A stretch of 64,000 nucleotides of DNA. Source: an uncultured Methanosarcinales archaeon. Lineage in GTDB: Archaea; Nanobdellota; Nanobdellia; Woesearchaeales; CAXGTL01. Under the pieces are notes generated by a model that saw nothing but the letters and a program-made list of their open reading frames with translations, did no database searches and was not told the origin of the DNA. Shown here piece after piece: positions 1 through 64,000 of the stretch (the first letter of the stretch is position 1; every line of letters starts with the position of its first letter). The position numbers were made by a program, and so were the translations under genes. Location of the stretch: positions 1-64,000 of the forward strand of contig CAZHVK010000006.1 of the NCBI GenBank assembly GCA_964535955.1, read 5' to 3'.

Positions 1-244
1 GGGAGTGAAACGAGCATCTTAAAGCTACGAACGAAACAAAGTGTAGTGAGTATGCTTTGAGATGGGAGTGAAACGAGCATCTTAAAGCTACGAACGAAAC
101 AAAGTGTAGTGAGTATGCTTTGAGATGGGAGTGAAACGAGCATCTTAAAGCTACGAACGAAACAAAGTGTAGTGAGTATGCTTTGAGATGGGAGTGAAAC
201 GAGCATCTTAAAGCTACGAACGAAACAAAGTGTAGTGAGTATGC
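1..244. repeat. Tandem array of a 63-bp structured unit (3 full copies and 1 partial; may extend beyond the window edge)
   Basis: Identical unit GGGAGTGAAACGAGCATCTTAAAGCTACGAACGAAACAAAGTGTAGTGAGTATGCTTTGAGAT at 1, 64, 127 and partially at 190. Internal stem CATCTTAAAGC/GCTTTGAGATG. No unique spacers. Confidence 0.95.
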
Positions 245-305
245 GCTTAGTTGGGAATGAAATAACAGTTAAATTTAAATAAACTTCTCAAACACTTTCT
301 AATAT

Positions 306-707
306 ATGACATTAGCAGATCAATTAAGAGAATATGATAGTAAAACATCATTTATTGATCCTGAGATAGAAGTACCTGGTGAATTACTTAGTAGAATAAC
401 TGGGTTTGTACAAGATATTTATGAACAACGTGTTTATGCAATAATTAGTGATGGAGAGAATTCTATGCCGCGAAGATTTGAATTATCTGATTTTAAAAGA
501 TATAATCTTGCTAATGTTGGGCAAAATTTTGAGATATTGTTTTATATGGTAGAAAAAGATACAAAAGATATTAAACAAGGTATTAATATTCAGATGAAGC
601 CCTTAGGAGATTATGAAAATAGAACTAGAAAAGAATTAAGTCCTGATCTAGATATGTCTATTTTTAAAGGCAGAAAACCTAATAGAGGAAAAAAGTTAGA
701 AGATTAG
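306..707 (+). CDS. Hypothetical protein
   Basis: 133-aa ORF with an AT-rich TATA-like element upstream; no recognisable motif. Confidence 0.6.
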   Translation: MTLADQLREYDSKTSFIDPEIEVPGELLSRITGFVQDIYEQRVYAIISDGENSMPRRFELSDFKRYNLANVGQNFEILFYMVEKDTKDIKQGINIQMKPLGDYENRTRKELSPDLDMSIFKGRKPNRGKKLED

Positions 708-797
708 ATAGTTCCATTGACAAAAGGTTTATATATAGATTCTACATAAATTAATGTAATCAATTCAATATAGTTAACATATGTCGGTGAAAAGATA

Positions 798-1868
798 ATG
801 GAAAAAAAGAGGCTACAATCTATTGTAATTTTTATTTTTAGTATTTATTTCTTTATAATTTCCATTGAATTAATCAAAAAAAGTTCTTTATCATTAGGAG
901 ATTCATTGATAAACCATTTTATAACATTAAGCCAGTCTCCAATAAAAGCATTAGCAGCAGGCTGGTTAGGTGCAGGCATTGTGCAAAGTGGTGGAGCAAT
1001 TGGAGCAATCACAGCAACAATGGTTGGTGCAGGCATATTTACATTGACAACAGCAATCTTTATCATATTTGGTTCTAGAATTGGAGCTACAATCACAGGA
1101 CTAATAGTTTCTTTATTTTCAAAAACAAAAAACAAAAGAGATTTTAGGCATGGTTTTGAGATTGCAACTGCAAACACTTTTTACAATATAATAAATATTA
1201 TCATACTTTTTCTGATTGAATATTTTTTTAGAATCTTTACAAAAATAGGAACATATTTTGGAAAATTTTTAGAAGGGGTTACTTTTTTTAAGGCAGTTCC
1301 TGACTTAATAGACATTATAGCAGGATGGTTTATTAAATTAATCATGCAAATACCTGCAAAAATTGCTGTTTTAATAATAGGATTTGTTATATTACTTGTT
1401 ACTTTAGAATTTTTAGCAAAATCAATTCTTGGAATATTTGGTGGACATGATAAAGCAAGAAAAATCGTTAAAAAACATTTTAGTAATAAATATGAAGCTT
1501 TTTTAATTGGTTTATTGATAACAGCATTAATACCCAGCACAAATATAACAATCAGTTTTTTAATACCATTAGCAGTTGCAAGAATCATCAATATAGAAGA
1601 GGCAATTCCTTACATATTAGGTGCAAACATTGGAACAGTGGTTGAAGTTGTGCTAGCTGCATTTGTTACAGGCAATTCGCTAGCAATTGCAACTGCTACA
1701 ATCTATGTATTGTTTAGTGTGATCGGCGCTCTAGTTTGGCTTCCTAATACTAAACTATTATACAAGATCACAAAATATATGTCAAAACATCTACTAAATA
1801 TTACAAGAGAAAAAGCAATAATATATGTTATGATATTTATCTTTATTCCTTTGATGCTTCTCTTCTGA
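798..1868 (+). CDS. Na+/phosphate cotransporter (NptA/PiT-II, Na_Pi_cotrans family)
   Basis: Polytopic membrane protein with two repeats, IVQSGGA...IFGSRIGAT and LIPSTNI...ILGANIGT, resembling the QSSS/GANIGT signature. Confidence 0.8.
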   Translation: MEKKRLQSIVIFIFSIYFFIISIELIKKSSLSLGDSLINHFITLSQSPIKALAAGWLGAGIVQSGGAIGAITATMVGAGIFTLTTAIFIIFGSRIGATITGLIVSLFSKTKNKRDFRHGFEIATANTFYNIINIIILFLIEYFFRIFTKIGTYFGKFLEGVTFFKAVPDLIDIIAGWFIKLIMQIPAKIAVLIIGFVILLVTLEFLAKSILGIFGGHDKARKIVKKHFSNKYEAFLIGLLITALIPSTNITISFLIPLAVARIINIEEAIPYILGANIGTVVEVVLAAFVTGNSLAIATATIYVLFSVIGALVWLPNTKLLYKITKYMSKHLLNITREKAIIYVMIFIFIPLMLLF

Positions 1869-1885
1869 ATGCATGAATTATAGAA

Positions 1886-2248
1886 TCACAAAAACTTTGT
1901 CTGAACCTTATTACTATACTTAAATATATTTTTCTTATTCAATGTCTTATGCACTTTTAGATAAGAATTAATCTCTTTGTTAATTTTTTTAAAAAAGTCA
2001 ACACCCCTTTCAGTCAAAACCAAAGATTTATTTTTATAAGAAATAAACTTATCTTTTTCCAATCTCTCCAGATTCTTATACAAAGCTCTTTGTTTTTTCT
2101 TAACAATACCAGAATTCATCACTAATGTAATAAAATCACTTTTAGAAACCTTCACCATCAGAGATCTCTTTTTAAGCTTTTTATTAGCTTCAACATACCA
2201 TCTTCCTAATGTATATAACATGAATTTTTCAGTTCTAGTCAACCTCAT
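1886..2248 (-). CDS. Hypothetical winged-helix DNA-binding protein
   Basis: Basic 120-aa ORF; ALYKNLERLEKDKFI...LTERG is a wHTH-like pattern. Confidence 0.6.
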   Translation of the reverse strand: MRLTRTEKFMLYTLGRWYVEANKKLKKRSLMVKVSKSDFITLVMNSGIVKKKQRALYKNLERLEKDKFISYKNKSLVLTERGVDFFKKINKEINSYLKVHKTLNKKNIFKYSNKVQTKFL

Positions 2249-2337
2249 AATGTATGGGAGATTGTTAAAATATATAAAACTAGTGTATCATAGAGTACAT
2301 AAATACATTTAAACAACAAATAAACTCATGAAATAAG

Positions 2338-3219
2338 ATGATAGAAGAAATGTTTACAAAATGTTCATTACAAGAATCAGATATTGTAGTTGTACCAGCC
2401 CCTTATGAAAATACAGTTTCTGGCATGAAAGGTACAATAAATGGACCAAAACAAATAATCACAGAACTAGATACACAAATAGAATTATATAATCCTTATA
2501 TTGATAAGTGTCTTGCAAAAGAAAAAAAGATTTATCTTTTTCCTAAGCTTAGTTTAGGATTGTTAAAGCCAAAAGACATGGTTGAAAAAGTAAGTAAAAC
2601 AATTGAAGAGATTGTTGGGTTGGATAAATTCTTTTGCATGCTGGGCGGTGAACATACAATCAGTCTAGGTAGTGTTAAAGGCTTATTAAAACATTATAAT
2701 GTAAAAGATTTGTCTGTTTTGCAGATAGATGCTCATCTTGATTCAAGAGATTCTACAGAGGACTACGAACATTTTGGTAGAAAGATAACGCATTCTACTG
2801 TCATCAGAAGGATAAGGGATCAAGGAGTTAATGTTGTGCAAGTGGGTATAAGGAATATGAGTGAAAAAGGTAAAGAATATACAAAAGAATTTAAAGATCA
2901 GATTTTTGATTGTCCAATGGTATTGACTCCAAAATTAGTACAAAAAATAATTAATCAAATCACAACACCTTATGTTTATTTAACAATTGATGTTGATGGA
3001 TACAAACCAAGCTTGATGCCTGAGACAGGAACACCAGAACCAGGTGGTCTTGATTGGAATGGACCTTTATATCTATATGAAGAATTATGTAAACAAAAGA
3101 CTTTGGTTGGTTTTGATGTTGTTGAGGTTGCTCCTTTTCTTCTTAACAATATAACAGCACATAATGCTGCTTTGTTAACATATTATGTAATGGGTTGGAA
3201 ATACTATCAATCTAAATAA
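2338..3219 (+). CDS. speB: Agmatinase (ureohydrolase family)
   Basis: GGEHTI, DAHLD, IDVDG and TGTPEPGG motifs. Confidence 0.9.
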   Translation: MIEEMFTKCSLQESDIVVVPAPYENTVSGMKGTINGPKQIITELDTQIELYNPYIDKCLAKEKKIYLFPKLSLGLLKPKDMVEKVSKTIEEIVGLDKFFCMLGGEHTISLGSVKGLLKHYNVKDLSVLQIDAHLDSRDSTEDYEHFGRKITHSTVIRRIRDQGVNVVQVGIRNMSEKGKEYTKEFKDQIFDCPMVLTPKLVQKIINQITTPYVYLTIDVDGYKPSLMPETGTPEPGGLDWNGPLYLYEELCKQKTLVGFDVVEVAPFLLNNITAHNAALLTYYVMGWKYYQSK

Positions 3220-3247
3220 AAAGCATTAAATAAAAAGAAAATAAAAC

Positions 3248-3367
3248 TGCCCCCTCCGGGACTACCATTTCACCGAGATTTCTTCGATGATATTTTGAAC
3301 CCGAGTCCTCGCCTTTCTCCACAGAGTCGAGAGGGCGAGATGATTAGCCGGACTACACTAAGAGGGC
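3248..3367 (-). tRNA. tRNA-Glu(CTC) with two introns: 13 nt at 37/38 (3315-3327) and 32 nt in the T-loop at 59/60 (3262-3293)
   Basis: Minus strand folds as a tRNA: GCCCTCT/AGGGGGC acceptor, TCGCC/GGCGA anticodon stem, and TCGGG-TTCAAAT-CCCGG after intron removal. BHB-like helix CTCT/GGAG at the anticodon intron. Confidence 0.9.
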
Positions 3368-3369
3368 AT

Positions 3370-3424
3370 ATGTCAGAATTCCAGAGGAATTCTGATCATG
3401 ATCATAAATCTCTGATTTATGACA
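3370..3424. repeat. Double-hairpin mini-element ATGTCA-hairpin-TGATCATGATCA-hairpin-TGACA
   Basis: Fills the tRNA-Gln/tRNA-Glu spacer. A second copy at 16127-16182 has different, compensating stems. Confidence 0.8.
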
Positions 3425-3426
3425 AG

Positions 3427-3537
3427 TAGCCTCGCCCGGATTTTCGCAATGCTTCGAACCGGGGTCAACTGGTCCAGAGCCAGACATGATTGGCTTCCTT
3501 ATAATTTATAAAGATTTGGCCACTACACTACGAGGCT
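3427..3537 (-). tRNA. tRNA-Gln(CTG) with two non-canonical introns: D-loop (~26 nt, 3490-3515) and T-loop 59/60 (12 nt, 3441-3452)
   Basis: AGCCTCG/CGAGGCT acceptor, CTGG-CT CTG GA-CCAG anticodon arm, and T-loop BHB helix TTCG/CGAA. The D-loop intron boundaries are ambiguous because of a GCCAA direct repeat. Confidence 0.9.
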
Positions 3538-3626
3538 ATAGAATGAAATAAATTTAGTTTGTTTTTAAAGATTTTGTCTGTTTTTAATGCAAATATTTAT
3601 ATAAAACAATAATTTAAAATAAAGAC

Positions 3627-4490
3627 ATGTGCTTCACACCCTTAGCATCAATGATAACTGCAATTGTTGAGATTTGTATAGCTGGTTACCTATTCAAAAG
3701 AATCAAAGATAAGAGATTATACCCTATTGCAATATTTGTAGTCATGCTTGCTCTTTATCAATTAACAGAATTTTTATTATGCACAACCAGTTATGGTTAT
3801 CTATGGGCAAGAATAGGTTTTGCTGCACATACTTTTATGCCAATTTTATTATATCATTTTTTTGTAAATGCTGCAGATAAAGAAATCAAAGAATGGATGT
3901 ATGTGTTCCCAATATTTTTTGCATCTTTAGCATTATTTTATCCTAATTTTATTACCCACACTAGTTGTAATATTTTGAATGTAACATCAGAAAATTTAAT
4001 ATTTAATCAAAATTTTACTCTTATGTTTGCATACTTATTTTACTATCTTTATTGTCCTGTATATGGGGTTTACATATTTTCAAAAAAAATAAAATTCAAA
4101 AAAACTAATATTAAAGTAAAATTAGGTGTTGCAGCTTCATCACTTGGATTGTTATTAGGATTTTTATATTATTTCTGGTCAGCAGTTAGAGAAAAAAACA
4201 TAGCAATGACTTGGATACACACTTCATTTATAATTTTGATAAGTGCACTGATACTTATACTACTTTCAATATTTATAGTAAAGAAATTCAAAAAGTGGTT
4301 TTATGAGGCTAATGCACTTATTCTTGCAATAACAACAATATCAGCAATATTTATGTATTACTTTATACCAAATCTCACACATAATTATGCATCAATCTTT
4401 TGTCAGTTTGCTTTTTTATATAGTATCGCTGCAATTTTATTAATTAATGCATTACATGGAAAGATTGTTAGTTCTAGAAAAAGAAAATAA
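3627..4490 (+). CDS. Polytopic membrane protein (MCF-start family, function unknown)
   Basis: About 8 hydrophobic segments; MCFTPLAS N-terminus and YQLTEF motif. Confidence 0.7.
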   Translation: MCFTPLASMITAIVEICIAGYLFKRIKDKRLYPIAIFVVMLALYQLTEFLLCTTSYGYLWARIGFAAHTFMPILLYHFFVNAADKEIKEWMYVFPIFFASLALFYPNFITHTSCNILNVTSENLIFNQNFTLMFAYLFYYLYCPVYGVYIFSKKIKFKKTNIKVKLGVAASSLGLLLGFLYYFWSAVREKNIAMTWIHTSFIILISALILILLSIFIVKKFKKWFYEANALILAITTISAIFMYYFIPNLTHNYASIFCQFAFLYSIAAILLINALHGKIVSSRKRK

Positions 4491-4764
4491 AATTGGCCTG
4501 AAATTTCAATATTTTCTCAATTCATTTTAAAATTTATTTCATATATCACTTTAGATATTATTTCAACCATTAAATTATGATTGTTGTTTGTCACTGGACA
4601 TCTCAAAAAATGGTGTCCACTGACTTCTAATGCTTAAATTCTGAGGTTATAAGCTATCTTCTCATTCTCAGTGGTCACTGGACATGTGTGTGTGAGGTTT
4701 ATATACTATAATTAACTAAAAATCATTTAGATAGTTAAAAATCTATCATATTTGGTGATATAAA

Positions 4765-5508
4765 ATGAAATTAAATTTATCAAAAATAAATCTAAGTAGA
4801 AATGATTTAAAGAGAAATTTAAAATTTCCAAGATTAATAAATGAAAAACTTGCAGAAGATATAGGCATAATGATAGGTGATGGACATATAAGTAAAAAAA
4901 TCAGACTCAAAAAAGCAGTTGATTATCCTATTTATATATCTGGTAATGCTGTAACTGATAGAGATTATGTTATTAATCACATAAAAAAATTAAAAAAGGA
5001 ATTATTTAACCTTAATTTTCCAATATTTTTTAGACGTAAAAATGAAATTTGTACTAAATTAAATTCAAAAGGATTAGTTGAATTTTATACTAAAATAATT
5101 GGGTTGCCTCTTGGCAAAAAAACAAATATCAAAATACCATTAATAATATGGCATGATTTGAAACTTATAAAAGCTTGTTTAAGAGGAATTGTTGATACAG
5201 ATTTCTCTTTTGTTATTAGAAAAAATAATTATCCTCATTTAAAATTAAAAACACAAAGCAGAAATTTAGTAGAGGATTGTAAAAAAGCATTTAAGTTAAT
5301 AGGAATTGAAACAAGCATAAAACTTGATGTTGAAGAGTATAATCCTAGAACTAGAAAAACATATATTACTAATTATTTATACTTAAGTGGACACAAAAAA
5401 GTAATGAAATTTATTAAAGAAATAAATTTTAGTAATCAGAGAAATTTAATAAAAGCAAAAAAATATATATGGGCCCGCAGGGATTTGAACCCAGGACCTT
5501 CCGGTTAA
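4765..5508 (+). CDS. Free-standing two-motif LAGLIDADG homing-endonuclease-like protein
   Basis: LAEDIGIMIGDGHI and CLRGIVDTDFS motifs. The 3' end overlaps tRNA-Lys antisense. Confidence 0.85.
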   Translation: MKLNLSKINLSRNDLKRNLKFPRLINEKLAEDIGIMIGDGHISKKIRLKKAVDYPIYISGNAVTDRDYVINHIKKLKKELFNLNFPIFFRRKNEICTKLNSKGLVEFYTKIIGLPLGKKTNIKIPLIIWHDLKLIKACLRGIVDTDFSFVIRKNNYPHLKLKTQSRNLVEDCKKAFKLIGIETSIKLDVEEYNPRTRKTYITNYLYLSGHKKVMKFIKEINFSNQRNLIKAKKYIWARRDLNPGPSG

Positions 5509-5565
5509 GAGCTTCATCCTTTTCTAAGAAAAGTCGGATGCTATACCAGATTAAGCTACGAGCCC
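5470..5565 (-). tRNA. tRNA-Lys(CTT) with a 22-nt intron at 30/31 (5513-5534)
   Basis: GGGCTCG/CGGGCCC acceptor. The BHB-type motif CATC-CG^A...GATG-AA^G restores the TCCGG/CCGGA stem and the CT CTT AA loop. Confidence 0.9.
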
Positions 5566-5568
5566 ATA

Positions 5569-5860
5569 CGCCGCAGCCCGGACTTTCATTCCACCTAGAT
5601 TTCTAAAGTGAATTTTGAACCGGGATACAACCAAAATCAATGGTTTTGGTGTACAATTAAATCCTGGCTTTGACGCCGACGCCCGGATTTGAACCGGGAT
5701 ATCCATAAGGAAACGAGATGACTGAAAATGTTCCAGTCTCGCGCAGTACCAGGTTGTGCCACGTCGGCTTTGTTGACAGGATTTAATTTGTATCCGTGAG
5801 GAAACGAGATACCTAGGAAACTTTCCAGTCTCGCGCAGTACCAGGTTGTGCCACTGCGGC
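5569..5860 (-). tRNA. Outer tRNA-Ser(GGA), interrupted three times: 12-nt 37/38 intron (5811-5822), ~165-nt insertion at the variable-arm/T-stem junction (5626-5790) containing another tRNA, and 31-nt T-loop intron (5583-5613)
   Basis: GCCGCAG/CTGCGGC acceptor plus G discriminator; CGAGA-CT GGA-TCTCG anticodon arm; CCCGG/CCGGG T-stem. BHB motifs are present at the anticodon and T-loop introns. Confidence 0.8.
5674..5768 (-). tRNA. Inner tRNA-Ser(GGA) with an 11-nt 37/38 intron (5720-5730), nested in the outer tRNA-Ser
   Basis: Complete cloverleaf: GCCGACG/CGTCGGC acceptor, long variable arm TCC-TTAT-GGA, CCCGG-TTCAAAT-CCGGG. BHB helix CTGG/TCAG. Confidence 0.92.
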
Positions 5861-5889
5861 ATATGTATATATAATGATTATTCATTCTA

Positions 5890-5897
5890 TTTATAAA
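5890..5897 (-). promoter_or_regulatory. TATA box of the Ser/Ser/Lys tRNA transcript
   Basis: TTTATAAA about 30 nt upstream of the outer tRNA-Ser 5' end. The outer Ser and Lys genes are separated by only 3 nt. Confidence 0.6.
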
Positions 5898-5979
5898 GAT
5901 TATTGAATTTATATCTAATTTTCATAAAAAACTTTATATAGTTTGAATACATATGATAATATATTGGGGGTTGATATAT

Positions 5980-6252
5980 ATGCCAGAAGAAGAACAAGCT
6001 AATAAAAAACAAATAGGTAAAATAACACACTTTTTTGACAAAATAAGTGTTGCTGTTATTGAATTGACAGATGCATTAAAAGTTGGTGAAAAGATATTAA
6101 TAGAAGGTCATGGTAATAGTGTTGAGCAGACTGTTGATTCTATGCAGATAGAGCATGAGAAAGTTGAACAAGCTGCTGCTGGTCAAAGTATTGGTATGAA
6201 GACTGTTCAACCTGTTAAGGTTAATGATCTTGTGTTTAAGGTTAGTGAATAG
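5980..6252 (+). CDS. Small translation-factor domain-II-like beta-barrel protein
   Basis: IGKITHFFDKISVAVIEL...LKVGEKI...VDSMQIEHEKVEQAAAGQSIG resembles EF-Tu domain II and the U32 C-terminal barrel. Confidence 0.75.
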   Translation: MPEEEQANKKQIGKITHFFDKISVAVIELTDALKVGEKILIEGHGNSVEQTVDSMQIEHEKVEQAAAGQSIGMKTVQPVKVNDLVFKVSE

Positions 6253-6264
6253 AGGCGAGTAAAG

Positions 6265-6507
6265 ATGATAGAATATGATACATTAGGAAATCTTATTAAT
6301 CTATATTATAAAAAACAAGATAGACCAAAAAAACATAGGGTAGATATACTAAGTTCAGTCCAAGCTAGATATATAAATCCAACTAGCTGTCTTCCAAGAA
6401 CAAGACTTGAAATAGATGAAACAAGAAATAGAGGAAATATATTTGAGATCTTGGCAAAATCAGACCACCAACCTTATCCAATAGTAGAAGAAGATCCCAA
6501 AAAATAA
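6265..6507 (+). CDS. Hypothetical protein
   Basis: 80-aa ORF preceded by a GAGG RBS-like sequence. Confidence 0.45.
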   Translation: MIEYDTLGNLINLYYKKQDRPKKHRVDILSSVQARYINPTSCLPRTRLEIDETRNRGNIFEILAKSDHQPYPIVEEDPKK

Positions 6508-6704
6508 TCTTTTTATTTTCTATTTCTATAAAAATTATTTCTTATCATTTTTCTATAAAATAAAGAATTACCATGATAATTTTGACATAAATAATCCACA
6601 TCTCTTAGAATATGATGTTTTCTTATTGCTGAAACCTTTTTTTCTGATTTACCAGAAGAATTTTCAATTTCTTTCTCTAATTCTGAAGCCATTTTTAAGA
6701 ATTC

Positions 6705-7013
6705 TCACTCTAACATCTCAATTTCAATATGCAAACCTTCTGGAATAGGCACTCTCATAACAAGACGCAAAGCTCTTTCATCTAGACCTAAATCAATAAG
6801 ACGTTTATGAATTCTCATTTCAAACCTTTCAAAAGAAGCTTTTCCATCACCACAAGGACTTTTACGAGTAGTTAATTTTAGTTTTTTAGTAGGAAGAGGT
6901 ATTGGGCCACGCATTACTACTCCTGTCTTCTCTGCAATACTTTGTATAAAATTGCAGACTTTGTTTATTTTATCAATTTCTGTACATGCTAATTTTATTC
7001 TTGCTTTTTGCAT
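6705..7013 (-). CDS. rps10: 30S ribosomal protein S10 (uS10)
   Basis: [10 protein letters not shown]...RKSPCG...[11 protein letters not shown]. Confidence 0.97.
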
Positions 7014-7087
7014 ATTTTATGGCCTCATAATGAATACTAATTCACCATGGTGAATTTATATTTAAAAAAATAAAATAAAAAAAATAT

Positions 7088-8368
7088 TTACTTTTTAACT
7101 AAATCAATACACATACCTGCTGCAACAGTTGTTCCACTGTCTCTAATAGCAAACCTTGATAATTGTGGTATTTCTTTTTGCTTTTCAATTACAACTGGTT
7201 GTACTGGTTTAACTTTAACAATTGCTGCATCACCATTTTTGATGAAATCAGGATTCTCTGCTAATACTTCACCAGTAGCTGGATTCAATTTCTTTAAAAT
7301 TGCTTCAATTCTACATGCAACTTGTGATGTATGTATATGGAATACAGGTGTATATCCTACAGTTACAACAGTTGGATGGTTTAATACAACTAATTGTGCA
7401 GTAAATTCAGTAGCAACTTGCGGAGGATTACTTTCATGTCCTAAAACATCTCCTCTTTGAAGATCTTTTTTACCAAATCCTCTTACAGATAGACCAACAT
7501 TATCTCCTGGTTCTGCTTGTGGCATTTGTTCGTGATGCATCTCAATAGATTTAACTTCACCACTAACTCCTTTACCTTCTCTACCAGGCATTGCTATAAC
7601 CTTGTCACCAACTTTCATTATTCCTGTTTCAATTCTACCTACAGGTACAACACCGATTCCAGTGATATTATATACATCTTGGATTGGCATTCTTAATGGT
7701 AAGTTAGTTGGTTTTTCAGGCGGTGTAAATTCATCAATTTGTTCAAGTAATGTTTTTCCTGTATACCAAGACATGTTTTCAGATTTCTTAACAACATTAT
7801 CTCCAACTAGTGAAGCAATTGGTATAAATGGTATTTCATCAGCTTTATAACCAACTGTTTTTAATAATGCTTGTACTTGCTTTTTAACATCTTCAAACTT
7901 AGCTTGATCATACTTAACCATGTCCATTTTATTAACAGCTATGATTAATTGACCAACACCTAGTGTTCTGGATAAGAATATATGTTCTTTTGTTTGAGCC
8001 ATAACTCCATCATTAGCAGCTACAACAACAACACCAGCATCTGCTTGTGAAGCTCCTGTAATCATGTTTTTGATAAAATCCTTGTGCCCTGGTGCATCAA
8101 TTATTGAGAAATAATATTTTGGAGTTTCAAACTTCTTATATGCTAAGTCAATTGTTACTCCTCTTTCTCTTTCTTCTTTAAGATTATCCATTACAAAAGC
8201 AAACTCAAAACCACCTTTTCCAAGTTCTTCTGCTTTTTCTTTTAATTTTCTCATAGCTTGTTCATCAATACTACCTGAATCAAACAATAGTCTACCTACA
8301 GTAGTAGATTTACCATGATCTACATGTCCTATAAAGACAAGATTTATGTGTATTTTTCCTTTTGCCAT
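7088..8368 (-). CDS. tuf: Translation elongation factor EF-1alpha
   Basis: [27 protein letters not shown]. Confidence 0.98.
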
Positions 8369-8509
8369 TTTTATTAAATTCCTCCTATTTTATTTATGTT
8401 TTATTATACATATATAGTATACAACTGTATATGTAGGATTTTTATTACTATTTATAAAGGTTACTATTAGTTAAACTATTATCTATGTTCTTGCAGCCCT
8501 TACACTGAC

Positions 8510-10681
8510 TTACTGATTCTCACTAAGTCCTTTTCTTTCTCTGATTTTCTTGATAATCTTTTGTTGAAGTTCCATAGGAAGCTTTTCAAACATCTGATCA
8601 ACTAATGAACTAGTACCACGACCTCCAGTACCACTTCTTAAATCATTAGACCACCCAAACAATTCTCCAACAGGCATTTTAGCTTTTGCAATTACTTGAA
8701 CACCTATTTGATTCATTTCTAATAACTGCCCTCTTCTATTACTAACTAATTTAGATATTTCACCCATAAACTCTACAGGTGCTTCTATTCTTAATATCTG
8801 TAATGGTTCAAATATTAAAGGACCAGCCATAGCCATTGCACCTCTTATTCCTTCTCTAACAGCAGGATATAACTGTGCAGGACCACGATGAATTGCATCT
8901 TCATGCAGTTTACAATCAGTCATAGTTACTTGTACTTTTATACATGGTTCTCTAGCTAAAGGCCCAGCCTTCATAACATCTTCAAACATATCTAAAACCA
9001 TTTCCAGGATTTCACCTATGTGAACAATTCCTCTAGTACCATCAATAAACACATTACCATGAAATACATCTTTTACTTTATCTGCAACTTTTGTATCCAT
9101 TCCACAATCCATGAATTTTTGTCTTAGGTTAAGGTCTCTTTTTTTCATTCTCATTTCAGGGATTTCGCCTGATTTTATTAATTCACTAATTTCTGGATTT
9201 AAAGGTTCTACTTTAAAGAATAAATGATTGTGTTTATTAGGGGATTTACCCATTGCTTCTTGACTAGGCTTTGTTATAGCTTCTCTATAAACAACAATTG
9301 GATCTGAAGTTTTAACTTCAAGACCTTTTTCTTTTCGAATCCTTTCTTCAATAACTTCTAAATGTAATTCACCCATACCATGCATTAGATATTCTCCTGT
9401 TTCTTCATTAATCTCAATCTTAATAGTAGGATCTTCTTTTCCAACCATCCTAAGAATCTTAATCAATTTATCTAAATCACTTGGTCTTAAAACTTCGATT
9501 GCTTTTGTTATAACAGGATCAAATATATGAGTAATTTGTTCAAAAGGTTCTGTTTTATTAAAACTCACAGTTTCACCAGGATAAGCTTTAATTCCTGCTG
9601 CACCAATGATATTTCCTGCTGGAATATTATCAACTATTTCTCTTTTTGCACCTTTTCTAATAAAGATTTGCTGAATTCTGGCAGGCTGACCTAATCTATT
9701 AAGATAAACTTGTTCACCTTTTGTCATGGTTCCTGAAAATAATCTTCCTGTTGAAATTTCTCCTGCTTGAGGATCTACCTCTACTTTAATAACAACAAAA
9801 AATAATGGTCCATTTGAATCACAACTAACTAATGCTTTTCCTTCTTCTGATTCTAAATCACCATGCCAAATTTTAGGAATTCTATACTTTTGAGCAGTTA
9901 TAGGGTTTGGTAAGTGTCTAATTACAGCATCAAGTACAACCTCATGCACTGGTGCTCTTTTTGCTAAAGTTTTATATGCTTCTGGATCATCTGATTGATA
10001 TGCATCAATTATTTCTTTGAATGAAATATTTTTTTCTTTCATATAAGAAACACTCATTCCCCAATTATGCACTGCTGAACCAAATGTAACGCTTCCATCT
10101 ATAACATTAACTTGCCATTTTTCTTTCCATTCAGGAGGTGCATTTTCTTTAATAAACTTGTTTACTCCTGCAATTATTTTAACAAACCTTTCCTGCATTT
10201 GTTCAGGTGTTAATTGTAATTCTTTGATCATTCTATCAACTTTATTAATAAAAAGAATTGGTTTAACTCGTTCTCGTAAAGCTTGACGCAAAACAGTTTC
10301 AGTCTGAGGCATAACACCTTCAGATGCACAACATAATACAATTGCACCATCAACAGCTCTCATTGCCCTTGTTACATCCCCACCAAAATCTACATGCCCA
10401 GGTGTGTCTATTAGATTAATCAAATATTCTTTATCTTTAAATGAATGAACCATTGAAACAGATGCAGCATCAATTGTAATACCACGTTCTTGTTCATCTT
10501 CATGAAAATCCATAATAAGTTGTTTTCCTGCTAATTGTTCAGACATCATTTTTGCTCCTGCAAGCAAATTATCTGTAAAAGTTGTTTTTCCATGATCAAT
10601 ATGTGCACAAATAGCAATATTTCTAATAACATCTGGTTTTCCAACTAGTCTCATTACTTTTTCAGTCATTGATTCTGCCAT
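8510..10681 (-). CDS. fusA: Translation elongation factor EF-2
   Basis: AHIDHGKTT, DTPGHVDF, NKVD and the diphthamide loop HEDAIHRG. Confidence 0.98.
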   Translation of the reverse strand: MAESMTEKVMRLVGKPDVIRNIAICAHIDHGKTTFTDNLLAGAKMMSEQLAGKQLIMDFHEDEQERGITIDAASVSMVHSFKDKEYLINLIDTPGHVDFGGDVTRAMRAVDGAIVLCCASEGVMPQTETVLRQALRERVKPILFINKVDRMIKELQLTPEQMQERFVKIIAGVNKFIKENAPPEWKEKWQVNVIDGSVTFGSAVHNWGMSVSYMKEKNISFKEIIDAYQSDDPEAYKTLAKRAPVHEVVLDAVIRHLPNPITAQKYRIPKIWHGDLESEEGKALVSCDSNGPLFFVVIKVEVDPQAGEISTGRLFSGTMTKGEQVYLNRLGQPARIQQIFIRKGAKREIVDNIPAGNIIGAAGIKAYPGETVSFNKTEPFEQITHIFDPVITKAIEVLRPSDLDKLIKILRMVGKEDPTIKIEINEETGEYLMHGMGELHLEVIEERIRKEKGLEVKTSDPIVVYREAITKPSQEAMGKSPNKHNHLFFKVEPLNPEISELIKSGEIPEMRMKKRDLNLRQKFMDCGMDTKVADKVKDVFHGNVFIDGTRGIVHIGEILEMVLDMFEDVMKAGPLAREPCIKVQVTMTDCKLHEDAIHRGPAQLYPAVREGIRGAMAMAGPLIFEPLQILRIEAPVEFMGEISKLVSNRRGQLLEMNQIGVQVIAKAKMPVGELFGWSNDLRSGTGGRGTSSLVDQMFEKLPMELQQKIIKKIRERKGLSENQ

Positions 10682-10720
10682 ATTATTTTCCTCCTATCAT
10701 CTCTTTTATATTAAAAAAAA

Positions 10721-11215
10721 TTAAAAAACATGTTTTTCATTAACTGTTTTATAATTATGTAGTTCTTCAACAGCAAACCATAATTTGATTTCTTCATCAG
10801 CTTCTTTTTTTGTACCAGAAGCATGAATTAGATTTTTTATTGATATACCTTTTTTATCAGTATATTCATAACTATGGTGTGCAAAATCTCCTCTTATTGT
10901 TCCAGGTAATGCAGACCTTGGTTCTGTTGGGCCAACTATTTTTCGAACAACCTCAACTGCATGTAATCCTTCCAAAACAAATGCTATAACAGGGCCCTCT
11001 GTTATGAATTTTTCAAGATTCTTGTAAAACTTCTTTTTTAAATGAGCTTTATAATGCTGCTTTGCAAAATTCTTGTTAACCCAAACCATTTTTAGCCCAA
11101 CAACCTTTAAACCAGCATCTTCAAATCTTGTAAAAACTCTGCCAATAATAGCTCTTTGAACACAATCTGGTTTTAATAATACTAATGATCTTTCCATAAA
11201 CAATGTTTTTACCAT
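10721..11215 (-). CDS. ndk: Nucleoside diphosphate kinase
   Basis: LKPDCVQR, PGTIRGDF, NLIHASG. Confidence 0.95.
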   Translation of the reverse strand: MVKTLFMERSLVLLKPDCVQRAIIGRVFTRFEDAGLKVVGLKMVWVNKNFAKQHYKAHLKKKFYKNLEKFITEGPVIAFVLEGLHAVEVVRKIVGPTEPRSALPGTIRGDFAHHSYEYTDKKGISIKNLIHASGTKKEADEEIKLWFAVEELHNYKTVNEKHVF

Positions 11216-11233
11216 ATTAATCTCACCTATAAT

Positions 11234-11434
11234 TTACTTCTTTTTTTTACCTTTTCTTTGTGAAGCTGTAATATAATGCTTGCTCCACCGAGTTGCAATA
11301 GGTTTTCTACCTAGCTTTATCAAATTTTTTTCACATTTATTTGAACAAAAATAATAAACTTTGCCATCTGTTTTAACAAACATTTTCCCTGTTGCTTTTG
11401 GAATTTCTATTCCACAAAAAGTGCATTTAACCAT
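11234..11434 (-). CDS. rpl24e: 50S ribosomal protein L24e
   Basis: CTFCG...G.MFV..DG...FCSNKC. Confidence 0.95.
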   Translation of the reverse strand: MVKCTFCGIEIPKATGKMFVKTDGKVYYFCSNKCEKNLIKLGRKPIATRWSKHYITASQRKGKKKK

Positions 11435-11525
11435 TCACTTCACCCCATCATATTCTTATAATAATTTTATAATATAATTATATTATTAACATTATTCTCA
11501 TCATTATTATTATAACTACATGAAA

Positions 11526-11822
11526 TTATACTTTTGCTCTTCCTCTTTTACCAATTGGTCTTGCTTCTATTTCTGTTTCTCTTAACATCAAGACGTCTCC
11601 GATTCTTACAGGTCCTTTAACATTTCTTCTCAATATTTTATTTTTATCTCTGCCATCTAAAACCTTGCATCTAACCTGTGATGCTTCTCCTCTTGATCCT
11701 GTCCTACCTATAATTTCCTCAACTCTTGCAGGAACAGCATAACTAAAATTAACTTGCCCTCTAGTTGGTTCTTCCTTTTTTTTCCCATCATGAGTTCGCA
11801 TTTTTTTAATTGCGCCTGCCAT
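11526..11822 (-). CDS. rps28e: 30S ribosomal protein S28e (with N-terminal extension)
   Basis: IGRTGSRGE...[28 protein letters not shown] before the ATG at 11822. Confidence 0.93.
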
Positions 11823-11884
11823 TTTATTCACCTATTATATTATTTTATTTTATATTATTTTATTTTATTTTATTTTATTTTATT

Positions 11885-12220
11885 TTATTTAGTCAATGAA
11901 TCAATTAATTTCTTTGCTTCACCTTCTTTTACTACTGAAACTGCTGAAGTTCCTAATTCTAATCCTGCTGCAGCTCCAAGTTCTTCTTTTGTTGAAACTT
12001 CAAAACATTTCAACCCTTTTTCATCACATAACAATGGAATGTGCATAACAACTTCTGGTGGTGTTACATCTTTTGCAATCACAACTAGTTTAGCTTGTGC
12101 TTTTTCAATAGCTTTTGTCACTTCATTTGAACCTTTTCTTATTTTCCCAGTTGCTTTCGCAATCTCAACTGCTTCTAATACTTTTTCTTGTACTTCTTTT
12201 GATGCTTCTATTTTTGGCAT
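11885..12220 (-). CDS. rpl7ae: 50S ribosomal protein L7Ae
   Basis: IRKGSNEVTKAIE...LVVIAKDVTPPEVVMHIPLLC. Confidence 0.96.
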   Translation of the reverse strand: MPKIEASKEVQEKVLEAVEIAKATGKIRKGSNEVTKAIEKAQAKLVVIAKDVTPPEVVMHIPLLCDEKGLKCFEVSTKEELGAAAGLELGTSAVSVVKEGEAKKLIDSLTK

Positions 12221-12315
12221 TTATATCCCCTCCTATAGAGTTCTTATTTTATTTATGTTATTTATTTAGATTATTTATTTTATTTAACCATAACAAAGGT
12301 AATTCGATAGAACGA

Positions 12316-12365
12316 ATACCTCAATCCACACCTTATTTGTAAGATGCTTCATCAATCATTGGTAT
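12316..12365 (-). promoter_or_regulatory. Putative kink-turn in the rpl7ae 5' leader (L7Ae autoregulatory site)
   Basis: Minus strand reads ATACC-AAT-GA...GA-GGTAT with an inner stem GCATCTTA/TAAGGTGT. It begins just downstream of a TTTATAAA box (12396-12403). Confidence 0.6.
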
Positions 12366-12440
12366 GATGTATGATAATACGAAAATCAGAATTCATTTAT
12401 AAATGTATCGTTGCAAAGCATTGATGCAATCCCTTGTTCA

Positions 12441-15400
12441 TTACAAATATTCAATCCTTCTTTTAATAAAAAATCCAATCACAATTAAAACAATCAATGA
12501 CACTATCAATATAATAAGAATACTAAATGAAGATTCATTAAATAACCATTTTCTTGGTTTTTCTTCAAGTTTTTTAACAACTTCACCTTCTATGCCTGGC
12601 CCATCACCAAATTGGGTTTTAGAACCTGCATCAACTTGCGGCACAAAATTCTTATTTAAACTAACAGCCATATAATCAAAAGCACTTAATTCTGTTTCAT
12701 AATTATAATAACCAGATGTTGAACTTTTCCATGTAGCAGGATAAAGAATCCAATTATTATCTTTACTATTATAATAATACAATTTAGTTGTAGACATATT
12801 TAAATCATTTTCAATAACATAAGATTGATTCAATCTAAAAGCTACATCAATATCTTTTACATTTGTACCAGCAAGATTATCTGCCTGAACACTCATATAC
12901 TTATAAACATAACCAGGTGCAGATGATTTCACTCTTTTTGGTTGTTTTTTGTATGATTTTATTGTTAATGTTACTGATTTAGACTTATTAATTACTTTAA
13001 AACCTAATTTTGTTATTGGCAAAACTTCATTATCCAACTTAATTTCTTTTTTCTCTGATTTTTTTAATTCAGAATAAGCAAATGTTTCTGTTGCATCTTC
13101 ATAAACAGAGGATCCGCCGCCGCCGCCACCACTACTGCTAGATCCGCCGCCACCGCCACCTCCACCACCACTACTAGTAGAAGTTGAACATCCAGCATGA
13201 ATACCAGCGTTATTATCATTACAATCACTACCTAAAGGACACCCTGTTCCATAACCATCATCATCATTATCAGCACATTGTTCATGCACAGCACTATGTG
13301 ACAAACCTTGTATAACATATCTTGTGTTATTATCAACTCTTGAACAATTATATACAGAATCCAAACCATCGCAAGTAACAAGTCTTTCATTTGCACCATT
13401 ACAACCAAGACTTATACCTGACAAATTATCAACATCAGCATCTTTCACACAAAGAGTATTATAACTTGTATTAATATCATCAATATAGATTGTTTTGGTT
13501 CCTGATATTTGTAAACCAGTGACAATCAAAAATCCTCTAGGATAAGATGAATTTTGCTTTGAAATAGTAATATTATAAAGATTAATATTTATCTCAGAAA
13601 AATTTGTCAAAGTTTCTATTGTAATATTTGAACCAATTTTAAGTGTTAGATTAAATTCACCATTAAACTGCTGCACAAGGTTTGTTGATCCATTTATAGC
13701 AATGGTAGTGGAACCACTTAATGAAGAACTGCTTGAAGCTCCATCAGAGGATTCAAACACACTTATTGATGATAAATCTCCTTTTAAATTATCACTTGTA
13801 TCATCCAGCCCATCATTATCATCATCAGAATCAAGCACATCATATGAACCATCATTATCACTATCTGTTAAATCACCGATTATAATTAAAACAATCTGTG
13901 ATGAACTAAGATTAGAATCATTAACACTAACATTCACATAATAATTACCAGTATCAAAATAAGTTACATTCCATGAAAAAAGATTATCATATTGTGTGAA
14001 ATTTGACATATTGATTGAATAATACAAAGTATCTCCAGGATCATCTACTGCTACAACAGTTATATCAATTGTCGCATTAGTTGTTTCATCAACATCTACA
14101 GAAATATTTTCAATCTGTGTTAAATTAGGTGCTGCAAAATTGTTCACAGTCATGTTCCAAGAAACTGTTGCATTCTCATATGAATCAGTAACAATCAATG
14201 AAACATTATAAACTCCTGCTTGTGTTGTATTTGGTATAAATGTAAAATTTTCTTCATCTGTTGCATCTGATTGTATATCACCTGATAAATACCAATAATA
14301 ATTCAATGAGTCAGAATTATTATCACGAGAAGTATGATTAAAGATTATTTCATCTGTTTCGTAAATATTAAGCTGCAGAGAAGAGGGTGTTTGGGATGTT
14401 ATTTCTGGAACAGTATTATTTATTTTACAAAATCTTTTATCAGACTTAAACAATGAAGACGAAGAATCATTAATATAAACAGTATAATTATGCAACCCTG
14501 TCAAACCAGTTATATTAAGATAAAAATTATTATTATCTGCATTACTATTCATAGTGTAATTAGTTCCATTTATCTCAATCAAAGAAGAAGTAACCACCCT
14601 TCTAGTTGTTATATTAACAAACACATAATCAAACACAGTATATGAATTATTATCAAGTATAGGACTAACAAATACAATATTTGGAACAATTGTCCAATAC
14701 ACATCCAACCTAGGATAATCAGAAATTGTTACATTGGTTTCTGTTATCAATGATTCAATTTCACTTACTGTTAAATTTTTACCATCTCTTTCAAATTGAT
14801 CCTGCCTTAGTAATGCAATTGCTGCGGAAACATGTGGCGCTGCCATTGATGTTCCAGACCTTGAAATAGTATCAGTAATATGATCATTATCCATTGATGT
14901 GATTGAAACTCCTGGTGCAAGAATGTCTAGGTCAGAATTTCTATTTGAATCTGTATTCAGAGCATCATTATTATCACTCATTCCAACAGAGATCACAATT
15001 GGATGGCATGCAGGATAACTCATCTGTGTTGTTGAACCACTATTACCAGATGCTGCAACTAATGTAACATTAGCCTCACGTGCTGATTCTAATTGAGAAT
15101 TATAATTATCAGGACAAGCATCAGTGGTATATAATACAGATGTTCCTAAACTCATTGAAACAACTGAAATATTATAAACATCTTTATTTGAAACACACCA
15201 ATCAATTCCTTCAACAACATCATTCATTGAACCTGTTCCTGCAGAATTAAGTGCTTTTATTGCAACAAGTTTTGCATCAGGTGCAACTCCTTTATAAGTT
15301 GAATGATTTGATGCTACAATTCCTGCAACATGTGTACCATGATAATGATCATCATGACACTCATCATTTGTGATTGTACAGTTTGTATTTGTTATGGTAT

Positions 15401-16046
15401 TTTTACCAGCCACAACCATTACACCAAAATATCCACCTAAGTTTGTATGATTATAATAAATTCCAGAATCAATCACACACACTGTTTGACCAACACCAGT
15501 TATATTTCTATTATTAACTATTCTTTGCCATGCATAATCAGCATGTATTATAGGAATTGAATCATCAAGAAATACTTTTACTTCAAGGTCAGATGTAATT
15601 GATTCAACATTAGGATTATTTATTAATTCTTCTATAGCTTCTTTATTAGCAGTAGCTGTTATTACTGGTGAATTTTCAAATTGATGGTCAATAACAAGTT
15701 CAGGACTGTCTTCATTAATAAGCACAATTGCTTTATCAATTTCTTCATCAGAGTCTGCATTATACTCATCATTATTCTCATCTCCTACAACAACACCTTC
15801 TTTATCAAGACTTTCTAAAACTTCTTCTTGCAATTCTTTAATTAACTCTTGAGTATCCTTATTATCACCAGCATTCTCAACAGGATGTTTTAGTTTAATA
15901 ACCACAGAAACATCATGATTTGCCACAATATCAACAATCACTTCTTCAGAAACTTTTGCACTTAAATCATTATCAATATCAGCTGATGTAATCACAACTA
16001 AGAATAATAAAATCAAGATTAATATTCCACACCTCAGTTTTTTCAT
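12441..16046 (-). CDS. Large membrane-anchored S8 subtilisin-like serine protease (signal peptide, prodomain, S8, Ig/cadherin-like repeats, Asp-rich Ca-binding repeat, Gly/Ser linker, PGF-pre-PGF-like domain, C-terminal TM)
   Basis: Catalytic triad motifs VIDSG, HGTHVAG and GTSMAAPH; many N-x-S/T sites; C-terminal TM with a basic tail. Confidence 0.92.
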   Translation of the reverse strand: MKKLRCGILILILLFLVVITSADIDNDLSAKVSEEVIVDIVANHDVSVVIKLKHPVENAGDNKDTQELIKELQEEVLESLDKEGVVVGDENNDEYNADSDEEIDKAIVLINEDSPELVIDHQFENSPVITATANKEAIEELINNPNVESITSDLEVKVFLDDSIPIIHADYAWQRIVNNRNITGVGQTVCVIDSGIYYNHTNLGGYFGVMVVAGKNTITNTNCTITNDECHDDHYHGTHVAGIVASNHSTYKGVAPDAKLVAIKALNSAGTGSMNDVVEGIDWCVSNKDVYNISVVSMSLGTSVLYTTDACPDNYNSQLESAREANVTLVAASGNSGSTTQMSYPACHPIVISVGMSDNNDALNTDSNRNSDLDILAPGVSITSMDNDHITDTISRSGTSMAAPHVSAAIALLRQDQFERDGKNLTVSEIESLITETNVTISDYPRLDVYWTIVPNIVFVSPILDNNSYTVFDYVFVNITTRRVVTSSLIEINGTNYTMNSNADNNNFYLNITGLTGLHNYTVYINDSSSSLFKSDKRFCKINNTVPEITSQTPSSLQLNIYETDEIIFNHTSRDNNSDSLNYYWYLSGDIQSDATDEENFTFIPNTTQAGVYNVSLIVTDSYENATVSWNMTVNNFAAPNLTQIENISVDVDETTNATIDITVVAVDDPGDTLYYSINMSNFTQYDNLFSWNVTYFDTGNYYVNVSVNDSNLSSSQIVLIIIGDLTDSDNDGSYDVLDSDDDNDGLDDTSDNLKGDLSSISVFESSDGASSSSSLSGSTTIAINGSTNLVQQFNGEFNLTLKIGSNITIETLTNFSEININLYNITISKQNSSYPRGFLIVTGLQISGTKTIYIDDINTSYNTLCVKDADVDNLSGISLGCNGANERLVTCDGLDSVYNCSRVDNNTRYVIQGLSHSAVHEQCADNDDDGYGTGCPLGSDCNDNNAGIHAGCSTSTSSGGGGGGGGGSSSSGGGGGGSSVYEDATETFAYSELKKSEKKEIKLDNEVLPITKLGFKVINKSKSVTLTIKSYKKQPKRVKSSAPGYVYKYMSVQADNLAGTNVKDIDVAFRLNQSYVIENDLNMSTTKLYYYNSKDNNWILYPATWKSSTSGYYNYETELSAFDYMAVSLNKNFVPQVDAGSKTQFGDGPGIEGEVVKKLEEKPRKWLFNESSFSILIILIVSLIVLIVIGFFIKRRIEYL

Positions 16047-16094
16047 ATATATATATTATTGAGAAGTAGTTTTTATACTTTTCGATTTTTTTGT

Positions 16095-16257
16095 ATGTGC
16101 ATAGCGTCCGTAAGACCAATGAGCACATGTCATGAATCGAAGATTCATGATCATGATCATAAATGCTCCGCCTTTATGACATAGCACATCGTAAGAAAAA
16201 CAGGGCTTTCTATTTGTTATGGTAAGATCTTAGAAAGTGCGAATGAGCTATGCACAT
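16095..16257 (+). mobile_element. Structured non-coding MITE-like element, copy 1, with 13-bp target-site duplication and nested mini-element
   Basis: Terminal inverted repeats ATGTGCATAGC/GCTATGCACAT. Direct repeat TCGATTTTTTTGT at 16082-16094 and 16258-16270. Homologous to 29367-29475 and 53504-53611. Confidence 0.75.
16127..16182. repeat. Double-hairpin mini-element, second copy, nested in the larger element
   Basis: ATGTCATGAATCGAAGATTCATGATCATGATCATAAA...TTTATGACAT, flanked by an AGCAC direct repeat. Confidence 0.8.
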
Positions 16258-16308
16258 TCGATTTTTTTGTTAGTTAGATTTATAAATCCAGATTCATTTC
16301 TAATAAAT

Positions 16309-16905
16309 ATGAAACTTATTTTTGTGAGACACGGAGAAACAGAAGAAAACAAAAAACAGATTAATCAAGGTCATGAAGGAGGAATCTTAACAGAATTAGG
16401 AATCAAACAAGCAAAAAAGTTAGGACTAAGATTAAAGAATGAGAAAATAGACAAAATTTATGTAAGTGACTTAAAAAGAACAATAGATACTGCTAAAGAA
16501 ATTATCAGGTTCCATCAAAACATTCCAGTAATATATGATCCAAGATTAAGAGAAGTACATCTTGGAGAATTTGAAGGCAAACCATGGGGTTCATTGTCAA
16601 TTGCTGCTGAAAAAGCAGGAATTTCACACATTCTTTTCAAACCAAAAACAGGAGAATCATTATCAGAGATGAGAAACAGGGTTGTTTTATTTTTTGAAGA
16701 AATATTTAAAAATGATTTTGGTAAGACAATACTTTTTGTAACACATGGTGGCCCTGTAAGAGGATTATTACTTTACTTGCTTAATAAGACTGATAAAGAT
16801 TATAGACCAGAGCTTCAAAATACTTGTGTTTCAGTTTTTGAGATTGATAAAGACAAGAATGCACAACCAATTATTGTTAATTGTGCAGAACATTTAAATG
16901 ATTAA
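16309..16905 (+). CDS. Histidine phosphatase (phosphoglycerate mutase-like) family protein
   Basis: VRHGET, SDLKRT, LREVHLGEFEG, VTHGG. Confidence 0.9.
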   Translation: MKLIFVRHGETEENKKQINQGHEGGILTELGIKQAKKLGLRLKNEKIDKIYVSDLKRTIDTAKEIIRFHQNIPVIYDPRLREVHLGEFEGKPWGSLSIAAEKAGISHILFKPKTGESLSEMRNRVVLFFEEIFKNDFGKTILFVTHGGPVRGLLLYLLNKTDKDYRPELQNTCVSVFEIDKDKNAQPIIVNCAEHLND

Positions 16906-17525
16906 ACAACATAAACTCCTTTCCACCTAACAATCTTTACTTTTTCACCGAGTTTTAATTTTCTCAATTTCTTATTCTTAACTTCAACAGATTCATAAGT
17001 CTCTGGGTGAAGAACCTCAACATTAGGTTTTACTTTTGACACAGTTGTTTTATAGACTTCTAATTTTTTAATCTTATCAGAATACTTGAAAGATATATTT
17101 TTATTATTAATAATCTCAGACCCGGTAACTTTCTTACCTATTTTTTTAACTAATACCAACTTATCATTAAATAAAACAACATCACCTTTTTCAAATTCAG
17201 GTGGTTTAAACAAAACATTCAATCTATAGATAAGCTTGCTTTTGTTTCTATCCATTGAAAACAGTTTTTCATTCAAAGACACTTTTCCACCAAATTCAGA
17301 AAACAATTGGTTGGACAAAGTTCGTAAAAATTTCTTAGAAGAAAAATAAAAATCAACACCATTCTTAACTTTCAATTCTTTAGTAATATAGACAGATTTT
17401 TTACTCTTTTTTTTTTGTTTTTTTATTGATCTTATGATAAAATCAATTACTTTTTTTTTAGGGTTTCTTAATTGCAAAATTCCTTCAAAATATTGATTTG
17501 GTGCTTGTTTAACAACTTGACTCAT
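16902..17525 (-). CDS. NMD3-family (60S export adaptor-like) protein, short form
   Basis: YFEGILQLR, GVDFYFSS and C-terminal VLHPETYE motifs. Confidence 0.75.
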   Translation of the reverse strand: MSQVVKQAPNQYFEGILQLRNPKKKVIDFIIRSIKKQKKKSKKSVYITKELKVKNGVDFYFSSKKFLRTLSNQLFSEFGGKVSLNEKLFSMDRNKSKLIYRLNVLFKPPEFEKGDVVLFNDKLVLVKKIGKKVTGSEIINNKNISFKYSDKIKKLEVYKTTVSKVKPNVEVLHPETYESVEVKNKKLRKLKLGEKVKIVRWKGVYVV

Positions 17526-17579
17526 AATATAGTTAAAAAAACACAAGATTTTTAAAACCTTTGATTTTAAATGCTTTTT

Positions 17580-18299
17580 ATGAAGCATATTTTAAAGAAA
17601 ATATGGCATTTTATATGGCATGAAGACGATATCTCTACTAGTAAAGGGTTTCTAAGTTTATTAGTTAATTTAGCACTTGCTTTTATCATAATAAAGTTCT
17701 TGTTTTATCCTGCAATAGGTATTGCTCTTAACACAGACTTCCCAATTGTGGCTGTATTATCAGAAAGTATGGAACATCAACAGATACATCCTTGTATAAA
17801 ATACGATATTTATGGTGAATGTATTGACAGAGATAAAACAAAGTATGAATTATGTGGTAATAAATATTCTGAAGCCACATACATAGATTTTGATGGCTTT
17901 TGGAAAGAATGTGGGCAATGGTATGAAGACAAAGAAATAACCAAACAAGAATTCATGAATTTCAATCAAAAAAATGGTTTTTCAAAAGGAGATATGTTTG
18001 TTATTTATGGTGCTAAATCAAAAAACATTGAACCAGGAGACATAATTGTATTTGAAGGTAAAAGAAAATATCCAATCATACACAGAGTTGTTAGAAAATA
18101 TGAAGAAGATGGTCAAGTGTATTATCATACAAAAGGAGACCATAATACAGAATCAATCAATGATGCAAACCTGAATGAGGTCAGGATCCCGCATGATGAA
18201 AACACTTTTAAAGGAAAAGCAATTCTATGGTTCCCATACCTAGGATATGTTAAAATAATACCAACTAACATTTATAAATTTATAATAGGAAATTCATAG
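17580..18299 (+). CDS. sec11: Signal peptidase I (Sec11 type)
   Basis: TM helix, then VLSESMEH, GDMFV, PIIHRVV and TKGDHN. Confidence 0.9.
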   Translation: MKHILKKIWHFIWHEDDISTSKGFLSLLVNLALAFIIIKFLFYPAIGIALNTDFPIVAVLSESMEHQQIHPCIKYDIYGECIDRDKTKYELCGNKYSEATYIDFDGFWKECGQWYEDKEITKQEFMNFNQKNGFSKGDMFVIYGAKSKNIEPGDIIVFEGKRKYPIIHRVVRKYEEDGQVYYHTKGDHNTESINDANLNEVRIPHDENTFKGKAILWFPYLGYVKIIPTNIYKFIIGNS

Positions 18300-18312
18300 G
18301 AGGCTGAAAAAA

Positions 18313-18636
18313 ATGTTATTTTGTCCAAAATGTGGTCATTTACTTGTACCAAAACAAAAAGATAATAAAAAGACAATGCAATGTAACAATTGTAATTTTT
18401 CAACAAAAGAAATTAAGAATGCAAAAATATCAGAAAAACTTAACAAAGATGAAAAACCAGCATTAGAAGTTATTGATAAAGAAGTTGAAATTGATCCTAT
18501 AACAAATGAAAAATGTCCAAAGTGTGGTCATGGTAAAGCATATTATGCAATGGTTCAGACAAGAGCAGCAGATGAACCAGAAACAAAGTTCTTCAAATGC
18601 GAAAAGTGTAAGCATAGATGGAGAGATTATGGTTGA
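18313..18636 (+). CDS. tfs: Transcription factor S (TFS/RpoM-like)
   Basis: Two Zn ribbons and QTRAADEP. Confidence 0.95.
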   Translation: MLFCPKCGHLLVPKQKDNKKTMQCNNCNFSTKEIKNAKISEKLNKDEKPALEVIDKEVEIDPITNEKCPKCGHGKAYYAMVQTRAADEPETKFFKCEKCKHRWRDYG

Positions 18637-18638
18637 GC

Positions 18639-18899
18639 ATGAAAATAAGTAAGAAAATAGACATAAAGAATCTATATGGAAAAAATTTCAAAATCATAGT
18701 CAAACCAAACTCAAGTTCAAATGAAATTCTAGGTTATGATGCATCCAAAAATGCATACAGAATCAATATCAAAGCTCCTACTGACAAAAACAAAGCAAAC
18801 AAAGAGATTGTTAAGTTTTTGTCAAAAAAGCTGGGTAAGAAAGTCAGGATTAAGTCTGGATTGACATCAAAAACAAAATTAATAGAAGTTATTGGTTAG
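18639..18899 (+). CDS. DUF167/YggU family protein
   Basis: VKPNS...APTDKNKANKE...SGLTSKTK. Confidence 0.85.
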   Translation: MKISKKIDIKNLYGKNFKIIVKPNSSSNEILGYDASKNAYRINIKAPTDKNKANKEIVKFLSKKLGKKVRIKSGLTSKTKLIEVIG

Positions 18900-19485
18900 C
18901 TTGCCTAACAAAACAATTCAACTTTTGATTACCTTTGTCAAGAATTCTGTCTAAAAAAGAATTAAAATCTTCACGCAACTCATCAACACCCTTATTCTCA
19001 TTAACTATCATAATATCTGACCTAGAAATAGCATCACCAAGTCCCCATCCAAACTCAGTCCTCTCTCTATGCTCAAATTCTTCAAAAGTCCTTGGATCAG
19101 ATGGTGAGCATCTTTTCAACATCCTATTAAACCTAACCCTTGGTGAAGAATGAACACCAATCAAAATAAAATCATCACCATATATTTTCTTATACAAATC
19201 AACCTCTTTCATACCTCTTACACCATCAACAGCAACAATATCTAGATTCCTATATCTTTCAATATGAGGCACACATTTTTTAGCAACAACATCATACCCA
19301 TAAACTTTCCTAAGATTAGTTGCATATTGTCTTAAAGTAACATTATCAATTGCTTCGCCTTTTTTTAACATCTCTGTTCTAACTACTCTGCTCATAACAA
19401 TAACAGGAATATTTCTTTTTTCAATTTCCTCTCTAAGAATCTTTTTACCAGAACAAGGCATTCCTGTTATAGAGATTATTTTCAT
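18889..19485 (-). CDS. Archaeal nucleotide-kinase-fold protein (UPF0200 / dephospho-CoA kinase-like)
   Basis: TGMPCSGK P-loop, DGVRG, RFNRM...RERTEFGWGLGDAI. Confidence 0.8.
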   Translation of the reverse strand: MKIISITGMPCSGKKILREEIEKRNIPVIVMSRVVRTEMLKKGEAIDNVTLRQYATNLRKVYGYDVVAKKCVPHIERYRNLDIVAVDGVRGMKEVDLYKKIYGDDFILIGVHSSPRVRFNRMLKRCSPSDPRTFEEFEHRERTEFGWGLGDAISRSDIMIVNENKGVDELREDFNSFLDRILDKGNQKLNCFVRQANQ

Positions 19486-19648
19486 TTTATTACCAAGAAA
19501 TCAGAGGTATTTAAATAGTTTTTCTTACACTTATTAAGGAGTGAAAACTCAAAAATAAATGTTTAATACTTATATACTTCCAAATACTCATTCCAAAATC
19601 ATTAAATATATAAATAACTTATAAAACAAAAAATTAAAGGTAGATAGA

Positions 19649-20953
19649 TTGATAAAAAAACTCTTTGAAGATTTTCCAAAAAACGAGAACACTTCTTTAT
19701 TTATGGTTTTTGAAGGCCTAGATGGAGCTGGAAAAGGTTCTTTTATGGGTATGATTCAGAAATTCATATTTCAGTATGTTAAAATATGTTCAGGATTATT
19801 AGCAACAAGAGAACCAACATATGGCGGCTTTGGTTATAAACAACGGGTCATGTTAGCAATAGACTCAGACCCCAATTCAAAAAAAGAAGAATGCATTTAT
19901 AATTATGTAAACGATCGAAAAGCTCATCAAAGAGAGATCAGAGCAATACTAAAACCAAGTGATTCAAATCCATTTGGCATTGTGATGTGTGATAGATACA
20001 TGTTTTCTACATTAGCATTTCAAGTTGCTCAGGAAGAACTAGCATATCTTAAAGAACATGATAAAGAGATACCATTTGAAGAAAAAATAGAGATATTTAA
20101 AAAACTAATAATTATACACCGAGATCAAGATCCTAAAAAAGATGTATTATTTCCAGACATAATATTTTTATTAGACCTTCCTGCAGAAGTTGCTGTAAAA
20201 AGAAGTGTAGGCGATAGTGCAAGACAATTTGGTGTTGAAAAATTTGAAACAGTGTTAATGCAGAATCTTGTAAGAAGAAATTATTTATATCTAGCATCTC
20301 AGTGTGACAATTGTGTTGTTCTTAACTCACACCTTACTCCAAGACAATTATTTGAAGATGCATTACAATTTGTAATATATTATCTTGACAAAAAATGTCC
20401 AAAAAACCTAAAATATTTATTAAAGAACATTGACAAAGCATTTTATAAAGAATCTTATCTTGACACAATCCAAAGAGCTAAGTTAGCATTTGAAACAAAA
20501 CAAGATTTTAATCTATTAAATGAAAATCAATACCTTGTTAATCAAGTTTCTATTGAGGTTCATTTTGAATCAAGAAATATATACGAAAAAAGAGACTTAT
20601 TTTTAAAAAATTTAAATAATGAATGGACAAGCTTAAATGGAAAGATAAATTATAATGAATTTGAAAAAGATGCTGTCAAAAGAATAATCAAAACAGATTT
20701 AGGTATTGATGTTGATAATAACCAAATAAGCATGGGTCATAAAGTATATAGGGTCAACAAAGAAATTAAATATGCACATTCATACCATCTTTACCTAAAA
20801 TCAAAAGACATATTTCTTAATAAACAAAAATATAAAGATTTTGGCTGGTTTACTGATATAGATCAGCCAAGAATAGCAGAATATGAAAAAACAACACAAT
20901 TAAAGATTAATGGGTTTTTAAAAGAATTAAGAAAAAGCGCAATAGATTTATAA
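19649..20953 (+). CDS. tmk: Thymidylate kinase fused to a C-terminal degenerate Nudix-like domain
   Basis: FEGLDGAGKG, REPT and DRYMFST motifs; C-terminal GKINYNE-x7-RIIKTDLGI. Start codon uncertain (TTG). Confidence 0.85.
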   Translation: MIKKLFEDFPKNENTSLFMVFEGLDGAGKGSFMGMIQKFIFQYVKICSGLLATREPTYGGFGYKQRVMLAIDSDPNSKKEECIYNYVNDRKAHQREIRAILKPSDSNPFGIVMCDRYMFSTLAFQVAQEELAYLKEHDKEIPFEEKIEIFKKLIIIHRDQDPKKDVLFPDIIFLLDLPAEVAVKRSVGDSARQFGVEKFETVLMQNLVRRNYLYLASQCDNCVVLNSHLTPRQLFEDALQFVIYYLDKKCPKNLKYLLKNIDKAFYKESYLDTIQRAKLAFETKQDFNLLNENQYLVNQVSIEVHFESRNIYEKRDLFLKNLNNEWTSLNGKINYNEFEKDAVKRIIKTDLGIDVDNNQISMGHKVYRVNKEIKYAHSYHLYLKSKDIFLNKQKYKDFGWFTDIDQPRIAEYEKTTQLKINGFLKELRKSAIDL

Positions 20954-21371
20954 AAACACAAATCATCCTTTAGTATCTTTATTATCTGCTGTATCTTCTT
21001 TAGAACTAGTTTCAAAATCAAAAAGTCTTTTACAACCACGTTGTGCATCATAACTTATTTTTTTTTCTTGAATCATTATCACCCTCTTTTTTCAGTTACA
21101 GGCTTTCCTGTAACTGCATTCACATCTTTTTTTATAATCACCAAAACTTTTTTTCCCCTAAGGAATGAATAAAAATAATAAAAAATCATAATTGTTAATT
21201 TTACATTTTTTGTAAATCACAATTAGTATATAAAGAATATCAATATTGAATATATATAATGCATTGAGACATTATTCTAAAGTGATTGTTAAGAATATTA
21301 TTCCTCAGTAGGTAATACTTTTTACTATTAAAAAAAAGAAAATAAAAAAATAGAATAAAAACATAAAGAAT

Positions 21372-21716
21372 TTATTCAGCTGGTGCTTCTTCTGCTGGTG
21401 CTTCTTCTTTTTTCTCTTCTTCTTTCTTTTCTTCTTCAGCTGGTGCTTCTTCTTCTTTTTCTTCTTCAACTGGTGCTTCTTCTTTCTTTTATTCTTAATC
21501 TGTTTCTTCTTATTATTGTGCTGAATATTNNNNNNNNNNAATAACTTAATAATTATTTATTTTATAAAAAAGATAATAATAAATATTTTCAAATTCATTT
21601 TTTAATTCTTCTTTATTTTCTTCTTCAGCTGGTGCTTCTGCTTCTGGTGCAGCCTCTTCTTTCTTTTCTTCTTCAACTGGTGCTGCAGGTTGTTCTTCTG
21701 GTTGTTCTCCTTCCAT
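21372..21716 (-). CDS. Acidic low-complexity (E/A/P/K-rich) small protein, broken by the assembly gap
   Basis: GGAGG RBS plus ATG at 21716 (MEGEQPEEQPAAPVEEEKKEEAAPEAEAPAEE). Matching EAPAEE repeats end in TAA at 21372 on the other side of the N-run. Confidence 0.5.
21530..21539. other. Assembly gap (N run); flanks look low-quality
   Basis: Ten N bases. Confidence 0.99.
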
Positions 21717-21832
21717 ATATATCATTCCTCCATTATCTTAAACAATAATATACTTGAATAAACAAGAAATTATTTGCTTAATATATAAGAATTAATGAAT
21801 CATATAAAAAAGTTACTGTTATTATTAGTAAA

Positions 21833-22333
21833 TTATTTCTTTTGCTGTATTAAACTACCAACAGTATGTTCCTTAATCTTGCCATTAGAAGCATCTAATT
21901 TTATGTTAATTGTCTTAAATGATTTTGTAATAAGTGTAACATTCCAAACATTGCCAACTTTAGGCAGTTTTTGTATTATTATGATTGTTTTTATTGAATT
22001 CTCAGCAGGATATTCCTTTTTCTGATATTTGTCTACCAAATCCAGTGCTTGTTCAACATTTAATTTTACATTTTTAACATCTATTGGTAAAACCTTAGCC
22101 CCTTTTTTCTTTAAAACCTTATCTTCTCTAGAATCAACAAACTTACCTTGATGCATTGCAAATGTTGTTATTGTATCTTTTTTATTATCATAATAACCTA
22201 ATTGCCAGTCTGATGGCATTTTAGGATCAATTGCTAGAAATCCATAACTTAGGAAACAATTCTTATTCTTTTTTTTCCAATCCTTGAATTTTTTATTTTT
22301 TTCAAGTGTTTGTAATGCATTATGAAAGTACAT
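21833..22333 (-). CDS. Hypothetical protein with a PepSY-like C-terminus
   Basis: VWNVTLI...INIKLDASNGKI pattern. Confidence 0.65.
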   Translation of the reverse strand: MYFHNALQTLEKNKKFKDWKKKNKNCFLSYGFLAIDPKMPSDWQLGYYDNKKDTITTFAMHQGKFVDSREDKVLKKKGAKVLPIDVKNVKLNVEQALDLVDKYQKKEYPAENSIKTIIIIQKLPKVGNVWNVTLITKSFKTINIKLDASNGKIKEHTVGSLIQQKK

Positions 22334-22386
22334 GGTAAGAATAAAAAAGAACCAATATATAAATTTATGCAATATAAATAAATACC

Positions 22387-23667
22387 TTACTTAAAATCAC
22401 AAGAATCAACACACTTGTCGCAATTATAAAATACTTTATCATCTAGTTTGTATCTTTTCTGTATCTGGTCTTTTAATGAATTTGCTAGTTTTTGTATTGC
22501 TGGTTTTGCTCTTTTGCAAACCCTTTGTCCTAAAAAGTTGAACATTGACCAAAAATCACAATTTATATTGCCATGTGCAATCACTGAATGAGGTAAAACA
22601 CCTGCTGCAACTGATTTTGGTATATTTTCCACTAAATTATTATATAAGGTTTCGAGATTTTTGTTATTTTGTAGATATTCTTTGTGCAGGCCTTTGTCTT
22701 TCCATTCCCTATGATTAAAATAACTAAATCCTTTTTTCATTGTGATAGGAAGAAGGTTTTTTTGTAATGATCTGTGTCTCAATAGTTCATGCAGTACTGA
22801 TAGATCGCATGAGAAATCTAATCTTAAGCTTGTTCTTGAATAAAGTATACCTGCAAACAATGGGTCATCTAATCTTTGTGAAATAAAGTCTGTCTTTTCA
22901 CTCTTAAAAGGATTAGATATATTGATCACCTGTGTATTGTTCTGACTTTTTACTATATTAAAGAATTTTTCATACACATTTGGTTCTTCATCTGATACAA
23001 CAACTAGACATGGGGAATAGTTTGTAAGATCATTTACTGGTTCTTGTTGTTCAAGCCATGTTTTGAAATTAAAATCAAGCCCTTGTTCTAATCTTGTGTG
23101 TAGTTCTAGTTTTTCCATGCACCACTCATACATCTCTTTTATAATTTTTGGGTAAACAAGTTTGAGATGGTATAATTCCTTGAGTTTTATGTTAAAACTA
23201 TCTCCTGTTAATGTGTATAATGGCAAGCAGTACATTGCATCTTGCATTGCCATGCCTTTGTTGATTGCTTTTTTGTATAATTCAAATGATTTTATGAACT
23301 CTTGTTCAATTTCTTTTATAATATCTGGGTGGTTATGCAAAGCTTGTGGAAAATAATAATCATCATGTTCAACAGATCTGGTTGATTCTTGCAACATTGA
23401 AATATAAGATGAACTAGCCAACATAAGTGTCCATAATCTTGGTATATATGATCTGCAAGAAAAAGTAATGAATTCTAGTGGATGCAGGTGACCTTTTGCT
23501 ATACTTTTGTTTAATGTTCTTTTATCTTTTTTTCTAAAGATCTCATCTTTTGGTGTTCTAAATTCTGGATGTTTTCTACAACCTCTGATCTTTTCAGCCA
23601 TTTCTTTAAGACTTCCTTGAATCTTTACTTCTAGTATCGCCTCTTTTCGTGCCATTGCATGAACCAT
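22387..23667 (-). CDS. thyX: FAD-dependent thymidylate synthase, tandem two-domain form
   Basis: N-domain HLHPLEF...QESTR; C-domain ELLRHRS...AAGVLP...FLGQR. Located in the dTTP cluster. Confidence 0.75.
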   Translation of the reverse strand: MVHAMARKEAILEVKIQGSLKEMAEKIRGCRKHPEFRTPKDEIFRKKDKRTLNKSIAKGHLHPLEFITFSCRSYIPRLWTLMLASSSYISMLQESTRSVEHDDYYFPQALHNHPDIIKEIEQEFIKSFELYKKAINKGMAMQDAMYCLPLYTLTGDSFNIKLKELYHLKLVYPKIIKEMYEWCMEKLELHTRLEQGLDFNFKTWLEQQEPVNDLTNYSPCLVVVSDEEPNVYEKFFNIVKSQNNTQVINISNPFKSEKTDFISQRLDDPLFAGILYSRTSLRLDFSCDLSVLHELLRHRSLQKNLLPITMKKGFSYFNHREWKDKGLHKEYLQNNKNLETLYNNLVENIPKSVAAGVLPHSVIAHGNINCDFWSMFNFLGQRVCKRAKPAIQKLANSLKDQIQKRYKLDDKVFYNCDKCVDSCDFK

Positions 23668-23778
23668 GAATTATAACCTATTTAAATACATTTGTGTATT
23701 GTAATGTATAATTGGTTAAATGTTTCTAATAATAATAATAATAAGGATCAGAACTTATATGTTATGTATGTGTCATGC

Positions 23779-24201
23779 TTAATGCATACCAGAACTACCA
23801 AATCCACCTTCACCACGATCACTTTTCTCAAGATCAGAAACTTGTTCAAGCACAGCTGTGATATGTGGCTGGATTATCATTTGAGCAATCCTCATGTTCT
23901 TTTCAATCTGAAAATCATCTTTACCTAGATTCTTTAGAACTACACATACTTCACCACGATAACCAGAATCAATAACACCTGCTAATGCATGAATCTCATT
24001 TTTTGCAGCTAGGCCGCTTCTGTCCCAGATCAAGCCAACATAACCAAGTGGTATAGCCATCTTAATCCCTGTTTTGACTAATTGTTTTTCACCTGCTTTG
24101 AGTAATACATTTTCGCATGCTCTTAGATCAAATGCAGCATCACCTTGTTTTGCATAACTTGGTGTTTGAACATCTGATATTTTTTGTATTTGGACTTTCA
24201 T
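23779..24201 (-). CDS. dut: dUTP diphosphatase (trimeric dUTPase)
   Basis: AAFDL, DRSGLA, GVIDSGYRGE, RIAQ, RGEGGFGSSG. Confidence 0.96.
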   Translation of the reverse strand: MKVQIQKISDVQTPSYAKQGDAAFDLRACENVLLKAGEKQLVKTGIKMAIPLGYVGLIWDRSGLAAKNEIHALAGVIDSGYRGEVCVVLKNLGKDDFQIEKNMRIAQMIIQPHITAVLEQVSDLEKSDRGEGGFGSSGMH

Positions 24202-24295
24202 TTTGTATGAGAAAACTATTAACATTATATAAAGTTTTATTATAATCATGCAGTACTCAACAAACTATATAAATAAGTTCCATCTTCCAAAAATC

Positions 24296-24763
24296 ATGCG
24301 GCCAAAAAAAGACGAATATTACCTTTCTTTAGCTTATGAAGTTTCAAAGCGAGGTACTTGTAAAAAAACTTGTTATGGAGCAATAATTGTAAAAGATGAT
24401 CAGATAGTCAGTACTGGTTATTGCGGTGCTCCAAGGGGTGCTCCTAATTGTTATGATCTAGAAGATTGTCCAAGAGTATTGCAAAAGATACCAAGCGGTG
24501 AAAGATATGAATTATGCAAAAGTGTGCATGCTGAGATGAATGCTATTGTTAATGCAGCAAGAGCTGGTGTTTCTGTTCTTGGTGGAACAATGTATTTAGC
24601 AGGAAGAAAACATAGTACTGAAAAAAAATCACCAAATCCTTGCAGAATGTGCAAAAGAGCAATAATCAATGCAGGAATTGTAAAGGTTATTTATAATGGT
24701 AGTAATGATGAGATTAGGATGATTGATATTAATGAATGGCTTAGTAATCCTAAGGAATTATAA
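24296..24763 (+). CDS. dCMP deaminase family protein
   Basis: TGYCGAPRG, VHAEMNA, PCRMC. Confidence 0.9.
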   Translation: MRPKKDEYYLSLAYEVSKRGTCKKTCYGAIIVKDDQIVSTGYCGAPRGAPNCYDLEDCPRVLQKIPSGERYELCKSVHAEMNAIVNAARAGVSVLGGTMYLAGRKHSTEKKSPNPCRMCKRAIINAGIVKVIYNGSNDEIRMIDINEWLSNPKEL

Positions 24764-24779
24764 TAAAAAAGGTTAAAAA

Positions 24780-26999
24780 ATGGGTGAAAAAAGGGTTAAT
24801 CAAGTAAGAAAAAGAGATGGTTCTATTGTTTTGTTTAATAAAGATAAGATTACAGAAGCTATTTTTAAAGCTGCTAAGTCTGTTGGTGGTGAAGATAGAA
24901 CAGTTGCTGAGAAATTGTCAGACCAAGTAGTTGCAATGCTTAATAAACAATTTGGTGACATAACAATACCTACTGTTGAGCAGGTTTCTGATATTGTAGA
25001 ACGTGTTCTTATAAAGAATCAGTTTGTAGATACTTCAAAATCATTTATTCTTTACAGATACAGACACAAAGAGATTAGAAATGTTAAAGAATCTGTTGCA
25101 TCATCTGTCACAATTATTGATAATTATGTTAGTCAAGCAGACTGGCGTGTAAAAGAAAATTCAAATATGGCATATTCATTGCAAGGCCTGAATAATCATG
25201 TTACATCAACATTAGTTGCAAAGTATTGGCTAGATAAATTATATCCCAGTGATATAAGCAGTGCTCATAAAAATGGTGAAATCCATATCCATGATCTAGG
25301 AACATTAGGCCCATATTGTGTTGGCTGGGATATAAAAGATATAATAATGACAGGCTTTGGTGGTGTTATTGGAAAAACAGAATCAAAACCTGCAAAACAT
25401 TTGAAAACAGCATTAGGCCAGATTGTTAATTTTTTCTATACACTTCAGGGTGAAGCAGCAGGTGCAATGGCATTATCAAATTTTGATACTTATCTTTGTC
25501 CATTTATCAGGTTTGATAAGATGGATTATAAAAGAGTTAAGCAAGCATTGCAAGAGTTTTTGTTTAATATGAATGTTCCTACAAGGGTTGGGTTTCAGAC
25601 ACCTTTTACAAATATTACAATGGATCTAAAAATACCAGAATTTGTAAAACATGAACCAGTGATCATAGGCGGAAAAATCATGACAGAAACATATGGTGGT
25701 TTTCAAAAAGAGATGGACATGTTTAATAAAGCATTTGCAGAAGTTATGATGGAAGGTGATGCAAAGGGTCGTGTTTTTACATTTCCAATACCAACATATA
25801 ATATTACAAAAGATTTTGATTGGGATAATCCTGAGCATAACATGATCTGGGAAATGACTGCAAAATATGGTATTCCTTATTTTTCTAATTTTATTAATTC
25901 TGATATGAAGCCAGATGATGTAAGAAGTATGTGTTGTCGTCTGCGTTTAGAGAATAAACAATTAGAAAAAAGAGGAGGAGGATTGTTTGGTTCTAATCCT
26001 TTAACTGGAAGTTTGGGAGTAGTAACCATTAACTTATCAAGGATTGGTTATCTAGCAAAAGATGAGCAAGATTATTTTGAAAGATTAGAAAGATTCATGG
26101 ATTTAGCAAAAAAAAGTCTTGAATTAAAAAGAAAATCATTAGAAAGGTTTACACAGGGTGGTCTTTATCCTTATTCAAAGTTTTATCTAAGACATTTACA
26201 TAAAAGAGATAAAAAGTATTGGAAAAATCATTTTTCTACAATAGGGGTCATTGCTATGAATGAATCCTTGCTAAATTTTTTAGGATGCGATATTGCATCT
26301 GAAAAAGGAAGAAACTTTGCATTAAAAGCAATGGACTTTATAAGAAAAAAGCTTTCAGAATATCAAGAAGAGACTGGTAATATGTATAATTTAGAAGCAA
26401 CACCTGCAGAAGGTGCCAGTTATAGATTTTCTAAAAAAGATAAAAACCTTTATCCTCACATAATTGTCGGAAATGAAGAAGAATATCAGAATAAGGGTGC
26501 TGCACCTTATTATACTAATTCAACTCAACTTCCTATTGGTTATACAAATGACATATTTGAAGCATTAGAATTACAAGATGAGATCCAGTGCAAGTACACA
26601 GGCGGTACTGTTTTGCATGGATTTATAGGTGAAAGATTGACTACTCCTGAAAGTGCAAAGATGTTGGTTAAAAAAATAGCAGAAAACTTTAGTTTGCCAT
26701 ATTATACATTAACACCTACATTTAGTATTTGCCCAAAACATGGTTATCTTAATGGTGAACATACTTATTGTCCTAAATGTGATGCTCTTATTGATAATCT
26801 GCAGGAGAATCTTAAGAAAAGAACTCGGTGCGAAATCTATAGTCGGGTTGTTGGTTACCTGCGGCCTGTACAACAATGGAATACAGGCAAAAGAGCTGAG
26901 TTTTTTGACAGAAAAACATTTGATGAAAATGTTTCATTATCACGTCCTGTAGAAAAGGTTAAGATGCAAAATGGCAATCAAAGGCTTCCAGCCTACTAG
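24780..26999 (+). CDS. nrdD: Anaerobic (class III) ribonucleoside-triphosphate reductase with ATP-cone
   Basis: VRKRDG ATP-cone, HIHDL, SMCCRL, EATPAEG and the glycyl-radical motif YSRVVGYLRP. Confidence 0.96.
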   Translation: MGEKRVNQVRKRDGSIVLFNKDKITEAIFKAAKSVGGEDRTVAEKLSDQVVAMLNKQFGDITIPTVEQVSDIVERVLIKNQFVDTSKSFILYRYRHKEIRNVKESVASSVTIIDNYVSQADWRVKENSNMAYSLQGLNNHVTSTLVAKYWLDKLYPSDISSAHKNGEIHIHDLGTLGPYCVGWDIKDIIMTGFGGVIGKTESKPAKHLKTALGQIVNFFYTLQGEAAGAMALSNFDTYLCPFIRFDKMDYKRVKQALQEFLFNMNVPTRVGFQTPFTNITMDLKIPEFVKHEPVIIGGKIMTETYGGFQKEMDMFNKAFAEVMMEGDAKGRVFTFPIPTYNITKDFDWDNPEHNMIWEMTAKYGIPYFSNFINSDMKPDDVRSMCCRLRLENKQLEKRGGGLFGSNPLTGSLGVVTINLSRIGYLAKDEQDYFERLERFMDLAKKSLELKRKSLERFTQGGLYPYSKFYLRHLHKRDKKYWKNHFSTIGVIAMNESLLNFLGCDIASEKGRNFALKAMDFIRKKLSEYQEETGNMYNLEATPAEGASYRFSKKDKNLYPHIIVGNEEEYQNKGAAPYYTNSTQLPIGYTNDIFEALELQDEIQCKYTGGTVLHGFIGERLTTPESAKMLVKKIAENFSLPYYTLTPTFSICPKHGYLNGEHTYCPKCDALIDNLQENLKKRTRCEIYSRVVGYLRPVQQWNTGKRAEFFDRKTFDENVSLSRPVEKVKMQNGNQRLPAY

Positions 27000-27675
27000 T
27001 ATGATTGATTATCCTGGAAAGGTTTGTTCTGTTATTTTTGTTTCTGGTTGTAATTTTAGGTGTGGTTATTGTCATAATAAAGATTTGGTTTTAGATTCTG
27101 AAAACCTATCTGAAATATCTGAACAGGAAATTCTAAATCATCTAGAGAAAAGGAAACATTTAGTTGATGGAGTTGTGATAACTGGTGGAGAACCAACACT
27201 TTACCCTAAATTAAAACAATTAATTAAAAAAATAAAACAATTAAACCTATTTCTAAAGATTGACACAAATGGATCAAACCCAGAATTATTAAAACAATTA
27301 ATAGATCAAAGCCTAATAGATTACATTGCAATGGATGTGAAAGCACCATTAGAAAAAGAAAAATACAACAAAATCACAAACACAGACACAAATATGGAAA
27401 ACATAAAAGAAAGCATAGAAATAATAAAACAAACAAAAAACACCAACATAGACCACGAGTTCAGAACAACAGTTGTTCCAAGTTTGTTATCTAAAGAAGA
27501 AATAATTGAGATCGCAAAAACATTAGTTGGTGGAAAAAAGTTCATAATACAAAGATTTGAAAAAAGAACTCAATTATTAGACAAAAACTTCAACAATGAA
27601 AAGGCTTATTCTGATGTGGAGTTGGAAGAGATTAAGAAGGGATGTGAGGAGTTTGTTGAATGTGATGTTCGTTAA
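26971..27675 (+). CDS. nrdG: Anaerobic RNR activating radical-SAM enzyme
   Basis: CNFRCGYC, TGGEPT, DTNG; overlaps nrdD. Confidence 0.93.
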   Translation: MAIKGFQPTSMIDYPGKVCSVIFVSGCNFRCGYCHNKDLVLDSENLSEISEQEILNHLEKRKHLVDGVVITGGEPTLYPKLKQLIKKIKQLNLFLKIDTNGSNPELLKQLIDQSLIDYIAMDVKAPLEKEKYNKITNTDTNMENIKESIEIIKQTKNTNIDHEFRTTVVPSLLSKEEIIEIAKTLVGGKKFIIQRFEKRTQLLDKNFNNEKAYSDVELEEIKKGCEEFVECDVR

Positions 27676-28661
27676 CCCAACTCACTCAAATCAGGCATCA
27701 TAATATCTTTATACTTTTTGAATTCAAGAATAGACTCATATGAAGAAATAACATCAGAAAACTTATTCTTAAGATCAGTTATCAATTCCTGGAACTGCTG
27801 CATTGACTTTGTCAATGTCTCAACAACAACAATCTGTCTACCAACAGTCTTATATGCCCACCTTATATTATTATGATGTTTTAAAAACCTGGCTAATTTA
27901 TTTTCCTTTTCTGTGGTCAAATTATGAACACTTAAGAATAAAAGATTCATTGAATAATCTAATTTTTGATTATCAATTAAAACTTGGTATGAATGTATTA
28001 ATCCAGAGTTCTCAATTCTTTTTAATCTATATCTAATAACATCTAATGATCTATTGCATTTATCTGCAATTAGATAGAGAGGCATTCTTGCATTCTTAGT
28101 CAACAAATTTAATATTTTTATGTCTAATTTATCTAATTTAATGCTTTTAAACTTTAGAGGTAATTGTTTTTTATATTTAATTTTAACATTACCAAAGAAA
28201 TCAGGAATAATACTTGAATATGATTTATATTCTTTTATAGCAATAAAGGTTTGATAATCTATCAACTTCCCACCAAAAGATTTAATTATTTTATCCATAT
28301 AATTTTCAAAATTAATAATTGAATTAGTCACAATTTCTATCAAGAGGTCCCAGTTTCCAAAACCTGTTGCACAATAAGTGATATGTTTTTTCTTAATTAT
28401 TTTTTGTGCAATTTTTTCTTGTCTTTCAGAATCTACTTTTTGTAGTCTTAGTAAAACAATATAACTTCTAAAACCAAGCATTTCATAATTAAAATTCAGA
28501 AAATATTCTACTAACAACCCATTGTCAAATAATTTATCTATTTTATATTTGACACCATCTTTTGATAATCCTATTAATTTACCTATTTTTGTGTTTGATA
28601 GACGACAATTTTCATTAAGTAAATACAATAACTTCCTATCTTTAAATGTTAAATCCCCCAT
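27672..28661 (-). CDS. Tandem (duplicated) Lrp/AsnC-family transcriptional regulator
   Basis: Two HTH-RAM repeats (DRKLLYLLNENCR; DIKILNLLTKNAR). Divergent from the arginine decarboxylase gene. Confidence 0.88.
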   Translation of the reverse strand: MGDLTFKDRKLLYLLNENCRLSNTKIGKLIGLSKDGVKYKIDKLFDNGLLVEYFLNFNYEMLGFRSYIVLLRLQKVDSERQEKIAQKIIKKKHITYCATGFGNWDLLIEIVTNSIINFENYMDKIIKSFGGKLIDYQTFIAIKEYKSYSSIIPDFFGNVKIKYKKQLPLKFKSIKLDKLDIKILNLLTKNARMPLYLIADKCNRSLDVIRYRLKRIENSGLIHSYQVLIDNQKLDYSMNLLFLSVHNLTTEKENKLARFLKHHNNIRWAYKTVGRQIVVVETLTKSMQQFQELITDLKNKFSDVISSYESILEFKKYKDIMMPDLSELG

Positions 28662-28816
28662 ATTCTATCTGTATGGTAAAGTAGTTTATATATTTTTCCT
28701 TTTTTGGATAGTTTTTTATGAAATAGTTTCTTATATGTAATTCCCTAAAAAAATAGTATAATAAAATATAATAACATAGTTATAATAAAAATAATTAAAA
28801 AAAGAAGGTAACATAC

Positions 28817-29356
28817 ATGAACAGCAAAACAATTGTCATTGGTAACAGAATTCCTAACAGATATTTTGTAACAAAAGGAAAAGGAGAAAGTGATATCACA
28901 ATCCACGCTGGTTCTTATCATCTAGCATTAAAAGATGCTGGAGTAGAATGTTATAATATAATGACTTATTCTTCTATCATGCCTGGTTCTGCTAAAGAAG
29001 TTGAACAACCAAAACAATATGTTCATGGTGCTGTTCTTGAATCAATAATGGCTGTTGCTCATGCAAAAAAAGGTGAAAGAGCAACTGCAGGAATTATCTA
29101 TTCTTGGTTGTATGATAAAGAAACAGGAAAAAAGTATGGTGGTTTAGTTTGTGAACATAATGGTAATTATTCTGTCGATGGAATAGAAGCTAAATTAAAA
29201 GACAGTCTAAATGAACTTTATGAAAATGGTTTTTCTGGGAAATATGAACTTAGGGATGAGAGAATAATGATTGAAACACTTATTGCTCAAAAAGAACATG
29301 GAACTGCATTAGTCGCAATTGGGTTTGTTGATTATATTGTTCCTATTATTGAATAG
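28817..29356 (+). CDS. pdaD: Pyruvoyl-dependent arginine decarboxylase
   Basis: SYHLALKDAG...YNIMTYSSIMP (Ser-Ser self-cleavage site). Confidence 0.88.
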   Translation: MNSKTIVIGNRIPNRYFVTKGKGESDITIHAGSYHLALKDAGVECYNIMTYSSIMPGSAKEVEQPKQYVHGAVLESIMAVAHAKKGERATAGIIYSWLYDKETGKKYGGLVCEHNGNYSVDGIEAKLKDSLNELYENGFSGKYELRDERIMIETLIAQKEHGTALVAIGFVDYIVPIIE

Positions 29357-29366
29357 ATTTCTTACA

Positions 29367-29475
29367 ATGTTCATGGTGCCTGTAAGGCCAGTGAGAACCA
29401 AGCACATTGTACAACAATCAGGGCTTTCTATACAATAATACAAAAACATAGAAAGTTCGAACGAACCATGAACAT
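29367..29475 (+). mobile_element. Structured non-coding MITE-like element, copy 2
   Basis: TIR ATGTTCATGGT/ACCATGAACAT. Shared cores GTAAGRCCARTGAG, CAGGGCTTTCTA...TAGAAAG and CGAACGA. Confidence 0.7.
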
Positions 29476-29516
29476 TTCATCAACATTTATAAACACATTT
29501 CAATTCTCATCTAGAT

Positions 29517-30461
29517 ATGTTATCACAAGAAAGAAAACAAGACCTAGAGAAGCAAGGTTACCGAATTGTTGGGAACCACAGCAGTATAAAAGTATGCCTC
29601 TGGACAAAGAAATGTATTAGAGGCGAAGATGTCTGCTATAAAAAAACATTCTATGGTATTAATACACACAGATGTGTGCAGATGACACCTGCTTTACCTT
29701 TTTGTAATCAAAGATGTGTCTTCTGTTGGAGAGACATTGGTTGGACACAGGATAAATGGCAAGGTGAAATAGATGAACCAAAGTTTATTGTAGATGAATC
29801 AATAAAACAGCATGTGAAATATATCCAAGGCTTTGGTGGAACTGACAAAAGAGATGTTGCTAATTTTACAGAGGCACAACAGCCGCTTCACTTTGCAATT
29901 AGTTTAAGTGGTGAGCCAACTCTTTATCCTAAATTGCCTGAGTTTATCCAAGAGATACATTCAAGAAGCATGACAACATTCTTAGTTACAAACGGAACTA
30001 ATCCAGAGATGATACAAAAGCTATTAACAGAACAAAAAGAGCCAACACAATTATATGTCACACTTCCAGCGCCTGATCAAGAAACATACAACAAAGTCTG
30101 CAGCCCAGCACAAAATGATCAATGGCCAAAGATATTACAAACTTTAGAACTCGTACCTAAATTCAAAAGAAATGTGTTCAGACTAACATTAGCAAAAGAC
30201 ATTAACATGATCAAACCAGAGAAGTATGCTGAACTTATTAGGAAGTACGAACCAATGTATGTTGAATGCAAAGGTTATGTTTTTGTTGGTTATTCTAGAG
30301 AAAGGTTAGCAATCGAGAACATGCCAAGGCATGAAGAAATATTAGAATTCTCAAACAAATTAGCAAAACTAACAGGCTACAAGATCATCGACCAAAAAGA
30401 AAACAGTAGGGTTACGTTGCTGGCTAAAGAAGATAGTGATGATAGGGTTATGGAGTTCTAA
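29517..30461 (+). CDS. taw1: 4-demethylwyosine synthase (radical SAM, Tyw1/Taw1)
   Basis: HSSIKVCLWT, CYKKTFYGI, CNQRCVFCWR, ISLSGEPT, ECKGY. Confidence 0.95.
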   Translation: MLSQERKQDLEKQGYRIVGNHSSIKVCLWTKKCIRGEDVCYKKTFYGINTHRCVQMTPALPFCNQRCVFCWRDIGWTQDKWQGEIDEPKFIVDESIKQHVKYIQGFGGTDKRDVANFTEAQQPLHFAISLSGEPTLYPKLPEFIQEIHSRSMTTFLVTNGTNPEMIQKLLTEQKEPTQLYVTLPAPDQETYNKVCSPAQNDQWPKILQTLELVPKFKRNVFRLTLAKDINMIKPEKYAELIRKYEPMYVECKGYVFVGYSRERLAIENMPRHEEILEFSNKLAKLTGYKIIDQKENSRVTLLAKEDSDDRVMEF

Positions 30462-31435
30462 TCAAAGCAACCTCTTGGAATCCATATACAAAACTTAGTA
30501 TAATGTTCTAGTTTACTTAAGTCTCCAATTAAATAATCATTAACTATAGAGGGCATTCTGTTAGGATGAATACTATAATGTAATGGATCATTTCCTTTTG
30601 TTTTAGTTAAAACTTCAACAAAACCTCCTCTCAATTCAACTAATGCTTTGACTACTTGAAGACCCAGACCTTTGTTCTTATTTTCTGAACTAGAATACCC
30701 TTCAAATATTTTGTGGATATTACTATCATTAAAAGGATCACCATTTTGATCTAATAAGCCTAATCCTTCATCTTGTACTCCATATTCATAAAAACAACCT
30801 CTTGATTTAAAGTAAAATTCTCCTTTTACATTAGAGGGAGTATTTTTTATTATTTGTTGAAGTGCAACAAATGATGCTGTATCAAAAAATTGTGGTGTGT
30901 TTTTAAAGTTGGGGGTCGTATCTTTAATGTGTCCTAATGAAAAAAATAATTCTTCTGCATATTTTACTGGTAGAGTTCTAGATAAAAATCTTTCATCTCC
31001 ATTTGACGCAAGATATGCAGCTCCTTTGTAAAATTCTCTATATCTGATCATAATATGTAAAGCACTTTTAATTGATTGTTCTAAATCACTATGTTTTGCA
31101 TTGAGTCCCCTTATTATCATATTCAACCATGAATGAAAACCTTTAATATCATGTCTCCAAAGTCCAGCAGCTAATAAAGTATTTTTATTTCCAGAATAAT
31201 CTTTTTGTTCTTTATTGATTTCACTAACTATATTATTTATCCTTTGGCAATGGTTAGGGATTTCACACATCCTCCTGAACAGATCTCCTATTAATGTTGA
31301 TTCATCATAGATTTCATCAGTGGATTCAATAGGGTGTGAAAGATCTATTCCTTTTTCAAATCCATCGAGGAGTTCTTTTAGTGCATATTCACCAAGAGAA
31401 ATAATTAATTGTGAAAGTTTATCTTGATTATTCAT
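30458..31435 (-). CDS. Soluble histidine-kinase-like protein (HATPase_c)
   Basis: RHDIKG H-box-like, DEGLGL G1, IFEGYSS F-box, GLGLQVV G2; no TM. Confidence 0.75.
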   Translation of the reverse strand: MNNQDKLSQLIISLGEYALKELLDGFEKGIDLSHPIESTDEIYDESTLIGDLFRRMCEIPNHCQRINNIVSEINKEQKDYSGNKNTLLAAGLWRHDIKGFHSWLNMIIRGLNAKHSDLEQSIKSALHIMIRYREFYKGAAYLASNGDERFLSRTLPVKYAEELFFSLGHIKDTTPNFKNTPQFFDTASFVALQQIIKNTPSNVKGEFYFKSRGCFYEYGVQDEGLGLLDQNGDPFNDSNIHKIFEGYSSSENKNKGLGLQVVKALVELRGGFVEVLTKTKGNDPLHYSIHPNRMPSIVNDYLIGDLSKLEHYTKFCIWIPRGCFD

Positions 31436-32661
31436 TTTGAACCTGAGATAATATCATCTAATTTTGTTAATGAGTTTATAGGAATAACCCATTCATCAAA
31501 AGCATTAGACTTTAAGAATAAATTAATGCAATGCGGACTTAATAAAGGGTCGTATTTTAACAATAAATCAAGGTATGCAATATTTAATTTTTCTAATGCC
31601 TGATGATTTATTCCATAATAATATCTTAATATCTCCATATGTTCATTCTGCATTTCACAGATAGTTGGTAGAGAATCATCTTTAGTTCCACCATAAAGGA
31701 TATAATATGGAGAATTAGGATTTCTCATTGATTGTCGATCTGTAAATATTAAGGGAAGCTCTTTAGCAGGGTCTGTTTTTAGCAAAAAATACCTTAAGTC
31801 CCCCCTAAAGTCAGAATGAATATCAGAAATATAAAGATCATCAACATTAGGTAAATACATACAAAAAGTTGTTCCTTTTTTACTTGTTTCTATTTCTAAA
31901 TGAGCATTAAGATGGTATAATATATGTTCTGCAAAACCCAAACCAATTCCGCTTGTTGTTTTTCTTGAATCTTTTTTTGTTGAAAAACCTGGTTTAAAAA
32001 TCATACTTAATAAATCAGTTCGGATTCCTGAACCTTTATCAGAAACAGAGATCTTATACTTGAATCTTCCTTTATTATGGCCTAAAACAACATTTACATA
32101 ACCATCATTTTTTGTTTTATATGAAGCCTCAACTGCATTTTTTATTAGATTTGATAATAATAAGAATATTAATCCAGGATATGAATTCAATGAATAATCA
32201 CCACTTTCAGATTGGAATGCTATGTTATAGTTGCTTTCTGTTACTGTAAAGTTAACCAGACTAAAAAGATTAAAACTTTCAGGATATTTTATTAATGTCT
32301 CTCCATTAAGAATCCTAATCCCATCCAAAACATAAATAGTTTTTCCGGAACTCTGAAAACCAGATTTAAGAAAATACAAACTTTCAAAGATCTTTTTAGG
32401 AAAAAATTCAGGTCCTTTTCCTTCATAATCTTTTTCAAACTTATTAACTGCAATCTCAAGCATCTCAAAAGTATTCCTATATCCTGCACCATCATGTACA
32501 AATACATGATTTACAAATAATTTTTCCTCTAATGTGGGATGAGGCAACCTAGAATACTCTGCTAATCTTTCTTTGCTAGGAAATAAAAACTTATGTTTCA
32601 TATGATCAAGGCAACTATCCCAATCTATATAAATCCCAGTTGTTCCCTGATACCACAACAC
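31432..32661 (-). CDS. Soluble histidine-kinase-like protein (HATPase_c) with C-terminal extension
   Basis: LSNLIKNAVEA N-box, DKGSGI, IFKPGFSTK, GIGLG, GTTF. Start uncertain. Confidence 0.82.
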   Translation of the reverse strand: MLWYQGTTGIYIDWDSCLDHMKHKFLFPSKERLAEYSRLPHPTLEEKLFVNHVFVHDGAGYRNTFEMLEIAVNKFEKDYEGKGPEFFPKKIFESLYFLKSGFQSSGKTIYVLDGIRILNGETLIKYPESFNLFSLVNFTVTESNYNIAFQSESGDYSLNSYPGLIFLLLSNLIKNAVEASYKTKNDGYVNVVLGHNKGRFKYKISVSDKGSGIRTDLLSMIFKPGFSTKKDSRKTTSGIGLGFAEHILYHLNAHLEIETSKKGTTFCMYLPNVDDLYISDIHSDFRGDLRYFLLKTDPAKELPLIFTDRQSMRNPNSPYYILYGGTKDDSLPTICEMQNEHMEILRYYYGINHQALEKLNIAYLDLLLKYDPLLSPHCINLFLKSNAFDEWVIPINSLTKLDDIISGSK

Positions 32662-32690
32662 TTATAAACTATCAAATATTACAACACAAT

Positions 32691-33425
32691 ATGATACAAC
32701 AACATATGAAAGAACTAGGATTTAGTCCATCAGAAATAAAAATATACTTGCATTTACTAAAAACAGGTGCAAGTTATGCAAATAAAATCAGTTCACAAAC
32801 TAAGATTAATAGAACTAATGTATACGAAGCATTAGACCGACTAATCAACAAAGGAGTGATATCATTCATAGCTAAGAACAAGGTTAAATGGTTTGAAGCA
32901 AAACAACCAGAAGCAATCTTAACATTAGTACAAGCAAAAGAACAACAATTAAAACAAACAAAAACAAATCTAAAAAGAGATATAAATAAACTCAAAAAAC
33001 AAATACCACAAAACAATCAACAATTAGAAGCAAACATCTTCATAGGTAAAAAAGGTCTAAGAATATTATTTGAAGAAATATTAGAAACAAGAAGACCAAT
33101 ATCTTTACTAGCATCTCAATTGCAATTCAAAACATTATTTGGCCCATATTTTGAATTATGGCATAAGAAAAGAATAAAAGCAAAGATCAAACAAAGATCC
33201 ATTTTTCCAAAGAACTTCAAAAGTCGGTTAAAAGGGAGAAAACTATTAAAATACAAATTCATAGACAACAAATTCACAAACCCAACTACAACAATTATTT
33301 ATAGTAATAACTGCATATTAATACAATGGTCAAAACAACCAATCGCAATAAAGATAAATAATAAAGAAATAACGAAGTCACATTTAAACTATTTTAATAT
33401 GTTATGGAATTCTAAACCTCAATAA
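32691..33425 (+). CDS. TrmB-family transcriptional regulator
   Basis: LGFSPSEIKIYLHLL...RTNVYEALDRLINKG; C-terminal YFNMLW. Confidence 0.88.
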   Translation: MIQQHMKELGFSPSEIKIYLHLLKTGASYANKISSQTKINRTNVYEALDRLINKGVISFIAKNKVKWFEAKQPEAILTLVQAKEQQLKQTKTNLKRDINKLKKQIPQNNQQLEANIFIGKKGLRILFEEILETRRPISLLASQLQFKTLFGPYFELWHKKRIKAKIKQRSIFPKNFKSRLKGRKLLKYKFIDNKFTNPTTTIIYSNNCILIQWSKQPIAIKINNKEITKSHLNYFNMLWNSKPQ

Positions 33426-34005
33426 TCATCCCATCTCCGCCAGTATTCAAGACAGGAGTTTTCTTAATCTTATCTCTTCTTTTATTACAATCATGGATAT
33501 GTCCGCAGACTGCATAATCTGGCTGGTTTTTGTAGATAAACTTGAATATAGATTTATTACCAACATGTTCATGATAAACAATGTCTAGCTTTGTTCCATA
33601 CGGTGGAGCATGTGTTAATAAAACAGTTTTAAATTTCTTATTGCAATACTTTTTAAATTTTTTATTAGCATGTTTTTCAAATTTCTTGTCTACTAGAGCA
33701 AAACCTCCCCCACCCCATCCAAAAAATCTATAATTACCTATCTTATAAACAGAATCATCTATCACCTTAATATTTTTCAACATCTTAGCAAGACCTTTCA
33801 TCTCATCAATAGATTCATGATTACCATGTACAATCAACACAGGTTTGTCTAATTCATCTAATTTCTGAAGAAAATAGAATAATTTATCAGAAAACATTGT
33901 TAAGTCACCAGCACACACTATAACATCTACTTTTTTTGATTTTTTTTTCAATCTTTTAAATGCTGTTAAACTACCGTGTGTGTCTGCAAACGTCAGAATC
34001 TTCAT
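33412..34005 (-). CDS. Calcineurin-like metallophosphoesterase
   Basis: DTHG, AGD, GNHE, THAPP, GHIH. Confidence 0.92.
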   Translation of the reverse strand: MKILTFADTHGSLTAFKRLKKKSKKVDVIVCAGDLTMFSDKLFYFLQKLDELDKPVLIVHGNHESIDEMKGLAKMLKNIKVIDDSVYKIGNYRFFGWGGGGFALVDKKFEKHANKKFKKYCNKKFKTVLLTHAPPYGTKLDIVYHEHVGNKSIFKFIYKNQPDYAVCGHIHDCNKRRDKIKKTPVLNTGGDGMIIEV

Positions 34006-34174
34006 ATAATCACCACATACCTCTTTTTTTATTCATAAACATAATATAAAAGTAACCACTATATAAATTTACTTATTTCCACACTAAAAACACAAGATTT
34101 ATAAATGACAAAACACAATAAATATAGTATAAGGCTTACATTCATAGCCTAAAATCATAAGAGGTGATATACAA

Positions 34175-34429
34175 ATGTTATGTTGGTGTAAAACAATTCT
34201 ATCATTATTAATATTGATATTAGCATTCTTTTGGGATGCAGGAGCATGGGTTAAATGGGTTATAGTTATAGCAGCTTTGATAATATTCTTATTAACAGTA
34301 ACAGATACTTGTTGTTGTAGAATGTGCTGTAGTGCAGTTCCTGCAAAACCTGTAGCAAAAAAGGTTGCAAGGAAACCTGCTAAAAAAGCAAGAAAAAGAC
34401 CTGCTAAGAAAAAGAAAAGAAGAAGATAA
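34175..34429 (+). CDS. Small two-TM protein with Cys cluster and histone-H1-like basic tail
   Basis: GAGGTG RBS; two TM helices, CCCRMCC and AKKVARKPAKKARKRPAKKKKRRR. Confidence 0.7.
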   Translation: MLCWCKTILSLLILILAFFWDAGAWVKWVIVIAALIIFLLTVTDTCCCRMCCSAVPAKPVAKKVARKPAKKARKRPAKKKKRRR

Positions 34430-34440
34430 GGTGATAAAAG

Positions 34441-34713
34441 ATGGACTTAGTAACAGGATTTGAAGTTCTTACAAAAGGCGCACATCACATGTCAGGAACA
34501 GTTAGTAAATTTGGATTAGCTGGAAAATTGATTATGGTTATCCTATTGATATTATGGATTGCTTTATTAATCGATTGTCTACAAAGGAAATTCAAAACAG
34601 ACATGGACAAAATTGCCTGGATTATAGTTTTAGTATTTGTGCCAGCAGTAGGAGCAATAGTTTATATATATGCAGTATTCTTCTTGTTTAAGAAAAAGAA
34701 GAGAAGAAGGTAA
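34441..34713 (+). CDS. PLDc_N (phospholipase D N-terminal)-like small membrane protein
   Basis: WIALLIDC...KIAWIIVLVFVPAVGAIVY. Confidence 0.75.
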   Translation: MDLVTGFEVLTKGAHHMSGTVSKFGLAGKLIMVILLILWIALLIDCLQRKFKTDMDKIAWIIVLVFVPAVGAIVYIYAVFFLFKKKKRRR

Positions 34714-34793
34714 ATTTCTTTTTTTTATTTTTTTTGTATTTATTCTTATATTTATGTATAGTTTTATAAATTATTAACTTCTTATAAACAATC

Positions 34794-35711
34794 ATGAAAC
34801 CAAAACTCTACTTAGCACCAATGGCTGGCATCAATAACATAGCTTTCAGACTATTATGTAAGAATTATGGCTGTGATATATTATCTACAGAGATGGTTTC
34901 AGCGCATGCTTTAGCTAGAAGTAATAAAGCAACGCAAAGAATGATTTCTACAATACCAAAAGAAAAACCTATTTCTGTGCAATTCTTTGGACTAAACACA
35001 AAATACATAATCAAAGCAGCACAATTGGTAGAAAATAATTTTCAATACATAGACTTTAACATAGGCTGTCCTGCACCAAAAGTATTTAACCAAGGAATGG
35101 GTGCAGCATTATTAAAAAGACCAGCAAAGATAAAAGAAATAATTAGCAAATTGGTTGATAAGTGTGATAAACCAATTACTGCAAAAATGCGTGCAGGCAT
35201 TACAAAAAACAAATTAGTCCACATAAAAATAGCAAAGATCATAGAAAAAGCAGGAGCATCTGCAATTGCAATACATGCACGAACAAGCAAGCAAGGCTAT
35301 GCAGGAAAAGCAAACTGGGAATATATAAAAGATGTAAAAGACAATGTAAACATACCAGTAATTGGAAATGGCGACATCTTTTCACCGAATGATGCAATCA
35401 GAATGCTTGAACAAACAGGTTGTGATCATCTAATGATAGCAAGAGCTGCAATTGGTAATCCTTTTTTCTTTTACAGAGTTAAACAAAGATTACAAGGAAA
35501 GACAACTAAAGAATTAACACTCAAAGATAAGAAAAAGATGTTTGCAGAGTGGCACAAACTCTATCACAAACATTGTCAACCAAAACTTCCAGAGCTAAGA
35601 CACAATGCGCAATGGTTTACAAAATCCATAGAAAATTCTAAAAAGATTAGACACAAATTGAGCCAAGCTAAAAGTGAAGAAGCAATTGTTGATATTATAA
35701 AAAATATTTAA
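34794..35711 (+). CDS. dus: tRNA-dihydrouridine synthase (Dus family)
   Basis: LAPMAG, NIGCP, IHART, GNGDI, MIARAAIGNP. Confidence 0.93.
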   Translation: MKPKLYLAPMAGINNIAFRLLCKNYGCDILSTEMVSAHALARSNKATQRMISTIPKEKPISVQFFGLNTKYIIKAAQLVENNFQYIDFNIGCPAPKVFNQGMGAALLKRPAKIKEIISKLVDKCDKPITAKMRAGITKNKLVHIKIAKIIEKAGASAIAIHARTSKQGYAGKANWEYIKDVKDNVNIPVIGNGDIFSPNDAIRMLEQTGCDHLMIARAAIGNPFFFYRVKQRLQGKTTKELTLKDKKKMFAEWHKLYHKHCQPKLPELRHNAQWFTKSIENSKKIRHKLSQAKSEEAIVDIIKNI

Positions 35712-35721
35712 AAAAGAAAAA

Positions 35722-36702
35722 CTAAAAATAATGTTCTAACTGCTGCTGAGTATAGCCATGCTGTACTAAGTGAGCAATTATCTGTTGTTTTGTATAGCCT
35801 TGTGATAATGCATTATCAATGTAAAGCTTTAATGAATTATCCATTGCAGGCCTAACCTGTTGTGGCCTCTGCTGCATTTGTCCTGCTTGTTGTATTGGCT
35901 CTTTCTTTTTAAATATAGCACCAATTCCAAAACCACCTTTTTTCTGATACAATACAAATCCTGCACCAGCTCCTGCAACAATGATTGCAATTATTATAAA
36001 CCACAGCCAACTAAAACCACCAGACTCACCACTATCATCATCATCATCATCATCATCGTCATCACCACCAGCACCAGGCAAAGCATCAACATCAATCTGT
36101 TTCTGAATTATTAAAAAGTCATCATTCTGGATTCCACTAACTTCTAGCATATTTGCTTTTTTCTTACACTTATATCCTTCATGATATTTACTATCACAAA
36201 CAACAAACTGTTCTTTGTCTGCATCACAATTAGTTGAAACATCACTAGGATTATCTGACTTTTTTTCAACAACACACACACCATTAGAATTTTTATTTAC
36301 ATAAGTAACATAAGCAACCCTTGCCTCACCTTTTTCAAGTTCAAAATTCTCAACAGCAATTGCTCCTAATTTTGAATCTTCATCTTGAACTTTTACAGTG
36401 ATCTTATCAAAATCAACCTTACCAGAATCAAAGTCGTGATCAGCTTTTATCACAGAATCACCACTAATACTACCATCTATCTCTAGTTCACCTTCAAAAT
36501 CCTGATCAAGATTAGGATCACCATCAACAGTAATCTCAAGTTCAACTACCTCAAGACCTGTTTTTTTAGCTAATTCTGCTGATTCTTTTGCACCGCCACC
36601 ACCACCAATACTAGGTTTAAAAGGTGGAGGAGGAATAGCAATAACAAATACAGAAAATATCATAATAAAAAAAACACATAATATGAATAATTTTAGTTTC
36701 AT
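35722..36702 (-). CDS. Single-pass surface protein with a 4-Cys extracellular domain, poly-Asp linker and helical cytoplasmic tail
   Basis: Signal peptide, TM helix and YIDNALSQGYT...LVQHGY C-terminus. Confidence 0.75.
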   Translation of the reverse strand: MKLKLFILCVFFIMIFSVFVIAIPPPPFKPSIGGGGGAKESAELAKKTGLEVVELEITVDGDPNLDQDFEGELEIDGSISGDSVIKADHDFDSGKVDFDKITVKVQDEDSKLGAIAVENFELEKGEARVAYVTYVNKNSNGVCVVEKKSDNPSDVSTNCDADKEQFVVCDSKYHEGYKCKKKANMLEVSGIQNDDFLIIQKQIDVDALPGAGGDDDDDDDDDDSGESGGFSWLWFIIIAIIVAGAGAGFVLYQKKGGFGIGAIFKKKEPIQQAGQMQQRPQQVRPAMDNSLKLYIDNALSQGYTKQQIIAHLVQHGYTQQQLEHYF

Positions 36703-36783
36703 GATCAGTCAAACCTCTTTTTTATATATTATTTACTAATTTAAGGATATATCATATATAAATGTTGCTGTTGTTGGTATTGT

Positions 36784-39036
36784 TTAGCCAGCATCATATA
36801 ATTGCTTAACTTCTGCATCTGTCAATTCTCTACCATAGACTCTTACTTCATCAATTAATCCATCAAAGCCATGACCAATGTTCATTGGTGATGTAAAACT
36901 GTAGAGATAACCAGCATTATTTCCTGGAGTTCCTTTAGTATTTTCTCCATCAACATATATCCACATATAATTTGTATTTGGTCCATAAACTTTGAAAGCT
37001 ATATGATGCCATTTATTTAAATCATCTTGAGTCCATTGAAAGCCATAACGGTACTTTTCCAATCCACACATAATTATTGGTTTATTAGTACCTGCATGTA
37101 TAAACTTTAATGTGGGGTAATTACTTTCTGCTGAAGAAAACAATGATGAACTTGTTAAAGTACGTGGTTTAATCCACATTGCTACAGTGTAATGAGCATT
37201 ATACAATTCTTCTATATCAACTCCAACTGAATCTGTACCATCAAAATTCAAAGCTTTATTCTTTTTACCAGTAACAAATGTTGCTCCACTATTAGTTCCA
37301 TCATTCTCCTTTCCACTAACATCATTAGCATCACCATCAAAAGGATAATAAGCAACCAAACCAGTTGCTGGAATTATCGGTGTTGGTACAACACACTTAC
37401 CTTTTTCACATTTCTGTCCAGTTCCACATTTACCTGGTCTATAATCCAGACAAGGATCAGGGTCAGCATAAATACAATTATCCTTAGTTACATCATCTTT
37501 ACACTTCCATTCATAAGGTGTACAATCATTAGTACAACAACCATGATTACCATCACCACGAAGATAACATTTAGCATCTGGACATGTTTCTTGTTTAACC
37601 CATGAAGTGCAACCATTATCATTAGTTTTACAAACCAAAACATCATTAATATTATTGTCATCACACTTAGTTTCTGCTTCTGTGCATTGATCTTGACATT
37701 CTGCTCCTTCTCCAACTTCAACACACATTTCACACAATTTTTTTATCTTAGGTTCTATGAAATTACCTTTACAATGATCAGTATCAGCTGCACAAAACTC
37801 TTCAACAGCGTTATAATCAGACTTTTCTTTATCAACACAATCTTCAGCACAGTTGCAAACAGTTTCATGTTCATCACATGAACCATCACCACAATCAACA
37901 CAAGTGCCTACTTCCCAACCACCTGCAATTGCAGGATAATAACATATGTCTGCAACAGAAAATCCTAACTGTGATACTTGTTTTAATCCAGAGCAACATT
38001 TTAGATATGTTGTAAATATTTCAGAACCTTTTTCACCAACACCTGCACATTCCTCTTCACCTTCACCTTCTGCTTCACCTTCACTAGGAATATCAGCTCC
38101 ACCAGCACCAAGACATCTTGCTTCCCAATCAATTGCTGATATTGCTGCATCTTCTGCTTTCATCTTTGCTTCAACTTCTGCTTTACATGAAACAGCATCT
38201 TGCGGATCTGTGCAAGGTTCTTGAGGAAGACATTTTGCATCAGCAGGATTTATTTTATAAAAACTGTATTGACAGCAGTTAGACTTATCTCCTTCTGTGA
38301 TATAAGCTTCTTTTATATCATCACCACAACAATAACCATCAACTTCACCTATCCACTGAAGACCACATTTTTCACACATTTCTTTATTAGAATCCATATC
38401 ATCAATCACACTTACTTCTAATAAATGTGCCATCCACTTACCTTCTGTACCATCTTCACCATGACAATCTTTTGCATCATCCCATACATATCTTTCATTT
38501 AGATCATATTCTTTTGGCTCTGTTTCTGAACATCCGTATGTGAGAAAGAATCTTTTTCTTGCAGGTAGTCTTGATAAAGGATATTGTGCAATGATAGGTG
38601 AATCACCTCTTAACCAATTACTACTACCTATCCTTTCACCATCAGAATAATCTGTGAATGATTTTTCTTTCCAAAGATTTTCTAGGTCAACTGTTTCACC
38701 AGGCGCAGGATCTTCTGCATACAAAAATGTGTTATATATATACTGATCATTCTGCGCTGTTAATTCAATCATTTTTTCATCTTCACCAATCATAAACACA
38801 ACTTTTTCTTCTGGCTTTATTTGAAAATAACTAGTTGGATCAGCAGCCCACACATCCTGGTCAGCATCTAAGAATTCAGCTGCTTTGTATACTTGCCCAA
38901 CAGGTGCACTTGCTGCTTGTTCTTCACCTGGCTTCATTGGCTCAGGAGGCAGATTACCTTCTTCAGCTGTTTTGCATGATGCTAAGCTGAATATTAAAAT
39001 TACTAAAATAAAGAATAGAAATATTTTTTTATGCAT
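36784..39036 (-). CDS. Cys-rich putative lipoprotein with a C-terminal LamG/concanavalin-like domain
   Basis: LASC lipobox-like motif; LVAYYPFDG...ALNFDG...WHHIAF...FDGLIDEVRVY. Confidence 0.85.
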   Translation of the reverse strand: MHKKIFLFFILVILIFSLASCKTAEEGNLPPEPMKPGEEQAASAPVGQVYKAAEFLDADQDVWAADPTSYFQIKPEEKVVFMIGEDEKMIELTAQNDQYIYNTFLYAEDPAPGETVDLENLWKEKSFTDYSDGERIGSSNWLRGDSPIIAQYPLSRLPARKRFFLTYGCSETEPKEYDLNERYVWDDAKDCHGEDGTEGKWMAHLLEVSVIDDMDSNKEMCEKCGLQWIGEVDGYCCGDDIKEAYITEGDKSNCCQYSFYKINPADAKCLPQEPCTDPQDAVSCKAEVEAKMKAEDAAISAIDWEARCLGAGGADIPSEGEAEGEGEEECAGVGEKGSEIFTTYLKCCSGLKQVSQLGFSVADICYYPAIAGGWEVGTCVDCGDGSCDEHETVCNCAEDCVDKEKSDYNAVEEFCAADTDHCKGNFIEPKIKKLCEMCVEVGEGAECQDQCTEAETKCDDNNINDVLVCKTNDNGCTSWVKQETCPDAKCYLRGDGNHGCCTNDCTPYEWKCKDDVTKDNCIYADPDPCLDYRPGKCGTGQKCEKGKCVVPTPIIPATGLVAYYPFDGDANDVSGKENDGTNSGATFVTGKKNKALNFDGTDSVGVDIEELYNAHYTVAMWIKPRTLTSSSLFSSAESNYPTLKFIHAGTNKPIIMCGLEKYRYGFQWTQDDLNKWHHIAFKVYGPNTNYMWIYVDGENTKGTPGNNAGYLYSFTSPMNIGHGFDGLIDEVRVYGRELTDAEVKQLYDAG

Positions 39037-39117
39037 TTTATATCACCTATTTTGTTTTTTTATAATAATTAACTAATTCTAATAGTATAATAGAAACAAC
39101 ATATATAAAGTTTATTA

Positions 39118-40590
39118 TTATTCTCTTAAACAAACACCATCTTCACAACCATTCTGGCATGTAATATGTTCTGAAGGAGAATGAACACCATCACAATATG
39201 CTTCTTGCAATGTATTTTCATCAAAACAAACATCAGAATTAGTCTGAGGTCTAAAATCATTTAATGAATTTATTGAGATTACTTTACCCCAAACATATTT
39301 ATCAATTCCTCCATCTGAATCAGTGCAACTTGCTTCTGGTTCTGGATCTGGCTCTTCTTTTAAACAAGCATCATCTTTGCAGCCATATAAACAAACTTTT
39401 TCATAAGCTTTTATTTTTCCCTCAGGTGTACAATAACCTTCCACTATAGTATCAAACATTTCACAACTGTCCTTAAAAGTAGCATAAACCTTTTCAAGTT
39501 TAGATGTTTTTGAAACCCCTTTCATATAAATATTCTTACCATCAGGAAACTTATCAGTAACATCTGAATCAGTACAAATTTCTTTTGCTTCAGGCTCAGG
39601 TTCCGGATCAGGTTTTGTTACTGTTTCTAGTCTTAAACAAGCACCATCTTTACACCCATGTACACAACGGTGAGTTTCAGCATCAAAAGAAGGATCATTT
39701 CTACAGAAATATTCTATTAATTCATGAGCAGAATTACACCTATCAATAACTTTCTTTCCTAATCCAGATCTCACAGTCCCTTTTACATAATAATTTCTGC
39801 CAGTGTCTGAATCAATGCAATCAATTAATGATTCTTGTTCAAATTCTGGTTCTCCTAAGCAAACATCATCTTTACAACCTTTTTGACAATCAACCTGTTT
39901 TATACTACTATAAATTCCAATACAATATGCTTCTTGCAAGGTGTTTTCATCAATACATGTATCAGGATTTTTACTTAGTTTAAAATCATTTAATTCATTT
40001 CTTGAAAGAGCTTCACCTTTGACATATTGATTAATTCCATTATCTGAATCAGTACATTCAGCTATTGATGTTAATACAGGATCAATACAAATGCCAGATT
40101 TACAATCATTTTTGCAAAGATAAGTTTCAACATTAATTTTTCCATTTTCACAGAAAAATTCTGCTAACTCTTTAAATGTGTCACACTTATCCATATATAT
40201 TTTGTCTGCATCCTTAACAAAACCCCTTACATAATAATTTTTACCATGGTCTGAATCTACACAACTAGTTTCTAGTTCAGGCATTTCTAAACAAATACCA
40301 TTTTTACAACCATTTTGACATTCAATATATTCTGAATCAATATAAACATGATTACAATATGTTTCTTGCAATGTGTTTTCATCAATGCATATATCAGAAC
40401 CAGTACTTAACCTGTAATCATTTAATGCATTTCTTGAAGCAGCTTCACCTTTAACATATTCATAAATTCCATGATCTGAATCAGTACACATAGCTTCTGG
40501 TTTAAATAAATCATTATCATTTATTCTTGTGCATGATGTTAGACTAAGAAGTAAAATAATTAAAATAAAAAATAAAAAAAGTCTTTTCAT
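39118..40590 (-). CDS. Secreted or lipid-anchored protein with six Cys-rich C(T/V/I)DSD repeats
   Basis: LTSC lipobox-like motif; repeats of CxDSDxG..Y..G...D.C...L.E..C...C..GC..G.C. Confidence 0.85.
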   Translation of the reverse strand: MKRLFLFFILIILLLSLTSCTRINDNDLFKPEAMCTDSDHGIYEYVKGEAASRNALNDYRLSTGSDICIDENTLQETYCNHVYIDSEYIECQNGCKNGICLEMPELETSCVDSDHGKNYYVRGFVKDADKIYMDKCDTFKELAEFFCENGKINVETYLCKNDCKSGICIDPVLTSIAECTDSDNGINQYVKGEALSRNELNDFKLSKNPDTCIDENTLQEAYCIGIYSSIKQVDCQKGCKDDVCLGEPEFEQESLIDCIDSDTGRNYYVKGTVRSGLGKKVIDRCNSAHELIEYFCRNDPSFDAETHRCVHGCKDGACLRLETVTKPDPEPEPEAKEICTDSDVTDKFPDGKNIYMKGVSKTSKLEKVYATFKDSCEMFDTIVEGYCTPEGKIKAYEKVCLYGCKDDACLKEEPDPEPEASCTDSDGGIDKYVWGKVISINSLNDFRPQTNSDVCFDENTLQEAYCDGVHSPSEHITCQNGCEDGVCLRE

Positions 40591-40639
40591 TTTATATCCT
40601 CTTTTTTTTAAAAAATGATAAAAATACTGATGAAATCTT

Positions 40640-41413
40640 TTATCTCTTCTTTTTCTTATACCCTTCAAAAGCTTTTAATATCTCTAAAGGTACTGCAAAC
40701 ACGATTGTATTGCTTCTATCAGAGCTAATATCATTCATTGATTGCAATGTTCTTAAGTGTAATGCACCTTGTGATTTTGTTAATGTGTTTGCAGCTTTTG
40801 CCATGTTTACTGCAGCAACTACTTCACCTTTTGCTTTGATTATAACAGCTCTTCTTTCACGTTCAGCTTCTGCTTCTTTTGCAATTGTTCTTTTCATCTC
40901 TGTTGGAAGTTCAATGTGTTTTAGATCAACACTTTTTACTTTTATACCCCAAGGATCTGTTGCTTTATCTACTATTATCTGGATTCTTTTTGAAACATCA
41001 TCTCTATTTGCTAATAACTCATCTAATGTAATCTCTCCTACAATATCTCTCATAGTAGTCTGTGCTAACTGAGAAACAGCATAATTAAAATGTTCTACTT
41101 CTATGATAGCTGTTTTTGCATCATCTACTTTATAATATAATACAGCATTCACATTAAGACTAACATTATCTTTTGTGATTGCATCTTGTTCAGGCACATC
41201 TATTACTTTTACCCTCATATCAACCCTTTGCCATGACTGAAATATTGGTAGAACTAGTCTCCATCCTGGCCTCATAATACCAGAATACTTACCAAATGTA
41301 AATTTAACACCTCTTTCATATTCTTGTACAACCTTGATACTTGCAAGAAGTATAACAATCAAAGCCATCCAAAACGGAAAACTAAAAATAGTTAATGTGC
41401 TTAATAAACCCAT
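40640..41413 (-). CDS. SPFH/stomatin-like (slipin) protein
   Basis: VQEYERGV, ITKDNV, AQTTMR, AEAERERRA. Confidence 0.93.
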   Translation of the reverse strand: MGLLSTLTIFSFPFWMALIVILLASIKVVQEYERGVKFTFGKYSGIMRPGWRLVLPIFQSWQRVDMRVKVIDVPEQDAITKDNVSLNVNAVLYYKVDDAKTAIIEVEHFNYAVSQLAQTTMRDIVGEITLDELLANRDDVSKRIQIIVDKATDPWGIKVKSVDLKHIELPTEMKRTIAKEAEAERERRAVIIKAKGEVVAAVNMAKAANTLTKSQGALHLRTLQSMNDISSDRSNTIVFAVPLEILKAFEGYKKKKR

Positions 41414-41560
41414 TATTATCACCTCAGATTATTTAAAGTATATTTAATATTCTACAAAAAGAGTTTAATATATATAAATGTTGTTATATTGAGGTTATTG
41501 TTTTTTATTATTGCCAAATGTCTATATAGCTTTTTATATTATTAATAATACCCCACAAAC

Positions 41561-42856
41561 ATGAACATCTCTTGCCTAAAATGCAAAGGAAATAATCCAA
41601 AAGCTAATTGTGGTAGAGATTTTTGTCCTATATTGGCAAAGAGTCAGGCAATGTTTAAGACAAAGCAGTTTTTTAGTGACAATACAAATGAAAATAAAAA
41701 CAACAATGCAACAGAAAACAACAATATCAACAAAACAAACTATTTCGGAGCATCACCAGCTGTATTTGTCGGTCGCTTTGGCTATCCAAATGTAAATGTA
41801 GGAATATTAACTCCACCAAATATAACTGATTCAGAAACATATGATGATCCTAGGTTATGGGGATCACAGAATTATGACATAAATACACTAATCAATATAA
41901 GAAGCAGTTTAGTTAATTCTAGATTCAAGATGTTAGTTTCCTACCACCGAGACAAGTTCCTTGATATGACACAAGAAATATCAATGGCTTCAAAACCAGT
42001 TGATGTTGAGGTTAGTTTAAAAGACAAACCACACTTTACAAAAAGAATTGATCCATATGTTGCTCCAATGGGTCCTACATCATCATTACAAAAAGCAGAA
42101 ATCACATCAAATCCAAAGATACATACAAAAGTTGACAAGATTGTGAGTGATACAGACTTTAAAGCTGTAGATGCACTAACACTTCTCTATAGAAAGAATT
42201 TTGATGAAAACTTTCTTTCTAAATTATTAAGTGCAGGCAACTTAGGTGTTAAGACACAGAGGAAGTTAGTGCCAACTAGGTGGAGCATAACTGCAACAGA
42301 TGATCAAATTGGTAAGATGTATCACAAAGAAATACAAAAACTTAGTTCTAGAGTTAACTATAGTGCTTACTTTGGTGGATACTTAGGAAACTACTACCTA
42401 GTCTTGATGTTTCCAGAAATATGGTCATATGAATTATTTGAATCATACTTGCCAAAAGCAAGTTGGAACATAACAAACCAATTACAATATAGCACTGATC
42501 ACGAAGGTTATCTCGGTAGAAAAACTTATTCTCATAATTGTCAAGGTGGTTATTATTCTGTTAGAATGGCTGTTCAGGAACACCTTGCCACCAAACTTAA
42601 ACAACAAGCTTCATGTTTAGTATTAAGATTCATAACAGGAGAGTATGCTGTGCCACTTGGTGTGTGGGTGACTCGTGAAGCTACTCGTGCTGCACTTAAA
42701 AGCAAACCATTGGAGTTTGCATCAAAACAACTCATGCTAAAGTATGCAAAAGCATTTATGAAAAAAAAGTTTGGTATTGATATTTCTAAGATATTGAATG
42801 AAAGTGCATTATTAAAGGAGATGAAACAACAAGCAAAATTAAGCAAATTTCTATGA
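41561..42856 (+). CDS. nreA: Nre-family archaeal DNA repair protein
   Basis: N-terminal CLKCKG...CG...CP Zn finger, RKLVPTRWSITATD, and C-terminal PIP box QQAKLSKFL. Confidence 0.9.
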   Translation: MNISCLKCKGNNPKANCGRDFCPILAKSQAMFKTKQFFSDNTNENKNNNATENNNINKTNYFGASPAVFVGRFGYPNVNVGILTPPNITDSETYDDPRLWGSQNYDINTLINIRSSLVNSRFKMLVSYHRDKFLDMTQEISMASKPVDVEVSLKDKPHFTKRIDPYVAPMGPTSSLQKAEITSNPKIHTKVDKIVSDTDFKAVDALTLLYRKNFDENFLSKLLSAGNLGVKTQRKLVPTRWSITATDDQIGKMYHKEIQKLSSRVNYSAYFGGYLGNYYLVLMFPEIWSYELFESYLPKASWNITNQLQYSTDHEGYLGRKTYSHNCQGGYYSVRMAVQEHLATKLKQQASCLVLRFITGEYAVPLGVWVTREATRAALKSKPLEFASKQLMLKYAKAFMKKKFGIDISKILNESALLKEMKQQAKLSKFL

Positions 42857-42869
42857 AAAATCGAAAGGT

Positions 42870-42909
42870 TTAAATAGTATTAAATAATATTAAATAATGT
42901 TAAATAACC
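42870..42909 (+). promoter_or_regulatory. Four 10-bp direct repeats (TTAAATA core) overlapping the toxin-antitoxin promoter; probable operator
   Basis: TTAAATAGTA TTAAATAATA TTAAATAATG TTAAATAACC immediately upstream of the antitoxin. Confidence 0.45.
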
Positions 42910-42939
42910 TTATTAAATATAGAATAACAAGGTGATAAA

Positions 42940-43161
42940 ATGGTATTAAAAACATTCAATGTACAAGAAGGTGTATATAAAAAATTTTCAGGATTTTGTA
43001 AGTCTCATGGAATAAGCATGAGTAAACAAGTGGAAATATTTATGGAATCTATGATAGAAGAAGACCCAGAAGCAAAAAAAGAATATCTCGAAAAATTAGA
43101 AAGGATTAGGAAAATGAGATTTATTAGAGTAAATAATTTTGCTAAGAGATATGGTTTATGA
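42940..43161 (+). CDS. Ribbon-helix-helix antitoxin-like protein
   Basis: KTFNV...YKKF..FC...G.SMSK.VE RHH pattern; overlaps the toxin start (ATGA). Confidence 0.75.
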   Translation: MVLKTFNVQEGVYKKFSGFCKSHGISMSKQVEIFMESMIEEDPEAKKEYLEKLERIRKMRFIRVNNFAKRYGL

Positions 43162-43424
43162 AAATGGAATTTGATTTAGATATTGCTGAAAAGCTAGATA
43201 AAAAGTTCAAAAAATTAGCTAAAAAAGATAAAAATCAAATGATAAAGATTGATAAGAAGATTCAAGAGATATTAATAAATCCATATCATTATAAACCTTT
43301 GCGTGGAGATTTACATGGTTCAAGAAGAGTTCATATTGGACACTTTGTTTTAGTTTTTGAGATCGATGAAAAGAAAAATGTGGTTAGACTTTTAGATTAT
43401 GATCATCATGATTATATTTATTAA
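43158..43424 (+). CDS. RelE/ParE (StbE-like) toxin
   Basis: NPYHYKPLRGDLHGSRRVHIGHFVLVFEID...DYDHHD. Confidence 0.9.
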   Translation: MKMEFDLDIAEKLDKKFKKLAKKDKNQMIKIDKKIQEILINPYHYKPLRGDLHGSRRVHIGHFVLVFEIDEKKNVVRLLDYDHHDYIY

Positions 43425-43462
43425 ATACAAGTGCAGAAAAAGTTAAATGTTTTCTAATTTTT

Positions 43463-44233
43463 TCACTTAAACCATTTCTTCATATATATTTCAATTTCTT
43501 TTACAAATTCTTGTCTTGTAGCAACCACATCTTTGATATTATATGTTTCTGCAATTTTTAGATAATCACTAGTCATAGGAGTTATATCTCTTAATAAATT
43601 ATCAGCCATATCTTTTGTAAATCCAGTATTATAGATATAACCCCCAGGTAACTTGATTGTATTGTCTCTTAAAGCAGATTCAATAACAAGTGTGTTAAAT
43701 GCTTTGTGTTTATTCTTGATTCCTGCAACAACTAAGTAAGGATTTATTGTGAATAATGAGTCTTGTTTTGCCGTGTTATCATGTAGTGTGAAATAATTTT
43801 TCATATGATTTAGTTCAGGCACTGCTTTAAACAAGTCACTTATTTTTTTACTATTAATATATTCTTTTATATCTGTCTCTAATGCATATTCACCTAAGAT
43901 CATTCTAACAACATCTCTTAAAAAATCATCAGTAGCATTATTTAATACAAAATATCCTGCTAAGAATGCACCAGTTGTGTTTATACTAGGAGTAATAAGA
44001 ATAATATCATATCCATATTGTCTGATAATCTTTTCATATGCTTGGCTCATTTTAAAGCTTGCTGTCTGTCCAGGCATATGGCCTTTGTAATAATTAACCA
44101 ATGCATTGCCTAATATCTTTTTTGCATTTTCCAGCATTTTTTCAGGAACATGGTCTAGTTTAGTTATTTCTGACTGTGGTTGTTTTGGTTTTTCAGGAAC
44201 CTTCATGTCTTCTATTGCGTCGTCAATTGCCAT
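43463..44233 (-). CDS. MAIDDAI-leader protein 9 (type B; paralog of 49178-49939)
   Basis: Shared leader; ENAKKILGN and MILGEYALETDIK match the paralog. Confidence 0.85.
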   Translation of the reverse strand: MAIDDAIEDMKVPEKPKQPQSEITKLDHVPEKMLENAKKILGNALVNYYKGHMPGQTASFKMSQAYEKIIRQYGYDIILITPSINTTGAFLAGYFVLNNATDDFLRDVVRMILGEYALETDIKEYINSKKISDLFKAVPELNHMKNYFTLHDNTAKQDSLFTINPYLVVAGIKNKHKAFNTLVIESALRDNTIKLPGGYIYNTGFTKDMADNLLRDITPMTSDYLKIAETYNIKDVVATRQEFVKEIEIYMKKWFK

Positions 44234-45011
44234 TTTGTTCTAGATAATATCCCTCTTTATTCAGTCTATATCCTAATTTATCAACTTGTTTTAGAATGTT
44301 TTGATAAAACAGATTGCTTTGTGCTAGTTTTTTGTTCATCTCAGTCTTTGCAATATCATCAGCATCTTCTATTGTGTCTAGATTTATTTTTTGCATAAGA
44401 CTGCCTTTATCAGATACATGGACAAAGTCTTTATCATGATCACCTATCATTCCAGAAGCGTTTTTATCATACATAATCTCACTAACAATATCAAGACTAT
44501 CCATAACATGAATCTTTGTGTCCTTGTGTTGATTATAACCATTATACACTGGTATAATCCCAGCTTTTTGATCATGATATTGTATATAACAAGGTCTTTT
44601 GTCTACTCTCAGAGTTCTTTTTTCTGTAGCTGTTGAAAGTTTAAGAGCGCCATATATTCCAGGAACCATGACTAAAATACAAACACACGTAAGGGCTGTC
44701 ATAGGATGAGTTAAGTAGTAATTATTTATTTTATCTTTAATACTTTGTTTTGGTATTTTTGGGTTAATGTGATTATCTATATTTTCTTTTACTGAATTCA
44801 CTATCACACTTATTCCTGATATATCATCATTATATTCAGATAATTCCTTTGTATCATAATCAACTAATTCAGAAATCTTTTCACAAAGATCTTTGACTAT
44901 TATTGGAAGTTTTTCTTGTTTTGTAAGTTCTTCAACTATTTCTTCTGGTTCTTCTTCTAAATCAATCTTTTCAGGAACCTTCATTTCATCTATTGCATCG
45001 TCGATTGCCAT
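44223..45011 (-). CDS. MAIDDAI-leader protein 8 (type C; internal TM helix)
   Basis: Shared leader; hydrophobic segment ALTCVCILVMVPGIYGAL. Confidence 0.85.
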   Translation of the reverse strand: MAIDDAIDEMKVPEKIDLEEEPEEIVEELTKQEKLPIIVKDLCEKISELVDYDTKELSEYNDDISGISVIVNSVKENIDNHINPKIPKQSIKDKINNYYLTHPMTALTCVCILVMVPGIYGALKLSTATEKRTLRVDKRPCYIQYHDQKAGIIPVYNGYNQHKDTKIHVMDSLDIVSEIMYDKNASGMIGDHDKDFVHVSDKGSLMQKINLDTIEDADDIAKTEMNKKLAQSNLFYQNILKQVDKLGYRLNKEGYYLEQNGN

Positions 45012-45847
45012 TATTTAATAACCTCATACTTTAGATCAGGATTATGTTCTATTATCTTAAGATAGATCTGATTAAGCACTTCATCACCATTATCCTTATT
45101 ACTATTAATTGTTTTAAACATAAAAATATTAAGTTCTTCTAATTCTTTTAAAATAGTTAAAACACCTTCAGACCCATTATCTCTGCAATATTCAGCATAT
45201 TTTGTCAATTTTTCTATATCTTTTAACTGCAGAACTTCAGTCGGTCTATGAACATCATCAGGAACCTTAAATCCAGCAAGCACTGTAGAACCTGTACGAA
45301 TAAGATAATTTTTCTTTTCTAATATTGTATATCTAAGACCTACATATTCTAAAAAATCATGCATTTCTTTACCATGCTCGATCATTAAACCAGTAAAATA
45401 AAAAGGAATATTGTTTATTCTTTTCTTAACAAATTTTACTAATTCATTATAATCAATACATTTTCTAATTCCCTCATTAATTGCACTAAACTTTGTTAGA
45501 TCTTTTTCAAAAGGGAGTGTTATTATATCATCAAGATTATCCACAATATCCATTTTTTCAAATATTGTTTTATATTGTTCTTCTTTAATAGTCACCAAAT
45601 CAACAAAATCTTTTTTAGGAACCTGGAAAATAGTATGCAGATTTGGTTTAAACTTAACCCAAGGTACAAAATAAAAAAAATTGAACCTCCCAAGATTTTC
45701 CTGTAACCCATTCAATGCCCATCTTAATACATATGCTTTCCATTCAGGAATTCTATTAGACTCTGGTTTAACAGAATCTGTTGTTATTTGTTCTTGTTCC
45801 ACTTTCACATGAACCTTCATCTCATCTATTGCATCGTCGATTGCCAT
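45011..45847 (-). CDS. MAIDDAI-leader protein 7 (type A, IEHG family)
   Basis: Leader; FTGLMIEHGKE, LKELEEL, HNPDLKY. Confidence 0.85.
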   Translation of the reverse strand: MAIDDAIDEMKVHVKVEQEQITTDSVKPESNRIPEWKAYVLRWALNGLQENLGRFNFFYFVPWVKFKPNLHTIFQVPKKDFVDLVTIKEEQYKTIFEKMDIVDNLDDIITLPFEKDLTKFSAINEGIRKCIDYNELVKFVKKRINNIPFYFTGLMIEHGKEMHDFLEYVGLRYTILEKKNYLIRTGSTVLAGFKVPDDVHRPTEVLQLKDIEKLTKYAEYCRDNGSEGVLTILKELEELNIFMFKTINSNKDNGDEVLNQIYLKIIEHNPDLKYEVIK

Positions 45848-45848
45848 T

Positions 45849-46685
45849 TTATTTCTTACCTCTGTATATTAGATTTGGATTGTATTTTGCTAATCTTTTA
45901 AAGATCTCTTGTCTCATACCAACCATAAGACTTTGATTTGAGGCATCTTTATCATTATAACTTTCAAATGATTTATCTAATTCATCTAATTCTTTGATAA
46001 CTTTGGTCACTTCTGCACCATTATTCTGAATATAATCTGCAAAAGGAATAAGAAAGTCAGCCTCTTGCTTAGTCAATTGTTCTATAGTTGGATTTACCTT
46101 CATCTTAGAACCAGACAACAGAACAAATCTATCAATATTTTCAGGAAAACCTTTTTCCATAAATTTATACATATTAATAAAGTCTTTACCATGCTCTATC
46201 AATAATCCTGCAAATAAAAAAGGAATATAAAATTCATTAGTCTCAATATTTCTTAATGTCTTACTATTTAGATTATTACACAAGATCTCATCTATAACAC
46301 TATTACTTGTTATCTTTCCAGGATCTTCACCTTCATAAAAATCAATATATTGTGCAAGATCTTCTTGATCAGTTAAAGTAGCACTTAACACTTTCCACAG
46401 ATGGTCGTATTTTTGTGATTTAGTATATTCAATAAAATCAAATACATTGATATATAGGTGAGGATTTATCAGATGATCAAACTTAACCAAACCACTAATC
46501 TTATCAAAACTCATTGAATCTGAGAATTTCTTTATCCTTTCAAGATAATCAAACAAGATATAACTCTGCCAATCTGTTGCATATTTCATGTCTTGCAATG
46601 ATTTATTGACTACAACAAGGTCTTTCTTGCCTTGATCTACTTTTCCAGGTACATCCATTTCATCAATTGCATCATCAATTGCCAT
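45849..46685 (-). CDS. MAIDDAI-leader protein 6 (type A)
   Basis: Leader; FAGLLIEHGKD, IKELDEL, YNPNLIY. Confidence 0.85.
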   Translation of the reverse strand: MAIDDAIDEMDVPGKVDQGKKDLVVVNKSLQDMKYATDWQSYILFDYLERIKKFSDSMSFDKISGLVKFDHLINPHLYINVFDFIEYTKSQKYDHLWKVLSATLTDQEDLAQYIDFYEGEDPGKITSNSVIDEILCNNLNSKTLRNIETNEFYIPFLFAGLLIEHGKDFINMYKFMEKGFPENIDRFVLLSGSKMKVNPTIEQLTKQEADFLIPFADYIQNNGAEVTKVIKELDELDKSFESYNDKDASNQSLMVGMRQEIFKRLAKYNPNLIYRGKK

Positions 46686-46686
46686 T

Positions 46687-47526
46687 TTATTTCTTACCTC
46701 TGTATATTAGGTTTGGATTGTATTGTGATAGTCTTTTGAATATGAACTGCCGAATATTTGGTGTAATTTGTGAAAAACTGGTTCCATTATATTTTTTTAA
46801 TTCTTTATCTAGTTCTTCTAATTCTTTGATAGATTTTGTTATATCTGATCCATGTTCTTGAATATAATCAACTAAAGGCATAGTAAAATTTCTTTTCATT
46901 TCCATTAATTTATCAACAATACTACGAACCCTTATATCTTCAGTATTTAGACCATCAACAAATTCTAGATTTAAATTCATACTTTGAAGTTTTCCATTTC
47001 CAAGAGTTTTACAGAAATAAGCAAACTCTTTTCCATGTTCAATCAGTAGCCCAGAAAAAGCAACTGGAAGAGAAAAATGTACATTTACAATCTTTTTTAT
47101 AGTACTATGATTATAAAAATCATCTATGATCCCATTGATAAGATTATTATTAGTAGTTTTGTGACCACCAGGAAAATCAATATAACTGTTCAAATCTTTT
47201 TTATCAATTACAGTTCTGCTTAATACTTGCCACAAATCAGTATATTTCTTTTCTTTAGTATTCTTAATCAAATCCTTTATTTGAATATATATATGGGGGT
47301 CCATATTAGAATCAAATTTAATTAAACTAGCAACCATGGGTCTACAATTAGCAGGTAATGAAAAATTTGATTTTTGTAAATAATTATTTAAGATAATCTC
47401 TTGCCAATCTGTTGCATATTTCATGTCTTGCAATGATTTATTGACTACAGTAATCTTTCCAGGTTTTGCATCTGAACCTGGTTTTCCAGGAACTTTCATT
47501 TTGTCTATTGCATCGTCGATTGCCAT
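46687..47526 (-). CDS. MAIDDAI-leader protein 5 (type A)
   Basis: Leader; FSGLLIEHGKE, IKELEEL, YNPNLIY. Confidence 0.85.
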   Translation of the reverse strand: MAIDDAIDKMKVPGKPGSDAKPGKITVVNKSLQDMKYATDWQEIILNNYLQKSNFSLPANCRPMVASLIKFDSNMDPHIYIQIKDLIKNTKEKKYTDLWQVLSRTVIDKKDLNSYIDFPGGHKTTNNNLINGIIDDFYNHSTIKKIVNVHFSLPVAFSGLLIEHGKEFAYFCKTLGNGKLQSMNLNLEFVDGLNTEDIRVRSIVDKLMEMKRNFTMPLVDYIQEHGSDITKSIKELEELDKELKKYNGTSFSQITPNIRQFIFKRLSQYNPNLIYRGKK

Positions 47527-47528
47527 TT

Positions 47529-48350
47529 TTATGGAATTAGTCCTCCTTTTATTGAACCAGAATCACTAGTCTCATAAACCAAGTTAGGATTATACTTTTT
47601 CAATCTTTCAAATACACTATCAGTGACAAAATCATCAGGCTTTTCAGTATGCTTTTTATTAAAAACATCAAATTCTTCTAAATCTTTGATAACATTTTTC
47701 ACATTATCATGAGCATTAGTTTGTTTTAGATAATCCATTAGATAATTCAGATTATGACCATAAAAATCAAAACATTTAACAGCACTCCTTACACGATATA
47801 TTCCTTTTTTTTCACTTTTAAACAAAACTTTAGGGTTTTCTAGACCTTCTCTATGTTCTCTATATAGTTTATCACTAACATAGTCTAAGATCTCAACAAA
47901 TTCTTTACCATGCTCAATTAATAACCCTGTAAAAGAAAAATGATAAATAAATCCAGACTTTTCTCTTGCTTTTTTAATAGCATCATATGCAAGGCATTCT
48001 TTTATTTCTCTATTTAATATTCTGTATTTTGTTGGTTCTTCATCATATGGAAATGCAATTTTTTTGTCATATTCTGCTTTAGTTAATTTTTCTTGTAAAA
48101 ATATAGCTAGTTCATCGTCTTGTGTTTTAACATAATCAACAAGATCCCTCATAACAAAATAAACAAGAGGCTTCATCTTATTATCAAACCTGATAAATTG
48201 TGGTAAAAATACCTGATAAGTATCTAATTGTTCATCTCTATAATCTTCTAAGATCTGCTCTTGCCATTGAGGAATAAACAAACTGCCTTTTTGTTTCTTT
48301 TCTTTAACCTTTTTCACATCCATCTCTTCAATTGCATCATCAATTGCCAT
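47529..48350 (-). CDS. MAIDDAI-leader protein 4 (type A)
   Basis: Leader; FTGLLIEHGKE, IKDLEEF, YNPNLVY. Confidence 0.85.
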   Translation of the reverse strand: MAIDDAIEEMDVKKVKEKKQKGSLFIPQWQEQILEDYRDEQLDTYQVFLPQFIRFDNKMKPLVYFVMRDLVDYVKTQDDELAIFLQEKLTKAEYDKKIAFPYDEEPTKYRILNREIKECLAYDAIKKAREKSGFIYHFSFTGLLIEHGKEFVEILDYVSDKLYREHREGLENPKVLFKSEKKGIYRVRSAVKCFDFYGHNLNYLMDYLKQTNAHDNVKNVIKDLEEFDVFNKKHTEKPDDFVTDSVFERLKKYNPNLVYETSDSGSIKGGLIP

Positions 48351-49161
48351 TCTTCATACCCTCATAAGTTAAATTAGGATTAAACTTCTTAACTCTATCA
48401 TAAATCATTCCATAAATAACTTTCCCAACCTGCGGAGCATTACGGATTTCTTCAATAAAAGTATCAAGTTCACCTAAATCATGTATAACATCATGAACCC
48501 TATCAACACCATGCTCTTTTCCATATTTAAAAAAATATTCTACATCATTCCAACAAACATTTATCAAAGATATGGGTGATCTGCAATCTCTTTTTTTCAA
48601 AACATCAGAATAAATAATCATATTGTCCATAAGATCACGTTTCGTACTGTTTCTTTCAACATTCCTGAACAGATTAACAAAATCTTGGCCATGTTCAATC
48701 AATAAAGCAGAAAACATAAAAGGCAGGTCCTGCATATCTTTGCATACTGATCTTAGTTCTCCATAATGAAGTGCTTGTTCTATCTCATTTCTATACTTAC
48801 CAAGTTTATATAATCTCAGTTCTGTATAAGATATAACAATATGATCATCAAATTTACCTTCATTAACAGCAGTGTTCATCAAAAACCTAAGAACAGGGTC
48901 TCTTTTTTCTATAAACTTCATAAATTCATATATTGGTACTGAAAAAATACCACCCATATTTTTATTAAACCTAAACCATGGATAGATACAATTCAAACTT
49001 TGTGCATCATTAATCACCTGCCTTGAAAAATAATCTCTTAGCACTTGATTTTGCCAATAATCAATATTAGGAATAAACTCACTATTAAACTTTTTCTCTA
49101 GACTCTTCTTTAGCTTAAGGTGACTTAGTCTCATTTCCTCTATTGCATCGTCTATTGCCAT
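48340..49161 (-). CDS. MAIDDAI-leader protein 3 (type A)
   Basis: Leader; FSALLIEHGQD, IHDLGEL, FNPNLTY. Confidence 0.85.
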   Translation of the reverse strand: MAIDDAIEEMRLSHLKLKKSLEKKFNSEFIPNIDYWQNQVLRDYFSRQVINDAQSLNCIYPWFRFNKNMGGIFSVPIYEFMKFIEKRDPVLRFLMNTAVNEGKFDDHIVISYTELRLYKLGKYRNEIEQALHYGELRSVCKDMQDLPFMFSALLIEHGQDFVNLFRNVERNSTKRDLMDNMIIYSDVLKKRDCRSPISLINVCWNDVEYFFKYGKEHGVDRVHDVIHDLGELDTFIEEIRNAPQVGKVIYGMIYDRVKKFNPNLTYEGMKNGN

Positions 49162-49177
49162 TTTATGTTTTACCTCA

Positions 49178-49939
49178 TCAAAACATTGGCCATCTTTCCC
49201 TATATATTTGCCTTATCTCATCTAATCTTTCATATGCTAGGGTTACTTGATCATAATTATACTTTTCTGCAACCTCTATAAGACATGACATAGGAATCTT
49301 TGTCCTATCCAATAACTCATTCATTTCTCCTTTTGTAAGAATGACTCTGTCAAGAGACTTTTTGAGTAATGTTACTTTGCCTTTCTCTATTGCTTTATGT
49401 GCTGCAAGTGTTGCCAATGCTTTTTTATTCTTACCCTGTATCATTGTAGCAAACAACACAGGATGAACAGTTGCAAAATTAATTGCTTTTGATTGTGAAC
49501 AAAGAACATTATATAGTTCAGCTACTTCTTCATATTTTGCTAAAGTACTCACTCTTTGTATAATTATGTTTTTCACATCTGTTTTCATTGCATAATTACC
49601 TAACATTATCTCAAGAAGTTTCATCTTGTGTACAGACTCTATGCCATATAATTGAACATCTAATCTTCTTGTCCAAGGAATAAACTTAGTATGTTCAGGA
49701 ATAAGGCCAATCAAATAAAAACCAAGCTCCCTGATCACTTGTTTATGTTTTGGATGTAAAGTATAATGACTTTTTTGTCCTTCAAGCCAGCCTCCAAAAT
49801 ATCTTTTTAGATAATTACCCATGATCTTTCTTGCATCTTCTATCATGTCATTACCTTGTACAGATGTGTCAATAGGTTCTTTATCTACTTCAATCTTTTC
49901 AGGTACTTCCATTTCATCTATTGCATCGTCTATTGCCAT
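49178..49939 (-). CDS. MAIDDAI-leader protein 2 (type B)
   Basis: Leader; EDARKIMGN, IMLGNYAMKTDVK. Confidence 0.85.
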   Translation of the reverse strand: MAIDDAIDEMEVPEKIEVDKEPIDTSVQGNDMIEDARKIMGNYLKRYFGGWLEGQKSHYTLHPKHKQVIRELGFYLIGLIPEHTKFIPWTRRLDVQLYGIESVHKMKLLEIMLGNYAMKTDVKNIIIQRVSTLAKYEEVAELYNVLCSQSKAINFATVHPVLFATMIQGKNKKALATLAAHKAIEKGKVTLLKKSLDRVILTKGEMNELLDRTKIPMSCLIEVAEKYNYDQVTLAYERLDEIRQIYRERWPMF

Positions 49940-49955
49940 TGTGATTCTACCTCAT

Positions 49956-50186
49956 TCATTCTTCCTGTTCTTCAGCTTTTGCACTATAAGCAATACTTAT
50001 GCTTCGAGCAACTCTACTAACTTTGTCAAGTTCTTTAGCATATTCTCCTGCTTCTTCAGGTGTAAGTTTATCTGTTTCTTTCATACAATTACCTAACTCC
50101 TGGTTAATATAATCCAAATTACGCTGTACTCTTTCACCTGAAGTCTCAGGTAAATTCATAGCTTTTATCGCATCATCTATTGTCAT
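49956..50186 (-). CDS. MTIDDAI-leader protein 1 (type D; short helical protein)
   Basis: Variant leader MTIDDAIKAM; starts 2 nt after the VWA gene stop, with a GGAGG RBS inside the upstream gene. Confidence 0.8.
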   Translation of the reverse strand: MTIDDAIKAMNLPETSGERVQRNLDYINQELGNCMKETDKLTPEEAGEYAKELDKVSRVARSISIAYSAKAEEQEE

Positions 50187-50188
50187 TT

Positions 50189-52180
50189 TTAACTTCCTCC
50201 ATTATTTCCATAATCCTTCTTCTTTGCACTATCATAAGTCTTTTTTACTTCACCTACTACAATACCAATAAGATCGTCAATACTATTAACTTCATAGATC
50301 AGAGCACCTCTTGGCTCTATTCTTTCAACAAAACTCCTACCCCAGCCAGTACCAATATTAAAAACAGCAACAGTGTCATGCTTAGAAATACCATAAACAA
50401 AAGCATCATCACAAGCCTCTTTCCAATTATCAATTGCACAGTCACTCATCAAACAAGTCAGTAAAGGATTTTTTGTTTTTTTGATAATATTCCGAACCTT
50501 TTCAATAGGAACAGTTGTTCCACCACCATAATTACACATGATTGCATATTCAACCTTGTTAATATCTTTTGTAAACTCCTGCATCTGGCAATTACCACGA
50601 CCAGAGAAATTAATAACAGCTACTTTTCCGCCATTATCAATGGCATATACTGCAGCAGCTTCTGCAGCTAATGCTGCTTTATCAAAATCACCTCTTGCTT
50701 CTGGTGGATTTACCCATGGATGCCAGGGCATGCTTCCAGATGAATCAATTACAATAAACAAGTCAGGTATTCTCTTTAGCCTACCAATATGTTTTGACTT
50801 TTTCATCTCTCTTTTCACTGTTGTTAAGCATGGTATAGGTTTTCCAGATAACATCATTGATGCAACAATGTCTAATGCACCTTTTCCAACAACAGGATCA
50901 CCAATATTCCAAGTAGTTCTATATGCTGGTGTTGTTTTACCCATCTGGTTTTCTTTTTCTTTTATCTTCATAAAAAGTTCTTTTGCCCTTGCTCTGTACA
51001 TATAACGAAGTGCATCAGTTGGTTCTAACATATACAAAGCACCCATTGTACCTGCAAACTTGTTTGGTGCATCTTTGTTTCTTTGAAAAATAGCATCAAG
51101 AACATCATCACCAATATTTGGTGAACCATTTTTATCATCTTGATCACCTTTGTCACCCTTGCCCTTGCCTTTTTTATCTGCATCTTTATCACTCTTATGC
51201 CCATCACCTAATGGACTTTCTGTTGGTTCTCCCATTTGTGCTTTTACATCATCTGGTACACCTGTTCCTTGTCCAATCTGTGGCACTCCTTGCCCTTTAC
51301 CACCTTTACCTTTGCCTTTGCCTTTACCTTTTCCTTTTCTTTTATACCTGCTTTTATTACCTTTACCACTCATCTGCTTAGCTGTCTTTTTGATTATTGG
51401 TTCTAGAACTTTTGCAAACTTTCTTACTTTTTGTTCCCATGTTTTTTCATCTTTCCAATCATTTCCTAGTACATCAACCAAACCTTGAGCAGCTTTTTCA
51501 CATTCAGCATCTTTTTGCTGAACATGCTGGCTAAAACCAAGATCTTCATTCCACATTTTTTCAATAGCAGAAATCATTGTCTGCCAGAGATAAGATGGTT
51601 GTTGTGGTGTGTTTCTTGCTTCTGCAATTGTCTCTTTTTCTCTCCAAATAGTCAATTCACCTACATCAACTCTTCCATATTTTTCTTTTGCAAGAAATGT
51701 GTCAATAACCATGTCACCCATTATATTCAATGTTAAGAATGCACAAGCATGAGCAACTTCTTTGAACTTTGTTATCTCAGGATCTGAAAAACCTTTTAAT
51801 GCAGAATCAATAAGAACAGCTTCTTTTACACCACTAGCAGGAAATTTTGCATAATGCATTATCTCATGATGAAATATGCTTCTTGCATATCTTTTTAATT
51901 CTAATTCTTTAGTAATATCTTTAGGAATATCTTCTGCATTAAAAAAAATCCTCCATGTCCTAGGATCAATGCAAAAACCTCTAGGAATAGCATCTTTATA
52001 TTCATCAGGCATCCTATCATACTTTTTAGTCTTATCACTATCTGCATCTATTATGACTGGATCAGGAAGATTAGAAATATATAGATCCCAGCTAGCTTCT
52101 AAAAATGCTTTTCTAACATCATCTTCTGGTATATGTCTTTTTGGACTGATACTACCTTTGACAATATCAATTAATCCCAT
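50189..52180 (-). CDS. HExxH metallopeptidase-like domain + Gly/Lys/Asp-rich linker + VWA (MIDAS) domain protein
   Basis: FHHEIMH; KGKGKGKG linker; VIDSSGSM, GGGT and MSDC MIDAS elements. Confidence 0.88.
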   Translation of the reverse strand: MGLIDIVKGSISPKRHIPEDDVRKAFLEASWDLYISNLPDPVIIDADSDKTKKYDRMPDEYKDAIPRGFCIDPRTWRIFFNAEDIPKDITKELELKRYARSIFHHEIMHYAKFPASGVKEAVLIDSALKGFSDPEITKFKEVAHACAFLTLNIMGDMVIDTFLAKEKYGRVDVGELTIWREKETIAEARNTPQQPSYLWQTMISAIEKMWNEDLGFSQHVQQKDAECEKAAQGLVDVLGNDWKDEKTWEQKVRKFAKVLEPIIKKTAKQMSGKGNKSRYKRKGKGKGKGKGKGGKGQGVPQIGQGTGVPDDVKAQMGEPTESPLGDGHKSDKDADKKGKGKGDKGDQDDKNGSPNIGDDVLDAIFQRNKDAPNKFAGTMGALYMLEPTDALRYMYRARAKELFMKIKEKENQMGKTTPAYRTTWNIGDPVVGKGALDIVASMMLSGKPIPCLTTVKREMKKSKHIGRLKRIPDLFIVIDSSGSMPWHPWVNPPEARGDFDKAALAAEAAAVYAIDNGGKVAVINFSGRGNCQMQEFTKDINKVEYAIMCNYGGGTTVPIEKVRNIIKKTKNPLLTCLMSDCAIDNWKEACDDAFVYGISKHDTVAVFNIGTGWGRSFVERIEPRGALIYEVNSIDDLIGIVVGEVKKTYDSAKKKDYGNNGGS

Positions 52181-52447
52181 GCTTTCCCCCCATTTAAATC
52201 TTAAATGTAAATGTTAAATCTTAAATATTATATATTAAATATAAAATATTAAATCTACCTTATCATTATTAAATAATATTAATCAAATGATATAGAACCT
52301 CTCTTTTTCCTTACACAAAATAATCACGATATATATATACTATATAGAGTTGATTTATACTATATAAAGCTTTCCATTAATTAATTACCCTGGAGTGATG
52401 ATAATGCCTCAATAAGATTTATATAACAAATAACAACCCAGTCACTC

Positions 52448-52939
52448 ATGATACTTAACATAGTAATAAACCTAGCATGCTTATACTTAATAACAGCTCT
52501 GCCTTTTCTAGAACTCAGAGCATCTATTCCATATGGAATATTAGCAATGGAATTAAACTTGGTACTAGTCTTTCTAACCTGCATTGTGTCAAACATATTA
52601 ATAGCACCATTGATCTGGTTTTTTGTAGAACATATAATGCATTTCTTTCTCAAGATTACATTGGTTGAAAGAATTTATCAAAAAATAGTAATCAGAACAC
52701 AAAAAAGAGTAAAACCATATGTAAAAAAATATGGAACATTAGGTTTAGCAATCTTCATAGGAATACCATTGCCAGGCTCAGGTGTTTATTCAGGATGTTT
52801 AGGTGCATATTTATTAGGATATAAGTTCAAAGATTATCTGCTAGCTTCTATAATTGGTGTTTTGATTGCAGGAATAATTGTCACGATTGTTACTTTGACT
52901 GGAGTTGAAATGTTTAGTATATTTACAAAACATATATAG
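52448..52939 (+). CDS. Small multi-drug export (COG2426-like) membrane protein
   Basis: LPFLELRASIPYG, GLAIFIGIPLPGSGVYSG. Confidence 0.88.
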   Translation: MILNIVINLACLYLITALPFLELRASIPYGILAMELNLVLVFLTCIVSNILIAPLIWFFVEHIMHFFLKITLVERIYQKIVIRTQKRVKPYVKKYGTLGLAIFIGIPLPGSGVYSGCLGAYLLGYKFKDYLLASIIGVLIAGIIVTIVTLTGVEMFSIFTKHI

Positions 52940-52982
52940 AACAAAATAAATATTTATAAATTAGTTATATTTCTAAAATATT

Positions 52983-53360
52983 ATGGTAAAACAGGTTGAA
53001 ACAGCTGGACAAAGAAAAGAATCTACTGAAACTAAAGATTATGTAGTTACTTCATCAGATGAATTAGCAACTCTGGTTGATGAAATAGGTGATCGTGTTG
53101 CTTTTGGTTTTAAAGCAAGAGGCGTACCAACAGACATAGCAAATATTGGAATAAGAATTGGTTTTTATATTAATGACATTCTATTAGAATATAATCATGG
53201 TAGTGGTGCTGAAATATCTAGGCTTTTAAAGTGTAGCAGAGAAGAATCAGAAATTGAAGCAAGCATAAGTTGGTACAGAGTTAGCACACATAAAAACCCA
53301 TACATTAATGTAGATCACATATATTATACAGGTAAAAAAAAGCAACTAAATAAACCATAG
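52983..53360 (+). CDS. Hypothetical protein
   Basis: 125-aa ORF with a TATA-like box upstream; no motif recognised. Confidence 0.55.
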   Translation: MVKQVETAGQRKESTETKDYVVTSSDELATLVDEIGDRVAFGFKARGVPTDIANIGIRIGFYINDILLEYNHGSGAEISRLLKCSREESEIEASISWYRVSTHKNPYINVDHIYYTGKKKQLNKP

Positions 53361-53503
53361 TTCTCAATTTTCATCAAATACAACTAATACAACAGCCCTT
53401 CTATCTATATTATAACACTATATAAATGTTTCTAACTAGGTAGAATAAGATTTATATACTAAAAACTCCATAAAATTATAGGCTAAATATTTTAAAAACA
53501 AGT

Positions 53504-53611
53504 ATGTGCATGGTTCGTTCGTGTTTTCCAAGCACAATGAATCTACATGGAAAAGCCTGACAGTCTAACGATCTGACAGGCACTCACTGGTCTTACAGGC
53601 ACCATGCACAT
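53504..53611 (-). mobile_element. Structured non-coding MITE-like element, copy 3 (inverted)
   Basis: Reverse complement reads ATGTGCATGGTGCCTGTAAGACCAGTGAG...CAGGCTTTTCC...GGAAAACACGAACGAACCATGCACAT. Confidence 0.7.
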
Positions 53612-53631
53612 AACCAATAAGGAGGTATAAA

Positions 53632-54669
53632 ATGATAAAACAAGAACTAAACAAAATTCTATTATCAAAACAAGATATATTTACAGACACTATTGGACAA
53701 ACAAATGTAAAGCACCAACTAAAATCAGCATTATTATCAAACAGAAACATTATAATCGTTGGCTCACCAGGAATAGGTAAGACAACATTAGCAAAGAATA
53801 TTGCAAAAATACTGCCAGAAATAAATGCAGTTCAAGGATGTGGTTTTCATTGTGCAATCAACAACCCAATCTGTCCAGAATGTAAAAACAAAAAGAACAA
53901 AACAAAAGTTAAAGTTAGTGGAAATGAAAGATTCATAAGAATCCAAGGTTCACCAGACTTAACAGTTGAAGATCTTTTAGGTGATATTGATCCAATAAAA
54001 GCAATGAAATTTGGACCATTATCAATACAAGCTTTTACACCAGGAAAAATATTCAAAGCAAATAATGGAGTTCTATTTTTTGATGAAATCAACAGGTGCC
54101 CTGAAAAACTGCAAAATGCACTGCTCCAAGTTTTGCAGGAAAAAAAAGCAACTATTGGTTCATATGATGTTGATATTCCTGCAGATTTTTTGTTCATTGC
54201 AACAATGAATCCAGAAGATTCATCAACAGAAAGACTAAGCGATGTTCTTCTAGACAGATTTGACATAATCTACATGTCATTTCCAGAAACAATCAAGATT
54301 GAAAAACATATAATAAAAGTATCATGCAAAAAATTAGTCAAAACACCAGAAAATTTACTTCACCTAATGGCATATTTTATAAGATTACTTAGGCAATCAG
54401 ATAAACTAGAAAAAAAACCAAGTGTGAGAGCATTGCAAGGATTGTATGAAAGGTCACAGGCAAATGCAATGCTTAACAAAAAAAAACAAGTAAGAATGCA
54501 GGATATAAGAGATGTTTTAGTAAGTGTGCTTGCACACAGGATAAAACTAAAACCAAGTATAAAATATTTGATGAGTCCAGAAGCATTCTTAGCTAAAGAG
54601 TTTAAAGAATTCATGAAAACAAATGTTGGTAAAGAATTAGAAAAATCAGCAAAAGGGGATGTCCCCTGA
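53632..54669 (+). CDS. MoxR/ChlI-like AAA+ ATPase with a Cys4 insert
   Basis: GSPGIGKTT, LFFDEINR, ATMNP, LLDRF; CGFHC...CPEC insert. Confidence 0.9.
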   Translation: MIKQELNKILLSKQDIFTDTIGQTNVKHQLKSALLSNRNIIIVGSPGIGKTTLAKNIAKILPEINAVQGCGFHCAINNPICPECKNKKNKTKVKVSGNERFIRIQGSPDLTVEDLLGDIDPIKAMKFGPLSIQAFTPGKIFKANNGVLFFDEINRCPEKLQNALLQVLQEKKATIGSYDVDIPADFLFIATMNPEDSSTERLSDVLLDRFDIIYMSFPETIKIEKHIIKVSCKKLVKTPENLLHLMAYFIRLLRQSDKLEKKPSVRALQGLYERSQANAMLNKKKQVRMQDIRDVLVSVLAHRIKLKPSIKYLMSPEAFLAKEFKEFMKTNVGKELEKSAKGDVP

Positions 54670-55843
54670 CGTAGACATAAAAGTACAAAAAAAAGAACAA
54701 GCAGAAGAATTATCAGGCCAGCTTGACTCACAAACAGATGAAGATAAATTAATGCATTCTGTTATAGAAAATGATCAAGAAACAATAGACGAAGGCAAGG
54801 TAATCAAAGATGCAATTAATCAAGGCTTAGGAAGTTTCACACCAGACATGATGTTTGAAAACTTAGTAAAAGATTATAGAAATGCAGAACAGATATATGG
54901 AAAATCAATGCTAAGATATTTAACAGGTTATGATCCTGATTATGTTAAAAAAAATATAAAAATCCCAGAGTTTCAAAAAGAAATCAAAAAAAATATTGGC
55001 GAAGGGATAAAAAAATTAAAAGATAAAGAATTAATCAATAAAGATTTAGAAATAACAAAAAAAGGGTTTTATTTAGCATCGTTAATATTATACACAGAAG
55101 AACTTGACCACATTGTACCAAAAGGAATTCTTGGTGAATATGAACACAAAAAAACATCACACTATGGTCTTCCAAAAGATACAAAACTATTCAAAAAAGG
55201 TGACCGTTATCATGATATTGCTGTTAAAAAGTCTATAAAGGTTGCAATAAGAAGAGGCCACAATAAATTAATGATTGAAGATTTAAGAGCATTTGAAAGA
55301 CAGAGCAAAGGCAAAGCAATGATTATCTATGCAATGGATGCATCTGGTTCAATGAAAGGCAAAAGGATAGAAGCAAGTAAAAAAGCAGGAATTGCATTAG
55401 CATTCAAAGCAATAAATAAAAAAGATAAGATTGGATTAATTGTTTTCAAGAACAAAGTTATTTCAATGGTTGAACCAACACAAGATTTCTCCCTTCTATT
55501 AAAAGAAATAACACCAATAAGAGCTTCAGGTGAAACAGATTTTTCATCAACAGTAAGCAAAGCAATAGAAATGTTTCCTACTGAAAAAATAACAAAACAT
55601 CTTATTCTGCTGAGTGATGCATTACCAACATATGGTGCAGATCCTGAACATGAAACTTTGGCTGCAATTGCTTTAGCAAAAGAAAATGGAATAACCATAT
55701 CATTAATAGGTATAAACCTAGACAAAAAAGGCGAAGAACTAGGCAGAAAGATGATAGAGATAGGTGAAGGCAAGTTCTGGACAGTTAAGAATGTTGATGA
55801 ATTAGATAAGATTGTGTTAGAGGATTATTATGGAGTGATGTGA
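54659..55843 (+). CDS. VWA-domain protein (ChlD-like partner of the AAA+ ATPase)
   Basis: MDASGSM, GETD and LSDA MIDAS motifs; overlaps the AAA gene. Confidence 0.88.
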   Translation: MSPDVDIKVQKKEQAEELSGQLDSQTDEDKLMHSVIENDQETIDEGKVIKDAINQGLGSFTPDMMFENLVKDYRNAEQIYGKSMLRYLTGYDPDYVKKNIKIPEFQKEIKKNIGEGIKKLKDKELINKDLEITKKGFYLASLILYTEELDHIVPKGILGEYEHKKTSHYGLPKDTKLFKKGDRYHDIAVKKSIKVAIRRGHNKLMIEDLRAFERQSKGKAMIIYAMDASGSMKGKRIEASKKAGIALAFKAINKKDKIGLIVFKNKVISMVEPTQDFSLLLKEITPIRASGETDFSSTVSKAIEMFPTEKITKHLILLSDALPTYGADPEHETLAAIALAKENGITISLIGINLDKKGEELGRKMIEIGEGKFWTVKNVDELDKIVLEDYYGVM

Positions 55844-56042
55844 GAACGAAATGAAATGAAGTGACCACACTATGGTGTAATGTGACTTTTTTGTCCCAAA
55901 TTCACTAGAAATATGCTTTTTAACTCTTATAGATATATAAGGATTTGAACCCTTTATAGATTTATGTATTCTGTAATGCATATTTTGAAATATATATTTA
56001 ATAAAATATAAGTTTAAATATCTAAAACCCACTATATTATAT

Positions 56043-57791
56043 ATGGCAAAAAAATATGATTTAAAGACCTACTTAGCAGACTACTGGAGTTTTTTACAAG
56101 GGAAGAGAACTAAATTTTGTTTTTTTACTTTTTTAAGAGCTTTAAGCAGTTTGAGTGGATTTTTTATTGTATTTTTAATTGGTTGGGTAGTTGATTTTCT
56201 TGTAATATACAAAAAAGGAGAACCACTAACAAACCTATACCTAGTTATAATTGCAATTGCATTTATAGGTGGTTTTCAGGTATGGTTAAGATTCTTTGCA
56301 AAATTAAGAATGATGATGATTGGAGGTGAAATCAGAAAAAAAATAAGAGTACAAGCAATGTCAAAATTAATTGACTTGGACTTAAAATGGCATGAAACAG
56401 AAGAAACAGGATCAAAGATTGAAAAAGTAAACAAAGGCGCAGATGCTATATTTGAAGGTGTAAGAAAACTTACAAATGAATATATTGAGATATTTATTAG
56501 ATTGTTTGGAACATTAGTGATTTTTGCAGTATTTAACTGGAAATATGTTTTATTTACAGTAATTTATATTATGATTTATATTTATGGTGAAAAATATTTT
56601 AATAAAAAATTAAGTTATTTAGAAACAAAAACAGCAAAAATCAGGGAAAAAGTCTCAGGAAAAATCTATGAATCTTCATCAAACTTATTAACAGTAAAAT
56701 CACTTGGGTTAAAAAAAATATTTACAAAATCTACAAGAGATTATGAAAACAAGTATTATAAAACCTGGTTAAAAACAAGAAAATTTGCACAACTCAAAGT
56801 AAAAACAATAAAAATGTTTGCAGCTATTGGTTTTGCAGGGTTTATATTATTAATATGCTATGATGCAATCGCAGGATCCACCACAGTTGGAATGATTCTT
56901 GTTTATGCAAATTATTTTGGTAAACTTAGATTTAGTCTAGAGTCAATCACACACCAAAGTTCTAGGTTTATACAATTAAAAACCCAGGTTGGAAGGTTCA
57001 TGACAATATTTGGCAAAGAAATTTTTGACAGAAATGGAAAAGGATTAATTAAGGTTTCAAAGAATTGGAAAACAATTGAGTTCAGGAATATAGAATTCAA
57101 ATATAAAAATGAATTAGTTTTAAAAAATTTCAACCTATTAATTAAAAAAGGAGAAAAAATAGGCATAGTTGGAAGATCAGGTTGTGGAAAATCAACCTTA
57201 GTAAAATTAATACTTGGTTTATACCAACCATGTAAAGGAGAAATATTAATAGATGGAAAAAACTTAAACAAATACAAACATAATTCAATTACAAAGACTG
57301 TTTCAGTTGTGCTACAAGAATCAGAAATGTTTAACATCTCATTAATAAAAAACATAATAATATCTTCTGTTAAGAAAAACCTGAAATTGCTGAAAATAGC
57401 AATAAAGACAAGCCAGCTTCAACCAATAATCAAAAAACTCCCAAATAACATCAACACTTTAGTTGGTGAAAAGGGTTACAAACTTAGTGGAGGAGAACGT
57501 CAAAGAGTAGGAATTGCAAGAGCATTGTACAAAAACTCAGATGTACTTATTTTAGACGAAGCAACCTCTAGTCTTGACAGTAAAACAGAGCAAAGCATAC
57601 AAGAAAATTTAGAAAACTATTTTAAAAACAAAACAATCTTAATAATCGCACACAGACTATCAACTTTAAAAAATGTAGACAAGATCATTGTAATGAAAAA
57701 GGGAAAGATAATTGAAGAGGGAACATTTGATGAATTGATAGATAATAAAAGAGACTTCCATAAGTTATATAAGTTACAAAAGAGAAGATAA
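56043..57791 (+). CDS. ABC exporter, fused permease and ATPase (MsbA-like fold)
   Basis: N-terminal TM domain; GRSGCGKST, LSGGERQR, LDEATSSLD, IAHRLST. Confidence 0.93.
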   Translation: MAKKYDLKTYLADYWSFLQGKRTKFCFFTFLRALSSLSGFFIVFLIGWVVDFLVIYKKGEPLTNLYLVIIAIAFIGGFQVWLRFFAKLRMMMIGGEIRKKIRVQAMSKLIDLDLKWHETEETGSKIEKVNKGADAIFEGVRKLTNEYIEIFIRLFGTLVIFAVFNWKYVLFTVIYIMIYIYGEKYFNKKLSYLETKTAKIREKVSGKIYESSSNLLTVKSLGLKKIFTKSTRDYENKYYKTWLKTRKFAQLKVKTIKMFAAIGFAGFILLICYDAIAGSTTVGMILVYANYFGKLRFSLESITHQSSRFIQLKTQVGRFMTIFGKEIFDRNGKGLIKVSKNWKTIEFRNIEFKYKNELVLKNFNLLIKKGEKIGIVGRSGCGKSTLVKLILGLYQPCKGEILIDGKNLNKYKHNSITKTVSVVLQESEMFNISLIKNIIISSVKKNLKLLKIAIKTSQLQPIIKKLPNNINTLVGEKGYKLSGGERQRVGIARALYKNSDVLILDEATSSLDSKTEQSIQENLENYFKNKTILIIAHRLSTLKNVDKIIVMKKGKIIEEGTFDELIDNKRDFHKLYKLQKRR

Positions 57792-57811
57792 ATTCTTTTC
57801 TTTTTTATTTT

Positions 57812-58642
57812 TTAATCTTTAAGATAAGAAACAAGAGTACCCTTTAATTTAGTTCTACCAACAACATTCATAATATCTTCATCAACATCTACAAAAGTAT
57901 CTGAATGTTTTTTTACAGATTCAAAAACATAATCAATGATTGCATCAGGATTACCTCTTAATTCGTCAGAATCATTTATATCTTCTTGTAATTTTGACAA
58001 AAGATCATCCATTGTATAATGTCCCATTTTATTCAATGCAAGATTCCACTCTTTATTATCAACAACTCCATCTTCATTTCCACCTTGTGAACTAGAATCA
58101 GCTTTATAAAATACTTTTCCTAATAAATATGCCCATTTTTTTCGACCAGTTTCAGGCATATTATCCTTCCAATTTTCCCAACCTTTGATCTTAAAATCTG
58201 AATTTTTTTGAATATATGTTCTGAGATCTTCAAAACAGATATAAATTTCATGAGTATCGTCATCTTCTTGCCTTACAGCAACACCAATATCTCTATAAAA
58301 TCTAAATCTTTTTTCATCATGTTCAAGATTGCTTTCATCTATTCCTGCAATCTCAAATGCTTTTTGCCTTACTCTATCATATCTTGCCCAATTAACAATT
58401 CCTCTAACAGTATATGGATAGGAAAGGATTTTAAGAACAAGAGAATCATTATTTAGAGCTTTAGCAGCACTTTGTGTTTTTGATTTATATCTTTCTTGTT
58501 TATCTGGAAATCTTACTTGCAAACCACCCATCGCATAAGAAGCCAAACCATAAATAACAGCAGTAGCTGATAAGATTAAAACTGTTACAAGAGGCACAGG
58601 TGATAAGTTTCTTCTAGATTTATGTAAACTCTCTTTTTTCAT
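57812..58642 (-). CDS. Hypothetical membrane-anchored protein with an EF-hand-like loop
   Basis: N-terminal TM; GNEDGVVDNKEW. Confidence 0.6.
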   Translation of the reverse strand: MKKESLHKSRRNLSPVPLVTVLILSATAVIYGLASYAMGGLQVRFPDKQERYKSKTQSAAKALNNDSLVLKILSYPYTVRGIVNWARYDRVRQKAFEIAGIDESNLEHDEKRFRFYRDIGVAVRQEDDDTHEIYICFEDLRTYIQKNSDFKIKGWENWKDNMPETGRKKWAYLLGKVFYKADSSSQGGNEDGVVDNKEWNLALNKMGHYTMDDLLSKLQEDINDSDELRGNPDAIIDYVFESVKKHSDTFVDVDEDIMNVVGRTKLKGTLVSYLKD

Positions 58643-58767
58643 AATAATAATTATACGCAAAGACTATATAAAGATTTATATGTTCTAATAAATATATATT
58701 TCTGAGACAATTATCACAATAACATTTATAAAGTACATTCTCTAAAATATATATTAGGTGAAGCAAT

Positions 58768-60882
58768 ATGATATTCAATGATGGTTATTACCATCCTTTG
58801 GACAGAGAATATAGTCAAGCAGGGACACCTGACTCAAAAGAAATAATTGAACCTATAGAAAAGCCAATCATAGTAAAACAAGATCCTAATAAATTAACAA
58901 CAGCAGATGTTGGAACAACAGTATTAATGGACAGACCAAATGCAGAATCAGTAAAAGCAAGAGTCAGACATGGTGCAAGCAGACTTGAGCTTGTATTTCC
59001 AGGAAAAGGTAAAAGTTCTCAAAATGCACTTAATCCAGAAACATATGGAAAAACAGAAAGACAAGACATAAGAGATGTTGCAAGAGTCAATGAATTAAAA
59101 TTAAGCACACATGCAAGCCTCCAAATAAATGGTTTATCAGGTTTAGGTCAAAAAGGTTTTAGTGAAGAAGCAAGAAGAGAAGCTTTAGATGAGATAAAAA
59201 GAGCAATAGATTTTGCAGCAGATGCTACAACAGGCGGAGCAGTTGTTGTTCATACAGGTGAATTTCCTAGAAGTATTGCAGGTTATTATGGTGAAGAAGG
59301 TGTTAGACCAGATGGTGCAAAATTTGAAGGTTATGAAAATGAAGAAAAAGAAGCAATGCATATTCTTGTTGATGAAAAATCAGGATCAGTAATTCAAAAT
59401 ATTAGGGAAGACACACTAGTATGGATGCCAGAACAAGAAGATGATCCTACATCACCAGATGGAAAAAAATGGTTAAAAATTCCTGACTTTGCAACAGGAA
59501 AAGAAAAAGAAGTAAGATTTGAAATAATTAATACTTATATTGATAAGATAAGAACAACATTAGGAGAAAATTCTGAAGAATATAAAAGAGCAAAAGAAAG
59601 ATTTAAAGATAAAATACCTGTATTCAAAGAAGATGATAAAGGCAACATACAAACAAAAGCACAAACTTTTAGTCAATTTAAAAGAAAATTCATAAAAGAA
59701 AATCAAAACAAATTCATAAAAGAAAAAGGAAAAACAGTTGATGCAGAAGATGCAGCTGTTGAATTTTTTCTTAGACAACAAGAAGCAGAATTACATCAAG
59801 CACTAGGAACAGCAAGAGAATATGAAGAATATTATACTAAAGGAAGGTCAGCTAGGGAACTTATGAAAGAAAAATTTCAAGAATATTTTAAATCTCAAAA
59901 AATAACTGATTCTGAAAAAAGAGACAAAGAAAAAGCCAGAATAAGACAAGAACTATCTGAAGAATTAGGAGGGCATTATGGTAGGCATTTTATTAATCCT
60001 AAAGTTACTTTTGATCAGGCTTTTAAAAAATCATTTGAAGAAAATGAAAGAATGATAGCACACGGTAGAGAATCTTCAACAGGTGGAAGACTTAGAGCAA
60101 GACAAATCCAAGATGGTATAGTCCATGTTGTACCTATAGAAGAATATGCAATTAAAAAAACAGCAAAAACATTGGCACAAGCAGGAATATTTGCATGGGA
60201 AAAAACAAAAGCAGCAAATCAAAAATTAAAAAGTCAAGGTCTAGAACAAATAGAACCAGTCTATATTTCTCCTGAAAATCTTTTTCAACAAAGTTTTGGT
60301 TCACATCCTGAAGAACTTAAAACAATAGTACAAAAATCAAGAAAAGAAATGGTAAATAGATTAGTAGAAGGACCAAAAAAAATGAATAGGGATGAAGCAG
60401 TAAAATTAGCAGAAAAACATATTGTAGGAACATTTGATATTGGACATGCACATATGTGGAAAAAATATTATGGTGGCAAAGATGAAGATTTTAACAAATG
60501 GCTAATCAACCAAGCAAAAGACTTAATAAAACAAGGGATTATTAAACACATCCACATAAGTGACAACCTTGGTTATCATGACGAACATCTAAAGATTGGT
60601 GATGGAACAGCACCAATCAAAGAATTAATAAGAGAAGTTGAAAAAGCAGGATTAAAAGAAGTTATTATTGAACCTGGTTCAACAAATGTCCAGACTATCT
60701 GGCCAGATTCAATGAAAGAACTAGGTTCACCAATATATGCTGCGAGCTCTGGTTATCACAGAGGTTTTGACCAAGTGCACCAATCATTTGCAGGATATGG
60801 AAATCCAACTTATTTCTTAGTAGGTCCAACAGTACCAGATGAAGAACAATGGAAACTCTGGAGTGGTGTTCTGTTAGAGTAA
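58768..60882 (+). CDS. Xylose-isomerase-like/AP-endonuclease-2 TIM-barrel protein with a large helical insertion
   Basis: STHA, VVHTG, SPEN, FDIGHA, HIHISDN...DEHL and IIEPG metal-binding motifs. Confidence 0.8.
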   Translation: MIFNDGYYHPLDREYSQAGTPDSKEIIEPIEKPIIVKQDPNKLTTADVGTTVLMDRPNAESVKARVRHGASRLELVFPGKGKSSQNALNPETYGKTERQDIRDVARVNELKLSTHASLQINGLSGLGQKGFSEEARREALDEIKRAIDFAADATTGGAVVVHTGEFPRSIAGYYGEEGVRPDGAKFEGYENEEKEAMHILVDEKSGSVIQNIREDTLVWMPEQEDDPTSPDGKKWLKIPDFATGKEKEVRFEIINTYIDKIRTTLGENSEEYKRAKERFKDKIPVFKEDDKGNIQTKAQTFSQFKRKFIKENQNKFIKEKGKTVDAEDAAVEFFLRQQEAELHQALGTAREYEEYYTKGRSARELMKEKFQEYFKSQKITDSEKRDKEKARIRQELSEELGGHYGRHFINPKVTFDQAFKKSFEENERMIAHGRESSTGGRLRARQIQDGIVHVVPIEEYAIKKTAKTLAQAGIFAWEKTKAANQKLKSQGLEQIEPVYISPENLFQQSFGSHPEELKTIVQKSRKEMVNRLVEGPKKMNRDEAVKLAEKHIVGTFDIGHAHMWKKYYGGKDEDFNKWLINQAKDLIKQGIIKHIHISDNLGYHDEHLKIGDGTAPIKELIREVEKAGLKEVIIEPGSTNVQTIWPDSMKELGSPIYAASSGYHRGFDQVHQSFAGYGNPTYFLVGPTVPDEEQWKLWSGVLLE

Positions 60883-61004
60883 TCAAAAGAATAAGTCTAA
60901 TATACTACTATATACTTTAAAAACCTATATTACAGTTAAATAATCTTTATATATAGAAAAGTATTTTCTTATATATATTTTGATATTATATGTAAAATTT
61001 CGAG

Positions 61005-61952
61005 GTGGTAGGATTGAAACTAAAAAAGTGGATTACAAATCTAATTATTGCTATTATTCTAATCTGGTTGATCTTTTTTGTTGATTGGGGATGTGAAGAT
61101 AAACTAGACACAATAGAAGAAAACCAAACAGAGGTAACAGGTGGTGCTACACAAGAGCTTGACCAAGAAACAACACAAGAAAGTCAAAAATGTGAAGAAA
61201 AAGATTGCCCTGAATGCGAAGAATGTGAAGACAAAGATTGTCCATCATGTCCAAGCTGTCCTTCATGCCCTGCAACAAAAACAGTTATTGAAGGTGCTGA
61301 TGAACTTGCATCAAAATCCTTAGTTGATTTATCAGTCTATGATGATAGAATAATAAATGCAGATGATCAGAACTTTACTTATTGGTTACACAACACAAAA
61401 GACTATCAAATTAATAATATACATGGAAAATTATTAGTTGAGATTGATGATGATAATGAAGAAATCTTTTTATCAGATGTTGGTTTATTAAGCAAAAATC
61501 AAAACACATCATTCAAGATACCAGTTAGTCTAGCACCAAGAGATGAAGAATATGAAGCACAACTAACAATATTTTCAGCAAATAACCAAGGTAAAGAATT
61601 TGATGTAGAGTTTAAAGTTTACAATAAAAACCCAGACATAGAAGAATCAGAAGCATTCTGGCTTAACAGTATCATCGGTTTTTCAGGATATGGATTAACA
61701 GATGAAAAAGTAAATCTAACATTGATTAATAATAAAAACTCAGAAATTGCAGTACAATATATAATATTAGATGATGAAGAATGGTTCTTGAATGAAACAA
61801 TAGCATCTGGTCAAGAATTTGAATTCCTAAAAGACAAAAAACTTTGCACAGAAAACGAGATATACAGATTACCAATATACATTAACTACACATCAGGTGG
61901 GTTTGAATTCGAGATATCAGAAGAACAGAGATTAGTTGGTTATTGTAGGTAA
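61005..61952 (+). CDS. Membrane-anchored hypothetical protein with CPxC repeats
   Basis: N-terminal TM; CEEKDCPECEECEDKDCPSCPSCPSCP. Confidence 0.7.
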   Translation: MVGLKLKKWITNLIIAIILIWLIFFVDWGCEDKLDTIEENQTEVTGGATQELDQETTQESQKCEEKDCPECEECEDKDCPSCPSCPSCPATKTVIEGADELASKSLVDLSVYDDRIINADDQNFTYWLHNTKDYQINNIHGKLLVEIDDDNEEIFLSDVGLLSKNQNTSFKIPVSLAPRDEEYEAQLTIFSANNQGKEFDVEFKVYNKNPDIEESEAFWLNSIIGFSGYGLTDEKVNLTLINNKNSEIAVQYIILDDEEWFLNETIASGQEFEFLKDKKLCTENEIYRLPIYINYTSGGFEFEISEEQRLVGYCR

Positions 61953-62111
61953 GTAGGTTTAAATTACCTATTTTTATTTTTTTATTATGTTTTGATTTTT
62001 TATTTTTTTATTTATCATATGTTGCCGATTTATAAAATTTAAACAGTATGTGCATAGCTCCAACTTTAAACAACAACCTTTATAAATCCACAAACCAATA
62101 ACAATAATATC

Positions 62112-62876
62112 ATGAAAAAAGAGGTATCATATTTAGAAATAAAATTCATTAACCTATCTTTAGGTAAAAGAATAAGATATTCTATTATTGCAAGTTTTCT
62201 AATAAGTATCATGCTTATGATTATATTTAATTTCCACAACAATCTTTCTTATGCAAGAAAGTTTCTAATAATCAGTATAATAATATCCTTTATCATCATA
62301 TACTTATTCATAAGTTCTAAATTTGCAAGAGCAAATATTTATGAAAAAAAGAAATCAAGGTTTAAAATAATAAAAACAATAAGATTTACATTAAAAGACA
62401 TGCACAAATTACCATGCTATCTGATAATCATATTACTATCATTTTATACTATTTTCCTAATATTTTTTATGTTCATTAGATTTTCAATATTTAACCTATA
62501 CTTAGTGTTAATATTTCTGTTCATGACAATAATTTATTACATATTGTTCTTCAGAAATAAATTTGGTTATTATATATGTAAAAAAGGCCTGATTGTTAAA
62601 GGTATTAATCTGCCAAAGCTTTATACATGGAATAGCATAAGTAAATACAAGATAAATAACAAAATATTACAAATATGTTTTAAAAAAACAAATTACTGTA
62701 TAACTTTGCCTTATAAAAAGGGTATTGAAAAGTACTTAAAAAAACATATTAAAAAGAATACAAATAAAAAAGCTATAAAAAAGAAAAAATCAAGAAAAAC
62801 AAATAGAAAACTAAAAAAGAGAAAACCAAACACAACAAAACACAAAAAAAACATAAAAAAACATAAAAAAACATAA
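62112..62876 (+). CDS. Hypothetical 4-TM protein with a basic C-terminal tail
   Basis: Four hydrophobic segments, a YTWNSI motif and a Lys-rich tail. Confidence 0.6.
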   Translation: MKKEVSYLEIKFINLSLGKRIRYSIIASFLISIMLMIIFNFHNNLSYARKFLIISIIISFIIIYLFISSKFARANIYEKKKSRFKIIKTIRFTLKDMHKLPCYLIIILLSFYTIFLIFFMFIRFSIFNLYLVLIFLFMTIIYYILFFRNKFGYYICKKGLIVKGINLPKLYTWNSISKYKINNKILQICFKKTNYCITLPYKKGIEKYLKKHIKKNTNKKAIKKKKSRKTNRKLKKRKPNTTKHKKNIKKHKKT

Positions 62877-62892
62877 AAAGAATAAAAAAGAA

Positions 62893-63309
62893 TTATTCTG
62901 AAATAACAACTCCTCTTACTTGTTCAAATCCTTCCAAACCTTCTGTTATTTGGAATCTTCCTTTCATATCAGACACAAATTCAATTTTTACTTCTCTGCC
63001 TTCAGGAACTTCTTCATTAATTCCAAATCCTTTTAATCTAAAATTAGTATCTGAGGTCCCAGCATTTCTAATTCTAAATAAAACAACATCGCCTTTTTCA
63101 AGCTCAATATAAGAAGGATACCATTCATCTTCAAACATAATTATCTTAACTACTTTTTGATCATTTTCCATGTTAAGTTCGTCAGTATCTGTATCAGAAT
63201 CAACAATCCTTAATCTTCCACCTGTCTTATTTTCACAACTAGTTAACATAAATATACTAACCAATATAGAAATTACAACCAAAAACATTATTATTCTCAC
63301 AATCTTCAT
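62893..63309 (-). CDS. Cupredoxin-fold putative lipoprotein (no obvious Cu ligands)
   Basis: LTSC; WYPSYIELEKGDVVLFRIRN...GRFQI...GVVI. Confidence 0.6.
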   Translation of the reverse strand: MKIVRIIMFLVVISILVSIFMLTSCENKTGGRLRIVDSDTDTDELNMENDQKVVKIIMFEDEWYPSYIELEKGDVVLFRIRNAGTSDTNFRLKGFGINEEVPEGREVKIEFVSDMKGRFQITEGLEGFEQVRGVVISE

Positions 63310-63458
63310 CTTAAAATCCCCCAATTCAATTAATATATAAGTCTAAGAACCTCTTTTACTATGGGGGGTAGGGTTTTGTCATTTAAATACTTTTCTATTA
63401 TTTATTGCTTATTTTTTCTTTTTTTTTCCTTTGTTTTTACTTTTTTTTTCCTTTGTTT

Positions 63459-64000
63459 TTACTTTTTTTTTCCTTTGTTTTTACTTTTTTTTTCCTTTGT
63501 TTTTACTTTTATTTTAGTTTTTACTTTTGTCTTACCCTTGTTCTGTATTTTTTTCTTACTTTTGTTTTTTACTTTACTCTTAACCAGACTTTTTTTTCTT
63601 TTTATCATTGTGTGTTGCTTTTTACCTTTAAAATATTTATGATAAACAATATAAACAATTATTCCAATCAACACCAATGCACCAAACACAATTAAAAAAT
63701 AATTTTCAGCAGTTTCTGAAGGATGTTCTATTGAAAGTTTATCAGAAACAGTCAATCCTACTTCTTGTTTTGGTTGTTCAAAATTCGTTCTTGACTGTTT
63801 TTCTTCTTTTGTTAATCTTTCTATCCCTGAGCATTCAATTTGTTTTCCACAAATACCATGTGATTCTTCATAAAAAAAACAACACAATTCAGTACTTTCA
63901 CAATCAGAATTATCATCACAGAATCCCTGTTTAAAATCAAACATATGCAGACCTGTAATTCCTCCACCTATAAAGAACAAACCTATTACTACAATAATTG
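63459..64000 (-). CDS. Hypothetical membrane protein (5' part outside the window) with GITG motif, Cys cluster, TM and Lys-rich tail
   Basis: GGGITGL; CDDNSDC...CC...GIC; TM helix; K-rich C-terminus. Confidence 0.6.
   Translation of the reverse strand, partial: IIVVIGLFFIGGGITGLHMFDFKQGFCDDNSDCESTELCCFFYEESHGICGKQIECSGIERLTKEEKQSRTNFEQPKQEVGLTVSDKLSIEHPSETAENYFLIVFGALVLIGIIVYIVYHKYFKGKKQHTMIKRKKSLVKSKVKNKSKKKIQNKGKTKVKTKIKVKTKEKKSKNKGKKK

Follow-up and report, generated by a model that had tools for sequence, protein, structure and literature searches.

A complete tRNA-Ser(GGA) gene lies between the two halves of another in an archaeal tRNA array

How archaeal tRNA genes gain introns and come to be split is still debated, and the insertion model has few natural intermediates. 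Most archaeal chromosomes are described as carrying non-redundant tRNA sets (PMC3293823), and a partial 5' copy lying ahead of an intact tRNA gene is a documented result when DNA inserts into such genes in archaea (PMC3293823, PMC9897764). The cases closest to ours, the tRNA-Thr-F / tRNA-Thr-II pair of Caldiarchaeum subterraneum (PMC3293823) and the attachment-site remnants of the Thermococcaceae (PMC9897764), have a 5' part in direct orientation upstream of a complete isoacceptor gene, a fragment that keeps the old upstream context, uninterrupted relatives, and a recombinase-bearing element of 1.8 kb to about 23 kb in between; the authors propose the combination of fragment and complete gene as a route to introns and split genes. 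Split tRNAs offer a second comparison. Their parts lie more than 100 nt apart, the break falls at 30/31, 32/33 or 37/38, a canonical hBHBh' motif (BHB, bulge-helix-bulge) at the junction is followed directly by a G/C-rich stem of 12–14 bp, the 3' half has its own promoter, and the split, absent from a syntenic relative, is thought to be recent. In circularly permuted tRNAs (Thermofilum pendens, Cyanidioschyzon merolae; PMC3218864, PMC3978253), the parts join at or near the T loop, and the precursor is processed by RNase P and tRNase Z and also cut at a BHB. Finally, a stable RNA can reside within a tRNA intervening sequence on the same precursor: one study mentions a C/D box sRNA, a guide RNA, in the canonical BHB intron at 37/38 of tRNA-Trp (PMC3218864). 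A tRNA as guest in a tRNA intron was not found in the literature searched, and the word 'nested' has no occurrence in the available part of a census of Asgard introns.

Here we describe a locus on the minus strand of a 64,000-nucleotide stretch of archaeal DNA (hereafter the window), in which a complete tRNA-Ser(GGA) gene lies between the halves of another. The 5' piece of the outer gene (5791..5860, 70 nt) carries the acceptor strand GCCGCAG, the D arm, the anticodon arm and the variable arm up to GGATA, and the 3' piece (5569..5625) carries the T stem and loop, the acceptor strand CTGCGGC and the discriminator G. The insertion between them (5626..5790, 165 nt, TA at either flank) holds, in order of transcription, a 22-nt spacer (5790-5769), the inner complete tRNA-Ser(GGA) (5674..5768, 95 nt, acceptor GCCGACG/CGTCGGC) and a 48-nt spacer (5673-5626). 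A perfect 12-bp inverted repeat clamps the inner gene, with its left arm (5777..5788) beginning 2 nt past the outer 5' piece and its right arm at 5655..5666, and a hairpin with 10-nt arms that are 90% complementary (5630..5650), present in the minimum free energy (MFE) folds, stands between the clamp and the outer 3' piece. A tRNA-Lys(CTT) gene (5470..5565; Rfam 51.3 bits) follows 3 nt (TAT) downstream. All of these features are on the minus strand, and the nested anatomy proposed in the initial annotation is borne out in every coordinate and motif, the inverted repeat and second hairpin having been found again by repeat analysis of the locus. The tRNA-Lys also lies where it had been placed; it is tRNA-Lys(CTT), and its 22-nt intron (5534-5513, minus strand) sits in the anticodon stem near 30/31 and not at 37/38.

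Both tRNA-Ser copies are intact. ARAGORN calls the inner one, which scores 43.6 bits against the Rfam tRNA model (gathering score 29) and is probably the working tRNA-Ser(GGA) gene (5768-5674). When 5626-5790 is removed in silico and the outer pieces are joined by coordinates, a removal that the initial annotation had suggested, ARAGORN calls a perfect 84-nt tRNA-Ser(GGA) cloverleaf. The outer halves show no defect of any kind, with an acceptor that is complementary at 7/7 positions, a T stem at 5/5 and both introns with 4/4 central helices. The mature outer and inner tRNAs have the same anticodon and differ at 6 of 84 positions, namely two compensated acceptor pairs and two variable-loop bases. 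The copies are no simple duplicate, and each has its own, fully paired acceptor stem. They do share an exact 32-nt repeat, common to the outer 5' piece and the inner gene, and a further repeat of 12–14 nt, which raises the question of an assembly artefact, in which two strain alleles of the tRNA-Ser locus would have been threaded together via shared repeats; the source is probably a metagenome-assembled genome, as are the relatives. We consider such an artefact highly improbable. Final k-mers commonly used in assembly are longer than 32 nt, both novel junctions (5791/5790 and 5626/5625) would have to exist in real reads, the flanks are collinear with two relatives, and the independent assembly of one relative (L075, below) shows the same junction of 5' piece, spacer and complete gene, which bears on the left junction only.

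As in the Caldiarchaeum and Thermococcaceae cases, a partial copy lies in direct orientation beside a complete one, the fragment keeps the old upstream context, and the gene is uninterrupted in relatives. Our locus differs from them in that the gaps between the copies are of 22 and 48 nt, with no integrase or recombinase element there and no mobile-element gene anywhere in the insertion, and in that both old halves bracket the complete gene and have acceptors that match each other and not the inner gene. We favor, with a probability of roughly 0.55, the reading that an older resident tRNA-Ser gene was disrupted when a second copy inserted into it, its halves surviving as co-transcribed by-products.

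The two ordinary introns of the outer gene are canonical BHB motifs: a 12-nt anticodon-loop intron (5822-5811; central helix H 4/4, exon-exon helix h 6, h' 1) and a 31-nt T-loop intron at 59/60 (5613-5583; H 4/4, h 5, h' 3), the latter being the top-scoring motif of the BHB scan. The inner gene has an 11-nt intron (5730-5720; H 4/4, h 6, h' 1) and no T-loop intron, and the intron of tRNA-Lys(CTT) has H 4/4, h 2 and h' 6; all lie on the minus strand. Ordinary introns at 37/38 and 59/60 are likewise found in the multiple-intron tRNA genes of Thermoproteales, DPANN and Asgard archaea. Archaeal splicing endonuclease cleaves a BHB between bulge bases 2 and 3, and this cut rule was validated here only by 4/4 helices, in three introns of the window (two outer, one inner) and the T-loop introns of relatives. 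Both the BHB scan of the array and a brute-force search of intron combinations proved too permissive, the latter giving spurious introns in the variable and D arms; entries were retained only where matching introns were evident from intron-less relatives, and the motifs were then relisted more strictly. The resulting set of 16 introns that we read as genuine comprises anticodon- and T-loop introns of tRNA-Ser, -Lys, -Glu and -Gln in the window, L046 and L075, and also counts the tRNA-Lys 30/31 intron of the window. The central helix is 4/4 in 11 of the 16 and 3/4 in 5, and h is at least 5 in 15, the remaining one having h 2 and h' 6.

The initial annotation took the 165 nt for a spliceable intervening sequence, and this is not supported. 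The homology-defined sites of the middle junction give H 3/4 (with two G-U pairs), h 0 and h' 0; central pairing of at least 3 is reached by 5579 of 36046 arbitrary site pairs (15.5%), so the motif is at chance level, and BHB registers there would cost about 9–14 kcal/mol relative to competing folds. One-step splicing at the three TA-equivalent cuts was rejected: H is 3/4, 1/4 and 2/4, and the flanking helices are of no use, h and h' both being 0 at the first and second cuts and 1 at the third. The 4-bp central helix, two 3-nt bulges and at least one outer helix that define a BHB intron are therefore not present together at the direct junction, even though removal of the interval restores a cloverleaf. 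In this the locus departs from the tRNA-Trp gene, whose sRNA guest resides in a canonical BHB intron, and the interval is also longer than the 11–129 nt given there for archaeal tRNA introns (PMC3218864). Release of the inner tRNA by a BHB at the ends of its acceptor was also considered and rejected, the 8-nt linkers from clamp to acceptor not being complementary on reading.

A two-step nested path does exist that is self-consistent and yields exactly the expected mature outer tRNA. Its first step would cut after 5790 and 5649, beside the 12-bp clamp (scores 3,0,12), and its second after 5791 and 5626, beside a 5-bp hairpin stem (scores 3,0,5), removing the remaining 24 nt. This path underlies the main rival reading, a functional nest in which the outer tRNA is still matured: the halves would be held by the clamp, the inner tRNA would leave by RNase P and tRNase Z or by a first relaxed BHB beside the clamp, a second relaxed BHB would remove the 24 nt, and a ligase would join the exons. 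We regard this as unlikely, and as slightly less likely again its specific form in which the inner tRNA is released, the clamp holds the outer halves, and two nested relaxed BHBs are cut and ligated in turn. In its favor, besides the exact product, stand the intact halves and ordinary introns, a promoter spacing that fits the outer 5' end with no strong internal T run, and a long stem beside a 4-nt helix with bulges as at split-tRNA junctions, such as the hBHBh' motif of A. pernix, which leads into a stem of 14 bp (PMC3218864). A further report links DPANN splicing endonucleases with an extra loop to more disrupted tRNA genes (PMC5829648), which we also count for this reading. The path is enriched over structured nulls, although its criteria were set post hoc: an equally strong path arose in 1 of 1500 fully shuffled sequences and in 48 of 1500 with helices kept and linkers randomised, and among constructs of random letters that kept the actual spacing 102 of 1500 had one. 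Paths counted regardless of strength appeared in 129 of 1500 in the second of these nulls and in 129 to 278 of 1500 across the structured ones.

Against the functional nest, both of its motifs have only 3/4 central pairs and no exon-exon helix, and its product would be redundant with the inner tRNA. The registers also require that the variable arm be opened and the hairpin's only two G-C pairs be broken. BHB-type registers have energies of -24.6 to -27.5 kcal/mol versus -36.9 for clamp, variable arm and hairpin together, and those of the second step reach -13.5 to -16.7 kcal/mol versus an MFE of -27.6. The 292-nt locus folds at -107.9 kcal/mol (z = -6.2; none of 200 shuffles as good) into an MFE structure that includes both acceptors, outer and inner, as well as the clamp, and the MFE of the full precursor forms an extended hairpin with no BHB. 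The two-step path is weak and energetically disfavoured, and it was identified post hoc. An alternative second-step register, cut after 5792 and 5625 (H 4/4, h' 6), was worked out by hand with its energy computed; it was rejected because its product is 2 nt short of every relative.

The resemblance to split tRNAs is likewise partial. The parts lie more than 100 nt apart, a long complementary stem comes right after the 5' part and a syntenic relative is uninterrupted, as in the known cases. Here, however, the junction has 3/4 central pairs and no outer exon helix, the break falls at the boundary of variable arm and T stem, and the interval holds a whole tRNA. The stem is A/T-rich, and its far arm ends 29 nt before the outer 3' piece with the hairpin between, so that no 12–14-bp stem adjoins a BHB at both half ends. 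Moreover, the tRNA is not otherwise missing, a complete tRNA with the same anticodon sitting between the halves, and conserved halves with compensatory change were not seen among the five related loci. As in circularly permuted genes, the parts would join near the T loop; unlike in them, the order is 5' piece, complete gene, 3' piece, with no 3' half upstream of a 5' half.

The breakpoint is the centre of an 8-nt palindrome, GGATATCC, at the boundary of the variable arm and the T stem. On reading, a palindrome of 10–12 nt occupies the same site of tRNA-Ser in L046, L072, L013 and L028, and the inner gene keeps it as well. This position explains both why the breakpoint recurs and most of the cross-junction helix: the perfect helix GGATACA/TGTATCC, noted initially as a competitor of the junction motif, is present, and 5 of its 7 pairs follow automatically from the palindrome and the TA on both sides. 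The right arm of the clamp together with the next 7 nt reads as an imperfect inverted copy of the junction between outer 5' piece and spacer, and an imperfect inverted duplication is thus another way to interpret the complementarity invoked for a functional nest. Two comparable hairpins also appear by eye in the spacer between tRNA-Gln and tRNA-Glu, at about 3426-3367.

The TA flanks bear on a further possibility, that the insert is a compact piece of mobile or excisable DNA, non-autonomous and built as a tRNA minigene with inverted repeats whose target is a palindromic TA. Precise excision could then restore the outer gene, and the locus would be polymorphic in the population. The insert begins with CA and ends with TG, its inverted repeat brackets the tRNA, its ends when joined form on reading a palindrome around TA like the target, the breakpoint is the same in three genomes, and L046 resembles an empty site with the same promoter block. 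We nevertheless give this little credence. Between the right repeat arm and the right end of the insert lie 29 nt, which means that the repeats are not terminal and terminal inverted repeats are weak; no recombinase is found nearby, the adjacent ORF at 3627-4490, beyond tRNA-Lys, having no family match and reading as a hydrophobic membrane protein; and L046 has an acceptor of the inner type and is not a simple empty site. Nor do the flanks or the clamp have a second copy in the window or the 85 loci of our wider set. Within the 64 kb of genome covered, the insertion flanks are not repeated elsewhere and the clamp 12-mer has no other exact copy and only two one-mismatch matches (634 and 38244), so that the terminal repeats and multiple copies of a small inverted-repeat transposable element are not seen; the spacers have only chance-level matches of 9–11 nt in the window and the 85 loci.

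Related genomes were sampled at six loci (the window, L075, L013, L046, L028 and L072). EF-1alpha identity among the genomes compared falls as low as 88%, and their spacers have lost alignable similarity; such alignments as could be made among the spacers of the window, L075, L046 and L013 were short, A/T-rich and unconvincing as evidence of homology. None of the five related loci keeps the nested arrangement that the initial annotation had suggested seeking, which also counts against a functional nest. In L046 and L075, both syntenic with flanking proteins 74–94% identical to those of the window, two other states are found. L046 has a single tRNA-Ser gene with both intron types and neither nest nor 165-nt insertion; its T-loop intron, of 16 nt, is homologous, and the fourth pair of its central helix has changed in a compensating way. 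In L075 a 5' piece runs to the same GGATA and is separated by 16 nt from an intact gene, after which come TAT and tRNA-Lys. In the distant L013, a 5' piece has an A-A mismatch in its anticodon stem and a long intron that is not among the listed motifs with h of at least 4; a further short fragment appears by eye upstream of it. No fragments of the tRNAs for Lys, Gln, Glu or Met were found near their genes in the six related sequences. The initial annotation had held that decaying outer halves in relatives would make the locus a disrupted pseudogene, and this is seen in part, with a 5' piece only in L075, no nest in L046 and a mismatched piece in L013. It had also taken the differing acceptors to suggest selection on both copies. 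The difference is no evidence of selection on the outer one, because L013 and L028 have complete tRNA-Ser(GGA) genes whose acceptor is likewise GCCGCAG/CTGCGGC, and the outer acceptor can simply be a retained older state.

The recurrence of the 5' piece suggests a third reading, that the piece has a role of its own, as a structured leader for the inner tRNA or as a 5' half trans-spliced to a distant 3' half, the nest of the window being one arrangement of a longer-lived two-part system. GGATA-ending pieces followed by C and an A-rich run occur in three of the six genomes (window, L075, L013). The complete gene lacks room for a promoter of its own in all three, the spacer in the window being 22 nt, and its transcription must cross the piece. 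The outer 5' piece differs from that of L075 only in the acceptor (3 of 7 bases), the intron and one variable-loop base. We nonetheless regard an independent role as distinctly improbable. No 3' partner was found in about 6 kb of the L013 locus or, as an exact acceptor complement on either strand, in 6.1 kb of the L075 locus; the L013 piece has the defects noted above; L046, L028 and L072 have no such piece at all; and the introns of the L075 piece and complete gene differ by 1 of 13 nt, which fits gene conversion or a recent copy.

The LAGLIDADG ORF beside the array deserves mention. This free-standing homing-endonuclease ORF (4765..5508, plus strand, 247 aa; Pfam LAGLIDADG_3, E = 5.8e-8) converges on tRNA-Lys, overlaps its 3' end by 39 nt and shows weak similarity to proteins that bear inteins. 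The only homologue in the 85 loci (33% identity, E = 3e-31) adjoins the L013 5' piece, at one of the two loci with an orphan piece; the ORF is not present at L046 or L075. Among the six related genomes, it thus occurs in 2 of 3 with a 5' piece and in 0 of 3 without. It is a possible, unproven agent of local rearrangement. Causation by the homing endonuclease was rejected insofar as the inner gene keeps the palindrome, which is therefore unlikely to be the enzyme's target.

The array probably has a single promoter. A TATA-like box (TTTATAAA; 5890..5897, minus strand) has its end 29 nt before the outer gene starts, and from this placement it is the probable promoter of the whole array; the same CTTTATAAA motif precedes the L075 5' piece by a comparable distance and the L046 gene by a longer one, the L046 position coming from a three-way MAFFT alignment corrected by eye. 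Transcription in archaea terminates at oligo-T. No T run longer than 4 occurs inside the array before the T7 run after tRNA-Lys (5457..5463, minus strand), the first strong oligo-T past the array and its probable terminator. The single transcript proposed initially is therefore plausible.

We propose the following sequence of events for the breakage of the resident gene. The resident would have been a tRNA-Ser(GGA) gene with anticodon-loop and T-loop introns and tRNA-Lys directly after it. A DNA-level break would then have let a 165-bp segment with a second tRNA copy enter the centre of the palindrome, between the 3' strand of the variable arm and the 5' strand of the T stem; our best guess for the insertion is palindrome-centred breakage with template switching, since the right clamp arm reads as an inverted copy of the left junction. 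One precursor is probably still made; it would begin at the resident promoter ahead of the outer 5' piece and end in the T7 run past tRNA-Lys. RNase P and tRNase Z would free the inner tRNA and tRNA-Lys, the splicing endonuclease would take out the ordinary introns, and the outer halves would become a long 5' leader and an inter-tRNA spacer, never to be rejoined. We infer the transcription unit, the order of processing, the absence of ligation of the halves and the recency of the event; as an alternative to recency, gene conversion from the adjacent copy may keep the 5' piece uniform.

The junction without a BHB, its contrast with genuine introns, the energetics, the states of the relatives and the redundancy of the product make a broken resident gene the more likely reading. 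Several points weigh against it. The insertion carries no mobile-element gene. Both outer halves are undamaged despite the divergence of the genomes compared. The tRNA-like conservation between the outer and L075 pieces would need recency, independent events or gene conversion. The two-step path exists, with the clamp 2 nt from the end of the 5' exon as in split-tRNA precursors. Lastly, H 3/4 occurs in genuine-looking introns of L046 and L075, from whose sequences central-helix mismatch appears to be tolerated in this lineage.

Standard finders report the inner tRNA-Ser gene only and miss most of the neighbouring tRNAs (Lys, Gln, Glu), which have one to three introns each, several escaping detection; the Asgard census preprint describes the same problem of intron-bearing tRNAs missed by such tools, and the locus stands as a warning for annotation. 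If the halves are still joined, the known range of the archaeal splicing machinery would be extended: nested splicing, if true, would provide the first tRNA hosted in the intervening sequence of another and the first BHB-type intron within an intron, in the manner of a twintron, and would stand midway in evolution between tRNA genes with introns and split ones. Should the halves instead be dead, the locus would be a clean snapshot of tRNA gene replacement. In either case, close relatives with shared synteny show three states of the locus, namely one lone gene (L046), a nest with intact halves (window) and an orphan 5' half (L075), and the breakpoint lies at the centre of a palindrome that is built into the tRNA-Ser of the clade.

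The nested anatomy described in the initial annotation is borne out in the sequence. On the minus strand, a TATA-like box (5897-5890, by sequence reading) precedes the 70-nt 5' piece of an outer tRNA-Ser(GGA) (5860-5791), which comprises the acceptor strand GCCGCAG, the D arm, an anticodon arm interrupted by a 12-nt intron, and a variable arm that ends in GGATA. A 22-nt spacer leads to a complete inner tRNA-Ser(GGA) (5768-5674; acceptor GCCGACG/CGTCGGC, 11-nt intron), and a 48-nt spacer to the 57-nt outer 3' piece (5625-5569), which holds the T stem, the T loop interrupted by a 31-nt intron at 59/60, and CTGCGGC followed by G; TAT, tRNA-Lys (5565-5470) and a run of seven T residues (5463-5457) follow on the same strand. 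A repeat search showed that a 12-bp perfect inverted repeat, the clamp (5788-5777/5666-5655), flanks the inner gene on both sides and that a hairpin (5650-5630) comes next. ARAGORN calls only the inner gene and misses the outer pieces, tRNA-Lys is the sole Rfam match at the gathering threshold, and the inner gene scores 43.6 bits in Rfam with relaxed filters. The observation is nevertheless confirmed, because ARAGORN calls an intact 84-nt tRNA-Ser(GGA) once the insert (5790-5626) is removed in silico and the outer pieces are joined by coordinates; six positions set this product apart from the inner tRNA, four in two compensated acceptor pairs and two in the variable loop. The 292-nt stretch folds with z = -6.2 (0 of 200 shuffles as good), and in its MFE structure both acceptor stems, outer and inner, and the clamp are paired. 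We consider it very improbable that the arrangement is an artefact of assembly. Five additional pairs can lengthen the outer acceptor stem (5854-5865 with 5565-5576, 12 nt, 92% complementary), formed by the 5' leader with the TAT spacer and the initial G of tRNA-Lys, which may be chance in A/T-rich sequence; the G+C content of the window is ~30%.

Whether the outer halves could be joined depends on a motif known as bulge-helix-bulge (BHB), modeled as an outer, exon-exon helix h, a 4-bp central helix H, 3-nt bulges and an inner helix h'. Cleavage falls after the second base of each bulge, and this rule recovers H 4/4 for the outer anticodon intron (H,h,h' = 4,6,1), the inner intron (4,6,1) and the outer T-loop intron (4,5,3), the last being the top-scoring motif of the whole array. 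Among 16 introns judged genuine, from the window and the syntenic relatives L046 and L075, H is 4/4 in 11 and 3/4 in five, and h is at least 5 in all but the window tRNA-Lys intron (h 2, h' 6). The middle junction, at the ends of the 165-nt insert, scores (3,0,0) with two G-U pairs, and its other two TA-equivalent cuts give H of 1/4 and 2/4. Because an H of 3 or more is found for 15.5% of all pairs of sites across the array, the relaxed BHB proposed for this junction in the initial annotation is no better than chance. The variable arm and T stem of this tRNA-Ser join in a palindrome, GGATATCC, and sequence reading places one of 10 to 12 nt at the same site in the related loci L046, L072, L013 and L028. 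The insertion sits at the palindrome centre with TA on both sides; therefore, the perfect helix GGATACA/TGTATCC thought to compete with splicing is present but largely automatic.

A search for two successive excisions that give an exactly joined outer product found one good solution. Step 1 would cut after 5790 and 5649, with the clamp as h' and with GGAU at the end of the outer 5' piece (5795-5792) opposite the four bases past the right clamp arm as H (3/4 paired); step 2 would cut that product after 5791 and 5626, where H is 3/4 and the hairpin stem provides an h' of 5 bp, and the spacings (2 nt, 6 nt and 6 nt) fit. The criteria were chosen post hoc on a sequence already known, and it is with this in mind that the null counts should be read: any path arose in 129/1500 and one as strong as the real path in 48/1500 when the helices were kept and linker lengths and letters randomized, in 278/1500 and 102/1500 with real spacing and random letters, and in 31/1500 and 1/1500 with fully shuffled spacers. 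Both motifs lack an exon-exon helix and need the variable arm and the hairpin's two G-C pairs to be opened. Modeled as two strands lacking the inner tRNA, the BHB registers reach -24.6 to -27.5 kcal/mol versus -36.9 for clamp, variable arm and hairpin; second-step registers reach -13.5 to -16.7 versus an MFE of -27.6. Thus, the critical step of the splicing mechanism suggested initially, the motif at the middle junction, is unsupported, whereas a weak two-step path exists in silico and is possible as modeled. Its complementarity could also stem from the left junction having been copied, inverted and imperfectly, to a site after the inner gene, which would be a signature at the DNA level; that the insert is an excisable DNA unit seems quite improbable.

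Species-representative genomes, a collection from which the window is absent, were scanned once with a 23-letter tRNA-body pattern, giving 85 loci. The majority belong to Methanobrevibacter, which happens to have the same tRNA body, and the window-type variable and T arms occur in five: L013, L028, L072 and L075, titled Candidatus Woesearchaeota, and L046, titled uncultured Methanosarcinales archaeon. The window, L046 and L075 share an EF-1alpha gene, an S10 gene, a small conserved ORF and then the tRNA array. Identities at the protein level, in the order EF-1alpha, S10, small ORF and a winged-helix protein, are 89.7%, 94.1%, 83.3% and 85.8% (window-L046), 88.4%, 88.2%, 74.2% and 83.2% (window-L075) and 87.2%, 92.2%, 79.5% and 83.2% (L046-L075), and on these values the three appear close to a three-way split. 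L046 is closest to the window in flanking proteins; its title may be a mis-assignment, since its tRNAs and gene order match those of Woesearchaeota-titled L075.

The nesting, which the initial annotation suggested seeking in related genomes, does not recur in these five relatives. L028, L072 and L046 have single tRNA-Ser genes; in L046 the window's promoter block and an 18-nt leader precede a tRNA-Ser(GGA) with a 13-nt anticodon-loop and a 16-nt T-loop intron, then tRNA-Lys. In L075 the promoter is followed by a 71-nt 5' piece (acceptor GCCGACA, ending in GGATA as in the window), a 16-nt spacer, a complete gene (GCTGATG/CATCAGC) without a T-loop intron, TAT and tRNA-Lys; no sequence complementary to the orphan acceptor was found elsewhere in the 6.1 kb around it. 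In the non-syntenic L013, the 5' piece (GCCGGCG) is interrupted by a 45-nt intron and its anticodon stem contains an A-A mismatch; 22 nt of spacer separate it from an intron-less complete gene (GCCGCAG/CTGCGGC). By eye, a short stretch ~100 nt upstream of that piece (~2881-2903, plus strand) resembles the first 20 nt of tRNA-Ser and may represent an earlier remnant. Within 260 nt, 8 of 86 pattern matches had no exact complement of their acceptor: three lie at contig ends (L026, L058, L084), two have an acceptor G-U pair (L002, L076), L013 and L075 are real orphans, and L014 was not assigned to a class. Pieces are thus found for tRNA-Ser alone, in three of six related genomes (window, L075, L013); extra fragments of tRNA-Lys, Gln, Glu or Met were not found in the same six sequences.

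In the three syntenic genomes, the tRNA cluster is a hot spot of rearrangement. Relative to L046, where tRNA-Glu lies within ~25 nt after tRNA-Lys, the window has ~1.85 kb extra between tRNA-Lys and the next tRNA (3627-5470). This stretch holds a 287-aa hydrophobic ORF (3627-4490) without a match in Pfam, NCBIfam or PHROGs and, beside it, an intact 247-aa LAGLIDADG homing-endonuclease ORF with two motifs (4765-5508, plus strand), absent from L046 and L075. The latter is convergent with tRNA-Lys and shares 39 nt with that gene's 3' end, so the codons for the last residues are antisense to the T arm. Its only homologue among the 85 loci (L013 1984-2766, minus strand, 33% identity) converges likewise on a tRNA-Met rich in introns, at that gene's 3' end, and lies ~220 nt from the orphan piece of tRNA-Ser. 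ARAGORN and the Rfam gathering threshold also overlooked tRNA-Gln(CTG) (~3536-3427, minus strand; D-loop insert, 12-nt T-loop intron) and tRNA-Glu(CTC) (~3366-3250, minus strand; 13-nt anticodon-loop and 32-nt T-loop introns); their spacer (~3426-3367) apparently forms two hairpins with 9- and 10-bp stems, judged by eye. The intron of tRNA-Lys(CTT) (5534-5513, minus strand) lies in the anticodon stem at ~30/31, where the split tRNA-Lys(CUU) of Nanoarchaeum equitans and Staphylothermus is divided (PMC3218864). In L046 and L075 it adjoins the anticodon instead, and its position has therefore changed between close relatives. The lineage commonly has introns at 59/60: among the seven listed, in the T loops of Ser, Lys, Glu and Gln (window 5613-5583; L046 ~3068-3083; L075), five end in GAAAG before T and the others in GAAAA and GGTAG, and a GAAAG-type end pairs with the T loop. 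Between the T-loop introns of the window outer tRNA-Ser and of L046, the fourth central-helix pair has changed on both sides (A-U versus G-C).

We favor, at a probability of roughly 0.55, the hypothesis that the outer halves are the remnant of a broken gene, given that the middle junction fails the motif, the product is redundant, the relatives show three states and the L013 piece is damaged. Decay of the halves in relatives, named initially as the mark of a disrupted pseudogene, is partly seen, in that L075 keeps only a 5' piece, L046 has no nest and the L013 piece has the mismatch; the body of the L075 piece is unchanged. Against a remnant, the outer halves are without any defect, and the outer 5' piece differs from that of L075 only in the acceptor, the intron and one variable-loop base, whereas the flanking spacers no longer align; judging from these sequences, it is evolving in a tRNA-like manner. 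A separate role for the 5' piece is improbable. Three points may soften these objections to a remnant. The complete genes of L013 and L028 carry the same GCCGCAG/CTGCGGC, so that no compensatory history would be needed and the initial argument for selection from the differing acceptors loses its force; in L075, one of 13 positions differs between the introns of piece and complete gene, which would fit gene conversion or recent copying; and the event in the window may be young, since a palindrome-centred breakpoint could recur independently.

Precedents also support a remnant. In Caldiarchaeum, an insertion of foreign DNA has left a 5' tRNA-Thr fragment upstream of a complete gene, which the authors propose as a route to introns and split genes (PMC3293823); archaeal tRNA fragments left by integration are described as pervasive (PMC9897764). 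The arrangement here differs in having no element between the copies and in that both halves bracket the new gene. It resembles an adjacent split tRNA such as tRNA-Asp of A. pernix, whose halves are separated by 121 nt and carry both an hBHBh' motif and a 14-bp stem (PMC3218864), but lacks the defining motif and the need for the product. C/D box RNAs are known as guests in a tRNA intron (PMC3218864); we found no report of a tRNA in that place in the literature searched, and the word "nested" is absent from the accessible part of a 2026 Asgard tRNA-intron census. That the outer tRNA is still matured is doubtful given the chance-level motif and redundant product. Some room for this functional reading comes from DPANN archaea, in which an extra loop in the endonuclease goes together with more disrupted tRNA genes and the genomes concerned are reported to have incomplete tRNA sets (PMC5829648). 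By analogy, the arrangement would work most like an insertion-disrupted tRNA gene with remnants, and the locus is real and unusual.

Follow-up and report, generated by a model that had tools for sequence, protein, structure and literature searches.

A tRNA-Ser gene nested within an interrupted tRNA-Ser gene at a TA-duplicating palindromic element in Woesearchaeales

Introduction

Archaeal tRNA genes can carry several BHB introns at non-canonical sites, as described for Thermoproteales and ARMAN (PMC4090602, PMC4033280), and a box C/D guide RNA in an archaeal tRNA-Trp intron has been termed a unique functional unit in a tRNA intron (PMC4090602). Split tRNA genes of Nanoarchaeum, Caldivirga, Aeropyrum and Staphylothermus have their own promoters and a BHB at the join (PMC3218864), and integrative elements use a tRNA gene as an attachment site that is restored on integration (PMC4090602, PMC4033280). 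Among bacterial and archaeal MITEs with TA ends, RUP and RPE are shorter than 200 bp, A+T-rich and mostly intergenic, RPE also occurring in RNA genes (PMC2229807). REP TT dimers carry a tetranucleotide tag inside, and some of them are inserted in palindromes (PMC3733652).

The locus described here comes from an uncultured archaeon of the Woesearchaeales. A complete tRNA-Ser(GGA) gene (inner) lies in a 165-bp insert that interrupts a second tRNA-Ser(GGA) gene (outer), henceforth referred to as a nest and its shell. The introns of the locus at 37/38, 59/60 and 30/31, in a genome rich in such introns, are like those of archaeal multi-intron tRNAs, whereas the 165-bp insert differs in having no BHB, in being flanked by a duplicated TA and in being a member of a dispersed repeat. 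As in the tRNA-Trp intron, a second functional RNA is found within a tRNA gene; in that case, however, the cargo is a guide RNA and the host is spliced at a canonical BHB, whereas the nest has a whole-tRNA cargo and a host that is probably not matured. The nest resembles split tRNAs in having two halves held by complementary flanks, but lacks a BHB at the join, and no partners encoded elsewhere were found for orphan halves. It resembles integrative elements in that an interrupted tRNA gene is rescued by element-borne sequence, and is unlike them in having no integrase, only 2 bp duplicated, a whole gene inside and both old halves outside.

The inserted element itself is similar to RUP and RPE in being under 200 bp, non-coding, A+T-rich and mostly intergenic, with inverted ends and a TA duplication. 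It departs from these elements in its two hairpins round GTAC, its whole-tRNA cargo at a hairpin tip, the lack of any partner transposase found, and copies that share grammar and A-rich arms more than sequence. With REP TT dimers it has in common two inverted small hairpins, a four-base tag at the foot and insertion into other palindromes. It differs in that the tag GTAC is common to both units (0 occurrences of GTAC in PMC3733652), that TA is duplicated and that no linked Y1 was seen. The nest combines known kinds, namely a TA-duplicating palindromic element and tRNA rescue, and by the features tested it is neither a BHB-intron nor a split-tRNA gene. Neither a tRNA gene inside a tRNA gene nor the repeat found here was described in the open-licence PMC and bioRxiv literature searched; SPLITS-survey or algal disrupted-tRNA papers published elsewhere might hold a related case. 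The nest is real and recurrent, and as a gene architecture it is apparently unpublished; the GTAC-centred palindromic repeat family is apparently undescribed.

Results

Architecture of the nested locus

The window (the whole stretch of DNA analysed, 64,000 nucleotides) is contig C6 of genome G000, a 1.49-Mb archaeal genome of ~30% GC. The nest locus comes after EF-2, EF-1alpha and S10 on the minus strand, gene names being read from translations. In genome G025 a plain tRNA-Ser(GGA) directly follows S10, so the nest locus looks like the native Ser(GGA) site. A first-pass annotation had proposed a layout of outer halves, insert, inner tRNA, clamp, second hairpin and introns on the minus strand, and all of these parts were recovered in place, as listed below by contig position.

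5890..5897, minus strand: TATA-like box (TTTATAAA), ~30 nt upstream of the outer 5' end, seen in sequence
5823..5860, minus strand: outer tRNA-Ser(GGA) exon 1, with acceptor 5' strand GCCGCAG, D arm and anticodon up to position 37
5811..5822, minus strand: outer 37/38 intron, 12 nt, BHB, central helix 4/4 pairs
5791..5810, minus strand: outer exon 2, anticodon stem 3' strand and variable arm, the last bases being the left TA copy (5792-5791)
5626..5790, no strand assigned: twin-hairpin insert, 165 bp including one TA copy, same grammar as intergenic repeats
5777..5788, minus strand: P2 left arm of the 12-bp clamp, pairing with the right arm at 5655..5666
5674..5768, minus strand: inner complete tRNA-Ser(GGA), acceptor GCCGACG/CGTCGGC
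5720..5730, minus strand: inner 37/38 intron, 11 nt, BHB, 4/4 pairs
5655..5666, minus strand: P2 right arm of the 12-bp clamp, pairing with the left arm at 5777..5788
5651..5654, no strand assigned: central GTAC, common to both inverted units of the element
5630..5650, minus strand: hairpin P3, the second hairpin of the insert
5626..5627, minus strand: right TA copy, the target duplication (uninterrupted Ser genes read GGA-TA-TCC)
5614..5625, minus strand: outer exon 3, position 48 and T arm up to position 59
5583..5613, minus strand: outer 59/60 T-loop intron, 31 nt, strict BHB with 4/4 Watson-Crick pairs and both flanking helices
5569..5582, minus strand: outer exon 4, T stem 3' strand, acceptor 3' strand CTGCGGC and discriminator G
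5470..5565, minus strand: tRNA-Lys(CTT), 3 nt downstream of the outer copy, with a 22-nt HBh' intron at 30/31 (5534-5513)

On the minus strand the outer 5' part occupies 5860-5791 in total and the outer 3' part 5625-5569. From 5790 to 5626 the insert reads CA, hairpin P2 with the inner tRNA, GTAC, hairpin P3, TG and TA. No promoter-like site other than the TATA-like box at 5890..5897 was seen for the Ser-Ser-Lys unit, and this box is a putative promoter by the archaeal promoter consensus. All of the small introns (12, 11, 31 and 22 nt) passed the BHB test with a 4-pair central helix and a flanking helix, including the 30/31 intron of tRNA-Lys(CTT) with 4/4 central pairs.

After in-silico splicing, the outer and inner copies were each identified by ARAGORN as an 84-nt tRNA-Ser(GGA), in agreement with the earlier proposal that both descend from functional tRNAs; an ARAGORN run with a lowered threshold gave noise. 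For the outer copy this entailed removal of 5626-5790 together with the introns, an operation suggested in the first-pass annotation, and the recovery of a valid tRNA-Ser(GGA) from it is equally expected from a TA-duplicating insertion. The spliced forms differ at 6 positions, 4 in the acceptor stem (two compensated pairs) and 2 in the variable loop. Another anticodon for the outer copy was rejected, as both introns place GGA. The 293-nt RNA folds with z = -5.45, and 0 of 200 shuffles were equally stable.

Genome-wide scans for tRNA-Ser ends identified the inner gene (5674..5768) as the sole uninterrupted Ser(GGA) found in G000. Ser(TGA) and Ser(GCT) sit at other loci, and no Ser(CGA) was seen in the same scans. 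A requirement for the outer copy to fill a codon gap was rejected, because the inner copy carries the same anticodon. Most tRNA genes of G000 have introns at non-canonical places, and only one catalytic subunit gene for EndA was found, on contig C2 and encoding 214 aa, with 3iey_A as the closest solved relative (E 2.5e-35). This gene and an RNase Z-like gene are arranged head to head with 7 bp between them (L297 189-1788). Two further tRNA loci of G000 have unusual structures: a tRNA-Ser(TGA) that begins at a contig end (L052, contig C8 72235-72434) has four apparent introns, at 29/30, 37/38, the V/T junction and 59/60, and a tRNA-Leu(TAG) at ~91962-92190 of contig C2 is followed by a second copy of its 3' end with a T-loop intron. 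Within the window, a 247-aa ORF at 4765-5508 on the plus strand, with a LAGLIDADG_3 domain (E 5.8e-08), is convergent with the tRNA unit and overlaps the tRNA-Lys 3' end by ~39 nt.

Nested copies of one gene could be produced by misassembly of a repeat. The outer and inner copies do share a 32-nt exact repeat, at which contig breaks fall, and no single piece spanning the whole nest was present among the contig pieces listed for four public DNA runs (two studies, with the source sample possibly among them). These pieces nevertheless cover both junctions without a differing letter, which bears out the earlier argument against an assembly duplicate. In runs X1 and X3 the contigs extend over 5000-5762 and in X2 over 5021-5762, again with no differing letter, an X4 contig holds 5736-5854, and all four runs hold 5825-6400. 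A joint skipping the insert was likewise absent among the contig pieces listed. Furthermore, the clamp and TA grammar cannot arise by mis-join, and 12 more complete nests have other sequences. An artefact is considered extremely improbable, the occurrence of the same layout in other families being stronger support for the nest than the contig pieces.

Splice-motif analysis of the insert

The insert had been interpreted in the first-pass annotation as an intron of the outer tRNA with a relaxed BHB at the middle junction. Neither proposal was supported. The three registers at the G000 junction had 3 (one of them Watson-Crick), 1 and 2 pairs in the central helix, and their flanking helices measured 0-1 bp, so that the 165-bp insert falls short of a BHB in both the central and the flanking helices. 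A two-step removal of sub-units also fails to yield a BHB at this junction, and the nest failed the test for halves joined by a leader/trailer BHB as in split tRNAs. Across 15 junctions and 46 registers, only 6 registers reached 4 pairs, solely with bases borrowed from the P3 stem, and no 4-pair register had an intron-side helix (h') of at least 2 bp; no BHB or HBh' was present in any register, and the insert is instead a copy of a dispersed TA-duplicating repeat. The other three Ser introns at the nest locus scored 4/4 as controls. Among 17 control T-loop introns in G000, for which the exon helix was fixed by the search rule, 12 had 4 Watson-Crick pairs, 4 had three and 1 had two. True HBh' introns are present at the same V/T site in the Ser(TGA) of G000 and G002; the lineage is therefore able to splice there, and the insert offers no such motif. 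A 7-bp helix, GGATACA/TGTATCC, previously thought to compete at this junction, had a pairing probability of ~0 in the computed ensemble, where the V and T stems persist.

These data bear on whether the outer copy could be alive, matured or used by a non-BHB route, such that one transcript would give two (in G005, three) nested serine tRNAs. On the whole this is unlikely. It would be improbable, first, that both tRNAs are made, with the insert leaving the RNA at the two TA copies by a non-BHB route, either through a very relaxed EndA or through a double-strand cut that leaves 2-nt overhangs and is then ligated; the element would in that case be a self-removing insertion with the inner tRNA as intron cargo. 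Such a scheme is compatible with the intact outer copy of G000 and its two valid BHB introns, with 11 of 14 shells having paired acceptors distinct from the inner ones, with a junction grammar conserved across families while arm sequences covary, and with a lineage that splices many odd positions. The conserved grammar is, however, accounted for by the repeat family, the 46 registers lack BHB and HBh' motifs, neither a sole-copy tRNA nor an ORF needing removal of the element was ever seen to contain it, and the homologous junction has decayed in G195.

Alternatively, once RNase P and Z have released the inner tRNA, the outer copy might be used with the element in place, as a two-piece tRNA held by the clamp, bearing two extra variable-region arms and charged by SerRS. 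With the inner tRNA reduced to a short loop and the BHB introns removed, the V and T stems persist at pair probabilities of 0.8-1.0, and a cloverleaf with extra arms reaches -51.7 kcal/mol vs an MFE of -57.0 kcal/mol. Palindromic elements are also contained in the tmRNA and RNase P RNA genes of Rickettsia, as reported in PMC2229807. This arrangement is given a slim chance, given that acceptor pairs 4-7 have a probability of ~0.27 in the computed ensemble, that tolerated elements would be predicted in sole-copy Ser genes where none was found, and that 9 of 14 shells are damaged.

The insert belongs to a twin-hairpin repeat family

Every junction displays the grammar TA-C-R-(hairpin P2)-GTAC-(hairpin P3)-TG-TA, and uninterrupted genes have a single TA in GGA-TA-TCC. 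The TA on both sides, vs the single TA of uninterrupted Ser genes at the V/T and D-loop sites compared, constitutes a target-site duplication. The ends, CA.../...TG, form terminal inverted repeats with imperfect A-rich arms. The two units, left and right, are reverse complements of each other, so that the element has the same reading on either strand, a symmetry that a BHB does not have. Empty elements are 47-62 bp in length (~55 bp) and non-coding, with A-rich arms. Since the clamp arms share the A-rich start of empty-element hairpins, the inner tRNA sits at a hairpin tip, separated from the clamp by a spacer of 0-12 nt on each side. Two outer copies carry the same unit at GG-TA within the D loop, and the D-loop pattern was found in 4 of 401 genomes, one match lying in a tRNA, which is an outer half.

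Being short, non-coding, multi-copy, dispersed in relatives and flanked by a TA duplication, with terminal inverted repeats, the element shares these properties with MITEs. The GTAG/GGAG/CGTC tag of REP/REPIN sequences is absent (the tag is GTAC), as is a linked Y1 (RAYT) at 6 loci. Although dispersed in relatives, the element is single-copy in G000 (1 of 1905 GTAC sites). The pattern of one arm occurs in 23 of 201 order genomes, G044 having 56 matches, G188 17 and G071 9, compared with 3 control matches overall. The unpublished G134 is counted among the 23, as are a few genomes whose matches arose by chance and lack a hairpin. Complete empty elements numbered 24 in the loci examined. Of these, 21 are not in tRNA genes, and the other 3 occupy Ser shells or fragments adjoining an intact copy; the census tRNA flag caught one of the 3, L088 and L187 being classed by eye. 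Removal of the element restored an ORF of at least 60 codons on both sides in 0 of the 24 cases. No empty element was found in a sole-copy Ser gene among 401 genomes and 98 metagenome matches. An intact tRNA-Ser lies inside or adjoins all real V/T junctions (5 of 401 genomes, 8 of 98 metagenome matches and at least 6 among 120 matches listed); the inner copy at L132 was collapsed by assembly, and the full form is seen in L235.

Several further arrangements were noted. In G044, G071 and G188 (L328-L334) and in G027 (L281-L294) the twin-hairpin unit often lies inside larger multi-copy palindromic repeats, giving branched hairpin nests of 150-250 bp. At L309 1475-1529 and at L327 (G214) the element occupies GG-TA-GC at the 3' end of two ORFs, to which Pfam assigned no family and whose ends we presume to resemble diversity-generating-retroelement targets. 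Upstream of the gene at L120, L088, L351, L381 and L383 are hairpin cassettes in tandem, in which the first 12-16 nt of tRNA-Ser are copied again.

Y1 and IS630-type transposases were each found in 3 of 5 genomes searched, with no match to either in G000. No unit was found within ~1.5 kb of 11 transposase loci, the IS630 ends found were unlike the element, and none of 6 Y1 loci (6 examined of 11 Y1 places) carried a unit. No link of Y1 or IS630 to the element appeared in the 5 genomes searched.

Recurrence of nests in other genomes

A DNA search of 41 genomes, 39 of which gave some match, revealed nests in other families, so the expectation that relatives share the nesting was borne out. In total, 13 complete nests comprising 14 shells were identified in Woesearchaeales genomes and metagenomes, with anticodons GGA, TGA, CGA and GCT and one triple nest; the counts are lower bounds, because exact patterns miss variants and assemblers collapse nests (L132 vs L235), and any count or comparison with L215 in it may rest on unpublished data, the L215 letters being identical to a match in the unpublished G370. 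The nest loci are G000, G026, G005:C55 (triple), G336:C74, G081, G244, G398, L187, L205, L215, L235, L241 and L275. Inner and outer anticodons agree in 13 of 14 shells, the exception being G398, where the outer arm is destroyed.

Both shell ends were detected in ~2% of Woesearchaeales genomes (8 or so of 401). The tRNA search patterns were Ser-specific, apart from the D-loop pattern. The right-junction pattern occurred in 6 of 401 order genomes, 5 of them real. A left junction with a Ser gene after it was present in 13 of 401, including one chance match and one unpublished genome (G370), with 0 control matches. A metagenome scan gave 98 matches, 8 of them real. A scan of named genomes yielded at least 6 real cases among 120 matches listed; 10 of the 120 passed a stricter motif, and most were chance. 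All 14 pattern matches in viral contigs proved not to be real, leaving no viral carriers. G192 (right junction), G125 (left junction), L080, L093, L164 and L167 were dropped as chance matches.

L132 is the assembly-collapsed form of the L235 nest and appears as a tRNA with a mismatched acceptor; its contig may also be misbinned. The triple nest (L031, G005:C55, 319-892) consists of tRNA-Ser(TGA) copies with three different paired acceptor stems, and its outermost element holds the cargo in the second hairpin rather than the first. A second nest type was seen at L030 (G011:C40, ~500-955, minus strand), where the T loop of a Ser(TGA) with a paired acceptor holds another, complete Ser(TGA), and the junction has no BHB by hand count. 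The left clamp arm of L002 (G003) is closer to that of L351 (G081, another family, Ser(GCT)) than to that of the congener G000, a likeness hinting at independent insertions or transfer.

Condition of the outer shells

The first-pass annotation had held that decay of the outer halves in relatives would indicate a disrupted pseudogene, and such decay is present. Further defects are present in 9 of 14 shells, while 5 of 14, including G000, look clean. The defects consist of acceptor mismatches (G336, L235, L275), a T-stem mismatch (G081), a non-BHB T-loop insert (G244), loss of the D and anticodon arms with the outer acceptor strands still complementary (G398), a second element in the D loop (L187), and an anticodon intron helix of 2/4 pairs (G026 and the outermost shell of G005). 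In G195, a congener of G398, the homologous junction lacks the GTAC and TGTA motifs. Only the 5' half remains in G003 (same genus as G000), G027:C114 and G336:C4, and only the 3' half in L172 and L032. Searches with exact patterns found no partner halves for the orphans in G003, G027, G336 or G005, genomes that are 78-92% complete (G003 91%, G027 78%, G336 92%). A candidate trans-splicing partner at G336:C72 was rejected, being a complete Ser(CGA) gene. The shell at G027:C66 is packed with palindromes, and G002, a congener of G000, has one plain gene. At L007 (G005:C10, ~1470-1840) an intact Ser(GGA) is followed by two more 3' halves, each behind a twin-hairpin junction; no 5' halves matching them were found. 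Upstream at the same locus is an odd tRNA-like stretch with an AGA triplet.

It had also been suggested that selection acts on both copies. Outer acceptors are fully paired in 11 of 14 shells (Watson-Crick in 9, with G-U in 2; 3 have a mismatch), and the outer and inner acceptor 5' strands differ in 14 of 14; both observations count against the outer gene being dead. Pairing is no proof of function, however, since the strands are complementary in G398 despite its destroyed middle. L215 and L235, apparent homologues, differ in three anticodon-stem pairs while their outer acceptors are one base apart, a degree of acceptor conservation that would fit selection on the shell.

The shell could conceivably have a non-coding role, in which the outer acceptor and clamp would block mispairing of the outer 5' half with the inner tRNA, or it could be reversible, the outer gene being restored in part of the population when the element is lost precisely between its TA copies. 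Even taken jointly, the two variants are unlikely. Retention would fit the complementarity of the G398 acceptor strands, and collapse between the two 5' repeats, which gives a mismatched acceptor (L132 vs L235), would stabilise the nest. Against it, the outer 3' half is gone in G003, G027 and G336:C4, and the contigs are unbroken across the right junction with no skipping joint among the pieces listed, although contigs drop rare variants.

Discussion

The most probable account is that the outer gene was inactivated by a MITE/REP-like insertion and that the inner gene, carried or captured at a hairpin tip, is the working tRNA. The outer copy is most likely a dead shell and not a gene spliced in a novel way. 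According to this interpretation, the outer copy would be the original tRNA-Ser(GGA) of the locus. Its DNA would have been interrupted by a miniature twin-hairpin element, ~55 bp in the empty state, which duplicates TA on insertion at this dinucleotide, presumably with the help of a mobilising enzyme. The insertion point in G000 would be the palindrome GGA-TA-TCC between the variable arm and the T arm, and one hairpin tip of the element holds a complete tRNA-Ser gene together with leader and trailer sequences of a few bases.

The first-pass annotation envisaged a single transcript yielding two tRNA-Ser and tRNA-Lys. Production of the inner tRNA and tRNA-Lys from it is probable, and maturation of the outer tRNA is unsupported, as there is no BHB at the insert ends. 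The transcript would begin at the outer promoter and continue to tRNA-Lys, judging from established archaeal tRNA biology. RNase P and RNase Z would presumably cut the inner tRNA free of the hairpin loop, and splicing would remove the BHB intron of this tRNA. The outer halves would form a shell that EndA cannot rejoin and that with time may gain mismatches and hairpins or lose a half.

It is proposed that inner and outer copies share an anticodon because only insertions bringing or capturing a same-codon replacement survive. Capture might take either of two routes: an element preloaded with a Ser allele could home to a gene of like sequence, or a break at the hairpin tip could be mended with a copy of an intact allele. 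Anticodon arms are shared within a nest and not between related nests (L215, L235), which points to conversion between copies.

Several observations count against the outer copy being a dead shell. The G000 outer copy has no defect apart from the insert, acceptors are preserved better than would be expected from simple decay, and many of the sites processed by the host EndA are non-canonical. In addition, the element is single-copy in G000, where neither Y1 nor IS630 transposases were matched, the outer copy can fold as a cloverleaf with extra arms, and no tRNA-loaded element was seen outside a tRNA-Ser shell in the loci examined. Should the outer tRNA be matured after all, the locus would represent a new RNA-processing reaction and the first tRNA hosted in another expressed tRNA.

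The nests carry a warning for genome annotation, since assemblers collapse them into false mismatched tRNAs, as at L132. They also provide a concrete path along which split or permuted tRNA genes could originate. If the outer gene was indeed killed by the insertion, the nest would represent a new mode of occupying an essential gene, in which a tiny selfish element breaks the gene and supplies the whole replacement in its own hairpin.

Follow-up and report, generated by a model that had tools for sequence, protein, structure and literature searches.

The locus raises the question of why nine adjacent genes of a small archaeon of symbiotic type, with dissimilar products, share one N-terminal tag, and what this tag has to do with the HExxH-VWA protein encoded directly before them. 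It lies in a 64-kb stretch of DNA (64,000 nt, the window), which is chromosomal as judged by the presence of aEF1A, aEF2, NrdD, Nre and other genes. ORF analysis placed nine consecutive tagged ORFs (G1-G9) on the minus strand, immediately downstream of the HExxH-VWA gene (G0). The G0 stop and the G1 start are 2 nt apart, and neighbours within the array overlap by up to 11 nt or are separated by up to 16 nt (Table 1). The array takes up ~6.7 kb of a small archaeal genome with a GC content of roughly 30%. The coordinates, tags, spacing and position after G0 reported in the preliminary description of this DNA were all reproduced. The genes had also been called co-transcribed, which is probable from their tight spacing; a scan for promoters and terminators was uninformative (57 sites, compared with 61.8 in shuffled sequences).

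Table 1. Genes of the tagged array and the preceding HExxH-VWA gene in the 64-kb window.
Gene	Product	Coordinates	Strand	Length
G0	HExxH + VWA protein (ORF)	50189-52180	-	663 aa
G1	Tagged singleton, MTIDDAIKAM	49956-50186	-	76 aa
G2	Tagged, family B	49178-49939	-	253 aa
G3	Tagged, family A ('IEHG')	48340-49161	-	273 aa
G4	Tagged, family A	47529-48350	-	273 aa
G5	Tagged, family A	46687-47526	-	279 aa
G6	Tagged, family A, 43% identity to G5	45849-46685	-	278 aa
G7	Tagged, family A	45011-45847	-	278 aa
G8	Tagged singleton, one TM-like segment	44223-45011	-	262 aa
G9	Tagged, family B, last gene of the array	43463-44233	-	256 aa

Translation of the window in six frames yields exactly nine copies of the pentapeptide IDDAI, where 0.019 are expected from composition, and all nine are residues 3-7 of the N-termini of G1-G9. 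Eight of the nine proteins open with MAIDDAI[DE]xM, G1 being the exception. VP[EG]K, which was said usually to follow the tag, does so in five proteins but is absent from four. In tag codons 2-7, pS is 0.52 and pN 0.016 (ratio 0.03), in agreement with the earlier proposal that the mostly synonymous DNA differences reflect selection at the protein level. A ratio this low at such a pS indicates a long-standing constraint at the protein level and is not explained by recent gene conversion; the variation at synonymous sites likewise indicates that RNA sequence is not what is constrained. Hydrophobic residues occupy positions 3, 6/7 and 10 of the tag with acidic residues in between, and the sequence is acidic rather than hydrophobic and so unlike Sec or Tat signals.

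The bodies behind the tag were compared by blastp after removal of the first 20 residues. G3-G7 were joined as family A (23-43% identity, E 1e-6 to 3e-68) and G2 and G9 as family B (27% identity, E 5e-18), and no link was found between G1 or G8 and other array members. This upheld the previous assignment of five IEHG proteins, two type-B proteins, a TM protein and a 76-aa protein. The TM-like segment is found in G8 only, starting at residue 105 (19-residue Kyte-Doolittle mean 2.02). The tagged bodies as a whole fall into four families and singletons without significant profile similarity; G1 showed none to other families by profile comparison, and hhalign gave a weak colinear signal for A against B (15.9%, E 0.0016) and probabilities of ≤4.5% for the remaining family pairs. 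Hence, the description of the bodies as unrelated holds at the level of significant sequence and profile similarity, but the A-B signal and the similar sizes of the tagged proteins (223-296 aa, G1 excepted) are in tension with it. Judging from the sequences, the bodies may be remotely akin, part of the apparent modularity then being the extreme divergence of one ancestor.

No match to G1-G9 was found in Pfam, NCBIfam or PADLOC, and none to G0 or families A and B in Pfam, NCBIfam, PADLOC or PHROGs. In family A proteins from other genomes, the IEHG position reads IGQG, IEEG, ISDG and others; the histidine is thus not conserved, and its role in a catalytic motif was ruled out. In DPANN loci with this system, the third component that is conserved is not the IEHG family but family B, with 123 representatives at E≤1e-3 among 1.84 billion proteins. 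The family B body is also found behind N-termini of other kinds: the tag pattern is present in 41 of 122 representatives, and a W[ED] variant in 8. The AF2 model of G2 has a pLDDT of 92.2, and no match to the family B fold was found in the PDB or BFVD.

G0 includes HHEIMH at residues 104-109 (H105, E106 and H109) and DSSGS at 479-483, the latter in a VWA domain at the C-terminus whose MIDAS is complete (D479, S481, S483, T555 and D580). Its AF2 model (pLDDT 72.9, pTM 0.70) is ordered at about 70-275, 355-416 and 470-655, with pLDDT <50 at 281-305, 327-352 and 411-469. The linker between the HExxH domain and the VWA domain (about 281-352 and 411-469) is disordered and K/G/D-rich, and a single polypeptide thus combines an N-domain, a disordered linker and a VWA domain. 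A Foldseek search against the PDB gave VWA domains for every top hit, with a TM on the target of up to 0.69, and Rea1-MIDAS/Rsa4 (6qta) was found at rank 10 (E 1.7e-3). This confirms the VWA fold previously assigned to G0. All 70 of 70 G0 relatives retain the residues of the HExxH and of the complete MIDAS (D-S-S...T...D) without variation. Asgard homologues of G0 reach Pfam VWA_2 (27.6 bits, cut-off 27); G0 itself gave no Pfam hit at E≤0.01 and no NCBIfam, PADLOC or PHROG family.

The designation of G0 as a metallopeptidase fared less well. The invariant, zincin-type HExxH lies on helix 92-111 of a helical N-terminal domain in the model, as in zincin metallopeptidases, and the next long helix, on which a third zinc ligand may be sought, carries N152 and D156, invariant in the relatives, and D160, present in 67 of 70. 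However, eight G0-type N-domains matched no peptidase family in Pfam at E≤10, NCBIfam gave no match, and the Foldseek search with whole G0 returned VWA matches rather than a peptidase fold. The DUF2201_N/DUF2201 pair (PF13203/PF09967; putative metallopeptidase and VWA-like) was rejected as an identity for G0, which has no hit to either (E≤0.01; N-domains E≤10). PF09967 matched weakly (E 0.0097) in the window, and only to an unrelated VWA protein encoded at 54659-55843.

Linkage of the tag was examined in the 64-kb window and up to 10 kb from each G0 homologue. The same architecture, a tagged array with a G0 homologue, was found in 4 of 6 related DPANN loci, all four from Woesearchaeota, where runs of 3, 6, 13 and 5 tagged genes adjoin the G0 homologue without a break. 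Together with the window this makes 36 tagged genes, 36/36 of them inside arrays adjoining a G0 homologue; the proposed link between the tag and the HExxH-VWA gene therefore extends to four other Woesearchaeota loci. The tag version differs from one Woesearchaeota locus to another (e.g. MPIDDALGNIE and MTIEDSLxKIE) within the consensus M-[PAT]-I-[DE]-D-x-[LI]-x-x-[ILM]-[EP]. Tag identity is 0.68 between different families of the same genome (100 pairs), as compared with 0.40 between members of the same family in different genomes (94 pairs). Thus, tags evolve by genome and not by body family, and their sequences point to one common partner that is tracked within each genome. Asp5 is invariant in an 11-sequence alignment of family B, even in the variant N-termini MAGTWEDIV and MADWDTII. 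Each array includes several tagged proteins, and arrays of related genomes differ in families and copy number, which indicates that the array is biologically important and fast-evolving.

A MoxR-type AAA+ partner had been predicted for the HExxH-VWA protein, and a dedicated one is encoded near the G0 homologue in 65 of 77 related loci, mostly Asgard; of the other 12 loci, one is fragmentary and the remaining 11 are truncated by the edge of the locus. This AAA+ protein is 490-630 aa long and includes the Pfam domains AAA_5, AAA_3 and AAA_lid_2. Its gene is absent from the 64-kb window, though present in all complete relatives. The lone generic MoxR of the window (53632-54669) scores 57.9 bits against the family HMM and shares 27-33% identity by tblastn. 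This MoxR gene is succeeded by that of its own VWA partner, and the two do not recur as a pair next to other arrays.

The reading preferred here, to which a probability of about 0.45 is given, is that a MoxR-class AAA+/VWA chaperone machine has its adaptor and its clients encoded at this locus, the clients bearing an N-terminal recognition handle. G0 would be a NorD-type adaptor, with a specificity domain at its N-terminus, a VWA domain at its C-terminus and a disordered linker between them; the gene of its cognate ATPase is absent from the window, and G1-G9 would be clients or subunits of the machine. The handle would consist of the first 11-13 residues, acidic and amphipathic, followed by a charged flexible linker, and would recruit every tagged protein to one machine. 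Most likely, the invariant Asp5 would complete the metal coordination of the G0 MIDAS, as acidic target residues do for other MoxR-associated VWA proteins. The ATPase would then remodel or assemble the client, with holding or clipping of the handle as a possible task of the HExxH domain. The tag-reading domain, tag removal and the role of the clients are what we infer; the clients may be structural or interaction proteins rather than enzymes, given how few of their residues are invariant and how quickly they turn over from genome to genome. More tentative is a wider reading, an archaeal 'tagged-client' system in which a MoxR-AAA+/zincin-VWA machine would read a short acidic N-terminal handle that has spread to several unrelated families and co-evolves with the machine genome by genome, the clients of the genome-reduced Woesearchaeota being an expanded and reshuffled repertoire that diversifies for interaction with hosts or viruses. 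Searches of PADLOC and PHROGs gave no match that would indicate a defence or viral role of the array, and no description of a tagged-array system was found in the curated libraries or the literature searched.

MoxR/VWA pairs are widespread, but few of them have known clients. According to PMC9976466, NorD is built of an N-domain, a linker and a VWA domain, the MIDAS of which binds acidic target residues and not the ATPase, and NorQ-NorD, CbbQ-CbbO and RavA-ViaA all resemble G0 in having an N-domain, a disordered linker and a VWA domain with a DxSxS...T...D MIDAS, with a MoxR-class ATPase gene adjoining. For G0, such a neighbouring cognate gene was found in the relatives but not in the window. 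These three pairs serve one defined client each (cNOR, Rubisco and fumarate reductase), whereas in the present arrays a single N-terminal tag is shared by as many as 13 co-encoded proteins from several families. G0 further differs from NorD, CbbO and ViaA in the invariant HExxH of its N-domain, and has no Pfam or NCBIfam match to those families. Delivery of many different proteins to one chaperone machine by a shared tag looks like an arrangement not described before. Clients appear to be labelled in the genome with a shared N-terminal handle and encoded beside the adaptor, and, if so, this would be a rare MoxR/VWA machine whose recognition code is readable from sequence and directly testable.

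A single MIDAS also reads the same acidic-residue motif on more than one client (the UBL domains of Rsa4 and Ytm1) in Rea1/Midasin. However, Rea1 has AAA+ and MIDAS in one giant polypeptide, its recognition element is a folded UBL domain and not a terminal peptide, and no homology with G0 was found beyond the VWA fold (the 6qta hit). The MoxR-vWA ternary conflict systems (VMAP, iSTAND, FtsH, beta-propeller), described mainly in multicellular bacteria, are similar in having a MoxR-vWA core, a conserved third component and variable, fast-evolving partners, and a metallopeptidase is occasionally fused to their vWA component (Kaur et al. 2020, PMC7159879). No shared N-terminal tag across separate genes was found in the passages of this description that were searched. 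Neither G0 nor the dedicated AAA+ matched VMAP, iSTAND or bpMoxR, and the sole match of PF20030 was to the generic MoxR in the window, which is unrelated. Membership was rejected, as Pfam, NCBIfam and PADLOC gave no VMAP, iSTAND, FtsH or beta-propeller third component among the array proteins. The same paper cites p618 (MoxR) and p892 (VWA) of Acidianus two-tailed virus, an archaeal MoxR-VWA pair thought to be tail-assembly chaperones and thus also concerned with assembly of a multi-protein structure (PMC7159879). These proteins are viral, whereas the window is chromosomal and without a PHROG match. To our knowledge, no tag accompanies p618 or p892.

The tag could instead be an address to a larger assembly, compartment, surface structure or non-classical export route, with G0 and the AAA+ as mere co-encoded helpers or regulators. 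Terminal peptides that target unrelated cargo include the phage T4 capsid-targeting sequence, microcompartment encapsulation peptides and encapsulin cargo-loading peptides. Like these, the tag is a short conserved terminal peptide with a variable linker on unrelated, fast-changing, co-encoded proteins. It stands strictly at residue 1 before a flexible linker, a TM-like segment is seen in a tagged protein (G8), and families and copy numbers vary between genomes, all of which fit an address. Nevertheless, Pfam, PHROGs and PADLOC revealed no gene for a shell, capsid, pore or secretion component, either within the array or as a conserved neighbour of it. Constant linkage to tagged genes is seen only for G0, the AAA+ and family B, and the acidic tag does not resemble an export signal of the Sec or Tat type. 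Membership in a cargo-targeting system was rejected, since no shell, capsid or encapsulin gene was found among G0-G9 and the proteins of the tested loci (Pfam, PHROGs), the conserved partners here being the VWA/HExxH protein and the AAA+. An address of this kind is thus considered unlikely.

It is less probable again that the tag is a self-association helix by which array proteins bundle into a hetero-oligomer, sameness within a genome reflecting mutual compatibility. The spacing of the hydrophobic residues, the concerted evolution of tags within a genome and the several tagged proteins in every array agree with a bundle. However, two loci (L008 and L009) lack an array and have a lone family B gene whose N-terminus is a variant, which indicates that the motif is older than any multi-member bundle. 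A net charge of ~-4 over ten residues would also disfavour a homotypic bundle without a cation or basic partner, and the invariant Asp5 better fits the role of a ligand.

Least probable, if only slightly less so, is that the array consists of extremely diverged paralogues without a dedicated partner, the N-terminus being kept for a generic reason such as translation initiation in a densely packed operon, Met removal, N-terminal modification or stability: similar sizes, the weak A-B signal and an always small residue 2 (A, P, T, G or S), with which the initiator Met is removed as a rule and would be lost from the tagged proteins, are outweighed by the free variation at synonymous tag sites, by tags that differ across genomes and are uniform across families inside one, contrary to a generic need, by the low hhalign values of the other family pairs and by the different build of G1 and G8.

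Against the chaperone reading stand the absence of the dedicated AAA+ gene from the window, the lack of a peptidase match for the G0 N-domain, the possible remote kinship of the bodies and the loci that have the core only. The 71 non-DPANN loci (61 Asgard-named and 10 'uncultured archaeon') include the AAA+/G0 pair, and no tagged array or family B gene was found within 10 kb, which indicates that the core works without such clients. As the core is conserved in the 61 Asgard-named loci, a function established for it would apply to a so far unstudied pair of Asgard genes as well. The two-gene core occurs in the cultured Promethearchaeum syntrophicum, which, if the tagged-client reading is true, would offer an experimental entry point.

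Ten tightly packed ORFs, all on the minus strand, occupy positions 43463-52180. Neighbouring ORFs overlap by up to 11 nt or lie up to 16 nt apart, and a GGAGG/GAGGT-like stretch stands ahead of every start codon. The first ORF encodes G0, a protein with an HExxH motif and a VWA domain, and is followed by nine genes (G1-G9), whose products share an N-terminal tag of about ten residues. G2-G9 start with MAIDDAI[DE]xM and G1 with MTIDDAIKAM. The tag is acidic, positions 3, 6/7 and 10 being hydrophobic, and a charged linker comes after it. Translation of the 64 kb in all six frames yields nine IDDAI occurrences, each at an N-terminus of the array (0.019 expected from composition). Rfam revealed no RNA family within the array locus, and a promoter and terminator scan gave counts not above those in shuffles, its consensus being bacterial and inapplicable to an archaeon.

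Coordinates of the array, of related loci and of neighbouring features (window unless a locus is named)
Feature	Position	Strand	Size or content
G0	50189-52180	-	663 aa
G0 N-terminus, residues 1-10	52151-52180	-	MGLIDIV
G1	49956-50186	-	76 aa
G2	49178-49939	-	253 aa
G3	48340-49161	-	273 aa
G4	47529-48350	-	273 aa
G5	46687-47526	-	279 aa
G6	45849-46685	-	278 aa
G7	45011-45847	-	278 aa
G8	44223-45011	-	262 aa
G9	43463-44233	-	256 aa
Generic MoxR-VWA pair	53632-55843	+
Generic MoxR	53632-54669	+	345 aa
Generic VWA	54659-55843	+	394 aa
Likely toxin-antitoxin ORFs	42940-43424	+	73 aa and 88 aa
LAGLIDADG-type ORF	4765-5508		PF14528
tRNA (Rfam)	5470-5565	-	51.3 bits
tRNA (ARAGORN)	5674-5768	-	four-base anticodon
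Subtilase	12441-16046	-	1201 aa, PF00082
LamG/concanavalin-like domain protein	36784-39036	-	750 aa, PF13385
Dedicated AAA+, L001	13093-14610
Dedicated AAA+, L002	6282-7748
Dedicated AAA+, L003	19825-21297
Dedicated AAA+, L004	12625-14097
Array, L003	8257-21917		13 tagged genes
Asgard AAA+/G0 pair, L005	7933-11695

In tag codons 2-7 of the nine genes, pS is 0.52, which is about the level of unrelated sequence, and pN is 0.016 (ratio 0.03). This confirms the preliminary description, according to which the DNA differences in the tag are mostly synonymous and reflect selection at the protein level. The high pS together with the very low pN argues against recent gene conversion, and against an element in the RNA or DNA, as what keeps the tags alike.

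Comparison of the protein bodies by blastp after removal of the first 20 residues placed G3-G7 in family A (23-43% identity) and G2 and G9 in family B (27% identity, E 5e-18); G1 and G8 are singletons, and a TM-like segment is present in G8 only. A pooled set of 40 proteins of related loci, including three untagged neighbours as candidates, gave clusters A (12), B (12), C (6, locus L003 only) and D (5, loci L001 and L003) as well as singletons. Except for G1 and one protein cut by the locus end, the tagged proteins are 223-296 aa long. Profile-profile comparison with the tags stripped gave a probability of ≤2% for every family pair; with a 100-sequence B profile, a weak colinear C-terminal match to the A profile was observed (15.9%, E 0.0016, 40 columns), and the remaining family pairs gave ≤4.5%. 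The bodies had been described as unrelated, which holds in that no similarity is detectable; given the weak A-B match and the similar sizes, the folds may nevertheless be related.

Family A is characterised by the motif F..L[LF]I..G and a C-terminal L[FY].RLKKYNP.L. The IEHG sequence was considered as a catalytic motif and rejected, as its His is confined to this genome and is not conserved across genomes. Few residues are invariant in the family, which suggests that the tagged bodies would have a structural or binding role and not an enzymatic one. A word-indexed homologue search with G5 returned G5 and G6 only, and a search with the profile of the 12-sequence family A alignment added just one Woesearchaeota protein to these two. 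The PDB sequence-profile search with family A gave nothing credible (best E 0.0077 on a short stretch), and ESM Atlas look-alikes of G2 and G6 included no usable match. Pfam, NCBIfam, PADLOC and PHROGs returned sub-threshold noise only for the array proteins, namely SdiA-regulated (16 bits) for G8 and matches to three function-unknown PHROGs (E at least 3e-4).

When 1.84 billion representatives were searched with the family B profile, 123 proteins reached E≤1e-3, of which 98 also reached E≤1e-10. One of these, P0103 (7228 aa), was set aside as a member, since its 23 matching stretches are low-complexity and all fall at profile positions 9-54, the charged linker. The tag pattern is present within the first 20 residues of 41 of 122 representatives (at residue 1 in 38), 36 of them being among the best 60 matches. 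Eight of the 122 carry an xW[ED]xx[IVL] variant, and the others have different starts or are fragmentary. Throughout the family B alignment, variant N-termini included, Asp5 is invariant. The structure model from 100 sequences (pLDDT 92.2, pTM 0.86) consists mainly of helices plus a single hairpin; confidence is lower in the tag and linker (pLDDT 66-71). Foldseek found no match for it in the PDB (best E 0.71) or BFVD (best E 0.31), with TM ≤0.21, and the PDB sequence-profile search gave nothing credible (best E 0.036 on a short stretch).

The closest relatives of G0 are proteins of Woesearchaeota MAGs, with 47-54% identity. No family was found for G0 in Pfam, NCBIfam, PADLOC or PHROG, and the PDB sequence-profile search gave nothing credible (best E 0.077 on a short stretch). 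The AF2 model built from 15 sequences (pLDDT 72.9, pTM 0.70) has an N-domain made of helices, in which two short strands precede the HExxH-bearing helix 92-111, then a long disordered K/G/D-rich region, helices 355-416, and an alpha/beta domain at 470-655. Foldseek of this model against the PDB retrieved VWA domains only (collagen VI, TFIIH p44, BatB, CMG2, Rpn10, Rea1-MIDAS/Rsa4). When G0 was aligned with 69 full-length relatives from the fetched loci, the MIDAS residues D479, S481, S483, T555 and D580 were invariant in all 70 sequences, as were H105, E106, H109, N152 and D156, and D160 was found in 67; both motifs are intact. Of the earlier designation metallopeptidase-VWA, the VWA/MIDAS part is therefore solid by the Foldseek matches and the invariant residues. 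The peptidase part has the invariant HExxH in its favour, from which G0 can reasonably be called a putative metallopeptidase, but eight G0 N-domains matched no peptidase family in Pfam at E≤10.

Scanning of genome contigs with the G0 profile identified 77 loci. Six are of the DPANN/Woesearchaeota type (L001-L004, L008 and L009; G0 identity 37-51%). In the other 71, G0 identity is 24-33% over nearly the full length; 61 have Asgard titles (Promethearchaeota, Thor-, Hod-, Odin-, Hermod-, Baldr- and Sigynarchaeota, including Promethearchaeum syntrophicum MK-D1) and ten are titled 'uncultured archaeon'. Arrays were detected by an unsupervised search for N-terminal 10-mers shared among ORFs neighbouring the G0 homologues. 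Tagged arrays were found only in the window (9 members), L001 (3), L002 (6), L003 (13) and L004 (4, with a fifth, MPIDSALEQLP, added by eye); a tagged array lies next to a G0-type VWA gene in four loci besides the window. Two-member 10-mer groups in eight other loci were rejected as arrays, being paralogue pairs or chance. In L003, the largest array, the tagged genes lie on both sides of G0 and include families C and D, both absent from the window; this array reaches the fetched locus end and may therefore contain more than 13 genes. Array size varies from 3 to 13 genes, and families are present or absent between genomes at ~50% G0 identity, a turnover that resembles that of diversifying repertoires.

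The tag differs between genomes, with versions MPIDDALGNIE, MTIEDSLxKIE, MPID[DKQ]xLxxLE and MGT[IFL]D[DE]ALExLP. At 11 residues, the tag by itself is too short to yield a significant match among 5.8 billion proteins. Over the first 11 residues of 36 tagged proteins, mean identity is 0.77 within the same genome and family (42 pairs) and 0.68 within the same genome between families (100 pairs), as compared with 0.40 for the same family in different genomes (94 pairs) and 0.43 for different families in different genomes (394 pairs). Given that families A and B are common to several genomes, the tags have changed jointly across families inside each genome. Together with the high synonymous divergence, this pattern agrees better with co-evolution with a single genome-specific reader than with recent conversion.

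A MoxR-class AAA+ ATPase of 488-505 aa (Pfam AAA_5, AAA_3; Walker A GGHGG[GS]K[TS]T) is encoded inside or beside the array or G0 in all six DPANN loci, usually just ahead of the terminal family B genes. Family B occurs in the window and these six loci but is absent from the other 71. In L008 and L009, where there is no array, the gene order is AAA+, a single family B gene, G0; their family B proteins start with MAGTWEDIV and MADWDTII. In non-DPANN loci, an AAA+ homologue of 570-630 aa lies directly upstream of G0; this MoxR-type two-gene pair, seen in L005 and 60 further Asgard-titled loci, has varying neighbours and neither a family B gene nor a tagged array. The pair is widespread among Asgard archaea and is found in Promethearchaeum syntrophicum MK-D1, which is in culture. 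The Asgard loci show that tagged arrays are dispensable for the core and therefore a lineage-specific addition.

Using the family HMM, the dedicated AAA+ was detected at >150 bits in 65 of the 77 loci; in 11 of the 12 others G0 starts <500 nt from the locus start, and L013 has a fragment only. The expected MoxR-type partner is hence present in most related loci, but tblastn and the family HMM found no dedicated gene in the 64-kb window, only a generic MoxR (27-33% identity by tblastn, 57.9 bits). The latter overlaps a VWA gene, the pair lying 1.4 kb upstream of G0 on the opposite strand and being most similar in NCBIfam to cobaltochelatase/Mg-chelatase subunits. It was rejected as the cognate ATPase, as it is cobaltochelatase-like and not conserved beside other arrays; the generic MoxR may be a functional stand-in. 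The TM-like protein G8 lies at roughly the position of the relatives' dedicated AAA+.

By analogy with NorQ/NorD, G0 would serve the dedicated AAA+ as its adaptor, with the tagged proteins as putative clients of this machine. According to PMC9976466, NorD is a VWA protein with the same three-part build as G0 (N-domain, linker, VWA), in which the MIDAS binds acidic residues of the client, not the ATPase; its N-domain is presumed to confer specificity. From this we infer a possible tag binding site and cleavage: the tag would present Asp5 to the MIDAS metal of G0, or sit in the HExxH groove, where it might be clipped. Co-folding of G0 with the first 45 residues of G2, the latter represented by an alignment of the nine tags, with Mg and Zn added and without controls, gave ipSAE 0.00 and 0.00, which counts neither way on binding. 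As to the biological output of the machine, which would likewise be a matter of inference, no evidence for or against a role in defence or host interaction was found. A bolder reading is that the tags may constitute a genome-encoded client-tagging code.

The G0/tag system would work like a MoxR/VWA adaptor system. It has themes in common with the MoxR-vWA ternary systems of Kaur et al. 2020 (PMC7159879), but the array proteins do not match their third components. G0 did not match DUF2201-type HExxH-VWA proteins either. No description of the system was found in the open-access papers searched: searches for Woesearchaeota with MoxR or von Willebrand and for DPANN paralogues with a conserved N-terminus gave nothing relevant, those for Asgard with von Willebrand, AAA+ or MoxR gave general MoxR papers only, and PMC6393860 mentions neither vWA nor MoxR.

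The G0 N-terminus itself has tag-like spacing, M-x-[LI]-x-D-x-[LIV], shared by homologues starting with MSLLDKL, MGLLDKL and MSLQDKL in the alignment of G0 relatives; position 5 is Asp or Glu in 10 of 15 DPANN homologues. It may represent a shared docking motif or make G0 a pseudo-client.

The array is set in an ordinary archaeal chromosome of ~30% GC, with genes for aEF1A, aEF2, NrdD, Nre, a wyosine enzyme, ThyX and others. Adjoining its 3' end and convergent with it, a small ORF without a Pfam match overlaps a ParE-family toxin ORF (PF05016, E 9e-8), and the two are likely a toxin-antitoxin pair. The region 4765-5768, with a LAGLIDADG-type ORF followed by a tRNA and an odd second tRNA, may hold an archaeal tRNA that is split or interrupted by an intron. 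The subtilase and the protein with a C-terminal LamG/concanavalin-like domain are large, putative surface or secreted proteins.
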